Shown: positions 1-56,371, counted from the first letter of the stretch. The stretch is DNA of 56,371 nucleotides from Promethearchaeota archaeon (GCA_019058365.1 JAHPZE010000029.1:1-56371), one strand, 5' to 3'. The notes: a model not told the origin generated them from the letters alone. Program-made: numbers and translations.

Positions 1-120
1 TGAAACAAATTCTGATCAGATCATTTCGCCATCACTGAATTTTGTATCTGATCTTGATTTTTTGTTTAAATACATTCGCTATTATTTTGTCAGTAACCTC
101 TAATAATATATTTAGACTCG

Positions 121-3087
121 ATGAAAATGAATAGTAAAACAGTCCTTTTTGTAAGTAGTATAATTGCTTTTATGTTAAGCGCTATTATGTTTCAATGCAA
201 TTTTTCTTGTAATTTCACTATTGAGGGCGAAAATTTTAGACATGATGAAGTAGAGTATCCAGAATTAGCTTCTTTAAGCAATAATGAAATCATCAATTCT
301 ATTTTTGATGCTAGAGTATCTGATTATTCTGATTTGGGATATTTCCCTCAGATCTATGAACCTTCACTACAAGCAACCTATTATGGTCTATACATTCTTG
401 ACACGATTGGAAAACTTAACCACATAAATCAATCTGAAATAATCAATTATATTATGTCTCGATATAATGTAGGTTCGGTCAGATTTATGGATACACTAGC
501 ATATCGATATTTAGATACAGATTTCTCCAAGACGTATTTTCCCTTAAATTCTATATTAGAAGTTAATTGTTATGCTATTATTTCTTTAAAAATATTAAAT
601 CGCACGGATTTATTTAATGTACAAGGAATGATCGATTTCATTTGGGATTGTTATAATCCAGAAACAAGTGGCTTTATTGGGCAGCCTTATACTGCAGAAT
701 TAGAGGAGGGATTTAGAGTTTCAACAGCTGATAATACATTTTTTGCTGTATTTACACTCAATTTATTGATGGATAATTGGGTGGGGTATTCCTCTAAAAT
801 ACAAGATATAATTCAATTTATAAATAATTTACAATATCCTGGAGGAGTAGGCTGGATGGGAGGGGGATTTCGAAATGATGATAATACTTTTGTTGATACT
901 TTGAATCCCTTTTTTGAACCCAATCTAATTTCTTCTTATTACTGCATAAAAACATTAGAGATATTCGGTATGGAAGAATCTATAAATATTATTGATTTTC
1001 ACCAATTTCTTGATTATTTGTATGATTCAAATTCTCACTATTTTCGAATATCTGAATGGGATTACGGTGTTAATTATACGAATATAGTTGCAACCGCTCT
1101 TGGATTAGAACTTTCAGATATCACTAGCTATGGAAATATCGATAGAGATGAGGCAATTGCGTTTATTATGGGAAATCGTAATTCTTTTGGAAATTGGGAT
1201 CAATCCACGCTAGTTGAGCTTCATGAATTCACTGACACATTTCAAATTATCCGATCTCTAAGAAATAGTAATGAAATCTCTCATTTCTCATTGGAGGAAA
1301 AAAATCAAATAGGAAACTCAACCTTAATGTACTCTTCTTATGAGGGATATTCTCTGCTTTCAGATGATTACACTTCTATGAATTATTTGCACACGATAAT
1401 TTCTTCATTTTCATTATTTGATCGTGTTTCAGATTTAGAGATTCAAGAGCTTTATACGCGTATTAAAAATTCTTATATAGATTTTGCTGATTTTGGGATA
1501 AGTAGATATTTTTATGGCTATCTCTTAGATGAAACAGAGATATTTTGGTTCCGATCTCATCCAATTGAATATTATACTTCAGGCCATAAAAATTATCTTA
1601 ATGATATTTCTCAGCTGAATTCTCATAAATCCACATACTTCGCCCTAGAATCTTTGCAAAAGCTATTTAAGTTGGATGATTTTGCTACAGAATTTGATTT
1701 AATGAATTTAGTAAATAATATTGTTGAGACTCAATTTTTAAATGATTCATATTACGAGAATTATGGGGGTTTTTCACCGATTTTAAAGTATGATGTTGAC
1801 CGATCAGAGTATCTCAATACGATAATTTACTGTGAATATACCTATTATGCTTTAAAATGTTTGGAGATCCTTTCGAATTTTCTGGCTCTTAATATTACCG
1901 ATTTGGGATTCGATATTACAGCTTTATACACATACCTTAATAGAAATACTATTGAGAATACTGAAACTCTTTACTTCAATCCAAATTATACTTCAGATGT
2001 TGCAACTATCTTACAAAATACTTATTATATGATATACATCTTAAAAATATTGAATTTATATGACAAAAATACTGAAAAAATCGAAACTTATGTGAAGAAT
2101 AACCTCAACTACAACAATATTAAGAATATCTATTATAGTTATAAGATCTCAGAAATATTAGACCTGGATGTAGGTTTTAATTCTGATTTAACTCAAGATT
2201 TAATACAAAACATTTACTCTGATGAAATTGAAGAATTTTACTTAACACCTGAAAAAAATAAAATAGAACTAGAAGCATTCTTATGGATATCCGAGTTGGC
2301 GAGGAATAGCCCAATTGGGATTAATACTCAATATTCTAGTGAGGTTCCATTAGGAGGAGTTAATCACATGGAAGTATCATTATCCAATCTTATAGTGAGA
2401 GATTTTGGTTCATATATTTCCTTTAAATTTGAAAGTAACCAAATAGGAACTACTAATTTTGATAAACTAAAAAATAACACATATGTAGCAGATGTACCAA
2501 TTCCAATGAATTTTGAAAATTATCCTACAATTGAAGGTGTATTATATGCCTATGAAGGAGCACAGATAAAAGCAGAATATAACATCGTTTTTAATACTAT
2601 ATACACATTAACTTATAATCTTAATATAACAACATCTTTATCTAAAGTAAAATTTGAAGTAAATAGTTCAATATTAGCCAATGAAAGGGAATATCCATTA
2701 ACTAACGGAAGTGTTTATACTGAGATCTACAAAGACGACATATTACTTGCTGCGCCAAATTTCGGACATACTAATCTCAATAAGTCCAGTATATTTAGTC
2801 TTGAATATGTACCAAAAGAAAATGGTACTTATTATTTTGAGATTTACCTTGAAGATGGATTTCAAGAATCCGAAGTTGAAATCGGAAACACAATATTTAT
2901 TAAAAAAGTCGATACTTCCGATGATCCCGACGATCCTATCAATCCCAACCAAAATTATGAAGAGAATGTTAAAACAGCAATTCCTCTCATGATTGCTTTT
3001 ATAGGAGTACCGGGGTGTGTTATCGCCATATCCTCTAAACAACTTGGTAAGGTCAAAAAACGACCAGAATATAAAAATTCAAAGTAA
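121..3087 (+). CDS. Secreted, C-terminally membrane-anchored protein with prenyltransferase/squalene-cyclase-like (PFTB, alpha/alpha toroid) repeats
   Basis: N-terminal hydrophobic signal; repeated helix motifs (LQATYYGLYIL, DNTFFAVFTL, SSYYCIKTLEIFG, STYFALESL) with GGF/SGF turns; beta-rich stalk; C-terminal TM plus basic tail. Paralog of 50871..56279. Confidence 0.7.
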   Translation: MKMNSKTVLFVSSIIAFMLSAIMFQCNFSCNFTIEGENFRHDEVEYPELASLSNNEIINSIFDARVSDYSDLGYFPQIYEPSLQATYYGLYILDTIGKLNHINQSEIINYIMSRYNVGSVRFMDTLAYRYLDTDFSKTYFPLNSILEVNCYAIISLKILNRTDLFNVQGMIDFIWDCYNPETSGFIGQPYTAELEEGFRVSTADNTFFAVFTLNLLMDNWVGYSSKIQDIIQFINNLQYPGGVGWMGGGFRNDDNTFVDTLNPFFEPNLISSYYCIKTLEIFGMEESINIIDFHQFLDYLYDSNSHYFRISEWDYGVNYTNIVATALGLELSDITSYGNIDRDEAIAFIMGNRNSFGNWDQSTLVELHEFTDTFQIIRSLRNSNEISHFSLEEKNQIGNSTLMYSSYEGYSLLSDDYTSMNYLHTIISSFSLFDRVSDLEIQELYTRIKNSYIDFADFGISRYFYGYLLDETEIFWFRSHPIEYYTSGHKNYLNDISQLNSHKSTYFALESLQKLFKLDDFATEFDLMNLVNNIVETQFLNDSYYENYGGFSPILKYDVDRSEYLNTIIYCEYTYYALKCLEILSNFLALNITDLGFDITALYTYLNRNTIENTETLYFNPNYTSDVATILQNTYYMIYILKILNLYDKNTEKIETYVKNNLNYNNIKNIYYSYKISEILDLDVGFNSDLTQDLIQNIYSDEIEEFYLTPEKNKIELEAFLWISELARNSPIGINTQYSSEVPLGGVNHMEVSLSNLIVRDFGSYISFKFESNQIGTTNFDKLKNNTYVADVPIPMNFENYPTIEGVLYAYEGAQIKAEYNIVFNTIYTLTYNLNITTSLSKVKFEVNSSILANEREYPLTNGSVYTEIYKDDILLAAPNFGHTNLNKSSIFSLEYVPKENGTYYFEIYLEDGFQESEVEIGNTIFIKKVDTSDDPDDPINPNQNYEENVKTAIPLMIAFIGVPGCVIAISSKQLGKVKKRPEYKNSK

Positions 3088-3141
3088 GATAAAACAATTC
3101 TAAATTTTTTCTTTTTATTTTGTCATTTTATTCTTCTGTTA

Positions 3142-3744
3142 ATGACCTCATACTTGGATTCTTATGACAATAAAATATCCCATCGGATCACAATTCATTT
3201 AATCAGCCAAATTTTGGATATTTTGGGTAAGTATAGTGATAATTATGAAAAAAAGTTAAATTTTACTAGATTAATGCAACAACTCAAAATCCCAACTTCT
3301 GAGATTGACGAATTTATTTCTTTAATATTACATTTTCAAGAAAAATTCGAACATGTCTTTAAGGAGTATCGAATAAAGAAAAAAAGACAAAATAACCAAG
3401 TTTATCTAACCGTAGAAAAAAAAGTGAAAGAGAAAACACCAATCATAATTAAAATTTTGACTTCACATTTAAATCTTTTTAATGATATAATCTATACATT
3501 CAAATTTGTAAAGAGAGGTAAGGGATTTGATACTTCTAAGAACGATTCAGAATTATTGACCAATCTAAAAGAGTTAAAAATTAAACATCCTTATCTCTTT
3601 GATCTGTACGAAAATGGAGTTATTTACCCATCAGAATTAGGGCTCAAGTTTGGAGAACTCATCATTTCATATAACAAAAGTAATAAAAAAATAAAAAATA
3701 TTCAAATCGAAAATTATACGTTTATTGTGGAGGAAGATGGGTGA
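3142..3744 (+). CDS. Hypothetical protein, possibly winged-helix; translationally coupled to Hef
   Basis: 200-aa ORF; stop overlaps the Hef start; 'GVIYPSELG' resembles a wHTH wing (weak). Confidence 0.6.
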   Translation: MTSYLDSYDNKISHRITIHLISQILDILGKYSDNYEKKLNFTRLMQQLKIPTSEIDEFISLILHFQEKFEHVFKEYRIKKKRQNNQVYLTVEKKVKEKTPIIIKILTSHLNLFNDIIYTFKFVKRGKGFDTSKNDSELLTNLKELKIKHPYLFDLYENGVIYPSELGLKFGELIISYNKSNKKIKNIQIENYTFIVEEDG

Positions 3745-5890
3745 AATAAAAGAAGTAACAAATGAGACATCAAATCTTAATTCTAATGAACTCCAAATAA
3801 GAGAGTATCAAATTAATATCGCGAATAAATGTGTGAATAAGAATTCATTAGTAGTATTACCAACTGGACTTGGAAAAACTATAATTGCGGTGTTGGTGGC
3901 AAGTAAAATATTGAATTTTTCTCCTCCTCAAAGTAAAATAATAGTGCTCGCACCTACACGGCCATTGATTAATCAACATTATGAGACATTTTTACGATTC
4001 TTAAAAATACCAAAGGAAAAATTGGTTATTTTAACAGGAAAAATACTTCCTGAGAAAAGAATTGATCTTTTTAATAATAATGAGATTTTGTTCTATACTC
4101 CCCAAACATTGCGAAATGATTTAGTTCTTAAAAAATATATATTGGATAATACAGCATTGATAGTATTTGATGAGGCTCATCATGCTTCGGGAGATTATGC
4201 ATATTCGATGATTGCTGATGAGTTTATAGATCATAACCCAGATGGAGTCATTCTCGGTTTGACAGCTTCACCTGGTTCTTCAAAAAATAAAATAAATACA
4301 TTATGTACAAATTTACATATTCCAATCGAAAATATTCATATCCGAACGCGTAAAGATGATGATGTAAAAACTTACCTTAAACCCATGGATATTTACAAAA
4401 TTGGTGTTAATTTAACAAGTTTAATGGAAGATGTATATCATTTACTAACTGTAGTATTAGATGAGCGACTACATTACCTTTCTCAAATAAATTTTTTAGA
4501 AGCAAACGGAAAAAAATTACATACTAAGGTGATCCGAAAGGATTTACTTAAGTTAAATGCAGAGTTAGTAATTACTTTAAAAAATAATGGAGATAAAACA
4601 GGAGTGTATAGTGCTTTATCAATCAATGCTCAAGCTTTAATTCTATTTCATATGCTAGAACTCGTTGAACAACAAGGATTAAACGTGTTGTTGGACTATT
4701 TTAATAAGTTGAATAGGGATGCGAAAAAGAAAAGTTGCTCAAAAGCAACAAAGATTTTAGCTTCAGAGGGTCGTTTACAAAGAATTTACTTAGAGTTAAA
4801 AAAAAATGTAGCATTCTCTCCTGAGAATTTAATCCATCCAAAATATCATATCTTAGTCAAAATTATTCAAGACGAATTGTACAATAATCCTACTTCTAAG
4901 ATCTTAGTCTTCGTAAAATTAAGAAATTCTATAAGAAATATTGTGCATAACCTAAAAGATATAAAATCAATAAAACCAGTAAGATTCGTAGGACAATCAA
5001 CTAAGTCTCAAGACGATAAAGGATTATCGCAAAAACGGCAGATAGAAATTCTTAATGAATTCAAACAAGGAATATATAATACATTAGTAAGTACTAATGT
5101 CGCAGAAGAAGGATTAGATATCGCTGAATGTGATTTGGTTATTTTCTACGATGTGGTAGCTTCAGAAATTAGACTTATACAACGTAAAGGAAGAACAGCT
5201 AGACATCGAGAAGGAAGAGTCGTCATTTTATACACTAAAGGAACTCGTGATGACGTATATCTAAGAATTGCATTGAGTAAATTGAACCGAATGAATATTA
5301 ACCTAAAAAACCCTCAACAGCTAAAAGATTCTTATAGATTTGAATCACCTCAAAACATTACCATTGAAAAAGAAGTTCTACCGAAAGAAGACTATAGAAC
5401 TCATAAAGAATCCATATCACAAGAATTTTTTCCTAAGAAAATAAGTAAAAGAAACTATCAATCAAAGCTCCAGTCTTTTATTGCGGGTGAACAATTAATT
5501 AAATCTAACAGTCCAGTAAAATTGAGTAAATCCCTCCCCATGAAGTACGGTTTACGAAAAAAACTGCAAAATGAAAAAATATTATATGATATTGAGGAAT
5601 CTGACCTTGATATCGTGCTTTTTAATAAGATTCTTATCCAGATATATGATCCAAAAGAATATGATTTAAAATCTCTAATTTCTGACATAGAAGATTTCAG
5701 GCAGATAACTTCACTTTTAATTATTGTATTTGATTTTATTGAGTTTAAAGAAGATATGGAAGGTGAAAAGAGAATATTAAAAAGAAAAATCCAAGAGGTC
5801 TCTAAGCAACATAATTTTCAAGCAATTACCATTGATAATGAAGAAGAACTATATTTTATCATAAAAAATGTTTTAGAAAATCCTAAATAA
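3737..5890 (+). CDS. hef: Hef/FANCM (Mph1)-family SF2 helicase with degenerate C-terminal ERCC4-like domain
   Basis: REYQ Q-motif, LPTGLGKT, DEAHH, GLTASPG, EEGLDI, IQRKGRTAR; ATG at 3737 preceded by GGAGGA. Confidence 0.9.
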   Translation: MGEIKEVTNETSNLNSNELQIREYQINIANKCVNKNSLVVLPTGLGKTIIAVLVASKILNFSPPQSKIIVLAPTRPLINQHYETFLRFLKIPKEKLVILTGKILPEKRIDLFNNNEILFYTPQTLRNDLVLKKYILDNTALIVFDEAHHASGDYAYSMIADEFIDHNPDGVILGLTASPGSSKNKINTLCTNLHIPIENIHIRTRKDDDVKTYLKPMDIYKIGVNLTSLMEDVYHLLTVVLDERLHYLSQINFLEANGKKLHTKVIRKDLLKLNAELVITLKNNGDKTGVYSALSINAQALILFHMLELVEQQGLNVLLDYFNKLNRDAKKKSCSKATKILASEGRLQRIYLELKKNVAFSPENLIHPKYHILVKIIQDELYNNPTSKILVFVKLRNSIRNIVHNLKDIKSIKPVRFVGQSTKSQDDKGLSQKRQIEILNEFKQGIYNTLVSTNVAEEGLDIAECDLVIFYDVVASEIRLIQRKGRTARHREGRVVILYTKGTRDDVYLRIALSKLNRMNINLKNPQQLKDSYRFESPQNITIEKEVLPKEDYRTHKESISQEFFPKKISKRNYQSKLQSFIAGEQLIKSNSPVKLSKSLPMKYGLRKKLQNEKILYDIEESDLDIVLFNKILIQIYDPKEYDLKSLISDIEDFRQITSLLIIVFDFIEFKEDMEGEKRILKRKIQEVSKQHNFQAITIDNEEELYFIIKNVLENPK

Positions 5891-5906
5891 GATAAGGTGA
5901 TTAAAA

Positions 5907-6425
5907 ATAGAAGAAATTGCATGGAAAAAGGATGATACATTATATTTAGTGTTTCCTTGTGCTAAATGCAAACAATATACGTATGTAAAAAACACTCAAA
6001 AAACAAAAAGATGTGTACGTTGTGGTCATTCACATACAGTTACTAAGATTTTGGAGAGTGGTGAAATTGTGAAAGGTATCTCAATTGCTGTACAAACTGT
6101 AAAAAGAAGACAAGATGAGTTCGCCTTAAAGGAGTTAGGGACTCACCCTCAATTTAGAGCATTAAAAGATTTCAAGATTGATAAAACGATTAAACTACAA
6201 CAAAAAATAACTGATGAGAAGAGTGACGATAAAAATTATGTCAAGTTCAAAAAACTGCTTATTGAATTATCCGCCCTGTATAGAGAATTCCCTTTTTATT
6301 TAATCGAAATTATGGCTGAAAAATATGAGATTCCCGATTCAGAAGTAAAGCTTTTAACAAGAAATTTTCTAAATCGAGGAATTTTAATTCGGTTAGAGGA
6401 TTCTTTATTTAAATTAAATCAATAA
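5907..6425 (+). CDS. Zn-ribbon (DUF1922-like) protein with C-terminal helical/wHTH-like domain
   Basis: CAKC...CVRC motifs. Frame is open from 5901; AGGTGA lies 6 nt before ATA at 5907 (track start is GTG 5949). Confidence 0.7.
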   Translation: MEEIAWKKDDTLYLVFPCAKCKQYTYVKNTQKTKRCVRCGHSHTVTKILESGEIVKGISIAVQTVKRRQDEFALKELGTHPQFRALKDFKIDKTIKLQQKITDEKSDDKNYVKFKKLLIELSALYREFPFYLIEIMAEKYEIPDSEVKLLTRNFLNRGILIRLEDSLFKLNQ

Positions 6426-6485
6426 TGAATAATGGATAGTCTAAATTAAAATTAGAGTAAATTAGTTCTTTAATTCATTATATTA

Positions 6486-6710
6486 TTATTTAAATTGGTT
6501 TATTACATCTGCAAACTCATTTTTTAGGATTGTTTGATAGATAGGATGCCTTTCTCGAAAAGGAATCCTTTCAAAACCTAGATATATATAACGTTTTGAT
6601 TTTCCAAATTCAGAGAAGGGGATAATTAATTTTTTCAGACTGACGGGTTCACTAATAATCTCTGCTTCAATAGGATCTTCAGATTTTTTTTCTAATGTCT
6701 TAGAACTCAT
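6486..6710 (-). CDS. Small hypothetical protein (ERHPxYQ family, copy 1)
   Basis: Paralog of 6819..7046 (MSSxTxEKK, IIPFSxFG, FxERHPxYQ, NEF); GTGA upstream of ATG. Confidence 0.75.
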   Translation of the reverse strand: MSSKTLEKKSEDPIEAEIISEPVSLKKLIIPFSEFGKSKRYIYLGFERIPFRERHPIYQTILKNEFADVINQFK

Positions 6711-6818
6711 TCTATTATCACATTAACACCTTATAATATAGGGTAAAATCATAAATATTTAAAGAAAAATAATAAGGCTAAAGAGAATTTATGATTTTTT
6801 CTTACTTTTTTTCTCAGT

Positions 6819-7046
6819 TTAGTCACAAGTTTCCTCAGTAAACTCATTCAATAAAAGCTTTTGATATACAGGGTGTCTTTCATTGAAGTTGATATCTTCA
6901 TCACCATTATAAATATATAAAGGATTTTTGGAACTACCAAAATTCGAAAAGGGTATTATAATATCATTAAAATTAATGGAGTCCTCTTTATATGTATCGT
7001 AAATAGGAAAAATATATTCCTTTTTTTCAACTGTTTGAGAACTCAT
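6819..7046 (-). CDS. Small hypothetical protein (ERHPxYQ family, copy 2)
   Basis: Paralog of 6486..6710; purine-rich SD-like sequence upstream. Confidence 0.75.
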   Translation of the reverse strand: MSSQTVEKKEYIFPIYDTYKEDSINFNDIIIPFSNFGSSKNPLYIYNGDEDINFNERHPVYQKLLLNEFTEETCD

Positions 7047-7210
7047 GATTAACCCCTTTTCATAAATTATGCTTATATCTGTAATTAAATACTAAATATT
7101 CAAATATAAAGTCTATTGGAATAAAATTGAAGTATTTCTCATTTTTAGCAAAAAAAATATATATGTTTGCACTATAAATCTTCTACATTATAATCTAATT
7201 TATATTAATT

Positions 7211-7495
7211 ATGAGCGAAGAGAAAAAGAAAGAAGTACATCCTATCGTTAAGAAAGCTCTGGAGATAGTATATAAGGAGGGTGATACCGTAAATTTCGAT
7301 GATTATGCAATTGAAGAATTGCAAGAAATGCTTAAAGAATATTTTGAAAAACCTGAGTTGCGTAAAGCAGTTATAGACTTAATTAATTTGGCAGGATTAT
7401 TTGAGGAGCAAGGATCTCATTCTGCATCAATGAGACTTATTATGGTTGTTAGTACTGCCGCAGATGCTTTAAAAAACTTAAATGAAAGGATATAG
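7211..7495 (+). CDS. Small helical hypothetical protein
   Basis: 94-aa ORF filling an intergenic gap, typical composition. Confidence 0.7.
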   Translation: MSEEKKKEVHPIVKKALEIVYKEGDTVNFDDYAIEELQEMLKEYFEKPELRKAVIDLINLAGLFEEQGSHSASMRLIMVVSTAADALKNLNERI

Positions 7496-7520
7496 ATTTA
7501 CTTTTTTTGGAGTCTTGAAT

Positions 7521-7796
7521 TCAATCTTTATCGTTATTTTTGAGTTTCTTCAAATAAAGTTTCATGAAATAACGTTCACTTTCACAAAATTCGAGTTTTT
7601 GCTTCTTAGAAAGATTCACACAATTTAATAATATTGCATGTATTTTTTGTAGAGTGGTTAAATTCTCATCACATATATTTTCGATGTTTGCTTCCACCAC
7701 TTTTTCAGATTGGGTTTCTTTATTTACAGAATCTTTTAGTATTGATTCTGATCCTTGGATTTTAATATTATTTTTCTTTATAGTTTTAGAATTCAT
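7521..7796 (-). CDS. Small hypothetical protein
   Basis: 91-aa ORF; N-terminus MNSKTIKK resembles those of the two small paralogs. Confidence 0.55.
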   Translation of the reverse strand: MNSKTIKKNNIKIQGSESILKDSVNKETQSEKVVEANIENICDENLTTLQKIHAILLNCVNLSKKQKLEFCESERYFMKLYLKKLKNNDKD

Positions 7797-7877
7797 GCTT
7801 TCTCAATCTGATATGTTAATATTATAGTAAGTAAAAAAGAATATAAAGAAAAAATTCTAAAGATTGAGTCAAAACGC

Positions 7878-10403
7878 TTAAGATTTTATGATTTTCTTGC
7901 ATAGATTTATTCCTAAACCTGTTTTCTTATTAAGAGCATAAGAACTTTCTCTCTTTACTTGCGAAGCAGTATGATAACCGGCATTATATAAAATCCTCGC
8001 TCTTACTCTTGCCACATCATTTAATCTTAAAACTAAATCAAATAATTCTTCTTGAATCCCGTAATGTAATCGAATTCTAAGTGTTTCTGACATCTCGGCT
8101 ATCCGTATGAGTTTATCTTGTAGATCTAACCCATGTGTGCTTAAATTACTGGCGATAATCCCGATAAATGTAATTACTCTTTCTAGGTTATCCCTTACTG
8201 AAAAGAGATCTCCAGTCATAATTTTATATTTCTCTAAAATTTGCTCAAGAGGTTCTTCGTCTGCCCATTCTAAGATTGGTTGGAGCATTTTATTGTCTTT
8301 TACACGGATTTCAGCCTTTAGCACATCATAGGCTTCCTTAATTAATTCTTGAATACTATTCATTGCGATATTTTCTAGCTTGTATCTAATTATTACACCA
8401 GAAACAGGATTTAAATACAGTCGAATTATTAATTTGCCAAATTGAGAGCATTTTATTGTGCCATCATCATTTTTAATGATTAAACCCTTTTCAAATAAGT
8501 AGTTTAAGATATACTGATTTTTTATTGACTTTGGGATAATGGAATCCACATATTTTTGGAAATTAACATCAGGATACTGTATCAAATATGTTAAAAAAGT
8601 GGTGATATGATCGCAGAATTCAAACGAAAATTCACTATTGGCAAAATTGTCAGAGATTCCATTTTCAAATCCACATGAGCATTGAATTCCGGAAGTGATA
8701 TCAAATTGACAGAAGTATACTCCAAATTGGGTCTTTACATAACCTGAAATATTCTCATTATTAAATTTCGAAAGTTTGATTTGAAATGTTGCATTCTTTA
8801 GAGTTTTTACTTTATTCGCATCGGAATGAAGTTTTAAAATATTTATAGGAGTAATCTCTTTAATCATCAACAACTGTTCAATTGGTATTTTTTGTTCTTT
8901 CATTTTTTGCTTAATTCCATACCAAAAGTAGGTTCTCTCAAAAAAGCTCTTTAATTGTTCTAATGTGATTTTTTTTTCCTCATATATTCGTAGAAGTACT
9001 TGTTCTTTGAGAGTATTAATTTTATTCAATCCAGAGGTCAAATCATTATATCGTGGAATCAAAGAATTTTGTATAGGTTGACTTTGAAAGAAATGCTCTT
9101 CAACCCACATCTTTTCATCGACATTTTTGGTTAAAATAATTCCATATCCGACCGAATCAAGTCCAGGACGACCTGCACGACCCAAAATTTGGTGACACTC
9201 ATTTGCAGAAAATGGTTTGAAATAGGAAAACCCATCACCATTTTCATGAAATTCGGAAAAGTTTTTGATATTATGCCCAGATGTAACATATTTTTTGAAG
9301 TCTTTAAGAATAACCAAGCGCGCGGGAACGTTGATTCCCGCGGATAGCGTCGTGGTTGAACAGATTACTTTAATTATCCGTTTTCTAAAATTGTCTTCAA
9401 TAATTTTTCTCTCTTTAGGAAGGAGTCCTGCATGATGAAAAGCTACTCCGGATTTAATCACTTGTTGTAAATCTTTATGACCTCCCCTAATTGAACTTAA
9501 ACGTTTTTCTAAAGCTCTACAAAGATTAAGTTCATTTTCCTCTAGAAACTTTTTCACTAGATTTTTTATGTTTTCTGCTGATTGTTGAGCACTTTTTCGT
9601 TTATTTAAAAAAATAAGGACTTGTCCATTTTTTTCCAACGTGGCTTTTACAATTCTTTTTATAGTGGAATCTTTATTCTGTGTAATTTCAATTTTATAAT
9701 GTAACTGTACGGGGCGTTTATTGGATTTTATTAAGGTTGTCTTATTTCCCAAAGATGTGAGCCACGAGTTAAACAATTCTGGATTTGCAATTGTAGCCGA
9801 AAGACCTATTATTTGAGGATTATTTAAGAATTCATTTAACCGAACAATAAGAGATTCCAATCGCGGACCACGATCATTTTCACCAATGATGTGAATCTCA
9901 TCAATGATGATGGTAGAAATATTGAAAATCCATTCTTTATCATAAAAATTTCTTAAAATGGAATCCATTTTTTCATAGGTAGTTACAATGATATCTGCTT
10001 TTTCTAACTTTGAATCGTCTACATCATAGTCTCCTATTGAAAGCTCTACTTTCACTCCAAAACGTTCATAACTTTTCTTGAAATGAATATATTTCTCAGT
10101 AGCAAGAGCCTTATAAGGTACTAAATATATTGATTTTCCAAATTTTTGAAATATGTTATTTAGAGCACAAACTTCTCCAATTAAGGTTTTTCCACTCCCT
10201 GAGGGTGCACATATTAAAAAGGATTTTCTAAAAAATAATCCCTTCTTAATGGCTTCCTTTTGAATTTCTCGTAATTGAAATATTTTTCCTTCAAAAAGAA
10301 CTCTTAAAATTCGTTTGTCTGTAATAAACTTAAAAATTTCACGGTCGGAATTAGTATTTACCTCCTCACTTTCAGGACTTTCAGTAAAGTCTGTTAATGA
10401 TAC
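7878..10403 (-). CDS. hel308: Hel308/Hjm (Ski2-like) SF2 DNA helicase with SWIM-like Zn-finger insertion
   Basis: DEIH, GLSAT, FHHAGL, TLSAGIN, QILGRAGRPG, C-terminal HhH. The frame continues upstream of the track start (10055) to 10409 and encodes LREIQKEAI and Walker A APSGSGKT. Proposed start is GTA at 10403, 6 nt after AGGTGA. Confidence 0.88.
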   Translation of the reverse strand, partial: VSLTDFTESPESEEVNTNSDREIFKFITDKRILRVLFEGKIFQLREIQKEAIKKGLFFRKSFLICAPSGSGKTLIGEVCALNNIFQKFGKSIYLVPYKALATEKYIHFKKSYERFGVKVELSIGDYDVDDSKLEKADIIVTTYEKMDSILRNFYDKEWIFNISTIIIDEIHIIGENDRGPRLESLIVRLNEFLNNPQIIGLSATIANPELFNSWLTSLGNKTTLIKSNKRPVQLHYKIEITQNKDSTIKRIVKATLEKNGQVLIFLNKRKSAQQSAENIKNLVKKFLEENELNLCRALEKRLSSIRGGHKDLQQVIKSGVAFHHAGLLPKERKIIEDNFRKRIIKVICSTTTLSAGINVPARLVILKDFKKYVTSGHNIKNFSEFHENGDGFSYFKPFSANECHQILGRAGRPGLDSVGYGIILTKNVDEKMWVEEHFFQSQPIQNSLIPRYNDLTSGLNKINTLKEQVLLRIYEEKKITLEQLKSFFERTYFWYGIKQKMKEQKIPIEQLLMIKEITPINILKLHSDANKVKTLKNATFQIKLSKFNNENISGYVKTQFGVYFCQFDITSGIQCSCGFENGISDNFANSEFSFEFCDHITTFLTYLIQYPDVNFQKYVDSIIPKSIKNQYILNYLFEKGLIIKNDDGTIKCSQFGKLIIRLYLNPVSGVIIRYKLENIAMNSIQELIKEAYDVLKAEIRVKDNKMLQPILEWADEEPLEQILEKYKIMTGDLFSVRDNLERVITFIGIIASNLSTHGLDLQDKLIRIAEMSETLRIRLHYGIQEELFDLVLRLNDVARVRARILYNAGYHTASQVKRESSYALNKKTGLGINLCKKIIKS

Positions 10404-10421
10404 CTTAAATCACCTTAATAG

Positions 10422-10727
10422 TTAATATGGATTTGTCCACTTTTTCATAATTTGTGTAAAGGTTTCAGAATCTCTTGAAATCTCAATGCTTCTTATAATA
10501 CCTACATTTCGTATCTCCAATTCTGAATTAATATAACAGAGTAAAGCATGAAGAGGATTCCCATGTAAATGGATATGGGGTAAATGAATATTTATATTTT
10601 TGCTTTTTAGAATAACATCTTCTACACCAATAGAAATCTTCTCATTACATTGAGGACAAGTGATTGAGATTTTTGATGTGTGCTTCACATCTTTAACATT
10701 TTTAATTTTGCCAAATACAACTACGAT
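10422..10727 (-). CDS. Small Zn-binding protein (CPQC...HxHxHGxPxH)
   Basis: Track ORF starts at GTG 10688; frame is open to 10733 with ATC 6 nt after GTGA. Ends just before the hel308 SD. Confidence 0.7.
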   Translation of the reverse strand: MVVVFGKIKNVKDVKHTSKISITCPQCNEKISIGVEDVILKSKNINIHLPHIHLHGNPLHALLCYINSELEIRNVGIIRSIEISRDSETFTQIMKKWTNPY

Positions 10728-10889
10728 TGTAAATCACAATTATTCTTTAGTATTAAATAAATCACACTAACTAATTTAAAAGAAAAATTCTGAGTTACTG
10801 GTATTATTATAAAAATTTACAAAAAAGAACATTCTAATCAATTAATTTTAGAGTTGGCTTTAGATTTCTTATTTTAAGATTAAAAAGGA

Positions 10890-11010
10890 GACTTGCACCC
10901 ATTCTGCCGATGCAAATAAGCATCTAAATAAATTAGGAGGAGGGCGAAATCAGAGTGTAAAAATTACACTACCAAAAGACAAAAATCCAGGGCGCAGAAG
11001 GGTGTAAGTC
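10890..11010. ncRNA. Unidentified multi-stem structured element in a divergent intergenic region
   Basis: GACTTGCACCC-A-TTCTGC (10890-10907) pairs with GCAGAA-GGGTGTAAGTC (10994-11010); internal hairpins GATGC/GCATC and AGTGTAA/TTACACT; GC-rich relative to flanks. Confidence 0.55.
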
Positions 11011-11159
11011 ATAATTTTAATGATTTTTATAATTCTTGTCATTTAGTAAGATCTACCACTAAAATATAAAGTTGTTCTTTATAAATAAAAAATAATAAAA
11101 GCCCTAATTTTCTGATTTTTTTCTTTATAAGTAAATGAATTATTTTTTTTTTGATACGT

Positions 11160-13214
11160 ATGACGGATACAGAACAGAATTTATTGCAGAAAAAACCAGA
11201 TTTGAAATTATACTATGAAATGGCTCATGAGGCTGCTCAAGCAAACAATGTTGATGAAGCTCGTAAGATTTCCCTAAATGGTTTAAAAATAGCCCAGTCT
11301 CAGAAGAGACCAGATTGGGTTGATAAATTCGATTCATTTAATTCCCAGTTACCTCAAAAAGTATCAAATACCTCTTTAACCCCAAGTATAGTAAAAGAAG
11401 ATCTGACTGTTGTGAAAGGTATTGGGCCTTCCGTTGCAGAAAGATTAACTAATGCGGGAATAATTTCTATAAATATGCTTGCAAGGTCAAATGCTACAAA
11501 ATTAGCTTTAATTCCAGGGATAGGATTATCCACAGCTCAAAAAATGATCGATAGAGCGTTGGACCATTTACATACAAAAACTTTGGATGGTTTTTCTCAC
11601 TTAAATGAGATATCTAATAGTGAAAATCAAATTAATATTAAAGGCGAAAAAAATAATGAAATTGTTAGTAGTGAGAATTATAAAGAGCAAAAACGAAATA
11701 AAACCTTCGAAGAAGTGTCTGCAGAGGATCTTGCCTCAGAACCTGCAAAGTTAAATGTCAAGACTAATGGAGAACCTTGGTTTGAAGATAAGTTTAATTA
11801 TTCACGATTAACAGATGATCTTAATACGACAAAAATAGAGATTATGAAAAATGAGGATTTAAATGAATATGACGAACCCCGGATAGTTGAACAGAATGAG
11901 ATAAAATCAGAGGATTATGATGAGATAGACGAAGAATATGAAGAAGATAGCAATTATAGTCCACATGTTATAACTCCGAGTGAGTTTATTAGTGAAATTG
12001 CTCCTAATGAGTCAGCGAATAATGAAGAACAAAAGGAAACTCTTACTTACCAAGAGATGAATAGGTTAAGAGAAAAAATAAGAAAACACTTAAAATCATG
12101 TGAATTCTTAACTGTTGATAGAAATTCAGATTTTCGCGCTATTTTTACGGGAATTGATTTATTAGCATTAAAGAGAATTCGCGTAAATGAATTCCTTGAT
12201 TTATTATATATATTACCTATCAAAGCGAGCAATCTTAAAGGTAAATTTATTGTTTCAGCAGGTAAAATTGATTACACCCCAAACAAAGAAAGTGAAGTGA
12301 ATTTTAATCTCAGTAAAATACTATGGTCATATGTGAAAGCTTTGCAGAAAGCGGAAACAACAATTTTTAATGATATGTCGTCTAAGGGGGTGTTATTTCA
12401 ATATATAGTAAAACACTTTCAATTTGATATTTCTGTTGAAAAAACAATTACTCATAAGTCATTATTCTTTCGATCAGGACCAATTCAATATAAATTATTA
12501 ATTGAACCACTAATAATTAGTCTTAGTAGTGTTGGATTTACTGAAAGGCTTATTCCGTTTGCGTATCAAAAACCCCATAATATTCATATAGTAGAAATAG
12601 CTCAATTTAGAGATGTTTTACATTTTCTTGATCAGAAATATTTCCTCATTGAAACATATCAGGAAAAAAAAAGTGCTCTCTCAATAAATTGTGAAGCTGA
12701 AGAGAGATTCATGAAAGGTGTACGGAAATATTCAAGTCCTTTTATATTATATGGATTTACGTTATTGATAATATTTCTATTTCAAGGATTTTCATTATTA
12801 ACTATATTAATTAATATAGGATATGGAGTTGTAGGACTCTATATTATAGTAATTGGTTATATATACCTAAGGTTTTTTACAGAAAAAAGAAAGATTAAGC
12901 AAGAGTTTGTAACTCCTTATTATCAGAAGAAAGTTAAATTAGATGATATAGGGTTAACGCTCATAAGAGAAGAGTTAACTCCAAAACTTATGGAACAGTT
13001 TGTGTATGAAGTAATGGGAAATAACAATAACTCCCGTTTAATAGCAGAAATAGAACAAACAAACGCTCGGGATTTTCTTGAATCTAAAAAAATAAAAAAT
13101 CTCGTTGATAAAACAGATTTTTTTGAAGAAGAAGGGAAAGGGCCGAGTAGGAGTGAAAATTCTAAAGTAACAAGCACATTAATAGAAAAATATAGCTCAT
13201 TTTTGGAGGATTGA
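11160..13214 (+). CDS. Membrane protein with tandem helix-hairpin-helix DNA-binding domain, acidic linker, restriction-endonuclease-like fold and 2 TM helices
   Basis: DLTVVKGIGPSVAERL...LIPGIGLSTAQKM (HhH pair); GIDLLALK...LPIK resembles a PD-(D/E)XK core; two hydrophobic helices near the C-terminus. Confidence 0.7.
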   Translation: MTDTEQNLLQKKPDLKLYYEMAHEAAQANNVDEARKISLNGLKIAQSQKRPDWVDKFDSFNSQLPQKVSNTSLTPSIVKEDLTVVKGIGPSVAERLTNAGIISINMLARSNATKLALIPGIGLSTAQKMIDRALDHLHTKTLDGFSHLNEISNSENQINIKGEKNNEIVSSENYKEQKRNKTFEEVSAEDLASEPAKLNVKTNGEPWFEDKFNYSRLTDDLNTTKIEIMKNEDLNEYDEPRIVEQNEIKSEDYDEIDEEYEEDSNYSPHVITPSEFISEIAPNESANNEEQKETLTYQEMNRLREKIRKHLKSCEFLTVDRNSDFRAIFTGIDLLALKRIRVNEFLDLLYILPIKASNLKGKFIVSAGKIDYTPNKESEVNFNLSKILWSYVKALQKAETTIFNDMSSKGVLFQYIVKHFQFDISVEKTITHKSLFFRSGPIQYKLLIEPLIISLSSVGFTERLIPFAYQKPHNIHIVEIAQFRDVLHFLDQKYFLIETYQEKKSALSINCEAEERFMKGVRKYSSPFILYGFTLLIIFLFQGFSLLTILINIGYGVVGLYIIVIGYIYLRFFTEKRKIKQEFVTPYYQKKVKLDDIGLTLIREELTPKLMEQFVYEVMGNNNNSRLIAEIEQTNARDFLESKKIKNLVDKTDFFEEEGKGPSRSENSKVTSTLIEKYSSFLED

Positions 13215-13948
13215 TGTCAATACGGATTATTAGCGGCTTTAAGCTCAGCTTTCTAATTGGCTTAATACTGTTATTTTTATCACCATTTATGGAATGGTAT
13301 TCTTATCAAATTTTTACATTAGAAAATGAACTTGTTGTATCATGGAAGTATAATATATTTTTTGAATGGTCAACCTCGTTATTTCCTAGTACCCCTTTCA
13401 ATGAGGCATTACGCCCCAAGAATTTAGTTATACCGCTAGTTATTAATGTTCTTTTATTTGTTTCCATTATTCTTTCTGGATATGTAGTTTTGTTTAAAAA
13501 TGTTGAGAAGGTAGAATCTTTAGATAAATTCACTCCTTATTCATATATTCTTGGACTTTTACTCGTATTGAATCTATTTTATATTGTCATCTTTCCTGTA
13601 ATGTATTTACTACCTCAAGGATTATATTTTCCTTTTTTACAAATTGTCGATTTTGATTCAACATTTATTTACATTCTAACGTGTAGTCAGGGTTACATAA
13701 TACAATCTATTGCATTTCCGTTAATTTTTCCGTATATTATATTTTATTTTAAAACAATTAGCACATTTCAGCAGAAGGAGAAAATACCTGAAACAATCAT
13801 AACGAAAATAATAGAAAAAGCTCAAGAACCGATAGATCTTGATAAATTAATAGCTCAAGAAGAGTTAAAGCAAAAATTTAAGAAAAAAAAGCCTCAAGAA
13901 GATAATCTCGAGAATTTTATAACTACTTTTATAGAGGGAAATGTATAA
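13214..13948 (+). CDS. Four-TM membrane protein with charged C-terminal tail
   Basis: Four hydrophobic segments; ATG overlaps the upstream TGA (TGATG). Confidence 0.75.
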   Translation: MSIRIISGFKLSFLIGLILLFLSPFMEWYSYQIFTLENELVVSWKYNIFFEWSTSLFPSTPFNEALRPKNLVIPLVINVLLFVSIILSGYVVLFKNVEKVESLDKFTPYSYILGLLLVLNLFYIVIFPVMYLLPQGLYFPFLQIVDFDSTFIYILTCSQGYIIQSIAFPLIFPYIIFYFKTISTFQQKEKIPETIITKIIEKAQEPIDLDKLIAQEELKQKFKKKKPQEDNLENFITTFIEGNV

Positions 13949-14818
13949 ATGAGCGACACTGTTCTCGATTTAAAGATTAAGTCCTTGATCCAAGTGTGTA
14001 AAGAAACGAGAAATAATAAGAAACTATCGGTTGTAAGCTTTATTTTGACTAGCAACAAATTAGATGAGATAGGAATCAAGCTTGGAATAAGAAAACGTAA
14101 TAAAAAATCGGGAGAAAAAATTTTCGAATATATGACTCTGATAAATGACATTTTTGACCAAAACTTAAAGATTCGGATTATTGCTAAAGAATTAATTGAG
14201 GTTGTAAAGAAGTGTGAATTATTATTTTTACGTAATAAAGGAGTAATTCCTTATGATTGTATTAAATCAATGTATCACGTTTATTATGAAATGAGAAAAT
14301 TAGAAGTTCCAAATCTTCATAATAGTCTAATTAAAGATGTATTTCTAGAGTCTTCACAATTAGGCTTCTTTTCTTACTTATCCCCACATATAAAGCGAAA
14401 ACAAAATGAGCAAAATATATTAAAACCTCTCATAATTCAAAAGATAAAAGAAAAAGAATTATTCATTAAAAGAGAGTTAGAGCATAGTTTTAATAGCCAA
14501 CTGTTTGAAGACGCAATCCAGCTGCATTCAGTAAAAAATTCATTAACTAAGAGGAGGAAAAATAAAATCATAGTTCAGGGATCATTAAAACAAGATCTCT
14601 CATACCAAAAATCTATTGAAGATATTTTTAAATATTTAGTATTAGGGTTAATTATTCTGCTCTTTTTATTGGGTTCAATCATATTGATTGAGGTTATGTA
14701 TCTTCCCACAGAAATAAGTGGTCTTAGTTCATGGTCTTTCTTTTTTTTAGGACCCGCAGCTATTTTAATTCTAATATATATACGGTTTTTTAAAAGGGAG
14801 GGTGTATTAAATGGTTAA
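13949..14818 (+). CDS. Hypothetical protein, soluble helical N-terminus plus 2 C-terminal TM helices
   Basis: ATG directly abuts the upstream TAA; hydrophobic hairpin at the C-terminus. Confidence 0.75.
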   Translation: MSDTVLDLKIKSLIQVCKETRNNKKLSVVSFILTSNKLDEIGIKLGIRKRNKKSGEKIFEYMTLINDIFDQNLKIRIIAKELIEVVKKCELLFLRNKGVIPYDCIKSMYHVYYEMRKLEVPNLHNSLIKDVFLESSQLGFFSYLSPHIKRKQNEQNILKPLIIQKIKEKELFIKRELEHSFNSQLFEDAIQLHSVKNSLTKRRKNKIIVQGSLKQDLSYQKSIEDIFKYLVLGLIILLFLLGSIILIEVMYLPTEISGLSSWSFFFLGPAAILILIYIRFFKREGVLNG

Positions 14819-17800
14819 AAGCTATACTCATGAAGATCACCAAAATTTCTCTCGAAAAAAAAGTATAAAGAAAAATGAGATAGAAGATGATTTTAGAGAA
14901 GATAGTAAATCATACTTAGATATCTGGAACGTAAATCCCTCATTTAAAGATATAAATAATAATATATCTATTAGAAAAACAGTTTTTTTAATTATTTTAC
15001 TCTTCTTTGTCATTATTTCATCCTATATTCTATTAAAGAATCTCACTGCTTCTATTTGGAGTGGATTGATTTTAAGTATTGTTTTTATTATAGGATTTCA
15101 TGATGAGTTCTTCATGTTTGAAAACCTTTTTTCTACAATATTTCATAGTAAAATTTCAATTGATCCCTTTAAACATTTAATATTTTGGTATGATTCAGAT
15201 GATCCTACAACTTTATTTATCTCGAATCGAAAAGACCTAACCCATATCGCAATTCGAATTTATAAAGTGGATACGATTCCTGAAAATGTTCATTCTTCAA
15301 TTAATCAATTTGTAAAAGCTCTCAGCTCTAAAAATGTAAGACTTCCGTTTTCATATCAAGTCGTACAGAAACCTATTATAAATCTGTTTAAAAAGGATGC
15401 TACACGAAATTTAACTACTCAATCCATGGCCTCTGTTATCGCTTCTATTTATTTTTCTGTATTTTATGATATTAAAGGAATTCTTACTGACAATAAAATA
15501 GACAAACTTAAATATCATGTTAAAAAATTTTCTAATACTTTAAAAAGTAATTTTATTGGAAATTTTCATCATTTTCAAGCAACATTATTATCAGATACAG
15601 CTCTCATTAATGCGATAAGAACTTTTTTTGTAAAGGAAACTTCAAAAACAACCACAGGGGTAAATAAAAGAAAAATTTTAAACGGGGTTAGATTCAATAT
15701 CTTAGTAAAAGCAGGAGTTTGTATAACATTATTACTATATTTTGAGTATATCTTCTTTTCTCTTCTTTTTCCAATGCTATATATCATCAGTATTAATCTT
15801 ATCTTAATAACAAGTATTATTTTAATTTGGTGGAGAAATGTATTCTTTGGATTCACGAAAAATAAATTGATTGGCACACCTACTATTGATATTGTAAATC
15901 CGTTCAATAATATTGAGTTCTTTAAAGTAAGAAGATATCCTTCGAGTTTATTTATTCATATTGAGAACCAATTATTAATCGGTGTTAAAATGGTTCATCT
16001 TAAATATCTTTTCAGGAAACCTTTTTGCTTAATTGGAAAGTTTCTCGAGGCTCTCAATAACCATAACATTTCCTTTAGTTATACTCTTAAAAATAAACCA
16101 ATAAATTACTATGAGTTCTATAAACATGGATTAAAACAAGTTCATGAAAAAATACAAACCCAATTGTTATGGGACAAAGTGAATGGTGTAAAAAACGAAG
16201 CAGATGCAGAACGATGGTTAGGTTACCGGTATGGTATGTGGTATAGCATATTAACTCTTTCGGTTAACTCATATAAATTCATGAGTTCAATTGTAGAAGA
16301 CGATTTTGATGAGTTAGAAGAGGAACTGACAATAAAATTAGATACGTTAAGAATTGCCTTTAATTCTAATTTTCAAAACTATGAGATTGAAGATTTGAGT
16401 TCACGATTTTTATTATCTGGATATTTATTCTCTACACTTAAAAATAACAATTTTAGATTAAACGGATCTCATCTAAACTATATTATGCTACAAGGTACAA
16501 CACTTTCACCACTTACTGCAGTAGTTGATATCCTTAAAAAAGGAACAACAACAAAAATTGCAGCTGAATTTAACACTCCATTGTACTTAGAGAATTTTAT
16601 AACAATTGGTCATACAATTAATACAGAAGTGTTAGAAAATGAAGTACCTTTTGGGTTTACATCTGACCAGTTCAAAAACTTACTTATTGTAAATGGCACT
16701 TCTTTGAATAGAGAATTAGCCTCTATGAAAATTGTAATAGAACTAATAAAAGCAGGAGTCCCTTCGTTAGTATTTGATTTTAATGGCACATGGTCGAAGC
16801 TCATTCATTATTTTGATGACACTCATTTCAAAAAGGAGCTTTTATACTTTAAATTAGGAAGTGCTTTTATAATCGACCCACTCATATCTGATATTCCCTA
16901 TGACCCTGAAAACACTGAATATTTAGAATATATGTTTGATGCCTTTGGATTAGCGTTTAGAAAAGATCAGAGGATAATTGAGATGTTTCGCAACACAATA
17001 AGAAAAAAGGCTGATATGGATCTTCCCTCAATTCAATTAGATTTACAAACGGCTAAAGATTGGGAAAAAAATCCAATTAATGACTCACTTTTAACGCTAT
17101 TTTCTGACTTTACACAACAAGATCTTACTTATTTTCAAAGTAACCAGGGAGATAGTAAAAATCAGATACGGGTTTATGATTTTGTAAAAAGTAGTAAAAC
17201 AGTTATCATAGATCTTTCGACTCTAAGAGATCTTGATAAGCAATTGTTTTTTGTATTTCTTATCATCTCGAAAATAATACATTATATCAAACATTCAAGT
17301 GAATATTTTGAAAAAACTATTTTCGTTCCAAATATAGATATATTTTTCAATTCTAGTTTCTTAGATTGGCAAATGCATTATGGCAAGATTAATACCTTCT
17401 TAGATCCTCTTATATACCATGGATTTGGATTGGTATTTTCAGCAAACCAAATTCGATATCTGCATTCCCATATTTTTAATTATTTTCATAATATTATTTC
17501 ATTTAAAGCAACAGATAAACGTGACATCTCCACATTAAAATCCCAGATGAATTTACAAGAATTATATGGTACAGGATATTATACTTCGACAAGAAATAAT
17601 ACATATCAAATCGACTATTTGATGAACATGATAAATAACGAAGTATTAATTCGAAGAGATGATATATATCAACCATTTCCGGCATCCATTGAATGGAACA
17701 AGATAAAAGATAAAACGACAATTCCATATGAAGAGATCCTACATTTTATGAAAACTCAAGGCTATGATTTACAATATGCAGAAAGAAAAATACTAGAAAG

Positions 17801-18638
17801 GGCAAAGAAAACGTTTTTTGAAAAAGATTTGGGGAATTATGCGATATATATTAATGAGATTATTAAATTTTTAGATGAATTAAAGGTGATTGACCAAATC
17901 GGCAATCTATACGCTCAAAAATTAAAAAGTCATCTGAAGGAAATATTATACCCTAAAATATCAAAAAGAACAAATAACAAACAGCAGATGAAAGTAATCA
18001 GAGATAATATTTTTAATATTTTAATAAAACATGGCTACTTAGTTGAAAACCATCCCAGAAGAGCAAGTGGTTCTGAAGCTTTAAGGACATCGTATTCAGT
18101 AGGAGAACAGTATCAAATTGCGTTAGATGATTATTTTAAAACGAAAGGAAATGCAAATACTGATATGAATGTCGAAATTTTAGAAAAAGAAATTGCGAAT
18201 TATGATGAGCTACCAAATATTTTTCCCTCCAAACCACGAAAATATATAATTCAAAAAGAACAGTTAAAGGATGCCTTAATGCGTGAATTTTCCGATTTTA
18301 ATTATGATTTATTTAAGATATATAGTTTTATCGATGAAAAAGAGTTTCAAACCGCCATAAAAATCCAAAATGGATTAATTAAAGAGTTCTTATTACGAGT
18401 GTACCAGCAATATCACAATATAGAGGAGGAGGTCTCAACTGAGGAATTAGAGCAATTTCTCGCCATGCTTGGAGATATCCAAGATTTTCCATTCTCAACC
18501 CAAGAACTAATGGAAATTGCTGAAAAGTATAAAGCTATTGATTTAGAAAAAGAAAATATCGAAATTTTAGTACAAGAAATATATCAGTTTATTTATGATT
18601 TTTTTATAAAAATTCAACATTTTATTTATGGAGAGTGA
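14811..18638 (+). CDS. Membrane-anchored HerA/VirB4/FtsK-superfamily ATPase-like protein with degenerate Walker motifs
   Basis: IGHTI...VPFG...NLLIVNGT (P-loop position), SLVFDFNGTW, VIIDLS, GFGLVFSANQ...NIISFK match the HerA/VirB4 layout; duplicated N-terminal 2TM+alpha/beta module. Confidence 0.7.
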   Translation: MVKSYTHEDHQNFSRKKSIKKNEIEDDFREDSKSYLDIWNVNPSFKDINNNISIRKTVFLIILLFFVIISSYILLKNLTASIWSGLILSIVFIIGFHDEFFMFENLFSTIFHSKISIDPFKHLIFWYDSDDPTTLFISNRKDLTHIAIRIYKVDTIPENVHSSINQFVKALSSKNVRLPFSYQVVQKPIINLFKKDATRNLTTQSMASVIASIYFSVFYDIKGILTDNKIDKLKYHVKKFSNTLKSNFIGNFHHFQATLLSDTALINAIRTFFVKETSKTTTGVNKRKILNGVRFNILVKAGVCITLLLYFEYIFFSLLFPMLYIISINLILITSIILIWWRNVFFGFTKNKLIGTPTIDIVNPFNNIEFFKVRRYPSSLFIHIENQLLIGVKMVHLKYLFRKPFCLIGKFLEALNNHNISFSYTLKNKPINYYEFYKHGLKQVHEKIQTQLLWDKVNGVKNEADAERWLGYRYGMWYSILTLSVNSYKFMSSIVEDDFDELEEELTIKLDTLRIAFNSNFQNYEIEDLSSRFLLSGYLFSTLKNNNFRLNGSHLNYIMLQGTTLSPLTAVVDILKKGTTTKIAAEFNTPLYLENFITIGHTINTEVLENEVPFGFTSDQFKNLLIVNGTSLNRELASMKIVIELIKAGVPSLVFDFNGTWSKLIHYFDDTHFKKELLYFKLGSAFIIDPLISDIPYDPENTEYLEYMFDAFGLAFRKDQRIIEMFRNTIRKKADMDLPSIQLDLQTAKDWEKNPINDSLLTLFSDFTQQDLTYFQSNQGDSKNQIRVYDFVKSSKTVIIDLSTLRDLDKQLFFVFLIISKIIHYIKHSSEYFEKTIFVPNIDIFFNSSFLDWQMHYGKINTFLDPLIYHGFGLVFSANQIRYLHSHIFNYFHNIISFKATDKRDISTLKSQMNLQELYGTGYYTSTRNNTYQIDYLMNMINNEVLIRRDDIYQPFPASIEWNKIKDKTTIPYEEILHFMKTQGYDLQYAERKILERAKKTFFEKDLGNYAIYINEIIKFLDELKVIDQIGNLYAQKLKSHLKEILYPKISKRTNNKQQMKVIRDNIFNILIKHGYLVENHPRRASGSEALRTSYSVGEQYQIALDDYFKTKGNANTDMNVEILEKEIANYDELPNIFPSKPRKYIIQKEQLKDALMREFSDFNYDLFKIYSFIDEKEFQTAIKIQNGLIKEFLLRVYQQYHNIEEEVSTEELEQFLAMLGDIQDFPFSTQELMEIAEKYKAIDLEKENIEILVQEIYQFIYDFFIKIQHFIYGE

Positions 18639-18996
18639 CCAACGATTGGAGAAAACTAATAATCTTAATGAAATGCTTGAAAAAATGTTATTTAATGAGA
18701 AGGACTTAAATATTTTAAAAATTGCTATAGACAATATGAATATGGGAAAGATATCACCTAAAGAATTAAGAAAATATATTATCGAATCTCGTGTAAAGAT
18801 AATTGAAAAACTACTCAAATTTTTTCCATTTTATCTTAAGCAAGTAACTATTGAAAAACCTTTAGAAGCACTTGCCCAGCCTCACACTAATATAAAATTG
18901 AACCAGGAATTACAAGAGAAAAATGAATTTCTTAAAGATGTAGGATCACGAGTAAATAAAATCCATAAAGAATTAAAGTATAAACTTGAGATCTGA
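18628..18996 (+). CDS. Small helical hypothetical protein, last gene of the operon
   Basis: Overlaps the upstream stop by 11 nt; 122 aa. Confidence 0.65.
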   Translation: MESDQRLEKTNNLNEMLEKMLFNEKDLNILKIAIDNMNMGKISPKELRKYIIESRVKIIEKLLKFFPFYLKQVTIEKPLEALAQPHTNIKLNQELQEKNEFLKDVGSRVNKIHKELKYKLEI

Positions 18997-19133
18997 TTTT
19001 TAATTAGTTTTATATATAAAGGAAAAAACGCTCTTCTTTCTACAACTTTTTTATTTAAATATTCTTAGGAAATTTTTAGTTAAATCTTTGTAAAGCCTGT
19101 AAAATAACATAAAATTTACAAAAAAGTAGACTA

Positions 19134-21062
19134 ATGTTATCCGAAAAAATTCTTACATCTGCAAGTACAACCATATCGTTAAATGAGTTGTTTCCCAATT
19201 GTACAAGTCAGTTTATTAAGCCTTTTAAACAAATAATTGATCTTGACATTCATAAAGGAATCAGTCTTGATTTTGAGCTATGTGACAGAGTTCAAAAGAA
19301 AAAATTAAATCCTATTCTCAGATTAGCAAAACCAGAGGATGCCGAAGAACTTGTTGGAATTTATAAGGAGTTGTATAATGGTACCTATCCTTATAAAGAG
19401 ATGGAAGATCTGAGTGAAGTTCGAAAGATGATACAAGATTCTTCAATCCAGTGGATTATCTATCAAGATCCTTCTTTTAACATAGCGGGATGCATCACAT
19501 TTGTTTTGGATTTTGACAATAAACGGGGATACATTCGCGGATTTATGCTTAAAAAGAAATATCAAGGATATATAGATATTACGAAAGCTATGATTGGCTC
19601 TATGCTTGGGATGATCCATAAGTATAAAAATGAGATCTATATATGGTATGTGGAGAACAGAACTGCTCACACTAAATCTCAGTACTCAATGTGGGTTTGT
19701 GGAATTGCCCCAATTGGATTTTATCCAAATAAAGATATATTTTTAGGGAAAGTAGAATCTGACTTAATGCAGATTCTATATGATGAGAGAGCCTTAACAA
19801 TATGTAGAATTAAAACTGTGCCCCAACTTTTACCTCAAGTCGAAAATTGCTATTTATATGCTGATAAACGATATAATTTAGGAAAGTATCGAATCAAGGA
19901 ACCACAAATTTCTTTAAATCAGAAAAAGATTTATCACTTGAGAAAAAGTCTTAAAAGGAATATTGAAAAAAATGATTTTGGATATGAAAAGATACGATTT
20001 TCGTTTTCTGATACAGATTCATATTTTGAATTTCTCTACACCCCCCAAGTAAAAAATTTTGAAAAAACTGTGTACCATGTAAATAACCTTGAGGAGCTAT
20101 ATATCTTTTTGAAAGAATTTATTAAATGTGGAAAAGAGCTTGAAATACGATATTGTGAAGCATTTATTTCAGCTTATAATCTTGCTCATCAAAAATTATT
20201 TTCTAATGTAGGACTATCTCCGAGAGGGTATGTCCCAAGTTGGAAATATAATAGTAAAAAGGACGTTTTTGAAGACTATATCTTATTTAATTGGTTTAAA
20301 GGGAATGTTAATGAAAGTATTCAATTAATTGATGAGGGAAAACAGCTATTGGAGATTTTAGAACTGAATAATCCACTACTTATGAGAGATTTTTTTGAAG
20401 AGAGAAGATTTTTAGGGAAATTGCCAACTTTTTATAGCTTTAAAGAAAAACTTTCAAATGTCTGGAATTATCCGAAAACTATTAAATCCTCTTTAATGGT
20501 TGGATTGATAGTATATCTATCAATGGTTATTATGAGTATTATTATCGCAAATTCTTTTGGATATCATATAATTTCCCATACGATAAGTCAACTAGGATCA
20601 ATTCATAACACTCCTGCACCCTTTATGTTTGATATTGCGTGCATTATCGGTGGTCTAACGACGATATTGTTATACTGTTATCTCTCAAGGAGGATTATAA
20701 TGGAGGAAAATACCTTATCAATTAAATTTTCTCGATATGGGGTAATTATTGGCACAACTGGGAGTATTGGGATAATGTTTGTGGGTATATTCAGTCTTGA
20801 TAGATCAGGACCTTTTGGATTATTCCATATTTTATCTACGACATTTGCTTTTGGGGGGTTTATATTAGCATTATTCACTTATGGGATAATGTTATCTAAA
20901 ACGAAATCGAAACTACAAAATATTATCGGAATTAATGGGATTGTGCCTTTAATAGCCCTAATCGGAAATTTTATATTTCCTACTCCATTAATGGAATGGA
21001 TATTACTTTTTACAATCCTTACTTCTTTAATCCCGCTGTTTTGCTTAGTTTCGTTTAAATAA
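19134..21062 (+). CDS. GNAT-like N-terminal domain(s) fused to a DUF998/Frag1-like multi-TM domain
   Basis: LRLAKPEDAEEL...YPY...GFMLKKKYQG (GNAT-like); C-terminal ISQLG...F...GIF...H TM pattern. Confidence 0.65.
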   Translation: MLSEKILTSASTTISLNELFPNCTSQFIKPFKQIIDLDIHKGISLDFELCDRVQKKKLNPILRLAKPEDAEELVGIYKELYNGTYPYKEMEDLSEVRKMIQDSSIQWIIYQDPSFNIAGCITFVLDFDNKRGYIRGFMLKKKYQGYIDITKAMIGSMLGMIHKYKNEIYIWYVENRTAHTKSQYSMWVCGIAPIGFYPNKDIFLGKVESDLMQILYDERALTICRIKTVPQLLPQVENCYLYADKRYNLGKYRIKEPQISLNQKKIYHLRKSLKRNIEKNDFGYEKIRFSFSDTDSYFEFLYTPQVKNFEKTVYHVNNLEELYIFLKEFIKCGKELEIRYCEAFISAYNLAHQKLFSNVGLSPRGYVPSWKYNSKKDVFEDYILFNWFKGNVNESIQLIDEGKQLLEILELNNPLLMRDFFEERRFLGKLPTFYSFKEKLSNVWNYPKTIKSSLMVGLIVYLSMVIMSIIIANSFGYHIISHTISQLGSIHNTPAPFMFDIACIIGGLTTILLYCYLSRRIIMEENTLSIKFSRYGVIIGTTGSIGIMFVGIFSLDRSGPFGLFHILSTTFAFGGFILALFTYGIMLSKTKSKLQNIIGINGIVPLIALIGNFIFPTPLMEWILLFTILTSLIPLFCLVSFK

Positions 21063-21079
21063 TTTTTTTACAAATTTAT

Positions 21080-21898
21080 TTAATCTGATTTTTTATATAA
21101 ACCTAGGAAAATTATCAGAAAAATAATTATATCTACTAACTCAACCACTATTATATAAGTTGCAGTTTCACCAAGAATATTTTGCATTAATGGTCTAAAA
21201 ATATTCGACAACATATATAAAAAGAACCCAATTGTCAGAATTCCAGGTTTAACTAATGTTAATCTATTAAGACTATAGGCCATATAAAAAATATAAACTA
21301 TTCCTAATAATGAAGGGATAAGAATAATTGGTAAAACCAACCCCATTATCGTAAGATTTTGCCCCGCAATGATTGCAATTGATTCAATTATAATAATCAC
21401 TACAATTAATCGAGATCTTAATCTATTCATATACTTCTTATCTTTTAATTTCTTAAAACGATCCTCCAATCTAAAGAAAATTATCTCCATACCAAGGTAT
21501 ATTAAAGGCGCTACTTCAAATATAATAATAAAAAATCTGAATTTTAAAAATATTAAAACTATATCATCATTAAAGGTAAAAAAGGTAAGATCCCAAAGTA
21601 AATCAATCGCTTTTCCAAAAATTAGAATAAGGAAAAACAATCCTAATAAGAACGGGATATCTGATAAATATTGTGCTTCTTGCTTAAACCATTTATGAAA
21701 TAAATAAAAAGCAGTTATAGATAAGATCACAATTCTAATGGATATTACCAGTAGGACTTCAAATGCACCTTCATAGGCTTGAAAAGCTTGGATAAAAAGT
21801 GGCCAATTAATACAATATAAAACAGCAACCCCAACAATCGCCAAAATAAAAAATATGACTAATACTAATTTATAGCGTCCTTTTTTCGATAATTGCAT
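21080..21898 (-). CDS. Multi-pass (7-8 TM) membrane protein
   Basis: Successive hydrophobic helices; no recognisable catalytic motif. Confidence 0.75.
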   Translation of the reverse strand: MQLSKKGRYKLVLVIFFILAIVGVAVLYCINWPLFIQAFQAYEGAFEVLLVISIRIVILSITAFYLFHKWFKQEAQYLSDIPFLLGLFFLILIFGKAIDLLWDLTFFTFNDDIVLIFLKFRFFIIIFEVAPLIYLGMEIIFFRLEDRFKKLKDKKYMNRLRSRLIVVIIIIESIAIIAGQNLTIMGLVLPIILIPSLLGIVYIFYMAYSLNRLTLVKPGILTIGFFLYMLSNIFRPLMQNILGETATYIIVVELVDIIIFLIIFLGLYKKSD

Positions 21899-22007
21899 AT
21901 TTATTGATATAATCTACTCCTTTTAAATTAAACCAAAAAAATAATAAAAGAAAAGATATCTAAACTAATTTAAAAAAATAAACTTAATTAATTTTTATTA
22001 GTAGTTT

Positions 22008-23153
22008 TTATATATTTCTTTTTCTAATTAACTTTACAATGGATTCTATTTGAGTCTTTTTTGGATCTAGTTCAATTTGGGTTTGAATTAGTTCAATAAG
22101 TTCATGTTGTGAAATGCCAATATTTTCTAAAAAATCATTTACTTCTTCTTCTTTGAATTTATTTTCAAGGATAAGTGGAGTTACAATTCTAAGAGTTCTT
22201 AACCACTTTTTCCTTAATTGAGGATTTTGACGTACTAGTTCTGCATATTGAAATGCGTAAAGAATTCCTCCATATCTATTAATATCATAAAATGTAGCAG
22301 CATGAACTACATTACAATTAGTTAAAAGTGGATCAGCATGTCCTTTTTTGATATAATTTTTTGATTCCACAAGATCAATAATCTTTTGTTCTTGGTATGG
22401 TATCACATGATAGGGCAAAAGAACTCTTGGTATGTTTTTACTGTTTATTTCTTCATCATTCAAATAGCATAATGCATCAGAAATATCAAAGAGAGGATCA
22501 TTGAGTAATAATTTAGGCTTCCAATAATGAACTACGTCTTCTTGAGGTATTTCATAGAAATATCGAAAAATCTGATCAGGAGAATATCCAAAAAGTACAT
22601 AAGGAATATCACGCTTTATAGCTTCTTTTACCACAATGCTATGAATTAAATCTGAACAATAATCACAGATATCCCGAGCTAAAAGTGTCTCATTTGAGTT
22701 ATGGTTAAAAAAATGGTATTTATATAACTTGGTAAACGTAGGTATACAATCCTCGATTATTACATGATCCACATGAATTTGCTTTAAAGTATGCTTCATA
22801 TTATCTTTTGCAATATCTGTCATAAATCCTGTAACAGAAGTTACCGCTAATGGAGTTAGTCGTAATTTATTTACTAAAAAATCTAATAGAGCTGTCGAAT
22901 CTTTTCCTCCTGAATATCCTAAAATACAATCATATGGGACGTTTCCATGATTTTTTTGCATTTCTTCTACTACTTGATTCCAATTTGTAAGAGCACTTTT
23001 CCTTCTTTCACTGCTAATTTCATTTCGAGACCAATTGATATTTCTATGGTCGGGATCACTACAAAAATCGCATGTACCCTCTAAATCTAACTGAACGCCT
23101 AAAAATCCATCAGGTAGAATACATTTTCGACAAATATTTAGTTGTTCTATCAT
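22008..23153 (-). CDS. PP-loop ATP pyrophosphatase, N-acetyl-sugar amidotransferase (WbuX)-like
   Basis: N-terminal CRKC...CDFC; YDCILGYSGGKDS; CDYC. Confidence 0.8.
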   Translation of the reverse strand: MIEQLNICRKCILPDGFLGVQLDLEGTCDFCSDPDHRNINWSRNEISSERRKSALTNWNQVVEEMQKNHGNVPYDCILGYSGGKDSTALLDFLVNKLRLTPLAVTSVTGFMTDIAKDNMKHTLKQIHVDHVIIEDCIPTFTKLYKYHFFNHNSNETLLARDICDYCSDLIHSIVVKEAIKRDIPYVLFGYSPDQIFRYFYEIPQEDVVHYWKPKLLLNDPLFDISDALCYLNDEEINSKNIPRVLLPYHVIPYQEQKIIDLVESKNYIKKGHADPLLTNCNVVHAATFYDINRYGGILYAFQYAELVRQNPQLRKKWLRTLRIVTPLILENKFKEEEVNDFLENIGISQHELIELIQTQIELDPKKTQIESIVKLIRKRNI

Positions 23154-23294
23154 ATTATCCCTTCTTTTAAAAATTTGTTAAGTTTAATTAAAAACAGATT
23201 ATTTAAAGAAAAAATCTAGATTTTCGTTTTTTTTCTTTAAATATAAATATCCATATACTGTTTCAATATTTCTAAGTTTGAAGTTGGGATAAAA

Positions 23295-24452
23295 ATGGTT
23301 CAAGTATTAGAAAAATTAGATGGCGGAAAAATAAAGGTAGTAGAGTCGATGGATCTTAGCGAAATCAAAGAAGTCTTAGAATATAAGTTATTTGTACCTG
23401 ATCCTCAAATAAGATCCAAAGTTATTGATGAGCTACTTTCTTATCTTGGTTCGAAATTTGCGAACTCTGAGTATAAGTTAAAAGTATTCATCGCATATAG
23501 CGAATCAGAAATCTGTGGTTTTGTAATCTGTCAAATCGATCCTTATTACACAAGTTATAGCAGAAAATGCGGCACATTCGGGTGGCTTAATGCAGACTCT
23601 CTTAAAATTTGTAAACTGCTTATAAGAGAGTGTGAACTATTTATTAAAGAAAATAGAATTCGTAAGATCAGAGGGAATATCAATTTTCCTAAAAATTTAG
23701 GGGGTATTGGGATTCAATTTATGGGTTTTGAGGAACAAATGTTATACGGTGTAGCCTATAATGATCCTAAGTTACACACGATAGAGTTTTTAGACTCCGT
23801 TGGATACCAAAGAGAATCAGAATATTCTTGTGTCTATGTAGATCAAAGAACATGGAGTAAAGGAAAAAAAATCGATAAAAAGATTATGTTTAAATATGTA
23901 TCAATGGAAGAACTCTATGACTATGTGGATGAGATACGAAATCTTGCGAATAATTCTTTCCATGAAATTCTCCCTGATGCTTCAGGAATGAATCGTATTT
24001 TTGAGTTTTTTGATGCATTTCAAAAGATTCCCAAATTGTTTTATAAGATAAAAGACGATTTTAATCCAAAGATTTATTCAGATGTGCCTCAATTCATTGA
24101 AACGTGGCAAACATGTGATCTTGAAAACACAGAACCGTTTGCTCCAATGGCATTTGATAAAAGAACTGGTGAATTAATTGGAATTCTATTAGGATTACCA
24201 GACTTATTTGAAGCGTGGGCAGGAAGACCAATTACACGCTGTAATGTAGATACGGCTATGGTAAAGAGAGGATATTTCGGAAAAGGTATTTTTTCGGCAT
24301 TAAATAATATCGGACAACTTACATGTAATTTACATGGTATTTATTACTTTGAAGGAACAGCAATCTGGTCTAATAACTCACAGGCAATTGATACAATTTT
24401 TCCTCATTGTAAACCCCTCCGAAAACTTTATGTAATGCAAAAAAGATTATAA
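23295..24452 (+). CDS. Tandem GNAT-fold protein (YghO-like)
   Basis: GTFGWL...IRGNIN...YN pattern; C-terminal V.RGYFGKGI acetyl-CoA-binding motif. Confidence 0.7.
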   Translation: MVQVLEKLDGGKIKVVESMDLSEIKEVLEYKLFVPDPQIRSKVIDELLSYLGSKFANSEYKLKVFIAYSESEICGFVICQIDPYYTSYSRKCGTFGWLNADSLKICKLLIRECELFIKENRIRKIRGNINFPKNLGGIGIQFMGFEEQMLYGVAYNDPKLHTIEFLDSVGYQRESEYSCVYVDQRTWSKGKKIDKKIMFKYVSMEELYDYVDEIRNLANNSFHEILPDASGMNRIFEFFDAFQKIPKLFYKIKDDFNPKIYSDVPQFIETWQTCDLENTEPFAPMAFDKRTGELIGILLGLPDLFEAWAGRPITRCNVDTAMVKRGYFGKGIFSALNNIGQLTCNLHGIYYFEGTAIWSNNSQAIDTIFPHCKPLRKLYVMQKRL

Positions 24453-24471
24453 TTTAATAAGGATAATTTTT

Positions 24472-24699
24472 TTATTCTTTTTTAGATTTTTTAGACGCTC
24501 TTTTTCCTTCTGTATCAACAATCTCTGAAAAGATTTCCTCGCCAGCTTCTAATAACCTTTCTTCCTCTCTTGTAATATGAATCTCTTTTGTTTAATCGAA
24601 AGGTGTTTCGCATACCCAGCATGTATTTTCCAGATCGCTCAACGCATTGGAGCATTTAATACAATAAGGAGCATCACATCCTGGGCAAATATAACTCAA
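24472..24699 (-). pseudogene. Remnant of a Cys-rich RING-like Zn-finger C-terminus
   Basis: Translates LSYICPGCDAPYCIKCSNALSDLENTCWVCETPFD*TKEIH...KKE*; in-frame TAA at 24594-24592; N-terminal part absent. Confidence 0.65.
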
Positions 24700-24781
24700 T
24701 CTTGTAACAATCTTCCTTGTAACATTAAATGAAATTTTTTACTATTTAATCACTTTCCTTGGATATGATAATGAATTAGTA

Positions 24782-25888
24782 TTATGAAAAAGGAAATGAA
24801 TATTCATCTAATCCTAATTCATCCTGCATTATCTTAATATCATTTTGTAAACTTTTATTGAGGGGAATTCCTTTTTCTTTTCTCTCAATTTTGACAAAAT
24901 GTTCTTTTTCACCAGCTGTATAAATTTTAGATTCACCGGGAATCTTCCGTGAGCCCCTTAAGGCTCTCATTATATTGGTGGCAGTCTTTTTAAATGAGTT
25001 TAATCCAATGAAACTCTCTGTATTAATTGCTAGGAAAAAATGTCCAACTTTTAGCCTTTTTTGACCGTTTTCAACAATTCCAAGAGTATCTCTTAGGTAT
25101 ATACCTTCTTGTAAGGCAGCGGAAAGAAGTTCTACAACTGTTGCATAGCCATACCCTTTATACCCGGCAGTATCTTCACCTTTTCCACCTAATGGTAATA
25201 AGGATGCTTTTCTTTCTAACATTTTTTCTAGGACTTTATTAGGATCAGTCATAATTTTACCTTCATCATCAATAACAGTATTCTCTGGAAGAGGTTTATC
25301 AACTCGAGCATTTAGTTCAACCTTTCCTCTTTGGATGATTGAGGTGGCACAATCAATAAGAAAAGGGAATTCTTCATCGGTAGGAGCGCCAATAGTTAAA
25401 GGATTTGTACCCAACATCGGTTCACATCCAAATGTGGGCGGAATAGAGGGTCTGGCATTAGTGACTGCCATACCGATCATACCTTCTTTTATTGCCATAA
25501 GCGAGTAATATCCCGCAATCCCAAAATGGGTAGAATTTCTCACTGCTACTGCGCCTAGTCCATATTTTTTTGCTTTCTCAATAGCCATTTGCATTGCCTT
25601 GTAGGCAATAACATGCCCCATACCGCAATTTCCATCTAATAACGCAGTAGTAGGGCCATCTTTTATTACATCAATTTTTGTTTTTACCTCATAAATTCCT
25701 TCCTTGATGCGATCATAGTACATTTTGCATCGCTGAATGCCATGCGAATCAATCCCTCTTAAATCTGAGGTAATTAACACTTCAGCAATGATACTTGCAT
25801 CTTCTTTTGGAACACCTAATCCAATAAAAACGTCTCTCATAAAATTTTCAAGAGTATTGCTATCTATATATATAATATCTTCTGACAT
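24782..25888 (-). CDS. Ldh_2-family dehydrogenase (malate/L-lactate/L-sulfolactate, ComC/AllD-like)
   Basis: SDLRGIDSHG, RNSTHFG, GTNP, YKGYG, GHFFLAI motifs. Confidence 0.92.
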   Translation of the reverse strand: MSEDIIYIDSNTLENFMRDVFIGLGVPKEDASIIAEVLITSDLRGIDSHGIQRCKMYYDRIKEGIYEVKTKIDVIKDGPTTALLDGNCGMGHVIAYKAMQMAIEKAKKYGLGAVAVRNSTHFGIAGYYSLMAIKEGMIGMAVTNARPSIPPTFGCEPMLGTNPLTIGAPTDEEFPFLIDCATSIIQRGKVELNARVDKPLPENTVIDDEGKIMTDPNKVLEKMLERKASLLPLGGKGEDTAGYKGYGYATVVELLSAALQEGIYLRDTLGIVENGQKRLKVGHFFLAINTESFIGLNSFKKTATNIMRALRGSRKIPGESKIYTAGEKEHFVKIERKEKGIPLNKSLQNDIKIMQDELGLDEYSFPFS

Positions 25889-26147
25889 CTTAGAATTTCT
25901 CCATATTGTTTTGTTTTTGAATTAAAATACAATTTCGGACTACTTGTTCAAGTAAATTCTAACTACTAAATATAATTTTTATAACGCGAGTAATTTTAAA
26001 TTTTTCTCTATTTTGAAATTTTATCGAAATCAAGGTCAATGAAATATGTTCCACATATTATTCTCGTATTTATAGAACCAATTCTACTAACAATTGTGAT
26101 AATGTATATCACATCTATAGATAATTAAAAACAAATTATAGAGTGTC

Positions 26148-27005
26148 ATGAAAAAGAAAGAAAAACTCACCTGCCCGCTATGCAATGTTAAATTTATTCC
26201 AAGAACATTTTATCCAGAAGAAGCAACTTTTTCTTCTTCAGATGGCAAATTATTGTCAGGATTTAATGGGTACATAAGTTCTAGTGGAGTTAAACCTTCA
26301 GAAGTAATTTTGGGTTCTTGGATTACGTATTGTCCAAATTGCAATTACGTCATGAAATTTGTAAAAGAGATTGTTAAAAAAGAAAAAATCCAAGCACAGA
26401 ATGTTGTCGCTAAAGACATCAAAGAAAAATATAATAACTATTACTTTGGATTTCCATTTGAAGATTACTCTCAATATTTGACTGGAGTTGCTGAAAAAGT
26501 CAAATATGATATTGTAAATTCTCTTAAAGGCATAGATCTAAATATCTGGGAAAGTATGTATGAAATTGAAGACACTTTTAAACTTTTAGTCAGATTTTAT
26601 GCAAATTTAGAGAAATATTGTGATGCTCAACTTCCAAATAATAAGGATGATGAATTACCAGCAAAAATAACATTATTAAAATTAATACCAGATCTGGAAA
26701 AATTACTATTGGAGTTAAATGATATAAGAAAACAAACTATTCAAGGAAATTACGAGTTATCTTCAAATGATAAAGAAAGAGTCAATACTGCGGTTGTGAA
26801 TTTTACATTGAATCTAATAGAAAAGCATATTAAACCATTAGTGGAAGGTAAAAAATTACAAACAAAATATAATTACGTCGATATAAAAGATCTTAATGCT
26901 GAAATAAAACTCTTCCTAAATGGATATCTAAATGGTTTATTTAATCATGGAAAATCTGCTCATAAAGAAGTAAGATCATTTTTAGAGAATCTCCTTATCA
27001 ATTAG
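26148..27005 (+). CDS. Zn-ribbon protein with HEPN/DUF4145-like helical domain
   Basis: CPLC...CPNC; LNDIRKQTIQG resembles a degenerate RxxxxH HEPN motif. Confidence 0.55.
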   Translation: MKKKEKLTCPLCNVKFIPRTFYPEEATFSSSDGKLLSGFNGYISSSGVKPSEVILGSWITYCPNCNYVMKFVKEIVKKEKIQAQNVVAKDIKEKYNNYYFGFPFEDYSQYLTGVAEKVKYDIVNSLKGIDLNIWESMYEIEDTFKLLVRFYANLEKYCDAQLPNNKDDELPAKITLLKLIPDLEKLLLELNDIRKQTIQGNYELSSNDKERVNTAVVNFTLNLIEKHIKPLVEGKKLQTKYNYVDIKDLNAEIKLFLNGYLNGLFNHGKSAHKEVRSFLENLLIN

Positions 27006-27353
27006 TATTATTAATTTTTCCGCTTCTTGTCTTATCGACTTCTACATATTATCACCATGCTATACGTTTATTTGAATCCTTAATTCATATTTTAAATTCA
27101 TGATTATAAATGATTTAAATACTAAAGTTAAGGATAAATTTTTTAAAGATATTATAATTGAGGATGACGGCGAAGATTTTGTCTATGTGTTCCCTGATAC
27201 AAAAGAGTTTCTATCGATCATTAGAAGAAAAGAAATTAAAAACAGCTTAATTACGGGAAAGTAATTTAAAACCTTATTATTTTATTGATCACTTGGAAGA
27301 CTCCAATAGTCACTTGAATATGTAAATTTTAAATTTTATTAAGTATTATAGAA

Positions 27354-27659
27354 TATGGGCAATTTGGGCAATGCCTGATTCCCCTTGCTGGGAGGACCAT
27401 AAAATGCTCATAGTGGAAATTGCCTGAATTAAGAATTCATGAGTGCTATTATCCAATCTTATGTTCCGTCGAAGCATCGGCTACATAGGCGGGTTACAGA
27501 GTGATGTATTTTGTAGGAAATACATAAACTCGTAATTTCAAAACCGGACAGGCCCTGGCGGGAGCATCCGTACGAATAGTAGTTCGCGCTTTGTAGTGCA
27601 GGTGTGGAGGGCCATGAGATACTTGGTCATAATAGTAGGATTGATATCGAGATTCAGGT
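27354..27659 (+). ncRNA. ffs: Signal recognition particle (7S) RNA
   Basis: Helix 8 CGGA-CAGG-CCC-TGGC-GGG-AGCA-TCCG (27545-27570); helix 6 ATGTATTT/AAATACAT with GTAG loop; long helix 5 pairings (GCTATTAT/ATAATAGT, TCTTATG/CATGAGA); Alu hairpins GGGCA/TGCCT and TCCC/GGGA; ~305 nt followed by a T-run. Confidence 0.9.
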
Positions 27660-27691
27660 TTTTTTAAACCTATTCCTAATTACTCATTGCT

Positions 27692-28168
27692 TTAAATTGA
27701 TGATTTTGGTTTGATAATCAATTTATATCTGCAATGTGTATTATTAGAATTCAGTATACACTCTAATATTTCTGATTCATATTTAAACTCAGGATCGAAA
27801 GAATTCAATATAGCAATTGTATAAGGTATACATATTGTATTTTGTATAAGTTCAGCTTTATCAGGATTAACCTTACCACCAATGGGGCAAAATTTATTTG
27901 AATATTTAAGTGTTATATCCAATGTTTTGGGATCGTCATTTAGAGTTTTTATCTTAGTTTTAGCATTTAAAACATTGTATATTTTTTTCAAACTGCTTTC
28001 AACTCCGACAAAGCCTCTCTCTTTTAACATTTTACCTAATTTTGCACCCAAACTAGTAGAAATTGATTTAGGAAGATTTTCCCCGCCAATATCAATCATT
28101 TGATAAATAAAATTTTGGAAAAATTTTAAGGCATCTCGATTTTTCGACATCTTCACAGTGTTTTTCAT
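27692..28168 (-). CDS. V4R-superfamily (MetOD1-like) protein, copy 1
   Basis: FCPIGG...ICIPYT...ECI...CRY conserved Cys pattern; paralogous to the next two genes. Confidence 0.7.
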   Translation of the reverse strand: MKNTVKMSKNRDALKFFQNFIYQMIDIGGENLPKSISTSLGAKLGKMLKERGFVGVESSLKKIYNVLNAKTKIKTLNDDPKTLDITLKYSNKFCPIGGKVNPDKAELIQNTICIPYTIAILNSFDPEFKYESEILECILNSNNTHCRYKLIIKPKSSI

Positions 28169-28328
28169 ATTATTAAAAAAAAAAGATTAATTAAATCTCG
28201 ATTTTGAACTATTTAATTATTGTTATAGTTATTATTTATTTAATAATAAGAGGAGGGAAGGGCTGCCCATTCAAAATAATTTGAATTATTTAATAAGTTG
28301 ATAATTGGAAAAAGTTGCTTAATTTAAT

Positions 28329-28781
28329 CTATACTTTTTTTTTATCAATTTTTAGGATGTAGTGGCAAATTCTTTGGTTATTAAGGGGAATACAATTTAA
28401 GAAATCTTCTCCAAAAATGAATTGGGGAAAAAGTTCATTTAAAAAACCCCGTGTATAAGGAATACAAATGTTCTCTTGAAAAATCGGAGCTCGGGATGGA
28501 CTATAAGCCCCTCCTACTGGACAGAATTTTTTTGGGTATCTAACAATTACTTCATATCTATTCTCATTTAATTGTTTTATCACTGGTTTTCCATTCAATG
28601 CAATATAGATTTGTTTTAAAGCTGTTCCAATTTCTAAAGTAAATCCCCGTTCTTTATACATTTTCCCTAGTTTTGACCCTAATTTACTAGAGATGGCTTT
28701 TGGTAAATTTATTCCTCCAATATCAATCATTTCTTTAATATATGCTTGAAAGAACTTTAAAGCATCCTTATTTTTTGACAT
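28329..28781 (-). CDS. V4R-superfamily (MetOD1-like) protein, copy 2
   Basis: Same motifs as copy 1; high nucleotide similarity to copy 3. Confidence 0.7.
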   Translation of the reverse strand: MSKNKDALKFFQAYIKEMIDIGGINLPKAISSKLGSKLGKMYKERGFTLEIGTALKQIYIALNGKPVIKQLNENRYEVIVRYPKKFCPVGGAYSPSRAPIFQENICIPYTRGFLNELFPQFIFGEDFLNCIPLNNQRICHYILKIDKKKV

Positions 28782-28953
28782 AATTTTGAGACATTCATTT
28801 AAAAGTAATGAAAAGAATCTATATTAATCTCTATATTAAATTATTTAAGACTTGTTATCAAAATTATTTATTTGATAATAAAAAAGGAAAATAGAGCTTT
28901 TAAGATTTTTAAAGAAAAAAATTTCAAAAATTGAATTAAAAAAAACATTTAAT

Positions 28954-29415
28954 TCAAGTTATATGATTTGTATTCTTCCTATTTTTGATTTTTAAAATGT
29001 AATGACAAGCCTTTTGATTATTAAGTGGTATACAATTTAAAATTTCTGATTCAAACGAAAATTGTGGAAAAAGTTCATTTAAAAAACCCTGTGTATAAGG
29101 AATACAAATATTCTCTTGAAAAATCAGAGCTCGGGATGGATTATGAGCCCCTCCTATTGGACAGAATTTTTTTGAGTATCTAACAATTACTTCATATGTA
29201 TTATCATTTAATTGGTTTATCACTGGTTTTTCATTCAATGCGGAGTAAATTTGTTTTAATGCGAAACCAAGATCTAAAGCTAGCCCCCTTTCTTTATATA
29301 ATTTACCTAATTTTGAACCAGATTTTGTGGAAATAGCTTTGGGTAAATTATTTCTCCCAATATCAATCATTTCTTTAATTTATGCTTGGAAAAATTTCAA
29401 AGCGTCCTTTGCGAT
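28954..29415 (-). pseudogene. V4R-superfamily protein, copy 3, with early nonsense codon
   Basis: Upstream of the track ATG the frame reads IAKDALKFFQA*IKEMID; TAA at 29382-29380 replaces the TAT (Tyr) of copy 2; GAGGTGA precedes ATC at 29415. Confidence 0.7.
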
Positions 29416-29536
29416 AAAATCACCTCAAATTACTTTTAACCCTAAATTACAAGAGAAAACGAAGAAATACTGATATTTAAATTTATCCATTATTGTCCAA
29501 TTTTTAATTGAAAAAAGTAGAAATCAATCAAGAAAA

Positions 29537-30142
29537 TTAAAATTTTTCATTCTTTAAAGTAAATCTTAAAAGCTGATCTTTATCCTCTTCGGCATAATTT
29601 ATTCCAATTCTTTTATTAGTTACAATAGAATTATCTTTAACTTTCTGACCTTCAATGAAAAACAATTTTGAGCTAAGAGAACAAGAATCTATCCCATTAA
29701 ATTGAGCTTTCGTTATATTTAAGGCCATACATAGCTTTCCAGGTCCATCAGTTAAATTTCTAAAATTTTTTCCAATTTTAACATTCCTGTTTTTACTCAT
29801 CAGTTCTATTCCATCAATAGGATATAATTGTCGAATTAATACAGCACATGGCATATCTTCTGGTTCTGTAATTACATTTAGACAATGATATAGTCCATAT
29901 ATCAAATAAATATATAAGGTTCCGGGAACCATATACATTACTTTAGTTCTATTAGTTTTCTTATAATTATATGAATGAGTAGCTTTATCATGTGGTCCAA
30001 GATAAGCCTCAACTTCAATAATTTTCCCAACTATTCTCCCCCTTAATGTTTTTCTTACTAAATAATTTCCAAGTAATTCTCTTGCAACAGTTACAGTATT
30101 TCTAACAAAAAAGTCTCTTCCAAGCTGTTTAAACTCTTTCAT
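29537..30142 (-). CDS. mpg: 3-methyladenine DNA glycosylase (Mpg/AAG family)
   Basis: VARELLG, IIEVEAYLG, YIYLIYG, AVLIR, GPGKLC, RIGI. Confidence 0.95.
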   Translation of the reverse strand: MKEFKQLGRDFFVRNTVTVARELLGNYLVRKTLRGRIVGKIIEVEAYLGPHDKATHSYNYKKTNRTKVMYMVPGTLYIYLIYGLYHCLNVITEPEDMPCAVLIRQLYPIDGIELMSKNRNVKIGKNFRNLTDGPGKLCMALNITKAQFNGIDSCSLSSKLFFIEGQKVKDNSIVTNKRIGINYAEEDKDQLLRFTLKNEKF

Positions 30143-30242
30143 GAATCAAGAACTTTATTTTTCAAGAATTCTTTATTTAAAGAACATAATATTTTCATTA
30201 ATTATAATTTAAATTAATTTTAAGCATTTCAGGGGATAAGAA

Positions 30243-31328
30243 ATAAAGGCACCCGAAAGAATATTAAAAGCTGTAAATCATGAGGAACCCGATAGAGTTC
30301 CAGCATTTGAAAGCGCTTTTACAAATAATACTATCATGAAACATTATGGTATTGATCCTAAAGGAGCAGGAGGTTACAAATTATCTTATGATTTTTTAAG
30401 ATTGGTGGGAATTGATCTAGTTTTAAGTTATGTTGGTTTATTTCCACGCAAATTTCTTGAAAGAGGTAAGGGATTTATCGATGAATATGGAAGAATTATG
30501 AAGTTTGAACAATATAAAGATGATACTCGAATAATTACTTATCATGGAGGTTACTTTAAAAATTTTGAAGATTATGAGAGTTGGGAACAACCAGATCCAA
30601 ACTTGAATGCGCGTTTGGCACAATTTCTAGAGGGAAGAAAAATTCAAAAGGAGATGAATGATGAAATTTTTTCTATTCCCGCAACGGGGTCTTTGATGGA
30701 GTGCACTTGGGAAGGGTTTGGATTAGAAACCTTTTCTAGATTATTAAGCAAACAAAAAGAAATAAAAAAAGTATTTGATGACCGTGGCTCTTTTACTCTT
30801 GAATTGGTAAAGATTTTAATTGAAAATGATGCCCAAATGATATTACTATGGGATGATTATGGATTTAAAAATGGTCTATTTATGAAACCTAGTTTATATC
30901 AGAAATATATATTTCCTTGGATAAAGCAAATTTGTGATTATGCTCATAAAAATGATAGTAAGATATTTTTACATTCTGATGGTGATTTATTAGAAATTTT
31001 TGAAGATATTATCAATTGTGGAGTCGACGTTATTAATCCCGTTGAATCAACAACCGCAAATCCTGAATATGATATCTTTAAGTTAAATAAAAAATATGGA
31101 GAGAGAATCACGTTTTCTGGAAATTTAAGTCCTATATTGCTAGCTTTAGGAGAAATCTCTGAAATTGAGAGCTATGCTAAACGTTTACTTCGAGAATTAG
31201 CACCAGGAGGCGGGTATATATTTGGTAGTGGGCATTCTATTAATCCCGCTGTGACATTAGATCGCTTTGAAGCAATGCAAAGTATTAAAAGAAAATATGG
31301 AAATTATCCTATAAATGTGCCTGACTAA
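30243..31328 (+). CDS. Uroporphyrinogen decarboxylase / MtaA-CmuA superfamily protein
   Basis: DDYG, LHSDG, PGGGYI..GHSI. The family-typical N-terminus ERILKAVNHEEPDRVP lies upstream of the track ATG (30336); frame bounded by TAA 30237-30239; ATA at 30243. Confidence 0.85.
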   Translation: MKAPERILKAVNHEEPDRVPAFESAFTNNTIMKHYGIDPKGAGGYKLSYDFLRLVGIDLVLSYVGLFPRKFLERGKGFIDEYGRIMKFEQYKDDTRIITYHGGYFKNFEDYESWEQPDPNLNARLAQFLEGRKIQKEMNDEIFSIPATGSLMECTWEGFGLETFSRLLSKQKEIKKVFDDRGSFTLELVKILIENDAQMILLWDDYGFKNGLFMKPSLYQKYIFPWIKQICDYAHKNDSKIFLHSDGDLLEIFEDIINCGVDVINPVESTTANPEYDIFKLNKKYGERITFSGNLSPILLALGEISEIESYAKRLLRELAPGGGYIFGSGHSINPAVTLDRFEAMQSIKRKYGNYPINVPD

Positions 31329-31349
31329 TTTTATAATTCTATTTATTTA

Positions 31350-32510
31350 TTAATACTCCCTAAATTCATTTGCAGCATCAAACATAGCTACTATATTTTG
31401 AGGAGGAACCTCTGCTGTAATATTATGGATATTTGCTGCCACAAATCCTCCACCAGGTTTAAAACATTCAAGATTGTGTTTTACTTCTTCTCGAATTTGT
31501 TGAGGAGTTCCAAAAGGAAGTGTTCCTTGCGTGTTGCACATACCACCCCAAAATGTAATCAACTTTCCAAAGCGTTGTTTTAAACTACAAGGTTCCATAT
31601 CATATGCACTAATTTGTACGGGATTATAGATATCATATCCAATTTCAGCCCAATGAGGGATGAATAGAGGAGTAGATCCACAAGAATGATAATTAATCTT
31701 AACATCTGCCAATTCATGTATTTTTTCTGAGAGTTTTTTCTCAACTGGTTTTATAATCTGCTCATAAATTTTTAAATTCATAATTGGCCCCGCTTGTTCT
31801 GCTAAATCTCCATTAATGCATATAACATCTAAAAATTCACCTACTTCATTTAAAAAAGTAACATTATAGTCGATCCAATATTCCAAAAGCCCTTCCATAG
31901 CAGCAACAATTAATTCTGGTTTTGTTCGTAAATATCTTAATGCTTTTGTAAAGCCAAAAAGAAAAGTAGTATATTCATAGATGCATCCTGTCGGTGGTGT
32001 AGATATTGCATAATCAGTAGTCTCGCGCAACTTTTTTGCATACCCTTTTAATTCTTTAAATGGAGTTTTATCTCTACCATTAGGCCAATCATAATTTTCA
32101 ATCTCTTGAACTGATTTTAAATCTGAAAGTGGATGGATTACGGGATCATAATATAAAATATCATCTAAATCTTTATTAGCGTCATTACCCCAAAAACAGC
32201 CAAATTGATCGTATATTCCTACATATTTTCCCTCATATTGAGGCTGGAACTCATTTATTTGTACCATCCCACCTAAAGGGCGGACATATCTAATATCTAT
32301 ATTGAATCTCTCTAATAATTCTTCGCATGGTAATGCTATTTGTTGGATAAAATCACAGTATTGAATATTTTCGTTTTGAATATCAAGAAAATCTAACAGT
32401 TTTCTATATGCTTTTACATGAATTCCAGATTGATGTCCACCTAAATCAATTGGAACCATATCTGGTTCTTTATGACTTAAAGTAATTTTAACTCTTTCTC
32501 TTGAATTCAT
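31350..32510 (-). CDS. Uroporphyrinogen decarboxylase / MtaA-CmuA superfamily protein
   Basis: MNSRERV...HKEPDMVPIDLGG, YHSCG, NPVQ, PGGGFV..IHNI. Confidence 0.9.
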   Translation of the reverse strand: MNSRERVKITLSHKEPDMVPIDLGGHQSGIHVKAYRKLLDFLDIQNENIQYCDFIQQIALPCEELLERFNIDIRYVRPLGGMVQINEFQPQYEGKYVGIYDQFGCFWGNDANKDLDDILYYDPVIHPLSDLKSVQEIENYDWPNGRDKTPFKELKGYAKKLRETTDYAISTPPTGCIYEYTTFLFGFTKALRYLRTKPELIVAAMEGLLEYWIDYNVTFLNEVGEFLDVICINGDLAEQAGPIMNLKIYEQIIKPVEKKLSEKIHELADVKINYHSCGSTPLFIPHWAEIGYDIYNPVQISAYDMEPCSLKQRFGKLITFWGGMCNTQGTLPFGTPQQIREEVKHNLECFKPGGGFVAANIHNITAEVPPQNIVAMFDAANEFREY

Positions 32511-32576
32511 TAGTAATTAAGTATATAAATTCTTATAAATAATTTTAGGAAAAACTCATAAAGAAAATATTGCGAA

Positions 32577-33407
32577 TTAATACTTATTTAATTTCAATTC
32601 TTCTTTTAAAAATGGCTTTAATGCAGCATTACAGGCTATAAATGGAAACTTAGTATTAATGGATAATCCAATATCTATATTTTCTCCACTTAAAGAAAAT
32701 ATTTTTCCTCCAGCTTCTTTAAGAATTAGTATTCCTGCTGCTACATCTACTAAGCGGTTACTTTCTCTCAAGTTAATGAAGGCTTCCATATTACCACTTG
32801 CGATTTGACATAAGGTCAAAGCACTACTTCCCAATATTCTAATTCTATAAAAACTTCTAATAAGAGGAGATAATTTCAAAAAGTTCTCCATTAGGTTTTT
32901 CATAGGAAGATTAAGTTCAAAAAAGCATTTTTGAGAAATATCCAAATCAGACACGTGAATGGGAGTATTTTTATAATAAGCTCCATTTCCTTTTTCTGCC
33001 CAATAAATATCCTTTGTGATTAGATTAAGCACTACTGCTTTTTTAATATCACTTACTTTATTTCCAATAGCATAGGCTATCGAAACAGAACAATAGGGCA
33101 CACCCCTTGCAGCATTATTAGAACCATCTATAGGATCAACGATTAAAACATTTTGATTATCCTTTGCTTTTTCCTCTTCTCCGATGTATATTTCCCCCAC
33201 TTCTTCACTTATCAATAATAAATTAACATTTGCTTTTTCTAAAGTATCAATAATTACTTTTTCGGCAATCAAATCAATTTCCATCGATATATCTCCACCA
33301 GCTCCTCTTTTAGATTTATTTGCACCTTCTTTTGTACCTATAAGAGGAATCACCAAATCAGATACATTAATTGCAATCTGTTTTAAGAAGTTAATATCGA
33401 GGTCCAT
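32577..33407 (-). CDS. suhB: Bifunctional inositol monophosphatase / FBPase
   Basis: SEE, VDPIDGSNN, R.LGS, DVAAG motifs. Confidence 0.9.
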   Translation of the reverse strand: MDLDINFLKQIAINVSDLVIPLIGTKEGANKSKRGAGGDISMEIDLIAEKVIIDTLEKANVNLLLISEEVGEIYIGEEEKAKDNQNVLIVDPIDGSNNAARGVPYCSVSIAYAIGNKVSDIKKAVVLNLITKDIYWAEKGNGAYYKNTPIHVSDLDISQKCFFELNLPMKNLMENFLKLSPLIRSFYRIRILGSSALTLCQIASGNMEAFINLRESNRLVDVAAGILILKEAGGKIFSLSGENIDIGLSINTKFPFIACNAALKPFLKEELKLNKY

Positions 33408-33460
33408 TAAAATCAGAATAAATTTACTTATATGAAAAAATTAATATAGGTAATTAATTT

Positions 33461-34720
33461 TTATGGACGTTTTTTACCTTCTAATTCAAGATCTATGATA
33501 TCTTTTAATTTATCAAATTTTGTTAATTCCATTAGAATAAGAGCTTTTTCGAAGATTAATTTTGGACCCATTTTCAATTCTTTCTTTAAATAAATCTTAT
33601 CGATTTTCTGTAAGCTTAACCAATCTGAAATTAAAATTCCTTTTCTCTTTTCTTCATTTACAAATTTATTAGAGATTATATTATAATTCAATAGCTCATT
33701 TTTTTGGTCATCTTCCTCAACTTCAAATAAGGCAAAAAAAAGAGCTTCTCCAAAGTGATTAGAAATACTAGAGTCTAATCCATTGTTATCTATTAATGGA
33801 ACACCTACTTTTATTATAGGTTTCTCTTGTGTTTGAGTTAATATATTTACCTTAAAAATTTGAGGAAATTTTTCCTTTATCTTAGTAATAATAATATTTT
33901 TTAATATTTGAACTTGCATTACTGAAAGATCTTTATTTAAAGCAATAAGTATCTCTAAAAATATATACCTTCCATAAGCCCTTATCTCTAAACTCTCAAT
34001 TTTTTTAATTTTTGGGAAAGATTCTATTAAATTTTTAAGTTTAATTCTTTTATCAAAATCTATTACAGCATCGAGCAAAATTTTAGTAGAGTTTAAAAAA
34101 ATATCATATCCTCCTTTAATTATAAAAAGAGCAATGAATAATCCGATTATTGAGTCTAAAAGATACAAATTGAAAATAGCACCAATAAATCCTGTTAAAA
34201 CTGAAAAAGAGATAAAAATATCATACAATTTTTCTCTCGCTTCTGATTCGATGATCGGAGATTTCGTTTTCTTTCCTATTATATTTAAATAAAATGATAG
34301 GAATAACGAAGTTATGAAAGATATAATCAAAAATATAAAAATTGAGCTAGATATAATGATAATTTTAGAAAAACCTGAAATAAAATCTGAAATATCCTTA
34401 ATAGATCGTGAAATAATATTGTAAGCGGTATAAAAAATAAGTATTGAAATAATCAAACTGATAATATTTTCAATTTTATAATAACCATAAGGAAATTTTG
34501 CATTCGGTTTTTTCCTAGAATATATGATTCCTATTAAAGCAGCAAGAATCATTATTATATCAGTAAGATTATCAAAAGCATCTGCTTGAAGTGCTAAACT
34601 ATAAGTTATTATTGAAAAGATTAATTTTAAAATGAATAAAGAAACAGTAATAGTTAACAAAAAAAAGTTTAAAAATATAGGGCGTTGATAATACTTCAGA
34701 TTTTTACTAGAATCGATCAT
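33461..34720 (-). CDS. Cation diffusion facilitator transporter with C-terminal NifB/NifX-like domain
   Basis: ALQADAFDNLTD, FPYGYYKIE, dimerisation domain, ISNHFGEA.FF. Confidence 0.85.
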   Translation of the reverse strand: MIDSSKNLKYYQRPIFLNFFLLTITVSLFILKLIFSIITYSLALQADAFDNLTDIIMILAALIGIIYSRKKPNAKFPYGYYKIENIISLIISILIFYTAYNIISRSIKDISDFISGFSKIIIISSSIFIFLIISFITSLFLSFYLNIIGKKTKSPIIESEAREKLYDIFISFSVLTGFIGAIFNLYLLDSIIGLFIALFIIKGGYDIFLNSTKILLDAVIDFDKRIKLKNLIESFPKIKKIESLEIRAYGRYIFLEILIALNKDLSVMQVQILKNIIITKIKEKFPQIFKVNILTQTQEKPIIKVGVPLIDNNGLDSSISNHFGEALFFALFEVEEDDQKNELLNYNIISNKFVNEEKRKGILISDWLSLQKIDKIYLKKELKMGPKLIFEKALILMELTKFDKLKDIIDLELEGKKRP

Positions 34721-35442
34721 TTTGGAATTTTATATTTTTCAATTATCCATTTATCTACAATGAATTTTTGAGATTTCTCTTTTTCTTTAACATCATATTC
34801 ACTATGTATTGTACTCTTTGGTATCCAAACCTCCTCTCCAGCATCTAAAATAATTAATAAAGCCTTTGGACTTTCTACTTTAATTTTCGCTTCAATTTCA
34901 GTAGTATCTCGTGACATACTAAACTCTGTAGTCTCAACAATATGTAAACCATCTTTAGCAACAATATGCTCTGAAAAAAGACCAAATTCAGTTTCTTCAT
35001 CCATTTCGACATTTTCTTTTGTTTTAGCTTCAAAAGTACCACTTGTAGCAAATTCAATTTTCTCATTTAATATGTGATCAAGCATTAGCGTCATGAAATT
35101 TAAATTTGGAAATCGCAGTTTTTTAGCATATTCTCCTATAATGATCCGTAAAACTTGACGAGATTGATCTTCCCATCCTACGTAAATCTCTGTTTTACGT
35201 TCTTTAAAAACGTGATAACCTCTCCAGTTGGCACTCCTCCTATTTAAAACCTCTAAGATACATATAATTTCTTCAATCGATAGCCTTACAGTTTTTCCCT
35301 CTCCGTCAGAGGGCTTCTCCCAAGAGCCATTAGGTTTTCTACTTATACAACTTAAGAATATATAAGGAACTTCTTTTGATGGACTTGTAATCCTAACACT
35401 TGTTTTTTGCCCATAAAATGTTTTGGTATGAAAATCTGCCAA
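34717..35442 (-). CDS. Hypothetical protein, possible Whirly/PC4-like ssDNA-binding N-domain plus small beta-barrel C-domain
   Basis: IFL...K.NG.W...VRLSIEEI..IL pattern; C-terminal ESPKALLI...EVWIPKS. Confidence 0.55.
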   Translation of the reverse strand: MADFHTKTFYGQKTSVRITSPSKEVPYIFLSCISRKPNGSWEKPSDGEGKTVRLSIEEIICILEVLNRRSANWRGYHVFKERKTEIYVGWEDQSRQVLRIIIGEYAKKLRFPNLNFMTLMLDHILNEKIEFATSGTFEAKTKENVEMDEETEFGLFSEHIVAKDGLHIVETTEFSMSRDTTEIEAKIKVESPKALLIILDAGEEVWIPKSTIHSEYDVKEKEKSQKFIVDKWIIEKYKIPK

Positions 35443-35630
35443 CTCGATCCACTATCAAATTATTTTTCTAAATTATAGTCCACTTATTTATTAAAACTAT
35501 ATTAATTTATTGATTTAAATCTGATTAAATAAATAAATGAATTTTTCGTACAACGTTAGGAAAAGAGAAAAAGTTTTAAAAAATTTTATTTTATATAACT
35601 GTAAATCAATTCTTTTCGTTGTGATTAAAG

Positions 35631-36386
35631 ATGAAAAATAATGAGAGTGATTCTATTAAGAAAGAGGAGAAGAGGGTTATTATAAGTAGTACCGGTGATT
35701 TACAAGAATACGATGAACATATAAGTGCTATGGGATCTGCTAAAATTTCTGGGGGAAAAACCAACAAATCTATACGGATTTCAGGTGATGGAACAATTAA
35801 CGGCGATTTAATATGTGATGGACTTACATCGTCAGGAAGTTTAAAAGGATCTGGTAATTTAACTGTTCATGGGGATGTTAGTAGCTCAGGCTCATTTATT
35901 ATCGCAGGATTTCTTTCAGGAGATCAAAGTGCTGATTTTTCAGGTTCAACACAAATAGGTAATCTTATTAAGATTCAAGGTTCTTTGATTGCTGCCGGTT
36001 CTTTTAAAGCAGGGCATTTTGTGAGAGGAGAACAAGAAATTAAACTTTCTGGTTCTTCAGAGATAAACGGGAACTTGTCTTCAGAGAAGAATATTAGTAT
36101 TGATGGATCAACTCATATCGAGGGAAATGTTGTAGCTGAAGATATTCTTTTTGGATCACAAAATAAGATAAAGAAACAGCATTATAGAGTTCATGGAAGT
36201 ATCCTTGCTAAAAACAATGTAAATATTATCAGAACGCACGTAGATGGAGATATTAAAGGTAAGGATATTACTCTTGGTCGAGGAACGGAAATTCTCGGAA
36301 CTGTATATTATGTTGAAAACGTTGATATTGATAAAAAAGCAAAATTAGCTAATGAGCCAATTCAGATTAGTTTAGATGAATTATGA
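35631..36386 (+). CDS. Bactofilin-like (polymer-forming cytoskeletal) beta-helix protein
   Basis: Repeated ISG.G.I.GD / SSGS / V.G.I motifs; GTGA 6 nt before ATG. Confidence 0.8.
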   Translation: MKNNESDSIKKEEKRVIISSTGDLQEYDEHISAMGSAKISGGKTNKSIRISGDGTINGDLICDGLTSSGSLKGSGNLTVHGDVSSSGSFIIAGFLSGDQSADFSGSTQIGNLIKIQGSLIAAGSFKAGHFVRGEQEIKLSGSSEINGNLSSEKNISIDGSTHIEGNVVAEDILFGSQNKIKKQHYRVHGSILAKNNVNIIRTHVDGDIKGKDITLGRGTEILGTVYYVENVDIDKKAKLANEPIQISLDEL

Positions 36387-36424
36387 ACAGATAAAATATT
36401 AGTAGAGATATACATTAACTTTAA

Positions 36425-36730
36425 TTACATTAATTCAATTTCTACGAGCACAGATTCAGGAATTTGAATTTTCATTATAAGGTGCATACTTCTTTCGTTA
36501 GCAATAATCTCAAAAAGACGTTTATGAATTCTCATTTCAAATTTTGCCCATGTCGCAGTACCTTGCCCAGAAGGAGCTTTTAAAACAGGAACACGTAGTC
36601 TTTTTGTGGGGAGCGGGATAGGCCCATTCTTTCGAATTCCTTGAGAGCGACATACAGACATAACTTGATCGCATACGGATAGTAGTGCTTCTAATTGAGT
36701 ACTTGACAATCGTATGCGCGCTTTTTGTAT
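36425..36730 (-). CDS. rps10: 30S ribosomal protein uS10
   Basis: GPIPLPTKRL.VP...P.G.GTATW..FEMRIHKRL; conserved N-terminus QKARIRLSS lies upstream of the track TTG, beginning at ATA 36730. Confidence 0.92.
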   Translation of the reverse strand: MQKARIRLSSTQLEALLSVCDQVMSVCRSQGIRKNGPIPLPTKRLRVPVLKAPSGQGTATWAKFEMRIHKRLFEIIANERSMHLIMKIQIPESVLVEIELM

Positions 36731-36830
36731 GTTTTACTCACCATGAAAATTTATTTAAAACCTTGTAGGTTGTTATATCGAAATTATTCCTATTAAATAA
36801 ATTTTTTCAAAAAGGGCTATTCTAATAATT

Positions 36831-36941
36831 TTAATTAAATCCCAATAAGAATTTATTTCCTAAATGCACATTTTCCAGATATTTTTTCGCTACGCTCAAA
36901 CACTTTTCTACTTGCTTTCGAGGAGTAATCCCTAAATTTCT
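36831..36941 (-). pseudogene. 3' remnant of a paralog of the radical SAM gene at 39904..41040
   Basis: Reads RNLGITPRKQVEKCLSVAKKYLENVHLGNKFLLGFN*, versus RDLGITPRKQAEKCLETAKKYLKHVHLGNSFLLGF* in the intact gene. Confidence 0.85.
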
Positions 36942-37245
36942 ACTTTATAACCATTCTTATTCAGGGTTCTATAAAATTATATATCTTCATCAACACCTTT
37001 CCTGAATTCTGATCTATTATCAGCTATTTCAGAAACGATATCTAATAATTTAAGACTATCCCTATCACGCTCCCAGAAAAGGATGCAATTGATAGCGATG
37101 CAGAAGAAGAGAAATATTTTGGATAGATATATAATTTATCTTTAAGTATTTTTTATCATACAATAGACGTATATATTTTTTAAATATAGTATTATTAAAA
37201 TTAAAATCAAAAAATAATTTAATAAAATGAAAAAGAGGAAACAAA

Positions 37246-37545
37246 GTGGCGAAATTTATACAAGAGCCTAATATAAGCCTTGATCGTAATTTTAGGAAGA
37301 ATTATGTTCTGGTTGAAGGAATTGCTCCTATGGAATTTAAGGAACATGAAATAGGGTCCAAATGGGAATTCAAAGTTGACATCATGGATGATAATGTAAT
37401 CATAGCATCAGTAACGAAAGTTTTTAAACCTAAAAAACTAGAAGTGAACGAAAAGTTTAAAGAGAAAATAGATGGAGCAAAATTTAAGAAAAAATTTATT
37501 GACATGAATCTTGAGTACAAGTTTTTTATTAATCGTCTCGATTAG
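37246..37545 (+). CDS. Hypothetical protein
   Basis: 99-aa ORF; GAGGA upstream of GTG. Confidence 0.55.
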   Translation: MAKFIQEPNISLDRNFRKNYVLVEGIAPMEFKEHEIGSKWEFKVDIMDDNVIIASVTKVFKPKKLEVNEKFKEKIDGAKFKKKFIDMNLEYKFFINRLD

Positions 37546-37609
37546 AGACGCGATTTTATTTATATACAAGATCAAACAATTTGATGCTGAAGAAGCAAAG
37601 CAGTTAATT

Positions 37610-37957
37610 TTATTTATTTTTTTCATTAAAGATTTTTGAGTATGTTGACCATTCATTTGTGAAAGTTTTCAATTCGTGCTTAAATGGACAGTTAACACCC
37701 ATCTTCATAACACAGACGTGTAAATCACCCCTATCGGAATATGAAACACACTTGTTACATTAGGAAATCTTACATTTTTCGCAGTAATATAGTGTTTTAT
37801 ACTCATTTCCACACACAGGGCACAAGTTATCACCCTTAGAGGGTATTTGATTTATATGGAGAGCACAGTAACCCGTTATATGACCACTCTTTCTTTTACA
37901 ACGAGTTCCTTTTTTTGTTAAACCAACACATCTGGTTTTTATACTCCGCCTTGACAT
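37610..37957 (-). pseudogene. Multi-Zn-finger protein (DUF5763-like CxGxTKKGxRC...YCxxH plus B-box/AN1-like finger) interrupted by TAA
   Basis: Frame continues past the track stop: YCEKCKIS*CNKC...HVC...CPFKH...KNK*. Confidence 0.6.
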
Positions 37958-37998
37958 AAATGACTAATTTTTTTTTGGAAATTACCTTTTTAATCTCT

Positions 37999-38769
37999 TT
38001 ACTTATTTAATTTTGTATAATATTGTTGTCTAAGGATTTCAAATCCAATTATAGTTGCAGCGGAGTTAAGAGAGAGTGCTCCGTTAAATTCTCGCTTATA
38101 GGGAATTGTCAAAATTAAATCTGCTTTATCTAAGAAAGTTCGATTAGTGCCTCTTTTTTCACCTCCAATTACAATAAATAATGGAGCTTTTAATTTGCTT
38201 TGATAAATTGACAGACCTTTATCTTTATCTGTACATGCAATGGTATAATTATTAGATTTGAAGATATCTATTGTTGACTCCAGGTCTTCGACTAACGCTA
38301 TTGGTATTAATTCTGAGGTGCCCGCTGAAGATTTGATAATAATTGCCTCCACCTCACACCAATTTCTCTGTTTCATGACGATACCATCTATTCCTGCAGC
38401 ATATAATGACCGTATGGTATACCCAAGATTAAAAGGATCTTCAATTCCGTCTAAAAAAAAGTATATGCCGGATTTCGAGTTCAAGAATTCAAATATTTTC
38501 TGGTAGATTCGTTCACTTACTATAGCAGCAATTCCTCCGTGAGTCTTCCCATTTGCATGTGTTTCAAACCAATTTTGATCCACTGCTTCAATTTTGATTT
38601 CCTTGGATTTTACTGACTCAAGTATTTGCTTGACAGATTTTTCCGGTTTACTTTTCCTTTTTCTTTGGAGTTTTGCAACATCATAGAATAAAGTCAAAAC
38701 CTTACGATATTTTGATTGCAAAACTGCATTTACAGAGATTTTTCCCTCAATTACAATAGATGTGGTCAT
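37999..38769 (-). CDS. SpoU/TrmH-family RNA 2'-O-methyltransferase (RlmB-like)
   Basis: HGGIAA, LDGIEDPFNLG..IRS, IGGEKRG, SLN motifs. Confidence 0.9.
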   Translation of the reverse strand: MTTSIVIEGKISVNAVLQSKYRKVLTLFYDVAKLQRKRKSKPEKSVKQILESVKSKEIKIEAVDQNWFETHANGKTHGGIAAIVSERIYQKIFEFLNSKSGIYFFLDGIEDPFNLGYTIRSLYAAGIDGIVMKQRNWCEVEAIIIKSSAGTSELIPIALVEDLESTIDIFKSNNYTIACTDKDKGLSIYQSKLKAPLFIVIGGEKRGTNRTFLDKADLILTIPYKREFNGALSLNSAATIIGFEILRQQYYTKLNK

Positions 38770-38836
38770 ATTCTTTTTCCTTCATATTCTCAATTCAGTT
38801 TTCTTTCGCTTTTGGAGTCAATGTTTGAATTTTTAA

Positions 38837-39208
38837 TTATTTTTCTATACCAAAAGCTTCTTCAAGGTTTTTTCCTCTAAAATATGGGTCATTTCTGTCA
38901 ATTAACCCCTGTCTAATGGCAAACATACATTTTTCATAAAGCATTTTATTTAAATCTCGCCCAATTTCTGTCAAAGAATATTCAATTTTTACCGGAGTTG
39001 TACTTACGATGTCCTTATTAATAAATCCATGGTGTTCTAATCTTTTTAGTTGATCTGACAATACTCTATTGCTAAGACCCTCATATGTTTCTAAAAAATC
39101 ACTAAATCTATTACATCCTAAGAACATAGATTTTAATATGGTTATCGTCCATTTTCGTGATAATTCATTATACCCCTCCATTGTAAATTTAAATTGTTCA
39201 GTAACCAA
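38837..39208 (-). CDS. HxlR-family winged-helix transcriptional regulator
   Basis: KWT..IL, RFSD, LS..LKRLE..G, P.KIEYSLTEIG; AGGTGA before TTG. Confidence 0.9.
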   Translation of the reverse strand: MVTEQFKFTMEGYNELSRKWTITILKSMFLGCNRFSDFLETYEGLSNRVLSDQLKRLEHHGFINKDIVSTTPVKIEYSLTEIGRDLNKMLYEKCMFAIRQGLIDRNDPYFRGKNLEEAFGIEK

Positions 39209-39354
39209 TAAATCACCTAATAACTTGTAGCTTACAATTTCTTTATAAGTAATTTTACCCTATTAAATTTTGTATTAAAACAAAGTAATAAATTAATACT
39301 TAATAATTTATTGTAATAAAAAAAAAATAATAAAAGAAAGGTAGAAAATAAAAA

Positions 39355-39750
39355 ATGGAGAACTTAAGTAATAGTGTGATATTTCCCAAAGGAGATAAAG
39401 CTACAAGCGCTTACTTTACGGGGAATGTGTGGGTTCAAATGCTAGTTACTGAAGAAGTTTTTAATTGTCCAGTATACAATGTAACCTTTGAACCAAAAGC
39501 AAGGACTAAATGGCATTCACATCCAGGGGGCCAAATTCTTCTTGTTACAGGAGGTAAAGGATATTATCAAGAAGAAGGAAAGCCAGCACAATCGCTTCAA
39601 GAAGGAGATGTTGTGAAAATACCACCAAATGTGAAACATTGGCATGGGGCATCAAAAGAGAGTTGGTTTGTTCATGTTGGTATTAGTACGAATCCTAATT
39701 TAGGAAATGCTGAATGGCACGGTCCAGTAACAGAGGAGGAATATCAATGA
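39355..39750 (+). CDS. Cupin-domain protein
   Basis: VTFEP.ART.WHSHPGGQ.L; VKHWHGA. Confidence 0.9.
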   Translation: MENLSNSVIFPKGDKATSAYFTGNVWVQMLVTEEVFNCPVYNVTFEPKARTKWHSHPGGQILLVTGGKGYYQEEGKPAQSLQEGDVVKIPPNVKHWHGASKESWFVHVGISTNPNLGNAEWHGPVTEEEYQ

Positions 39751-39803
39751 AAGTAGCAATCTTCAAAGGTAAGGGTAAGATCGTGGTCGAGGAACGACTA
39801 TGA
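39747..39803 (+). pseudogene. 5' remnant of a Zn-dependent (MDR) alcohol dehydrogenase
   Basis: ATGA overlap with the cupin stop; reads MKVAIFKGKGKIVVEERL*, typical of an MDR N-terminus. Confidence 0.55.
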
Positions 39804-39903
39804 CTAGTTAAAATCTAACATTCTTGTCTTTAGAAAGGGTAAATATCATTTAAGTCTGTAAAAAGAAGTTAATTATTAAAAAATAAGAAAATGATTTAAT
39901 TCA

Positions 39904-41040
39904 TTAAAATCCTAGCAAAAAGCTATTCCCTAAATGCACATGTTTTAAATATTTTTTCGCTGTTTCAAGGCACTTTTCTGCTTGTTTTCGAGGAGTAATT
40001 CCTAAATCTCGCATCTGATAATCTCCATGGAATACTAATAAACTATATGGTATTTCCCTGTTTATAGAGCTAACAAACTTCGCAATCTGTTCGACTTCTT
40101 CATGATTTGTATACCCTGGAACCATTAATGTACACGCACTCATCTCAGGTAAGTCTTTCCTTGTTCCAAAATAGTTTTCAGCTAAAAATTTAAAATTTTC
40201 TAACGTTCTCTTATTGCTAACTCCGCATAAAGCAAGATTTAATTTCTCATTATAGGTTTTTAAATCAAACTTGATATTGCCTCCAGTTTTAATAGCTATT
40301 TGCATGCATTTTTCAACCCAATCTTTATTTCCAGAACCATTCCACTCCCAACATATTCTAAATTTTCTTTTTTTATCTTGCTTTTCTATTTTGTCTAAAA
40401 TTAGTTCTGCTAAGTTAATAGAGAATGGTAATTGAGGTTCAGGGGTTCCCCCAAAATAGCATAGACAAGTGATCTTTTCATTTTTAACTATCTGATTAGC
40501 TAATATCTCAACATCGAATAAATTCCTTTTTGAAAAAAGCTTATGGCTGCTATTTTGACAGCCCAGACAATTGTACGAACATCCGTAAAAGAACGCCGCA
40601 TAACTATATGTGCCAAATTCAGGTCCTTTATAATCTGAAAACTCTGGGTAGCCAGATGAAGTTCCAGCAGGACAAAACCAGCTATTACAACAATTAGTTG
40701 GATTTAGATCTATATAACCATGAATGTATCCTCTTGATTTTGTTGGGTATGGTAATTGCCCCGAGTTTCTTAATTGAATATTTCTTAAACCACAATAGCT
40801 TACATCTCGTTCAGATAAAGAGCATTCATTAATACATAGATTGCATTTTAATTTTATATTTGGTCGTTCAGCTCTGGGAGGCTTTTCTGGGAGTTCTACA
40901 AGCTTGCGTACTTGTTTATGAACATTTAATATATGAGGTTTAACTTGACTCCAATCTCTTTCTAAAACACAATTTCTACATACTTGTAGAACCTCAGAGA
41001 TTACCCTCTCAGTTTTCCCGCAAAACTTACAAGTTCCCAT
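39904..41040 (-). CDS. Radical SAM protein (PFL-activating-enzyme-like archaeal family)
   Basis: CSYNCLGC (CxxxCxxC), YFGGTPEP, FDLK; N-terminal Cys clusters. Confidence 0.9.
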   Translation of the reverse strand: MGTCKFCGKTERVISEVLQVCRNCVLERDWSQVKPHILNVHKQVRKLVELPEKPPRAERPNIKLKCNLCINECSLSERDVSYCGLRNIQLRNSGQLPYPTKSRGYIHGYIDLNPTNCCNSWFCPAGTSSGYPEFSDYKGPEFGTYSYAAFFYGCSYNCLGCQNSSHKLFSKRNLFDVEILANQIVKNEKITCLCYFGGTPEPQLPFSINLAELILDKIEKQDKKRKFRICWEWNGSGNKDWVEKCMQIAIKTGGNIKFDLKTYNEKLNLALCGVSNKRTLENFKFLAENYFGTRKDLPEMSACTLMVPGYTNHEEVEQIAKFVSSINREIPYSLLVFHGDYQMRDLGITPRKQAEKCLETAKKYLKHVHLGNSFLLGF

Positions 41041-41042
41041 AT

Positions 41043-41702
41043 TTACACTTTTTTCTTTAATAATAAAAAGGTTTGGCCAGATTTTTGCATTGGATTATGC
41101 TTAACCATAAATCCTTCAAAACCATTATTAGTAAATGAATTATTAAACATTTTTAATTCAGTATCATCTTTAGGGTAAAATTCAATTATAATCCTTCCGT
41201 TAATTTTTAAAATTTTATTCAAATATTTCGCTGTGTCATGGAGAAGCTTAACTTTTTCTCCATCATTTTCCTTTCCATATATTATAAAATTGTATGATGA
41301 TATTGAGATTATCTGATTAACAGAATCGACTTTAATTGGTAAATAATTAATATCAGCTAAAATAAGTTCTAAACCTTTAGAAGTTTTAAAATTTTTTTTC
41401 TTTTCTCTCGCTTTTGATAACATATCATTAAGAATATCAATCCCTATAACTCTAAAGCCATTTTCGATCAAAATTTCTGATGAAAAACCTGTTCCACATC
41501 CTAAATCTAAAATTACTTGTGAATCACCCCTCTTATCCCTACTGTCCTCTCTATAATATAGGTTTTCATCGAAAAGATACTCAATACTGGATAGAGTAGA
41601 TCTTTTCTGATTGCGTTCCATCCATTTTGAACTATTATACTCTTCTGCTTTATTTTTAATATAATCTTCTGGAAATCTAGGGCGTCGATTTTTTCTTACC
41701 AA
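41043..41702 (-). CDS. Class I SAM methyltransferase, Bud23/WBSCR22-like
   Basis: ILDLGCGTGFS, IGIDI, IISISS, EFYP, GFEG motifs; N-terminal RP..PE.Y...A.EY. Confidence 0.75.
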   Translation of the reverse strand: MVRKNRRPRFPEDYIKNKAEEYNSSKWMERNQKRSTLSSIEYLFDENLYYREDSRDKRGDSQVILDLGCGTGFSSEILIENGFRVIGIDILNDMLSKAREKKKNFKTSKGLELILADINYLPIKVDSVNQIISISSYNFIIYGKENDGEKVKLLHDTAKYLNKILKINGRIIIEFYPKDDTELKMFNNSFTNNGFEGFMVKHNPMQKSGQTFLLLKKKV

Positions 41703-41814
41703 TGATCGATCACAAATGAAAAAATAATTTAAATATATAAATAACTAAACTCAATATATCATAAAAAAATAATTTTAGGTTAATTAAGACAATAAAAAGA
41801 TTTAGGGTTTGCTT

Positions 41815-42201
41815 ATGTCTGGAAAAAATACAATTCTTATCGTTGACGATGAGCCTGATATTGTCAACCTTACAGAAAAATTTTTAAAATTGGGGGATTT
41901 TGATACAATTACAAGCAGCAATGCGAAAGAGGCTATGAACATTATTGAAGAAAGCTATGATAAAATAGCCCTAATATTACTAGATATTATGATGCCTGGC
42001 CGAAGTGGGTATTCGGTTTTGGAGGAGGTCAAGAACAATGAAAAATATAAGGATATCCTTGTAGTTTTATTTACTGTTAAAAGTTTTAACGAGGATGTTC
42101 AAAAGGGTAAAAAATTAGGTGCTGATGCTTATATTACCAAACCATTTTCGGGGAAGGAACTTTTAATCAGAATAAAAGAGATATTAGAAAAGCGTAATTA
42201 A
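41815..42201 (+). CDS. Single-domain response regulator (CheY-like receiver)
   Basis: ILIVDDE, LLDIMMP, T, YITKPF. Confidence 0.95.
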   Translation: MSGKNTILIVDDEPDIVNLTEKFLKLGDFDTITSSNAKEAMNIIEESYDKIALILLDIMMPGRSGYSVLEEVKNNEKYKDILVVLFTVKSFNEDVQKGKKLGADAYITKPFSGKELLIRIKEILEKRN

Positions 42202-42473
42202 ACTTTTAAATTAGGTATCAAAGTTGTATATAAATAAATAGAGTATTAGTTGTATCTATTTTTTATTTCAAAATGATAATCTCATTAAGTATTATCCAAA
42301 CAGATATAAAAAAAGCTTTTTACAGCTGGAAAAAATTAGATTCATTATCGTTTTATGATTTTTTACTAAAATTTCAGAACTATTCTTATTTATCTAAAAA
42401 TTTTTAAACTACTTGAGTAAATTATCTTCATCTATTAGAAAATTAAAATAAAAAATTTAAAGAGCTAATTAAA

Positions 42474-43154
42474 ATGGTACTTGAAGCAGAACGTGATAAA
42501 ATTCCTTTTTTTAAGCAATATTTTTCTGTAATCATATTAGTTGCTAATATATTAGTATTTATATGGCAACTTTTAGATCCTACTGGACAAATGCACATAG
42601 AATACGCTTTTGTACCCGCGGATTTCTTTGCAGGTCGAAATTGGTGGACATTAATTACCTCAATGTTTATGCATGGTGATATTGTCCACATTTTTATGAA
42701 CATGTGGTTTTTCCTTGTAATAACTGATAATTGTGAACATGCAATGGGACATATTCTATATTTATTCACATATTTCATTTCAGGAATTTTTGGCAGTTTA
42801 CTTCACGCTGTGAGCTCTTTAATTATCCCTATAGCTGGATTTGACAATATTCCTTCTTTAGGAGCCTCTGGAGCAATATTTGGCCTTATGGGTGTTTATC
42901 TAATTCTTTACCCCAGCAATAAATTTTATATGCCATCAGTAACGGGCATGTCAATGCGAAGAGTAAGTGCTGGTTATTTTATATTAACTTATTTCATAGC
43001 TGAATTAATTTATGCTATTGTTTCGTTGATGAACCCATTTGGAGCGGGTCAGACAGCCCATTTTGCCCATGTAGGGGGATTCATTGCTGGAGCAATAATA
43101 GCTGGAATATATAAAGGAGTAAAAGGCACCTCATACAAAAAGAAATCAAAATAA
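42474..43154 (+). CDS. Rhomboid intramembrane serine protease
   Basis: TSMFMHG..HIFMNM, GASGA, AHVGG. Confidence 0.95.
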   Translation: MVLEAERDKIPFFKQYFSVIILVANILVFIWQLLDPTGQMHIEYAFVPADFFAGRNWWTLITSMFMHGDIVHIFMNMWFFLVITDNCEHAMGHILYLFTYFISGIFGSLLHAVSSLIIPIAGFDNIPSLGASGAIFGLMGVYLILYPSNKFYMPSVTGMSMRRVSAGYFILTYFIAELIYAIVSLMNPFGAGQTAHFAHVGGFIAGAIIAGIYKGVKGTSYKKKSK

Positions 43155-43263
43155 TCTCTTCAATTTCTATATATTCCTTTTTTTTTATAAAATCTTTTCA
43201 ATAGTGATTAATTTAGACTCTTAACAATTTAAATACCAAATATATTGCCTATAGAACAAAAAG

Positions 43264-44622
43264 ATGTCTACTCACATTGTAATTGTTGGAATGGGATATG
43301 TTGGAATTCCTATGGCGGCATTACTAGCAGATGTGGATGATTTCTACGTTACGGGAATTCAGCGTAGGTCTCAACGATCGGGATGGAAAATTGATTGGCT
43401 TAACCAAGGGAAAAATCCTTTTGAAGGTGAGGAACCTGGATTAGATGAGTTAATTGCTAGAGTAGTAAAAAATGGAAAATTTAAAGTGACTGATAAGTAT
43501 GATGATGTGGATAAAGCAGATTTTGTGTTAATTGATGTACAGACCCCGGTAGATGATAAACAAATCCCTAGATATGCATCTTTAAAAGATGTTTCGAAAC
43601 TGATTGCACCTCACCTAAAGAGAGGAGCTACGGTAATAATAGAATCGACTGTTGCTCCTGGAACTACAGATAATATTGTCCAGCCTATCTTAGAGAAGCA
43701 CAGTGGTATGAAAAGAGGCGTGGATTTCTATTTAGTTTTTTCTTTTGAACGAGTAATGCCCGGCAAATTAATTGAATACATTACAGATTTTCCAAGAGTT
43801 ATTGGGGGAGGATGTGAGAAAGCTAGTGAAAATGCTAAATTCTTATATGGAAAAGTGGTTAAAAAAGACCTACAAGTCACTGATACTCTTACAGCAGAAT
43901 TAACTAAAACAATAGAAAACACATATAGAGATGTAAATATCGCTTTTGCTAATGAGATGGCATTAGTTGCAGAAGATTTTGATAGAAATATCTTTGAAAT
44001 TATTGAGTTAATAAATTACAGGCATGACAGAATGATGCATTTCCCAGGTTCTGGCGTAGGAGGACACTGTCTTACAAAAGATCCGTGGTTATTAATGTAT
44101 GGATTAGAAACATATACAAAAAAGAAATATAATCCCAGAATTCTACCAACAGCAAGAAATTTAAACGAATTTATGCCTGAACATATGGTTGAGTTAATGG
44201 AGGATGCTCTTAAAGAAGTTGGAAAGCATGACAATTTAAAGATATCCCTTATGGGTGTTTCCTATAAAGCTGATTGTGACGATACAAGAAATACACCCTC
44301 AGAAAGAATTGTTGCATTATTACAAAGTAGATATCATTCTCATAACATAACATATATAGCTCATGATCCGTGGGTTAAAGAGAAAGATTATAAGGAAACA
44401 GAATTAACTGATGATATTGATAAAGCTGTTTCTGATACAGATGTTCTTATTTTTGCTACAAATCATAAAGAATATTATAATATTGATCTTGATGATTTAA
44501 GAAGGAAAGTAAGAACACCAATTATTATTGATGGTAGAAATATATTTAGCAAGAAAGTGGTTGAAGCCAAAGGATTTATCTATCGTAAAGTAGGAGAAGG
44601 TTCCAAGAATCTCAAAAAATAG
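43264..44622 (+). CDS. UDP-sugar (UDP-Glc/UDP-HexNAc) dehydrogenase, WecC/WbpA-like
   Basis: GMGYVG, IESTVAPG, ERVMPG, K..EN.YRDVNIAFANE, GGHCLTKDP. Confidence 0.93.
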   Translation: MSTHIVIVGMGYVGIPMAALLADVDDFYVTGIQRRSQRSGWKIDWLNQGKNPFEGEEPGLDELIARVVKNGKFKVTDKYDDVDKADFVLIDVQTPVDDKQIPRYASLKDVSKLIAPHLKRGATVIIESTVAPGTTDNIVQPILEKHSGMKRGVDFYLVFSFERVMPGKLIEYITDFPRVIGGGCEKASENAKFLYGKVVKKDLQVTDTLTAELTKTIENTYRDVNIAFANEMALVAEDFDRNIFEIIELINYRHDRMMHFPGSGVGGHCLTKDPWLLMYGLETYTKKKYNPRILPTARNLNEFMPEHMVELMEDALKEVGKHDNLKISLMGVSYKADCDDTRNTPSERIVALLQSRYHSHNITYIAHDPWVKEKDYKETELTDDIDKAVSDTDVLIFATNHKEYYNIDLDDLRRKVRTPIIIDGRNIFSKKVVEAKGFIYRKVGEGSKNLKK

Positions 44623-44645
44623 ATGATTAAAAAAAAGTTAGTTCG

Positions 44646-44711
44646 AATCTCAGAGTTCGTGCGGAACTCAAAATTAAATCCTACCATTTTATGATTTAAT
44701 TCTTTAAGATT
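44646..44711 (-). promoter_or_regulatory. Three-way-junction RNA element, copy B (candidate recoding/SECIS-like element)
   Basis: Minus strand: AAUCUUA/UGAGAUU closing stem; AAUUAAAUC/GAUUUAAUU hairpin with 12-nt loop AUAAAAUGGUAG; GAGUUC/GAACUC hairpin with loop CGCAC. Confidence 0.65.
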
Positions 44712-44717
44712 TTTGAA

Positions 44718-44855
44718 TCATTTGTTTTTTTCTTGATTTTCACGCATTTTTCGGAGTTTTTCTGCTCTTCTGTACCACATAGTTAACATATTTCAACTTG
44801 TACTATAGCAATCATCATCAAACTCAAAATCTAAATAATCTTCTTGTTCTTCCAT
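44718..44855 (-). CDS. Candidate small selenoprotein / UGA-readthrough peptide B (45 aa)
   Basis: MEEQEDYLDFEFDDDCYSTS-UGA-NMLTMWYRRAEKLRKMRENQEKNK*; AAGGT SD-like site upstream; in-frame TGA at 44795-44793. Confidence 0.55.
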
Positions 44856-45014
44856 CGTATAGCAACCTTTAATTATCTAATTCTTCTAAGAGAGATAAAA
44901 GATAAAAAAATGGTGATTATAAAAAATAAAGACTCTTACGTGAGAGAGAATTTTTTATAAAAAAATTGAAATTAGGTTTAATTATTAATAAACACAATTG
45001 AAAATTTTTGTTTT

Positions 45015-45081
45015 AATCTCGAATTCTTCACGGAATTCATAGGAATAGATTCTAATGTTTACCAATTCATTCCTTGAGATT
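45015..45081 (-). promoter_or_regulatory. Three-way-junction RNA element, copy A (candidate recoding/SECIS-like element)
   Basis: Minus strand: AAUCUC/GAGAUU closing stem; AGGAAUGAAUU/AAUCUAUUCCU hairpin with 12-nt loop GGUAAACAUUAG; GAAUUC/GAAUUC hairpin with loop CGUGAA. Confidence 0.65.
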
Positions 45082-45240
45082 ATTTATTTTTACTTTTACT
45101 TTTTTTCTTTTTTGACGTCGTTTTTTTATACTATTTATGCATGCTATAACGCCATCAATAATACCTCAACCAGTACAACGTGTTTCATTGGTATTAAAAT
45201 TACTAAGCTCATTTTCTAATTTACTTTTCCATTCTGACAT
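45067..45240 (-). CDS. Candidate small selenoprotein / UGA-readthrough peptide A (57 aa, CxxU)
   Basis: MSEWKSKLENELSNFNTNETRCTG-UGA-GIIDGVIACINSIKKRRQKRKKVKVKINNLKE*; in-frame TGA at 45168-45166. Confidence 0.6.
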
Positions 45241-45693
45241 TGTCTTGTTTAAACTTTAGAGTTTTTTAGATTAAAAAGCAATTCCGGAAATATATATATT
45301 TTTATTATGATTTTAAACCAAATTTACTTTAAATTTTTAATATTATAATCTAACTTTTATTTAACTTAAATTTTAAAAAAGTGAATAATTTGTTATTTCA
45401 AGTGTATTATTATATAACCACAATATCTAAAAAATATGACTATGGACCTTTAGAATAACATTATTACGGGAAATACGGTAAATGAAAATACTCGATGTAT
45501 ATATTTTCACTGTTATCAGCTTCCCAAAATAAAACTTTATTAATTTCAGAATATAACTCTAATCGTCTGACTATTTTTGAGTTTTCTAACATAAATATTA
45601 TACTTTATAATTAAATAAAATCCTTTTCTATTTCCAATAAATAGGAAATTTAATTTAGTTAATAAAGTTAATAATACTTTTAAAAATAAATTA

Positions 45694-48600
45694 TTAATTT
45701 TTGTCTAAAAGATTCTTTTCAAATATTGTTTTACAATACTTGCATTTAATTTTTTCTTGTGTTTCCTCCAGATTTTCAATAGTATCGCCACAATAAGGAC
45801 AGCGTAAAGATCTTAGTTTAAGGTTATAGGTTTTTTGAAATGTAATTTCAGCTAATTGCCATATATGAGTCATTACTCCCGTAACAGTAGAATTTTCCTC
45901 AGCAGCTACACTTAAAATTGCTGTATTCTTTCTTTCATTTACTTTAATTCTAATAATTATTTGTTCTCTATGACCCAACTCTGGATCAATATGTTGATCT
46001 TGAATTAGATAATAAATCTCTACAATTAAGGGCTCATTACTTTCGTAAATTGGTTCTGAGACCGATTTACCCGCCCATGCACCAACGGCTTCTCTTAAAA
46101 CATTGAAAGTACTGTTTGGATCAAGTTCCAACTCAGAGGATCTGGATGTACGAATCAATCTTTTGTCCTCAAAAATATTCTTTACCATTGCTACATTTTC
46201 TTCGCCAACGTTAGCAATGGGAGGACATTTTGACTCAACCACTAACGGATCTTTTAAAACCATTTTAGGCTTTCCATAAGCATCAAAATAAGTAGCAATA
46301 GGATGTACCGGAATTTTGCCACATATCATAGGCTCTAAATAAAAATCAATACTAATTGATTGATTAGGAGATATATTAGGAATTTCCGCACGATCACCTT
46401 TTTTGTATGTTCTAGGTTTAATATCAATAATTCTTATGTGTTCTGCAGCCATTTTAAGTTCGATTGCTAAGTCATTAATCGACATTTCGGTGGAATTATT
46501 AATTGCAACTTTATATCTAATTAAACCACCTACAAAATCCATACCTCGTTTTAATTCAATAGTTTCTGTTGTAATTTCTTTTGGAGTTATTTTAGTGTCT
46601 ATTAATCTTTTATTGAGAGATTCTACAAAATTATTTAAATCTATTTTATTAAATTTAACATTTAGCATCGGCATTAATAAGTTAGGAATGTAATCTTCAT
46701 TATTGTAAACAGGGATAATTTCCATCTTTCCTTTTTTAACTAATTGATAAGCAGCATGCCATTCACCTTTTACTGAGTTTGATTTCATTGAGTTTTCTGT
46801 ACAAAATAAAATAAAAATATTACATTTATCTAAAGTTTCTTCCATATATTCTACTATATTTTGTCCACTCCATTTTTCATAAAAATAAACTTTTTCTACT
46901 TCATCGAATTCCTCTAATAATTCTGCGATTTTAGGTATCTCAAAATAATCAAAGTCTAATGAAGAATAACTGAAGAATACATTCCTTTTTGCTCCTACTT
47001 TAGGAATCATAGGGGGGGAAATTATCTTTTCTTCCTCGATTTCCTTTTTTTCTATTCTTCGTTTTTCTCGAAGAGATACTTTTTTCTTCCACACTATCGC
47101 TCCACTTATAGCCATAATAAGGCTTATGCTAATAATGATAATTATTATAAGTCCGATAGGTAAAGGGGTTCCATCGGAAGGAATATCAGAAGTTTTAGTA
47201 ATTGAAACTTGTTGAAACCCTATATTTCCTGCGAGATCTTTAGCATAAAATCGAATAATTATATTTCCTTTGGGTAGTGAATCCCATAAAGTTTGATCAA
47301 TATTTCCTGTTAAACCCGTAAAAGTTACATTTTGAGACCAATGAGTGCCATCAAATAATGAATACCATGTGTAATTTATGATTCCATCCTCAATTATAGA
47401 AATACTAAAGTCAGGAGGATTTTGCCCAAATAAACTGTTCAAAGATGGAGAAAGAATAGAAATTACTGGATTTATCTCTTTAACAATCATTTTTATAGTG
47501 TCGGTAGCAAAATTATCGTAATCGTCCGTAAAATTGACTGTATAGAGATATTCGCCTACTAATAGACCGTTCGGAACATTGTACGTAATTGTCGTGTTGT
47601 TTAACCATGCGCTCGGATCTGTAACTATTCCAGATCCCTGAAGCTCAATCGTGTAAATGTTTGGATTTGAATCTGTTGCCGTCCACGAAATATTCACACC
47701 TGTATAGCCGTAATCAACGGTAAAATTGCTCGGAGCATTTGTTATTATCGGATCTTCTATTTCTGTAATAGTCATTTTTACAGTGTCGGTAGCAAAATTA
47801 TCGTAATCGTCCGTAAAATTGACTGTATAGAGATATTCGCCTACTAATAGACCGTTCGGAACATTGTACGTAATTGTCGTGTTGTTTAACCATGCGCTCG
47901 GATCTGTAACTATTCCAGATCCCTGAAGCTCAATCGTGTAAATGTTTGGATTTGAATCTGTTGCCGTCCACGAAATATTCACACCTGTATAGCCGTAATC
48001 AACGGTAAAATTGCTCGGAGCATTTGTTATTATCGGATCTTCTATTTCTGTAATAGTCATTTTTACAGTGTCGGTAGCAAAATTATCGTAATCGTCCGTA
48101 AAATTGACTGTATAGAGATATTCGCCTACTAATAGACCGCTCGGAACATTGTACGTAATTATTGTAGCGTCTAGCCATGCAATCGGACCTGCTACTATTC
48201 CAGATCCCTGTAGTTCAATTGTGTAAATGTTTGGATTTGAATCTGTTGCCGTCCACGAAAAACTTACCCCTGTGTAGCCATACTTAACAGTAAAATTGTT
48301 TGGGGCATTTGTTATTATCGGATCTACCATATCAACTCTCTTTCGGATTTGAATGACTGCCAAACCCGAGGGTCCATCTGCCATATAGGCGTAATCTCCG
48401 CTCACGTAAACGACATGTGCAGGTCCGGTCGTGGCTTCGTAGATGGGTGTTCCCGGGTTTGTCGGGTTGGAAATGTCAATGACCGCCAAGCCTGATTCCC
48501 TATCCGCCACATAGGCGTAATCTCCGCTCACGTAAACTCCATGTGCATATCCGGTCGTGTCTTCGTAGACGGGCGTCCCCGGGTTTGTCGGATCGGAAAT

Positions 48601-50241
48601 GTCAATAACTGCTAAGCCAGAAAACCCATCCGCTACATAGGCATAATCTCCACTCACGTAAACTCCAACTGGAGATCCAGTCGTGTGTTCATAGATGGGT
48701 GTTCCCGGGTTTGTCGGGTCGGAAATATTAATGACCCACAAATCCGATTCTCTATCTGCTACATAGGCGTAATCTCCGCTCACGTAAATACCATGCGCAT
48801 ATCCGGTTGTGGCTTCGTAGACAGGCGTTCCCGGGTTTGTCGGATCGGAAATGTCAATGATCGCTAAGCCCGAGGGTCCATCCGCTATATAGGCATAATC
48901 TCCGCTCACATAAACTCTAAGTGCCTGTCCGGTTGTATCTTCGTAGATGGGCGTTCCCGGGTTTGTCGGGTCGGAAATATCAATGACCGCCAAACCAGAG
49001 TATTCATCAGCCACATAGGCATAATCTCCACTCACGTAAACTCCAACTGCAGTTCCAGTCATTTCTTCGTAGATGAGCATCCCCGGATTCATCGGGTCAG
49101 AAATATCTATGATTGTCAAGTTTCCATCTGCTACATAGGCATAATCTCCATCTATGTAAACGTCATTTGCGCTTCCTGTCGTGACTTTATAGATGGGCAT
49201 TCCTGGGTTTATAGGGTCGGAGATGTGAATGACTGCTAAACCCGAGTTCCAATCCGCTACATAGGCGTAATCTCCACTCTCATAAAAGTTATATGCAACT
49301 CCAGTCGTGTCTTCGTAGACGGGCGTTCCCGGGTTTGTTGGGTCGGAAATATTAATGACCGCTAAGCCCGAGTTCCCATCCGCTACATAGGCATAATCTC
49401 CACTCACGTAAATGCCACGTGCATATCCAGTCGTGGCTTCATAGACAGGGATTCCCGGGTTTGTCGGGTCGGAAATGTTAATGACTGCTAAGCCCGAGTT
49501 CCCATCCGCTACATAGGCATAATCTCCGCTCACGTAAACACCCCATGCCTCTTCGGTCGTGGTTTCGTAGATAGGTGTTCCCGGGTTTGTCGGGTCGGAA
49601 ATATTAATAACCGCCAAGCCAGAAAACCCATCCGCTACATAAGCGTAATCTCCGCTCACATAAATACCACGTGCAAATTCTGTCGTGTCTTCGTAGATGG
49701 GTGTTCCTGGGTTTGTCGGGTCGGAAATATTAATGACCGCCAAGCCCAAGAGTCCAACAGCCACATAGGCATAATCTCCACTCACGTCAATGCCCCATGC
49801 CTCGCCGGTTGTGTCTTGGTAGATGGGCGTTCCTGGGTTTATAGGGTCGGAAATATTAATGACCGCCAAGCCTGAGAGTCCAACAGCTACATAGGCATAA
49901 TCTCCACTCACGTAAACGTCAAGTGCCTGTCCGGTTGTGTATTCGTAGACGGGCGTTCCCGGGTTTGTCGGATCAGAAATATTAATGACCGCCAAGCCCG
50001 AATTCCCATCCGCTATATAAGCGTAATCTCCACTCACATAAATGCCATATGCAGCTCCGGTCGTGGCTTCATAATAAACAGAAGATTCTCTGGGGGGCTG
50101 GGGGGTAATAATTTTATTGGTATTATTTTCGTCATAGGAAACTTCAATATCTCTCTGATTACTTGCTAATAAATTTGGGATTATGACTAACGTTAAAACT
50201 AATATTATAATAAGCTTTAATTTTACGTATTTATTATTCAA
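45694..50241 (-). CDS. Single-pass receptor-like protein: signal peptide, 14 LVIVD beta-propeller repeats, Ig-like stalk, TM, TIR domain, Ig/platform (appendage-like) domain, Zn ribbon
   Basis: 14 x (V/I)xxxGDYAY...L.(V/I)I.I repeats; TM LIIIIIISISLIMAISGAIVW; NVFFSYSSLD...FILFCTENSMKSNSVKGEW (TIR); CPYC...CKYC. Confidence 0.88.
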   Translation of the reverse strand: MNNKYVKLKLIIILVLTLVIIPNLLASNQRDIEVSYDENNTNKIITPQPPRESSVYYEATTGAAYGIYVSGDYAYIADGNSGLAVINISDPTNPGTPVYEYTTGQALDVYVSGDYAYVAVGLSGLAVINISDPINPGTPIYQDTTGEAWGIDVSGDYAYVAVGLLGLAVINISDPTNPGTPIYEDTTEFARGIYVSGDYAYVADGFSGLAVINISDPTNPGTPIYETTTEEAWGVYVSGDYAYVADGNSGLAVINISDPTNPGIPVYEATTGYARGIYVSGDYAYVADGNSGLAVINISDPTNPGTPVYEDTTGVAYNFYESGDYAYVADWNSGLAVIHISDPINPGMPIYKVTTGSANDVYIDGDYAYVADGNLTIIDISDPMNPGMLIYEEMTGTAVGVYVSGDYAYVADEYSGLAVIDISDPTNPGTPIYEDTTGQALRVYVSGDYAYIADGPSGLAIIDISDPTNPGTPVYEATTGYAHGIYVSGDYAYVADRESDLWVINISDPTNPGTPIYEHTTGSPVGVYVSGDYAYVADGFSGLAVIDISDPTNPGTPVYEDTTGYAHGVYVSGDYAYVADRESGLAVIDISNPTNPGTPIYEATTGPAHVVYVSGDYAYMADGPSGLAVIQIRKRVDMVDPIITNAPNNFTVKYGYTGVSFSWTATDSNPNIYTIELQGSGIVAGPIAWLDATIITYNVPSGLLVGEYLYTVNFTDDYDNFATDTVKMTITEIEDPIITNAPSNFTVDYGYTGVNISWTATDSNPNIYTIELQGSGIVTDPSAWLNNTTITYNVPNGLLVGEYLYTVNFTDDYDNFATDTVKMTITEIEDPIITNAPSNFTVDYGYTGVNISWTATDSNPNIYTIELQGSGIVTDPSAWLNNTTITYNVPNGLLVGEYLYTVNFTDDYDNFATDTIKMIVKEINPVISILSPSLNSLFGQNPPDFSISIIEDGIINYTWYSLFDGTHWSQNVTFTGLTGNIDQTLWDSLPKGNIIIRFYAKDLAGNIGFQQVSITKTSDIPSDGTPLPIGLIIIIIISISLIMAISGAIVWKKKVSLREKRRIEKKEIEEEKIISPPMIPKVGAKRNVFFSYSSLDFDYFEIPKIAELLEEFDEVEKVYFYEKWSGQNIVEYMEETLDKCNIFILFCTENSMKSNSVKGEWHAAYQLVKKGKMEIIPVYNNEDYIPNLLMPMLNVKFNKIDLNNFVESLNKRLIDTKITPKEITTETIELKRGMDFVGGLIRYKVAINNSTEMSINDLAIELKMAAEHIRIIDIKPRTYKKGDRAEIPNISPNQSISIDFYLEPMICGKIPVHPIATYFDAYGKPKMVLKDPLVVESKCPPIANVGEENVAMVKNIFEDKRLIRTSRSSELELDPNSTFNVLREAVGAWAGKSVSEPIYESNEPLIVEIYYLIQDQHIDPELGHREQIIIRIKVNERKNTAILSVAAEENSTVTGVMTHIWQLAEITFQKTYNLKLRSLRCPYCGDTIENLEETQEKIKCKYCKTIFEKNLLDKN
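47487..48340 (-). repeat. Three tandem 285-bp intragenic repeats (95-aa Ig-like domains), two essentially identical
   Basis: Same sequence recurs at 47756 and 48041 (offset 285); protein unit DPIITNAP...DNFATDT. Confidence 0.92.
48345..50075 (-). repeat. About 14 tandem ~129-bp LVIVD-coding repeats, GC-rich relative to the window
   Basis: Recurring ATAGGC(A/G)TAATCTCC(A/G)CTCAC and CCCGGGTTTGTCGG blocks; 43-aa period. Confidence 0.92.
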
Positions 50242-50870
50242 AACTTTTAATTACTCTATAAATTTTTTTACATAAATGTCTTTGAAAAATAAAGAGACTT
50301 TCTTCTTTATAAACTTTTTTCCAAATCATGGGATTTCAAATTTTTGAGATTAAGGAAAAAAAGTTAATACTCAATACCATAATGAGAATTAATTCCTTGA
50401 GAGAAGTAATAGTGCTTTATCATCGTTGTTAAAACCCTTATTTCAGTTCTCTTTCAATTATTATCATTTAGATCAAATCGAAAACCCCAGAAACCCGATA
50501 TATCGATATATTGTCGAAATTTATTTCTTTTTGGAGAAAGAATCAAAACCACCCTCCTTACTATATATTCTTTTTATATTACAGTTGGAGTTCATGTATT
50601 GTCTTTTTCTTTATATAATTGGGAATACTATTTTCATAACTCCTAATTTAAAATTAACAGTGGTTTAAAATGGCAAATTCACATGGAAGTTTATGTCGAA
50701 GCAAGTGTTGCATAACACTTTTTTTAGCTCTTTTAAGAAATTTCAGTGTGTGCTAATAAAAATTTATTAGGAATTTAAATTATCATCACAGGAGATTAAA
50801 TCTTCATGCTATATTGCGAAATTATTTAGTGCGTTATGAATATATTAAAATAATTAAAGAATATGTTGTT

Positions 50871-53800
50871 TCATTTTGTTCTTTTAGGTTTTTTTAATTG
50901 TTTATTAAAATGAGTTTTAAATTTTCCCCATAGGTTTTTTAGATCTCTTTGTGAACTAATTATTACTACTATACCGGGAAAACCAATAAGTATACTGATA
51001 AGTACTCCTGAAATAACATTTATATTGTCATTTTTACTTAAGGTTGGATCTTCAACTTCTTTTCCTTTTTCATATACCAGAAATTTAGTTAGTATTTCAG
51101 TTTCTTTTCCATCCAATCCTCGTGCCCAAATTGTAATATTATGAGTTCCTATTCCATATCCATCAATTGAAAAACTAAATAGTTGCCCACTAACATAATT
51201 ATTTGAATATGTAATAGCGTTATCAATAGAAAAAGTAAAATGATCTGGATATTTAGAAAAAATTGTAAAGTTGATGATATTTCCGCTAGAGTTGAATTCA
51301 TAATCATCAAGAAAATTAACATTAATTGTTGTAATAGATGATGAATAAATGTTGAACTCTGAGTTGTTTATTCCGATTTTTCCATCTAATCCAATTGCCC
51401 ATATGAAAATTGTATGAGTTCCAATACTGGCAGTATAATTATCCAACAAGAATGTTATAGGAACACCATTAATGTAATGATCGATTTTTAGTATAGTTCC
51501 ATCAATCCATAACTCATAGTAATCAGGATAATCACTATGAATAGAAAATGTCATATTATATTTATTTGAAAGAAATTCGGCATCATTTAAAATGTCAATT
51601 CTAATTACGGTCGATGAACTGGAATATACACTAAACTCCGCCATCAAAGTTCCAATTTTACTATCTAACCCTATAGCCCAAATATATATTGAATAATTTC
51701 CTAAGACTGAGGATAAATAATCAAGTGAATATAAAATATATTCTCCACTACTATAATTATCTGTGAGAACTAAAACATTATCAATCCATAGTTCATAAAA
51801 GGCAGGATAATTTGAATAAATTGAGAAATTTAAATAATTTCCTGTTGTAAAGAATTCAAATCCCTCTAAATGGTGTATGGAGATTAGTGTAATAGAACTA
51901 GAATATACATTAAACTCAGCATGTATAAGATATTCTTTATAATCTCTTCCAACGGCCCATATTTCGACTGTATGATTACCTAAAATAGCAGAATAGCTGT
52001 CTAAGGAAAATAAGATATAATCTCCATTTGTATAATTACCCATTATTACCAGATTGCCATCAATCCATAATTTATAATAATCTGGATATTCAGAGAAAAT
52101 AGAAAAGTTAAGTAAATTATTTGTTGATAAAAATTCACATCCTTGAAGAGCATTGATAATTATTATAGTTGTTGAATTTGAATAAATGTTGAATGATGTG
52201 TTCAATATCGCAATTTTTGTGTCAATACTCCTTGCAATAATAATAACAGAATGATCTCCAATATTATATCCATCAAATTGATATAAAATGATTTGTTCTG
52301 GAGTAAAACTGCCATTATCAACCAAGATCCCATCAATTGAGATATTATACGTACCTGTATACTGAGATGAAATACTAAAATTAATATAATTACCAACTGT
52401 CATAAATATATAATTTGGAAGGCTATTCACATTAATAATAGTTGTTGAGTTTGAGTATACATCAAATTCAGCAAAAGCTGTTCCAATTTTTCCATCTAAA
52501 CCTATTGCCCAAATAAAGACTGTATGATTTCCAATGGCATATCCATCAATAGAATAATATAAGTATTGACCATTCACAAAATCTCGATTATCAATGAGAA
52601 AACCGTCGATATAAAAAGTAAAATAATCGGGGTAAGATGAACTAATATTAAATTTAATGTAATGACTTGATGTTTGAAATTCATAATCAGGCAATTCTTT
52701 AATTACAACGATTGTATTTGAAAGAGAGTAAACAGTAAAACTCGATTGAATTGATGTCTCACTACCATCAGTACTATTAGCCCAGATTCTAATAATGTGT
52801 TCACTTACATTATAGCCATCTATCGAAAGATTGAAATAGTGCCCACTATGATTGTATTTTCCTGTCCAATTAAGTACATCATCAAGATAGAACATAACTA
52901 TATCTGGAAAGGAAGCATTTATACAAAACAAGATCTTATTTCCATTAGTTTGAAATTCATAATTTGGGAGATCGAGAATGTTAATTTCTATAAAGGAGTG
53001 ACTAAATACACTAAACTGAACGGAATTTGTTGATTCTTTTCCATCTGAACCGTTTGCCCAGATTAACAATGTATGAATTCCGACGTCATACCCATCAATT
53101 GAGCAATTTACTGTAAGATTTTTAATATAATTGTCTTTTTCTATTAGTTCTTCATCAATAAATACTTTATAGGTATCTGGATAAGAAGAACTTATGCTAA
53201 AATTTACGTAGTTCTCTATTGTTTCAAAAATGTAGTTATTAACTGAGTAGATAGTTATAATAATTTCAGAATTGGAAAAAACCATAAAACTGCTGTATAC
53301 TATACACTCCATCTCATCCAGACCTATTGCCCAGATAGTAATATTATGAATTCCTACGGTAAATCCATCGATTGAAAATTGAAAGATTTGGCCATCATAA
53401 TATATCCCTGAGTTTATTTCAATATTATCAATGGAGAAATTATAATGATCTGGGTATTGGGAATTCATATGAAATGTTATGTTATTTCCTAAAGTCATGA
53501 ACTCATAGTCATAAAGCTGATCAATAGTTATAATTGTACTTGAGTCTGAATAAACCGAGAATGTAGCAGATACTTCCCCATAATGCCCGTCTAGAGCTGT
53601 AGCGTTAATTTTTATGTTATAATCTTTAATTTCATCGGCAAATTCATCTAAGGAATATATAAATGTCTCGCCATTTTGATCAAACATTCCCGAATCTACA
53701 AGAGTTCCATCAACCCAATACCAATAAGTTCCATTATAACCAGCTTCTATATGAAACGTTATATTATTCCCGGTTGAGAGAAACTTGCAATTTTCTAAAG

Positions 53801-56279
53801 AAGTTATATTAATGATCGTGCTTGAATCGGAGTATATATTAAAAGTTGATACAACCTCTCCATAACTCCCATCCAGAGCTGTCGCATTTATTTTTACTGT
53901 ATAATCCTTAATTTTTGTTGTAAATCCATCCAATGAATACACAAACACGTCTCCGTTTGGATTGAAGGCATCTGAATCCATTAGAATGCCATCAACCCAA
54001 TACCAGAACATTCCACTATATTTTGCATTAATAGTGAATGTAATATTATTTCCGGTAGAGAGAAATTTACAACTTTCAAGATGATCGATATTTACATACG
54101 TAATAGAATTACCAAGATCATTTACGACCATCTCAGCAACCCATAATAATACTTCTTGATGTATTTGGTCTTTATCATTAGTCAAGTAATATTCTTTATA
54201 CTCTTCAGAGTAAATATCTCCAATAAGTTGATAAATGAGATCATAATCAAGTGGTATAATTTCTTCTATAAGTTTTGAGATTTTATATGTATAATACACG
54301 CTTTTAATATTTGAATAATTGATATGATTGAATACAAAATTCTTTATCTTAGTTTCATCCAAATCAAAAGAATCAATACTTTTCAAGATATAAATCGCAT
54401 AAAATGTATTTTCTATGAGTATTTCAGGATTCATGGTATATCCAGGAGAAAAATATTGGAAATTTTCATCTTCAAAGATATGATTATGAATATAATTACT
54501 GAGAGCAGAAACATCAAAGTCAAGAGAAGTGATATCTCCTAAACCTAAATAATCACTAAGTAATTCAACAGTAGCGATTACGAAATATGAATAATCAATA
54601 AAAATTTTCTCATTTTGGTACTCTGAACTACCCAGAGAAAAACTCAGAAATGGAAGAAATCCCCCATAATTATCAAATCCAACTCTTAAAAATTGACTCT
54701 CGAGATTTGAATCTAATAATTTAGTTAAATTATGAGTTTCCGCAAAAGTGTTCAATTTTCCTAACAATCTGAATGATTCCAAAGCATTATAGGTGTGCTT
54801 ATGTGATACTAAAGAAGGCTCTACTTGTTGGAGATGATTTTGATCCCCTGAACAATAATATTCAATAGGAAATGAACGATATTTTCTCCAACTATCTTCA
54901 AAAATTGTTCCAGCTATAAATCCGTCGCAATCTGAAAGAGAATTGTATACATATGAATTTTCAATAATAGAGTAGAGATATTGATCATCTAATTCAGAAG
55001 TCCTATTATATAGATCAAAAGAGTTAATGATAGTATATAGAAGATTAATTGAGGTATACTCTTTCGAAAGTAATGAAAATCCTTTGTAACTAGTAAAATT
55101 TCGTATCGCATTTGAGATCATATTTTTATCATTCTCAGTTAAAAGAGAGATCTCTCCTGAATCTGACAATGATCGAATTACTTGAAACGTGTCAATCAAT
55201 TCACAATAGAGATATTCTGTTGAAAAATTCCAGATTCCTTTATTATTCCGGTTATTAAGAATAAAATTGACAATATTTGCTCTATCAATTCCAGTATAAG
55301 ATGTTAAATCAGAAAGAACCAACCCTAGAGAAGTTCCTGCAATATTTCCGTAATTTTCCAGTAAGAAATGAGACATCTGAAAACTATAAGTTGCTGGATC
55401 ATATAAACCCTCAAGATACTGATGAAAATCATCTATATTAATTACATCTACTACACCAAAGATATCTAATGATTTGATACAATAATAAGATGAAAGAAGA
55501 TTTGGCTCAAATAGATCTATTGTATCAATTGTATGATCTATATCATTTTCGAATCCCCCAAAATACCAGTAAAAGACATTAGTTGACTGTAAATCTTGTA
55601 TATATTGAATCAGCTCATTTTTTTCAGTAATGTAGTTATTCCAATCATTCATAAGAAGGTCTAATGTAACGATGGCAAAATAAGTATTATCCATAGTTGA
55701 TACTTTAAAATAATCGGGTAAATTAGAGTTATAGGGTTTACCAATAAACCCACTCGTTGAAGTTTGGTAGCAATCCCAGATGAAATCAATTGATTTTTGA
55801 ATATCAATCAGAATTAGATTGTTTAAAATTTCAAGCGATAAAATAGCATAGCAATTTACTTCTAGAAGCGATGAGTATGGATAATATGTCTTGGAAATAT
55901 TCATATCTAGATACCTTAGTGAGTAATCGTCTGTAAAGGTAAATGAGCTTTGGTTATAACAACTCATTATATAGTTAAGTATTCTAGTTTGGTTTATATC
56001 CGATAACCTCCCAACCTCCTCTAATATCGAAAGAGCATAATACATAGCTTGCAATGAGGGTTGGTATATTTGAAGGAAATATCCTAAAGAGTTATAATCA
56101 TCTAACTTTGAATTTAGTATTTCAGGTACAATATCAAAATTATTTGTAGAAGGGGGTAAAAAGGATTCAGAAGTCTCTTTAGATAAATCGTAATTATGAG
56201 AGTGTACAAATAAAGTAAGAACTAAAAAACTCACAAATAATCCAGTAGTCCACAAGAGTTTATGCTTTTTTAGAACCAT
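50871..56279 (-). CDS. Large secreted, membrane-anchored protein: PFTB-like alpha/alpha toroid head plus ~11 tandem ~90-aa Ig-like repeats
   Basis: First ~720 aa align with 121..3087 (YQPSLQAMYYAL, LEVNCYAI, FEPNLLSSYYCIK); repeats end WA.G.DG; C-terminal TM plus basic tail. Confidence 0.8.
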   Translation of the reverse strand: MVLKKHKLLWTTGLFVSFLVLTLFVHSHNYDLSKETSESFLPPSTNNFDIVPEILNSKLDDYNSLGYFLQIYQPSLQAMYYALSILEEVGRLSDINQTRILNYIMSCYNQSSFTFTDDYSLRYLDMNISKTYYPYSSLLEVNCYAILSLEILNNLILIDIQKSIDFIWDCYQTSTSGFIGKPYNSNLPDYFKVSTMDNTYFAIVTLDLLMNDWNNYITEKNELIQYIQDLQSTNVFYWYFGGFENDIDHTIDTIDLFEPNLLSSYYCIKSLDIFGVVDVINIDDFHQYLEGLYDPATYSFQMSHFLLENYGNIAGTSLGLVLSDLTSYTGIDRANIVNFILNNRNNKGIWNFSTEYLYCELIDTFQVIRSLSDSGEISLLTENDKNMISNAIRNFTSYKGFSLLSKEYTSINLLYTIINSFDLYNRTSELDDQYLYSIIENSYVYNSLSDCDGFIAGTIFEDSWRKYRSFPIEYYCSGDQNHLQQVEPSLVSHKHTYNALESFRLLGKLNTFAETHNLTKLLDSNLESQFLRVGFDNYGGFLPFLSFSLGSSEYQNEKIFIDYSYFVIATVELLSDYLGLGDITSLDFDVSALSNYIHNHIFEDENFQYFSPGYTMNPEILIENTFYAIYILKSIDSFDLDETKIKNFVFNHINYSNIKSVYYTYKISKLIEEIIPLDYDLIYQLIGDIYSEEYKEYYLTNDKDQIHQEVLLWVAEMVVNDLGNSITYVNIDHLESCKFLSTGNNITFTINAKYSGMFWYWVDGILMDSDAFNPNGDVFVYSLDGFTTKIKDYTVKINATALDGSYGEVVSTFNIYSDSSTIINITSLENCKFLSTGNNITFHIEAGYNGTYWYWVDGTLVDSGMFDQNGETFIYSLDEFADEIKDYNIKINATALDGHYGEVSATFSVYSDSSTIITIDQLYDYEFMTLGNNITFHMNSQYPDHYNFSIDNIEINSGIYYDGQIFQFSIDGFTVGIHNITIWAIGLDEMECIVYSSFMVFSNSEIIITIYSVNNYIFETIENYVNFSISSSYPDTYKVFIDEELIEKDNYIKNLTVNCSIDGYDVGIHTLLIWANGSDGKESTNSVQFSVFSHSFIEINILDLPNYEFQTNGNKILFCINASFPDIVMFYLDDVLNWTGKYNHSGHYFNLSIDGYNVSEHIIRIWANSTDGSETSIQSSFTVYSLSNTIVVIKELPDYEFQTSSHYIKFNISSSYPDYFTFYIDGFLIDNRDFVNGQYLYYSIDGYAIGNHTVFIWAIGLDGKIGTAFAEFDVYSNSTTIINVNSLPNYIFMTVGNYINFSISSQYTGTYNISIDGILVDNGSFTPEQIILYQFDGYNIGDHSVIIIARSIDTKIAILNTSFNIYSNSTTIIIINALQGCEFLSTNNLLNFSIFSEYPDYYKLWIDGNLVIMGNYTNGDYILFSLDSYSAILGNHTVEIWAVGRDYKEYLIHAEFNVYSSSITLISIHHLEGFEFFTTGNYLNFSIYSNYPAFYELWIDNVLVLTDNYSSGEYILYSLDYLSSVLGNYSIYIWAIGLDSKIGTLMAEFSVYSSSSTVIRIDILNDAEFLSNKYNMTFSIHSDYPDYYELWIDGTILKIDHYINGVPITFLLDNYTASIGTHTIFIWAIGLDGKIGINNSEFNIYSSSITTINVNFLDDYEFNSSGNIINFTIFSKYPDHFTFSIDNAITYSNNYVSGQLFSFSIDGYGIGTHNITIWARGLDGKETEILTKFLVYEKGKEVEDPTLSKNDNINVISGVLISILIGFPGIVVIISSQRDLKNLWGKFKTHFNKQLKKPKRTK

Positions 56280-56371
56280 TACATATGAATTCTTTAGATA
56301 TATTTAAAGAAAAAACAAAGATTAGCTACAAAATTCAGTGATTTGAAGACCACTTGGTATTAAATTGTATC

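Follow-up and report, generated by a model that had tools for sequence, protein, structure and literature searches.

Among the closest described systems are Ced and Ted, domesticated type IV systems of archaea tied to DNA repair, in which CedB and TedB are described as the ATPases that power translocation and whose listed components include neither a Hel308 paralog nor an HhH membrane protein (PMC9905601). The operon analyzed here lies in a 56,371-nt stretch of DNA from a Promethearchaeota archaeon (GCA_019058365.1 JAHPZE010000029.1:1-56371), referred to as the window. An earlier note had described five translationally coupled genes and read them, by analogy with Ced, as a candidate machine for DNA transfer or tethering. 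We confirmed the observation and found the interpretation partly supported: the analogy holds for a membrane protein of VirB4/HerA fold (g4) and for the link to repair, but g4 is without intact Walker A and B motifs and no channel or pilin was recognized among the operon proteins. A VirB4/HerA relative lacking an ATP site, with a specialized Hel308 repair helicase encoded next to it, suggests that DNA is handled at the cell membrane by a machine not described so far, and we found no publication describing this operon system in the literature.

ORF calls on the window placed all five genes on the + strand within 11160-18996, with coordinates and junctions as first read: g1 at 11160..13214 (684 aa), g2 at 13214..13948 (244 aa counted from its ATG), g3 at 13949..14818 (289 aa), g4 at 14811..18638 (1275 aa) and g5 at 18628..18996 (122 aa). 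g1 and g2 overlap by 1 nt (TGATG), g2 and g3 abut (TAAATG), the g3/g4 and g4/g5 overlaps are 8 and 11 nt, and GGAGG-like motifs occur 5' of g2, g3 and g4. Values of dN/dS against a genome of the same genus were 0.20-0.36 for all five genes (0.20 for g4), which, together with 318 homologs of g4, indicates that these are real genes under purifying selection and not chance ORFs. Synteny of related loci showed that gene order is maintained across Lokiarchaeia, with conserved neighbors and no integrase or island context around the operon. Within the family, 54 of 68 genomes carry g4, and within the genus 19 of 21, mostly as a single copy and once in this genome, such that the operon represents a conserved, near-universal Lokiarchaeial set. 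In one complete-looking relative (G147), g4 is separated from g1-g3.

The N-terminal half of g4 consists of two tandem modules, each a TM hairpin plus alpha/beta region (aa 45-290 and 291-575; 14943..16535, hairpins at aa 57-96 and about 297-340 by hydropathy), which aligned to each other by hhalign with a probability of 99.4% (E 4.8e-21, 227 columns); single-module and split forms exist in other Asgard families. Structural matches support a P-loop-like RecA-type domain at aa about 581-988 (16551..17774). The remaining C-terminal region (17775..18635) is helical in the model, with a possible winged-helix segment at aa about 1060-1105, for which the sole Pfam support was weak and came from a distant homolog (E 0.0075). 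The core escaped detection in sequence searches of Pfam, NCBIfam and PDB, and no VirB4, TraC or DUF87 model matched at E <= 0.1 for g4 (Pfam and NCBIfam) or for nine distant relatives, so its fold was seen only by structure. There, however, the HerA/VirB4-type core proposed at first reading was clear. With an AF2 model at pLDDT 85, the core matched DndH-C (7es4, Z 24.8), VirB4 (4ag6, Z 24.5), HerA (4d2i, Z 24.5) and TrwB (1e9s, Z 21.5) in VIA and 7o42_A in Foldseek (E 2.6e-10), while HerA-type structures, including defense complexes, matched at Z 19-25. Alignments with TrwK/VirB4 ran from the ATPase domain into the N-terminal part (model 1-607 vs. chain 232-805) and covered 435-487 residues at Z 15-18, but with an rmsd of 13-15, the N-domain being aligned inside a longer model.

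The ATP site has been lost from this core. NGTSLNRE (aa 628-635; nt 16692-16715) stands in place of the Walker A motif GxxxxGK[ST], and VIIDLS (aa 798-803; nt 17202-17219) in place of the Walker B motif hhhhDE. GK[ST] was absent from the P-loop position in all 58 aligned members and in the distant forms, [AG]x4GK[ST] occurred anywhere in just 2 of 205 long relatives, both times off-position, and the catalytic Walker B acid is missing throughout the family. Because all 205 long relatives lack both elements, we classify g4 from its sequence as a pseudo-ATPase, predicted to be unable to hydrolyze ATP and therefore, unlike CedB, not to be a motor. The homologs range from about 30 to 90% identity and form 177 clusters at 50% identity, and all those with a named source come from Asgard MAGs. 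g4 is a clear case of a translocase ATPase retained for hundreds of millions of years after loss of its ATP site.

The domain order of g1 is a helical N-terminus, an (HhH)2 domain (aa 80-133), an acidic linker (aa about 140-290), an alpha/beta domain (aa about 290-500), a TM hairpin (aa 533-565) and a helical tail. The HhH motif, which had been noticed at first reading, corresponds to Pfam HHH_5 (47 bits, cut-off 27; E 3.7e-12), with the RadA N-terminal domain as its best NCBIfam and PDB match, and was found in 46 of 47 aligned rows, the exception being the query row, trimmed to begin after it. g1 is therefore predicted to be a membrane-anchored DNA-binding protein, and the operon combines a P-loop translocase fold with a DNA-binding fold. 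With gene order also conserved in relatives, neither of the two outcomes named in the earlier note as refuting its reading was observed. K/R residues on both flanks of the hairpin predict that both termini are cytoplasmic.

Assignment of a nuclease fold to g1 held up only in part. Within an AF2 model of aa 286-684 (pLDDT 84), the alpha/beta domain matched McrC (6hz4_M) at Z 7.0 over 127 residues (rmsd 3.6), whereas Foldseek probabilities for FokI, MspJI, Shedu and BspD6I were at most 0.44 and the ESM Atlas gave no usable match for the domain; a wide VIA search with the model was swamped by the TM/helical hairpin and barely probed this domain. D333 and K355 are conserved, but P353 occupies the second-acid position two residues before K, which leaves the catalytic D...(D/E)xK motif incomplete. 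The model thus lends weak support to a PD-(D/E)xK nuclease-like fold with an incomplete catalytic triad. Two close relatives of g1 (P0269 and P0282) carry an inserted NYN RNase domain.

No recognizable fold or family was found for the three remaining proteins. Hydropathy indicates four TM segments in g2, whose outer loop is rich in aromatic residues and whose C-terminal tail is charged, and orthologs occupy the same position in nine loci, with a distant copy in a related locus (L004). g3 consists of a cytoplasmic domain of about 225 aa followed by a C-terminal TM hairpin; it has 125 homologs, all without a name, and is syntenic in nine loci. Searches of Pfam, PADLOC and PDB profiles gave no match for either protein (noise only in PDB), nor did the ESM Atlas for g3. 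g5 is a small, soluble, helical protein without TM segments, so that four of the five proteins (g1-g4) have TM segments, as first read. Its orthologs lie directly 3' of g4 in the window and in loci L012, L001, L013, L018 and L002, while in L015 the gene is relocated beside Hef. The L014 ortholog carries a fused tail with RNDAVH, an Rx4H motif; assignment of g5 to HEPN domains was rejected, as its own Rx4H string is not conserved. The positive-inside rule predicts a cytoplasmic location for every large soluble domain of the operon proteins, and the outer loops are short except for one in g2.

Divergent to the operon, a gene at 7878..10409 (- strand) matched NCBIfam Hel308-type models at 260-346 bits. 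No other gene in the genome gave a good Hel308 match, and this one scored 297 bits where the canonical Hel308 of other Asgard genomes reached 596-639 bits; no canonical copy was found in this genome. In a maximum likelihood tree, it clustered with paralogs adjoining g4-like genes, outside canonical Hel308 (support 97/98), and we therefore rejected it as an ortholog of canonical archaeal Hel308. The open frame spans 843 codons and lacks any ATG, GTG or TTG 5' of motif I. Of 31 g4-like loci, 17 had a Hel308-like gene inside the fetched stretch, often with a 4-nt overlap, and these loci cover at least six other Asgard families (f9, f11, f14, f17, f21 and f28). Other Asgard lineages have a canonical Hel308 elsewhere in addition to the paralog, whereas Lokiarchaeia have only the paralog, and the label 'Hel308' in these genomes needs rereading. 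The gene is thus a dedicated paralog that travels with the g4 family across Asgard lineages, a stronger link to repair than the earlier note had drawn from its position alone, and is likely the motor partner of the operon complex.

A Hef-type helicase, also pointed out at first reading, is encoded at 3725..5890 (+ strand; NF010337, 557 bits, E 7e-167, profile positions 6-553 of 781) with the Pfam domains ResIII, DEAD, Helicase_C and PF21210; the NF010337 match covers the helicase part, and no nuclease domain was detected. A 200-aa protein encoded 5' of hef was rejected as a g5 paralog (hhalign probability 0.3%). Seven related Loki genomes encode a divergent RadA paralog 14-22 kb from g4; a tree that contained one bad-fragment row separated this paralog from canonical RadA, its position relative to the module RadAs of other lineages being uncertain. 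In other Asgard families, RadA and XPD are found in the same operons as g4-like genes. Upstream of hel308 and in the same frame, a small CxxC zinc-ribbon-like ORF without a Pfam match (10422..10688, - strand) forms an arrangement that recurs in L012, and an Rfam search of the hel308/g1 intergenic region returned one sub-threshold snoRNA-like row (18 bits, E 0.52). The 3' neighbor of the operon encodes a DUF998 membrane protein (19134..21062, + strand; Pfam E 3e-9) and holds the same position in L001, L012, L013 and L014, making it a conserved neighbor and a candidate, though unproven, member of the system. NurA, VirB3, VirB6, VirB8, a coupling protein and a relaxase were all absent among window ORFs according to Pfam.

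The operon promoter (CTGA, seven T, C and TTTATA; 11112..11129, + strand) lies about 30 nt 5' of the g1 ATG, and its T-run/C/TTTAWATA form is conserved 5' of g1 in nine orthologous loci. The RadA paralog of Loki genomes carries the same conserved T-run/TATA form. The exact 14-mer occurs seven times in 4.74 Mb and the T-run form in 7 of 504 TATA-bearing promoters (about 1.4%), while a stricter pattern was not enriched genome-wide (14 matches vs. 5-12 in Markov simulations). That the operon and the RadA paralog may be co-regulated via a private promoter is therefore suggested by the conserved form found at both g1 and this paralog, and not by genome-wide statistics. The window contains no TFB gene. 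Signal-peptide-bearing giant proteins are encoded at both window ends, behind the same repeat and T-run promoter as the RadA paralog, and the repeat is present at eight contig ends of this genome.

The account we favor, with somewhat better than even confidence, is that the operon encodes a scaffold, anchored in the membrane and facing the cytoplasm, which recruits the Hel308 paralog and recombination proteins to DNA. g4 would presumably form a ring, each chain of which is anchored by two TM hairpins, and, given its predicted inability to hydrolyze ATP, would act as a scaffold or portal and not as a motor. g1 would tie duplex DNA to this platform through its RadA-type (HhH)2 domain, and its nuclease-like domain may recognize DNA instead of cutting it. 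We infer that g2, g3 and g5 are membrane and adaptor subunits, that the Hel308 paralog encoded divergently next door supplies motor activity, and that the Hef helicase and RadA paralog of the same neighborhood process the DNA. The whole would be a membrane-tethered platform for recombination or repair, acting on DNA that could be chromosomal or external.

The best-surviving rival, which we nevertheless consider unlikely, is a true apparatus for DNA import or cell-to-cell exchange, functionally analogous to Ced/Ted or competence, in which the g4 ring and g2 form a membrane portal, single-stranded DNA is drawn in by the Hel308 paralog in the manner of ComFA, and recombination of this DNA falls to the RadA paralog. 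Its appeal lies in an architecture similar to that of VirB3-VirB4 fusions and of the inner-membrane complex of type IV systems, in the linkage of Hel308, RadA and Hef to the operon, in the promoter and repeat shared by the giant proteins and the RadA paralog, and in the precedent of Ced/Ted (PMC9905601). Yet the operon has no active translocase ATPase, neither a CedA/VirB6-like protein with 6-7 TM segments nor a VirB2-like pilin was recognized (no small 2-TM ORF of the CedA1/TedC kind lies within 11160-18996), nearly all protein mass is cytoplasmic with short outer loops bar the one in g2, and the HhH of g1 is on the cytoplasmic side, unlike that of ComEA. Ced-like DNA uptake or exchange is thus a hypothesis, and the evidence agrees no less well with a role in tethering DNA work to the membrane. 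A specific version, an Asgard mating-like DNA-exchange apparatus derived from a type IV inner-membrane complex, would combine a passive VirB4 portal and the Hel308 paralog as motor with joint activation of a RadA paralog and of surface proteins by the private promoter; we regard it as distinctly doubtful.

A membrane complex unrelated to DNA, such as a descendant of a secretion ATPase that serves protein export or envelope assembly, with repair genes nearby by historical accident, appears improbable. Dead ATPases often turn into structural subunits, nothing about g2, g3 or g5 points to work on DNA, and the conserved DUF998 neighbor is a membrane protein. Such a complex would, however, leave unexplained the bona fide DNA-binding HhH domain of g1, the co-occurrence in six other Asgard families of a Hel308 paralog that forms its own clade and is often translationally coupled, and the presence of RadA and XPD in the same operons elsewhere. 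Very improbable is a HerA-plus-effector defense or conflict system, a membrane sensor scaffold with nuclease effectors against invading nucleic acids, as hinted at by structural matches to DndH-C, SIR2-HerA, DUF4297-HerA and TdpAB, the nuclease-like domain of g1 with the NYN insertion in its relatives and the Rx4H-tailed g5 ortholog, since no PADLOC model matched any of the five proteins, HerA proteins of defense systems retain ATP sites that g4 has lost in every member, and the operon, far from patchy, is found almost throughout the family, mostly in single copy and in conserved order, among conserved neighbors without integrase or island context.

How Asgard archaea repair, exchange and recombine DNA is almost uncharted and is relevant to how recombination and sex arose in eukaryotes. 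The operon represents a membrane complex of conjugation-machine ancestry coupled to a dedicated Hel308 paralog, and offers testable parts in the dead ring, the HhH tether and the private helicase. If the mating-like version were true, the closest relatives of eukaryotes would own a built-in means of exchanging and recombining chromosomal DNA.

Compared to known systems, the parts list resembles that of ComEA/ComEC/ComFA, with a membrane-anchored HhH binder, a nuclease-like membrane protein, an SF2 helicase-type motor and then a recombinase. We know of no homology to these proteins and of no ComEC-like channel in the operon, and the HhH of ComEA faces outward, in contrast to the predicted cytoplasmic HhH of g1. 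HerA-NurA and HerA-effector complexes (SIR2-HerA, DUF4297-HerA, DndH and TdpAB) share the core fold and are likewise associated with nucleases or DNA repair, but here there is no NurA, SIR2 or DUF4297 partner, g4 is membrane-embedded with its ATP site lost, no HAS-barrel alignment was seen for it, and PADLOC returned zero families for the operon proteins. The similarity to VirB4/TrwK (4ag5/4ag6, 7o42 and 8rtd) includes the RecA-type C-terminal domain (Z 24.5) and, less clearly, a domain of about 200 aa before it, and g4 is likewise membrane-bound, an N-terminal TM hairpin preceding the soluble part as in VirB3-VirB4 fusions. g4 differs from VirB4/TrwK by the missing Walker A lysine and Walker B acid, the doubled TM-hairpin module, a long extra C-terminal region and the lack of a Pfam VirB4/DUF87 signal, and differs from type IV secretion in having no VirB6, VirB8, VirD4 or relaxase partners and in being a chromosomal core gene, not borne on a mobile element. 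The CedA/TedA channel has 6-7 TM segments compared to four in g2, whose profile finds nothing in PDB sequences, and CedB/TedB are described as active ATPases whereas g4 has no ATP site by sequence; the dedicated Hel308 paralog and HhH membrane protein further set this locus apart. What it shares with Ced of Sulfolobales and Ted of Thermoproteales is an archaeal chromosomal operon in which a VirB4/HerA-like protein is combined with small membrane proteins and linked to repair and recombination.

We located five open reading frames on the + strand of this AT-rich window (about 30% GC), g1 (11160-13214), g2 (13214-13948), g3 (13949-14818), g4 (14811-18638) and g5 (18628-18996), joined in order by TGATG, by TAAATG and then by overlaps of 8 nt and 11 nt, exactly the location and junctions given in the earlier note. 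That note's transmembrane (TM) helices in four of five products were likewise found: by hydropathy, g1 has one hairpin (aa 533-565), g2 contains four segments, g3 ends in a C-terminal hairpin, g4 has two hairpins (aa 57-96 and about 297-340), and g5 has no TM segment. Compared with a same-genus genome (L012), dN/dS was 0.36, 0.27, 0.32, 0.20 and 0.24 for g1 to g5, so all five are real genes under selection. Synteny across relatives showed the gene order kept in L001, a closed chromosome from Promethearchaeota whose g4 is 58% identical and which also has the same divergent helicase and the downstream DUF998 gene, in L002, a relative with 32% identity, and in six further loci of the window's family. 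The variations were small: in L013 two extra genes separate g1 from g2, in L015 g5 has been relocated next to hef, and in G147 g4 is solitary. In a survey of 301 genomes of the phylum, full-length g4 occurred in 54 of the 68 genomes of the window's family and 19 of the 21 of its genus, mostly as a single copy, as in the window's genome. Relatives in other Asgard families are shorter (about 785 aa, one module) or split into parts of about 270 and 520 aa, and all are ATP-dead too. Elsewhere in the window, a divergent pair of uncharacterised genes (22008-23153, -; 23295-24452, +) encodes products of 381 and 385 aa, has back-to-back T-run/TATA promoters and occupies the same place in L001.

The g4 sequence had no match in Pfam, NCBIfam or PDB. 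Its homologs (n = 318; 177 representatives at 50% clustering among 1.8 billion proteins) all come, where named, from Asgard MAGs and are annotated 'hypothetical', and no paper on the family turned up in the collection of literature searched. An AlphaFold2 model of aa 380-1275 from an alignment of 58 sequences (mean pLDDT 85) matched TrwK/VirB4 (7o42_A, E = 2.6e-10) and HerA (4d2i, E = 3.5e-10) in Foldseek and, by VIA-align, the DndH C-domain (Z = 24.8, 327 aligned, rmsd 4.1), VirB4 of T. pseudethanolicus (Z = 24.5), HerA (Z = 24.5) and TrwB (Z = 21.5), all four alignments spanning model residues about 202-609 (protein aa 581-988). These matches to the predicted structure confirm the translocase fold of the core, upholding the HerA/VirB4-type core proposed earlier. 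Judged from its motifs, the ATP site is gone: the P-loop position reads NGTSLNRE (consensus NGxxxxRE in Lokiarchaeia, GGTxxER in distant forms) and the Walker B position VIIDLS, without the catalytic glutamate. Among g4 relatives of at least 450 aa (n = 205), two contained [AG]x4GK[ST] anywhere, both at an unrelated position, and the sole true Walker A among the fetched loci was that of an ordinary HerA-like protein (459 aa) from L009, an Asgard with a small genome. The best-conserved g4 motifs are non-catalytic, namely AAEFNTP...INTE immediately before the core and a GYYSxxRNxTYQ loop modelled with low confidence.

The HhH DNA-binding motif claimed for g1 was recovered as a Pfam HHH_5 domain (E = 3.7e-12), closest to N-terminal domains of RadA and followed by an acidic linker (27% D+E); in some close g1 relatives (P0269, P0282) an NYN (Zc3h12a-like) RNase domain sits where this linker otherwise does. 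The nuclease fold also claimed for g1 is weakly supported. Its alpha/beta domain, well modelled (pLDDT about 90), bore structural likeness to PD-(D/E)xK nucleases only, and weakly (McrC, Z = 7.0; FokI, MspJI and Shedu in Foldseek, probability ≤ 0.44), and D333 and K355 are conserved, with proline at the expected position of the second catalytic acid; the modelled domain is taken to be nuclease-like, probably lacking catalytic activity. Because Lys/Arg clusters flank the g1 TM hairpin on both sides, both large parts of g1 are predicted to be cytoplasmic, and the same charge-flank logic would place the large parts of g3 and g4 there. Searches of Pfam, PADLOC, PDB profiles and the ESM Atlas matched nothing to g2, g3 or g5. 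The Rx4H string of g5 is not conserved among orthologs, one of which (L014:7547-8410) carries as a fusion an RNDAVH-containing tail, about 170 aa long, that resembles the window protein at 26148-27005.

A Hel308-like gene lay inside the fetched stretch at 17 of 31 g4-like loci, overlapping the g4-like gene by 4 nt in two other Asgard families (f9 and f28), whose operons also include RadA and an XPD-type helicase. In f9, f21 and f28, each genome has both a canonical Hel308 (596-639 bits) located elsewhere and, next to the g4-like gene, a divergent one (275-314 bits); the window's genome and a relative (G147) have solely the roughly 280-300-bit kind, canonical Hel308 being missing from these Lokiarchaeia. 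A maximum-likelihood tree of 20 Hel308 sequences split into two groups (support 97/98), one of canonical copies plus a third G038 paralog on a long branch, the other of every module-adjacent copy plus the Loki helicases, the window's included; by this grouping, hel308 (7878-10409, -) is the dedicated module paralog. Upstream of its helicase motif I there is no ATG, GTG or TTG (10386-10415, -); the 843-codon frame starts right after a TGA within a strong Shine-Dalgarno-like AGGTGA, 6 nt past which stands GTA in the window and ATA in L012 and L001, which suggests that hel308 either uses a non-canonical start codon or is coupled to the preceding ORF. That ORF (10422-10688, -; 88 codons, CxxC zinc-ribbon-like) is in the same frame, separated by TAA, three codons and TGA, identically in L012. 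The window's genome also encodes three RadA copies, two at canonical level (435 and 408 bits) and one divergent (243 bits). In seven relatives, orthologs of this third copy share a contig with g4 at a distance of 14-22 kb. The RadA tree puts it outside the canonical clade (support 83/97) but does not fix its position relative to the module RadAs seen in other lineages. This third RadA, on another contig (G000:C46:248770-249618), has 283 aa vs 397-433 aa in ortholog frames, diverges past residue 262 and is followed by an overlapping 141-codon ORF, and may be a frameshift or a gene split in assembly. The hef product (3725-5890, +) matched only positions 6-553 of the 781-position Hef model, its helicase part, with no ERCC4-type nuclease domain detected in the profile match.

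The element CTGA-T7-C-TTTATA precedes g1 by about 30 nt and is kept as T-run/C/TTTAWATA in nine orthologous loci. Genome-wide, the exact 14-mer was counted 7 times, and 162 times with one mismatch (8 in the window vs about 1 expected). Among 504 TATA-bearing promoters just 7 are of the T-run form. It is present at the third RadA and at eight or more of its orthologs, and looser versions precede hel308, hef and the DUF998 gene (19134-21062, +). Since a stricter pattern was not enriched over Markov controls, co-regulation through this promoter is suggestive only; the window contains no TFB gene. Between hel308 and g1, some 120 nt of GC-rich sequence (10890-11012) are conserved in L012 and gave a single sub-threshold Rfam row (C/D snoRNA-like sn3071, 18 bits, E = 0.52). 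Two small ORFs between the hef operon and hel308 (6489-6710, -, 74 codons; 7524-7796, -, 91 codons, no Pfam match) each have their own T-run/TATA promoter.

Both window ends (1-53 and 56317-56371) share a repeat with ends of contigs C9, C30, C31, C42, C46 and C53; 8 of the genome's 108 contig ends stop in this repeat, which is at least 55 nt long and has the terminal sequence ...ATCACTGAATTTTGTA[GT]CT[AG]ATC; a T-run/TTTAWATA promoter with a gene reading inward follows after two to four nt. A related second repeat ends seven other contigs. The first may be the end of a multi-copy mobile element or a long shared upstream promoter module; its core with the T-run promoter also stands ahead of the RadA paralog of L049 and the g4-like operon of the distant L003. 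Immediately behind repeat and promoter, one per window end, lie genes for large proteins of 988 aa (121-3087, +) and 1802 aa (50871-56279, -), each beginning with a hydrophobic, signal-like N-terminus and containing an alpha/alpha toroid domain of the prenyltransferase type; L002 has a 1442-aa protein of this kind upstream of the operon.

The five products fit best as a membrane-anchored, cytoplasm-facing scaffold joining DNA and a dedicated helicase, to which DNA would be brought through the g1 HhH domain, the motor role having passed from the dead VirB4-like g4 to the Hel308 paralog. A strict Ced-like DNA importer is possible: of the likeness to Ced drawn in the earlier note, the translocase fold stood and the ATP site did not, and channel, pilin and outward-facing parts all went unrecognised among the operon's products (the defining features of Ced and Ted are set out in PMC9905601). 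A defence system is unlikely given the core-gene distribution of g4 (54 of 68 family genomes) and zero PADLOC matches. As regards known systems, the N-terminal half of g4 is a tandem duplication of a unit of TM hairpin plus alpha/beta domain (hhalign 99.4%, E = 4.8e-21), and the full-length TrwK alignment runs past the ATPase domain into the second unit, at high rmsd; this arrangement is consistent with, though not proof of, a VirB3-VirB4-like layout.

What the first reader, a model, noticed from the sequence alone, without database searches (positions are those of the whole stretch)
45694..50241. Toll-like-receptor-style architecture in an archaeon: beta-propeller ectodomain, TM, TIR
Seen: signal peptide, 14 LVIVD blades (two 7-bladed propellers by count), Ig-like stalk, single TM, cytoplasmic TIR (~46990-46600) retaining a Glu in SNSVKGEW. 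Established: the equivalent Glu is catalytic in NADase TIRs (SARM1, plant TIR-NLRs, Thoeris ThsB). Inference: a ligand-clustered immune or signalling receptor producing NAD-derived signals.
Basis: partly seen in the sequence, partly recalled or inferred. Interest (0 to 1): 0.75.

Follow-up and report, generated by a model that had tools for sequence, protein, structure and literature searches.

The report
Asgard membrane TIR receptor with adaptin-like tail
A Loki-type Asgard archaeon encodes an intact surface protein with a repeat head outside the cell, one membrane helix, and inside an enzyme-type TIR domain followed by an adaptin-ear-like domain. The layout resembles animal Toll-like receptors by analogy only, and the gene belongs to a strain-variable archaeal family with swappable heads.

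Summary
Window 45694-50241 (minus strand) is one intact 1515-residue ORF. It has an N-terminal signal or anchor, 14 LVIVD repeats, four Ig-like domains, one membrane helix and a TIR_2 domain (Pfam E 3e-13).

The TIR model matches solved TIRs at Z 13-15. Glu1160 and Ser1154 align with the active-site residues E74 and S68 of the NADase Cat1, and both are invariant in 22 family members. Charge, cysteine and glycosylation-site distribution place the TIR in the cytoplasm.

This finding omitted the last 290 residues. They form an adaptin/COPI/BBSome appendage-like domain plus a zinc ribbon. That domain is homologous (hhalign 99.9%) to the appendage domain of a conserved Asgard Vps28-C (ESCRT-linked) protein.

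The tail recurs on unrelated heads. A same-genus genome carries a tail 60% identical behind an FG-GAP head, and another congener lacks exactly this 5.3-kb gene cassette.

The genome's only RelA/SpoT-TPR-SLOG gene lies beside the closest TIR paralog, on another contig.

"Toll-like" is analogy: there are no LRRs, the TIR is closest in sequence to prokaryotic enzyme TIRs, and the family is largely confined to one Asgard family. An immune role and NADase activity remain untested. The scan has met this receptor family before in other genomes; the LVIVD head and the TIR-appendage fusion are new here.

The parts
50257..50262 (-). TATA-like box (TTTATA) 16-21 nt upstream of the TTG start. It suggests an own promoter and a near-leaderless mRNA.
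   Evidence: Sequence read. This is a consensus match only, not tested.
50161..50241 (-). N-terminal signal peptide or anchor (aa 1-27: two Lys, then a hydrophobic run)
   Evidence: Hydropathy scan. The same N-terminus occurs in homologue P0204.
48325..50082 (-). 14 LVIVD repeats of 42 aa (aa 54-639), a presumed beta-propeller head. It is GC-rich (GC3 0.4-0.6) and varies mainly at repeat positions 10, 12, 13 and 27.
   Evidence: Pfam E 4e-143, 14 stretches; TRF period 126 x 13.7; composition; per-column entropy.
47473..48324 (-). Three tandem 95-aa Ig-like domains (aa 640-925), 94% identical at DNA level
   Evidence: TRF; weak Big_13 and K319L-like PKD hits.
47188..47466 (-). Membrane-proximal Ig-like stalk domain (aa 926-1018), shared with many surface proteins of this genome
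   Evidence: tblastn hits on 10 other contigs.
47092..47160 (-). Single transmembrane helix (aa 1028-1050), followed by KKK and 10 K/R within 30 residues
   Evidence: Hydropathy and flank charges.
46597..46989 (-). Cytoplasmic TIR domain (aa 1085-1215). It carries Ser1154 (46780-46782), Glu1160 (46762-46764) and the unusual Trp1124 (46870-46872).
   Evidence: Pfam TIR_2; AF2 pLDDT 92.5; VIA Z 13-15 to solved TIRs; alignments to Cat1 and to a TIR-TPR protein; Cat1 active-site list.
46210..46560 (-). Appendage-like domain, beta-sandwich half (aa 1228-1344), with invariant Cys1307 and Cys1339
   Evidence: AF2 pLDDT 94.2; Foldseek and VIA matches; alignment A3.
45826..46194 (-). Appendage-like domain, platform (TBP/helix-grip-like) half (aa 1350-1472)
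   Evidence: VIA Z 11.2, rmsd 3.0, 121 aligned residues to the AP-4 beta appendage platform 2mj7.
45706..45801 (-). C-terminal zinc ribbon (CPYC...CKYC, aa 1481-1512); all four Cys are invariant in the family
   Evidence: Alignment A3; weak zinc-ribbon Pfam hits.
45506..50839 (.). 5.33-kb cassette (gene plus both flanks) that is present here and absent from same-genus genome G177. It is bounded by ATATATT microhomology.
   Evidence: blastn and junction alignment.

Best explanation
The gene encodes a type-I surface receptor or adhesin.

Shown:
- An exported LVIVD repeat head on an Ig-like stalk, one TM helix, then a cytoplasmic TIR that keeps the Ser/Glu catalytic pair of prokaryotic NAD+-cleaving TIRs.
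- After the TIR, an adaptin-appendage-like domain with a zinc ribbon.
- The TIR(-appendage) tail is a portable module joined to unrelated heads.
- The gene is a strain-variable cassette.

Inferred mechanism:
- Binding of a multivalent outside ligand (a surface of a partner cell, a virus or a polymer) brings receptors together.
- The TIR domains pack side by side, which in known TIR enzymes forms the composite active site, and they cleave NAD+.
- The product (ADPR or a cyclic ADPR-type nucleotide) is read in trans by the genome's single RelA/SpoT-TPR-SLOG protein, encoded beside the closest TIR paralog. The output would then be an alarmone-type stress response rather than necessarily cell suicide.
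- The appendage-like tail, homologous to that of the conserved Vps28-C protein, acts as a protein-docking hub. It would couple the receptor to ESCRT-type sorting or turnover, or to a scaffold.
For: Architecture and topology:
-. The ectodomain has no Cys, 1.1% Lys, 121 D/E against 21 K/R, and 23 NxS/T sites. The tail has 8 Cys, 10% Lys and a basic stop-transfer stretch.

TIR fold and catalytic residues:
- Fold confirmed.
- S1154 and E1160 align with Cat1 S68 and E74, which line the Cat1 NADase site and whose alanine mutants lose function in vivo.
- The same Glu aligns with the SxWVxxE motif of a TIR-TPR protein.
- Both residues are invariant in 22 family TIRs.
- An archaeal TIR (TcpO) is an active, Glu-dependent NADase (PMC10022894).

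Activation by assembly:
- The Cat1 active site is built from two TIRs on assembly.

Family:
- Tails recur with beta-helix, Peripla_BP_6, SBP_bac_5, FG-GAP and CARDB heads.
- The G189 tail is 60% identical over 462 aa behind an unrelated head.
- Genomes carry up to 11 copies.

Candidate reader:
- The only RelA_SpoT gene of the genome (plus TPR and SLOG/LSDAT_prok, 27.1 bits) lies directly after the TIR paralog that is 53% identical to this TIR.
- The same adjacency or proximity is seen in 8 other genomes (searches compared).

Appendage domain:
- Foldseek top 14 hits are AP2 and COPI appendages, E 8e-10 to 5e-7.
- VIA Z 10.5-12.1 over about 200 residues to BBS9, alpha- and beta2-adaptin.
- hhalign probability 99.9, E 3e-31, to the appendage region of P0307, which ends in VPS28-C. 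This matches the class described in PMC10936438.

Variability:
- Clean presence/absence against G177.
Against: - No enzymatic, expression or localisation data exist.
- Nothing next to this gene looks like a reader or effector. Its neighbours are a surface protein, small ORFs and UDP-glucose dehydrogenase.
- PADLOC finds nothing.
- The RelA/SpoT-SLOG gene is on another contig, and only 13 of 54 genomes of the family have it against 32 of 54 with the TIR family. It cannot be an obligatory partner.
- This protein and its G189 relative carry Trp where the rest of the family has a near-invariant Asp just before the BB-loop Gly. That could weaken catalysis.
- The canonical Trp of the SxW motif is Ser or Ala in the whole family.
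- The TIR fold matches scaffold TIRs (MyD88, MAL, TRR-2) about as well as enzymes.
- The closest relatives of the head (70-73% identity) are plain surface proteins with 10-residue tails. The head may be an adhesin rather than a ligand sensor.
Confidence: 0.5

Rival explanations
1. Scaffold-type signalling as in animal TLRs. The TIR is not an enzyme but a homotypic docking domain that, on clustering, recruits soluble TIR proteins of the same genome, such as the ankyrin-TIR on C39 and the TIR protein on C43. The appendage domain would serve as a second docking site.
For: - The TIR matches MyD88, MAL, IL-1R-type and Hydra TRR-2 TIRs at Z 12-13.5.
- The genome encodes soluble TIR proteins.
- An Asp-to-Trp change sits at a near-invariant position.
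- The appendage fold is a known interaction hub (PMC10936438).
Against: - The invariant Ser/Glu pair sits at the enzymatic positions.
- The nearest sequence relatives are NADases.
- The metazoan TIR model PF01582 does not reach threshold.
- No death-domain-type adaptors were seen.
- A SLOG nucleotide reader is linked to the family.
Confidence: 0.15
2. Abortive-infection sentinel. The head detects virus attachment at the surface, and the clustered TIRs simply deplete NAD+ and stop or kill the cell, with no second messenger.
For: - Cat1 and SPARTA, the closest structural and sequence relatives, act by NAD+ depletion on assembly.
- The gene is a strain-variable cassette.
- The family is multi-copy, clustered and fast-changing.
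- Variation is focused at a few blade positions.
Against: - Known anti-virus TIR systems sense infection inside the cell.
- Paralogous heads are solute-binding proteins, which fit nutrient or signal sensing better.
- There is no PADLOC match and no defence genes lie nearby.
- The linked RelA/SpoT-SLOG gene suggests a relayed signal.
Confidence: 0.15
3. Mainly a structural surface protein or adhesin. Its cytoplasmic tail only serves sorting, anchoring or turnover through the appendage domain, ESCRT or the cytoskeleton. The TIR would have a housekeeping or no signalling role.
For: - The closest head relatives are tail-less surface proteins.
- The appendage-type tail sits on hundreds of membrane proteins with varied heads and no TIR.
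- The neighbouring gene is another giant surface protein.
Against: - The TIR is strongly conserved, 50-60% identity across the family with invariant catalytic residues.
- That conservation is hard to explain without a TIR-specific function.
Confidence: 0.15
4. Assembly chimera: a GC-rich foreign piece joined in silico to an AT-rich Asgard gene.
For: - The LVIVD part has 48-53% GC against about 29% in the window.
- The genome bin has 6.6% estimated contamination.
Against: - The frame is uninterrupted.
- GC3 falls stepwise through the Ig repeats.
- Homologue P0204, on an independent contig, shows the same GC-rich LVIVD block inside AT-rich DNA.
- The closest head relatives are Promethearchaeota proteins.
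- The flanks match congener G177 at 90-94%, with a clean junction.
- Read-level checking could not be done.
Confidence: 0.03

Closest known systems
Animal Toll / Toll-like and IL-1 receptors (including Hydra TRR-2)
   Same: Both are type-I single-pass proteins with a large repeat ectodomain and a cytoplasmic TIR. The TIR fold matches TRR-2 at Z 13.5 and MyD88 at Z 13.2.
   Different: - The head is LVIVD plus Ig, not LRR.
- The TIR keeps the enzyme-type Ser/Glu pair and is closer in sequence to prokaryotic TIRs.
- PF01582 is below threshold.
- An extra appendage-like domain is present.
- The family is limited mostly to one Asgard family, so the likeness is convergent layout, not ancestry.
Prokaryotic enzymatic TIRs: Cat1, SPARTA TIR-APAZ, AbTir/TcpO, Thoeris ThsB
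   Same: TIR_2-type domain. Cat1 matches at Z 14.7, rmsd 2.0, 21% identity, and the SPARTA TIR at 23% identity. Active-site Ser and Glu are conserved. A SLOG-domain gene is linked to the family, as in Thoeris.
   Different: - Those proteins are soluble and are triggered from inside the cell (cA4, guide-target duplex, phage proteins).
- This one is membrane-anchored with an extracellular head.
- ThsB_TIR scores only E 0.15.
- No adjacent ThsA-type effector is present.
Asgard membrane TIR receptors with beta-helix or solute-binding heads
   Same: Same TIR tail at 50-60% identity. Paralogs occur in this genome on C7, C33, C53 and C16.
   Different: - This copy has an LVIVD head, the only LVIVD gene in the genome.
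- It is one of only four proteins found with the TIR followed by the appendage-like domain. The others are P0002, P0003 and G189:C705.
Archaeal and Asgard adaptin-appendage-region proteins linked to ESCRT (Makarova et al. 2024, PMC10936438)
   Same: Ig-like sandwich plus TBP/platform half, in some members with a zinc ribbon. hhalign gives probability 99.9 to the appendage region of a Zn-ribbon/wH-PCI/Vps28-C protein that is conserved in 48 of 54 genomes of the family.
   Different: Here the domain is the C-terminal tail of a membrane TIR receptor and lacks the Vps28-C and steadiness-box parts. That paper does not mention TIR.
Eukaryotic AP2 alpha/beta2, gamma-COP and BBS9 appendage (ear) domains
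   Same: Two-subdomain fold. Foldseek gives E 8e-10. VIA gives Z 10.5-12.1 over 190-205 residues, and the platform alone gives Z 11.2 at rmsd 3.0.
   Different: - Sequence identity is 7-12%.
- The subdomain orientation differs (overall rmsd 12-13).
- There is no solenoid trunk.
- The sandwich half alone matches many unrelated Ig-like folds equally well.

Membership tests
TIR domain superfamily (Pfam TIR_2, PF13676) | Profile score above the curated cut-off | tested here: met
   50.7-53.1 bits against a cut-off of 28; E 3e-13 to 5e-14.
TIR domain superfamily (Pfam TIR_2, PF13676) | Flavodoxin-like alpha/beta TIR fold | tested here: met
   AF2 pLDDT 92.5. VIA Z 14.7 at rmsd 2.0 over 118 aa to Cat1, and 13.2-14.5 to RPS4, AbTir, RUN1 and SARM1.
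Enzymatic (NADase) TIRs | Catalytic Glu on helix alphaC, and the preceding Ser | tested here: met
   E1160 and S1154 align with Cat1 E74 and S68. Both are invariant in 22 relatives.
Enzymatic (NADase) TIRs | NAD+ cleavage that depends on the Glu and on oligomerisation | not testable with these tools
   This needs a biochemical assay.
Toll-like receptors | Leucine-rich-repeat ectodomain | tested here: not met
   Pfam finds LVIVD and Ig-like domains only.
Toll-like receptors | Type-I topology with a cytoplasmic TIR | tested here: met
   Two hydrophobic segments, positive-inside flank, and compositional contrast between ectodomain and tail. This is a prediction only.
Toll-like receptors | Metazoan-type TIR (PF01582) | tested here: not met
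   PF01582 gives E 0.056 and 13.7 bits against a cut-off of 21.3.
Toll-like receptors | Signalling through TIR adaptors | not tested
   No adaptor search was made.
Thoeris (ThsB sensor + ThsA effector) | ThsB-type TIR | tested here: not met
   ThsB_TIR scores E 0.15.
Thoeris (ThsB sensor + ThsA effector) | Adjacent effector with a SLOG/Macro reader | tested here: not met
   The window has no such neighbour and PADLOC gives no hit. A RelA/SpoT-TPR-SLOG gene does lie next to a paralog on contig C53.
Adaptin-appendage-like region (archaeal class of PMC10936438) | Ig-like sandwich followed by a TBP/platform subdomain | tested here: met
   AF2 pLDDT 94.2; Foldseek and VIA matches to AP2, AP4, COPI and BBS9 appendages.
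Adaptin-appendage-like region (archaeal class of PMC10936438) | Sequence homology to the Asgard appendage + Vps28-C proteins | tested here: met
   hhalign probability 99.9, E 3e-31, 225 columns. P0307 carries VPS28 at E 1e-4 plus PCI and DDRGK.
Adaptin-appendage-like region (archaeal class of PMC10936438) | Binding of partner proteins or ESCRT components | not testable with these tools
   No partner is known; this needs pull-downs.
LVIVD-repeat cell-surface proteins (PF08309; PMC2447325) | Tandem 42-aa LVIVD repeats in an exported protein | tested here: met
   14 repeats; signal segment present.
LVIVD-repeat cell-surface proteins (PF08309; PMC2447325) | Beta-propeller fold (two 7-bladed propellers) | not tested

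The most novel reading that the evidence does not exclude
An Asgard archaeon has a complete outside-in pathway built from parts otherwise known separately. A clustered surface receptor makes an NAD-derived messenger with its TIR. A SLOG-RelA/SpoT enzyme converts that messenger into an alarmone response. The receptor's own adaptin-ear-like domain hands it to the Vps28/ESCRT sorting machinery for down-regulation. This would be a prokaryotic counterpart of receptor signalling coupled to endocytic-type sorting.
Probability: 0.1. Interest if true: 0.9.

Novelty: new variant of a known kind. Interest (0 to 1): 0.62.

Why it matters
TIR domains are shared by animal, plant and bacterial immunity. In prokaryotes they are known as soluble enzymes triggered from within the cell. 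A family of single-pass surface receptors with an enzyme-type TIR inside would show that outside-in TIR signalling exists outside animals. It would also give a direct test of whether clustering at a membrane switches on a TIR NADase.

This copy adds a link between such a receptor and an adaptin-ear-like domain shared with the Asgard Vps28-C protein. That makes the proposed role of archaeal appendage domains as cargo or partner hubs for ESCRT experimentally approachable.

The limited lineage range argues that this is parallel invention rather than the ancestor of Toll-like receptors. That bears on how far Asgard "eukaryote-like" features should be read as ancestry.

Tried and rejected
- TIR homodimer prediction (complex prediction, two copies with alignment A1) gave no answer: score 0.00, below the mark, controls not run. 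It is not used as evidence either way.
- PADLOC on the whole protein and on the tail found no family.
- phmmer of the LVIVD head and of the Ig stalk against PDB sequences found nothing.
- The ESM Atlas feature search for the SLOG part of the RelA/SpoT protein gave no usable hit.
- The whole TIR-plus-tail model aligns with SPARTA TIR-APAZ over about 235 residues at Z 15.1 and rmsd 18. That is barely above the TIR alone (Z 14.2), so I do not claim an APAZ relationship.
- Recent foreign origin of the GC-rich head is rejected, because an independent homologue shows the same GC-rich block in AT-rich DNA.
- Literature searches for TIR receptors in Asgard archaea found only defence-system surveys that list TIR-containing systems by name. 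The searchable library excludes most subscription journals.

Full report
**What is there**

Window 45694-50241 (minus strand) is one uninterrupted ORF of 1515 codons. The window is AT-rich (about 29% GC), but the 5' third of the gene has 48-53% GC. Pfam finds 14 LVIVD repeats (E 4e-143) and a TIR_2 domain at aa 1088-1203 (50.7 bits, cut-off 28), plus weak Ig-type hits.

By direct reading the protein has these parts:
- A basic-then-hydrophobic N-terminus.
- 14 units of 42 aa (one of 40) built around GDYAY.
- Three 95-aa Ig-like units whose DNA is 94% identical.
- A fourth, membrane-proximal Ig-like domain shared with many surface proteins of the genome.
- One hydrophobic helix (aa 1028-1050) followed by KKK and 10 K/R in 30 residues.
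- The TIR.
- A further 290 residues ending in CPYC...CKYC.

A TATA-like box lies 16-21 nt before the TTG start. The start position agrees with the ATG start of a homologue.

**Topology**

Only two segments are hydrophobic enough to span a membrane. The part between them has no cysteine, 1.1% Lys, 121 acidic against 21 basic residues, and 23 N-x-S/T sites (an NIS in most blades). The part after the second segment has 8 Cys, 10% Lys and a strongly basic start. It remains a prediction.

**The TIR**

With an alignment of 74 relatives, AlphaFold2 gives a confident model of TIR plus tail (pLDDT 92.5). The TIR part aligns with these solved structures:

| Structure | Z | Detail |
|---|---|---|
| Cat1 | 14.7 | rmsd 2.0, 118 residues, 21% identity |
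| RPS4 | 14.5 | |
| SPARTA TIR | 14.2 | 23% identity |
| Hydra TRR-2 | 13.5 | |
| AbTir | 13.5 | |
| RUN1 | 13.5 | |
| SARM1 | 13.2 | |
| MyD88 | 13.2 | |

The fold is therefore TIR, but fold alone does not separate enzymes from scaffolds.

By sequence, the only PDB relatives are Cat1 and a bacterial TIR-TPR protein. In the Cat1 alignment, S1154 and E1160 fall on Cat1 S68 and E74. Those residues line the Cat1 NADase pocket, and their alanine mutants abolish the response in vivo (PMC12162218). Both residues are invariant in 22 family TIRs. The catalytic role of this Glu is established for AbTir, ThsB and the archaeal TcpO (PMC10022894).

Two deviations should be noted:
- The Trp of the usual SxW motif is Ser or Ala in the whole family.
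- This protein and its closest relative have Trp1124 where the other family members have a near-invariant Asp just before the BB-loop glycine.

**The unmentioned C-terminal domain**

Folded alone (61 sequences, pLDDT 94.2, pTM 0.87), aa 1222-1515 form a beta-sandwich, an alpha/beta platform and a zinc ribbon.
- Foldseek's 14 best PDB matches for the larger model are all AP2 alpha/beta2 or gamma-COP appendage domains (E 8e-10 to 5e-7).
- An independent all-against-representatives alignment gives BBS9 GAE+platform Z 12.1 (190 residues), alpha-adaptin Z 10.8 (205), beta2-adaptin Z 10.5 (204) and gamma-COP Z 9.7 (211).
- The platform alone matches the AP-4 beta appendage at Z 11.2, rmsd 3.0.
- The sandwich alone matches many Ig-like folds equally well, and the large overall rmsd (12-13) shows a different hinge angle.

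An exhaustive profile-free search finds the domain in 415 representative clusters, always at the extreme C-terminus. Most carriers are membrane proteins with varied heads (fn3, SBBP and FG-GAP propellers, beta-helix, PKD, CARDB). Some also carry DDRGK/PCI winged helices or Ras-like GTPases.

In this genome the only other copy is in P0307, a protein with zinc ribbons, wH/PCI/DDRGK, the appendage region and VPS28-C. hhalign links the two at probability 99.9, E 3e-31. That protein is present in 48 of 54 sampled genomes of the same family. It fits the Asgard "adaptin appendage + Vps28-C + HTH/PCI" class that Makarova et al. tie to ESCRT (PMC10936438). That paper also notes zinc-ribbon-bearing appendage proteins, and it does not mention TIR.

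**Relatives and modularity**

The tail finds three architectures:
- Head-TM-TIR-appendage: P0003. P0002 is a soluble Zn-ribbon-helical-TIR-appendage form.
- X-appendage: many proteins.
- Head-TM-TIR ending at the TIR: many proteins, with beta-helix/NosD, Peripla_BP_6, fn3 or SBP_bac_5 heads, where named as Promethearchaeota.

The genome itself has further TIR_2 genes:
- C7: Peripla_BP_6 + fn3 + NosD + TM + TIR.
- C33: giant beta-helix + TM + TIR.
- C53.
- C16: 3 TM + TIR.
- Two soluble ones.

A same-genus genome (G189) has a 1574-aa frame whose juxtamembrane region, TIR and appendage domain are 60% identical to ours over 462 residues. Its head is FG-GAP/CARDB and is unrelated.

The LVIVD head has 70-73% identical relatives in other Asgard-type contigs, none with a TIR. 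One of them (P0204) has the same signal, the same GC-rich repeat block in AT-rich DNA and only a 10-residue tail. The odd composition is thus a trait of this repeat family and not a chimera. LVIVD occurs in no other gene of this genome.

In 251 sampled genomes of the phylum, the TIR subfamily is found in 38. Of these, 32 are among the 54 genomes of the same family, with up to 11 copies. It was not found in the other large families sampled.

**Genomic setting**

Neighbours are a 1802-aa type-I surface protein upstream (prenyltransferase-like toroid, short basic tail), small ORFs downstream, then UDP-glucose dehydrogenase, rhomboid and a response regulator. No defence or effector gene is adjacent.

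The congener G177 has flanks 90-94% identical but lacks window 45506-50839 exactly. The junction carries an ATATATT microhomology. More distant congeners have ordinary genes there. The gene is therefore an accessory cassette in a variable surface-protein region.

**A candidate reader**

Following a lead from earlier notes of this scan, I searched the genome for RelA_SpoT. The single hit lies directly after the C53 TIR paralog, which is the TIR closest to ours at 53% identity. It encodes RelA_SpoT + TPR + a SLOG domain (LSDAT_prok, 27.1 bits against a cut-off of 25.4 when scanned alone).

Comparing hit positions, homologues of this gene lie next to or within about 16 kb of a family TIR in G189, G177, G207, G147, G071, G171, G180 and G129. 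Only 13 of 54 genomes of the family have it, however, so it is not universal. Kin are not independent samples.

**Reading**

The architecture, the fold assignments, the modularity and the variability are shown. The following steps are inferences:
- That the TIR is an NADase.
- That clustering switches it on.
- That the SLOG-RelA/SpoT protein reads its product in trans.
- That the appendage domain couples the receptor to ESCRT-type sorting.

Solute-binding heads on paralogs argue for general environmental sensing at least as much as for antiviral immunity. The likeness to Toll-like receptors is one of layout only.

The scan has reported this receptor family on other genomes before. New in this copy are the LVIVD head, the TIR-appendage fusion, the homology to the Vps28-C protein and the clean presence/absence polymorphism.

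Noticed in passing
window 48325-50082; L012:600-2400: The LVIVD repeat block has GC3 of 0.4-0.6 in a genome with GC3 near 0.2, and the same is true of an independent homologue. The repeats are 72-87% identical to each other at DNA level, apart from units 8 and 14. This looks like homogenisation, perhaps GC-biased gene conversion, but it is unexplained.
   Followed up: partly
G000:C53:31612-34179 (L017:7613-10183): The single RelA/SpoT + TPR + SLOG (LSDAT_prok) gene of the genome lies directly downstream of a TIR paralog (C53:28578-31079). The pairing recurs in eight other genomes of the family.
   Followed up: partly
G000:C40:11267-13639 (L011:768-3140, P0307): A conserved 790-aa protein carries N-terminal zinc ribbons, DDRGK/UFM1-ligase-like/PCI winged helices, an adaptin-appendage-like region and a VPS28-C-like end. 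It is present in 48 of 54 sampled genomes of the family.
   Followed up: partly
window 50871-56279: The upstream neighbour is a 1802-aa type-I surface protein with a prenyltransferase-like alpha/alpha toroid domain and a short basic tail. The G177 ortholog aligns in two overlapping pieces, which suggests a different number of internal repeats.
   Followed up: no
window 44523-45505: The stretch downstream of UDP-glucose dehydrogenase holds small ORFs and RNA-like elements noted by others. It is conserved at 94% (G177), 80% (G256) and 68% (G252) nucleotide identity, although the DNA beyond it differs between these genomes.
   Followed up: no
L021:100-13117: On one metagenomic contig, four genes lie head to tail: an LVIVD surface-protein gene, a small 2-TM gene, a soluble Zn-ribbon-TIR-appendage gene (P0002) and a beta-helix-TM-TIR-appendage gene (P0003). 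This hints that heads and TIR-appendage tails are recombined locally.
   Followed up: partly
window 46225-46227 and 46321-46323: Two further cysteines (C1307, C1339) and the motifs EPxxCG and CP are invariant in the sandwich half of the appendage-like domain across 61 relatives. Their role is unknown; a metal site or a structural pair is possible.
   Followed up: no
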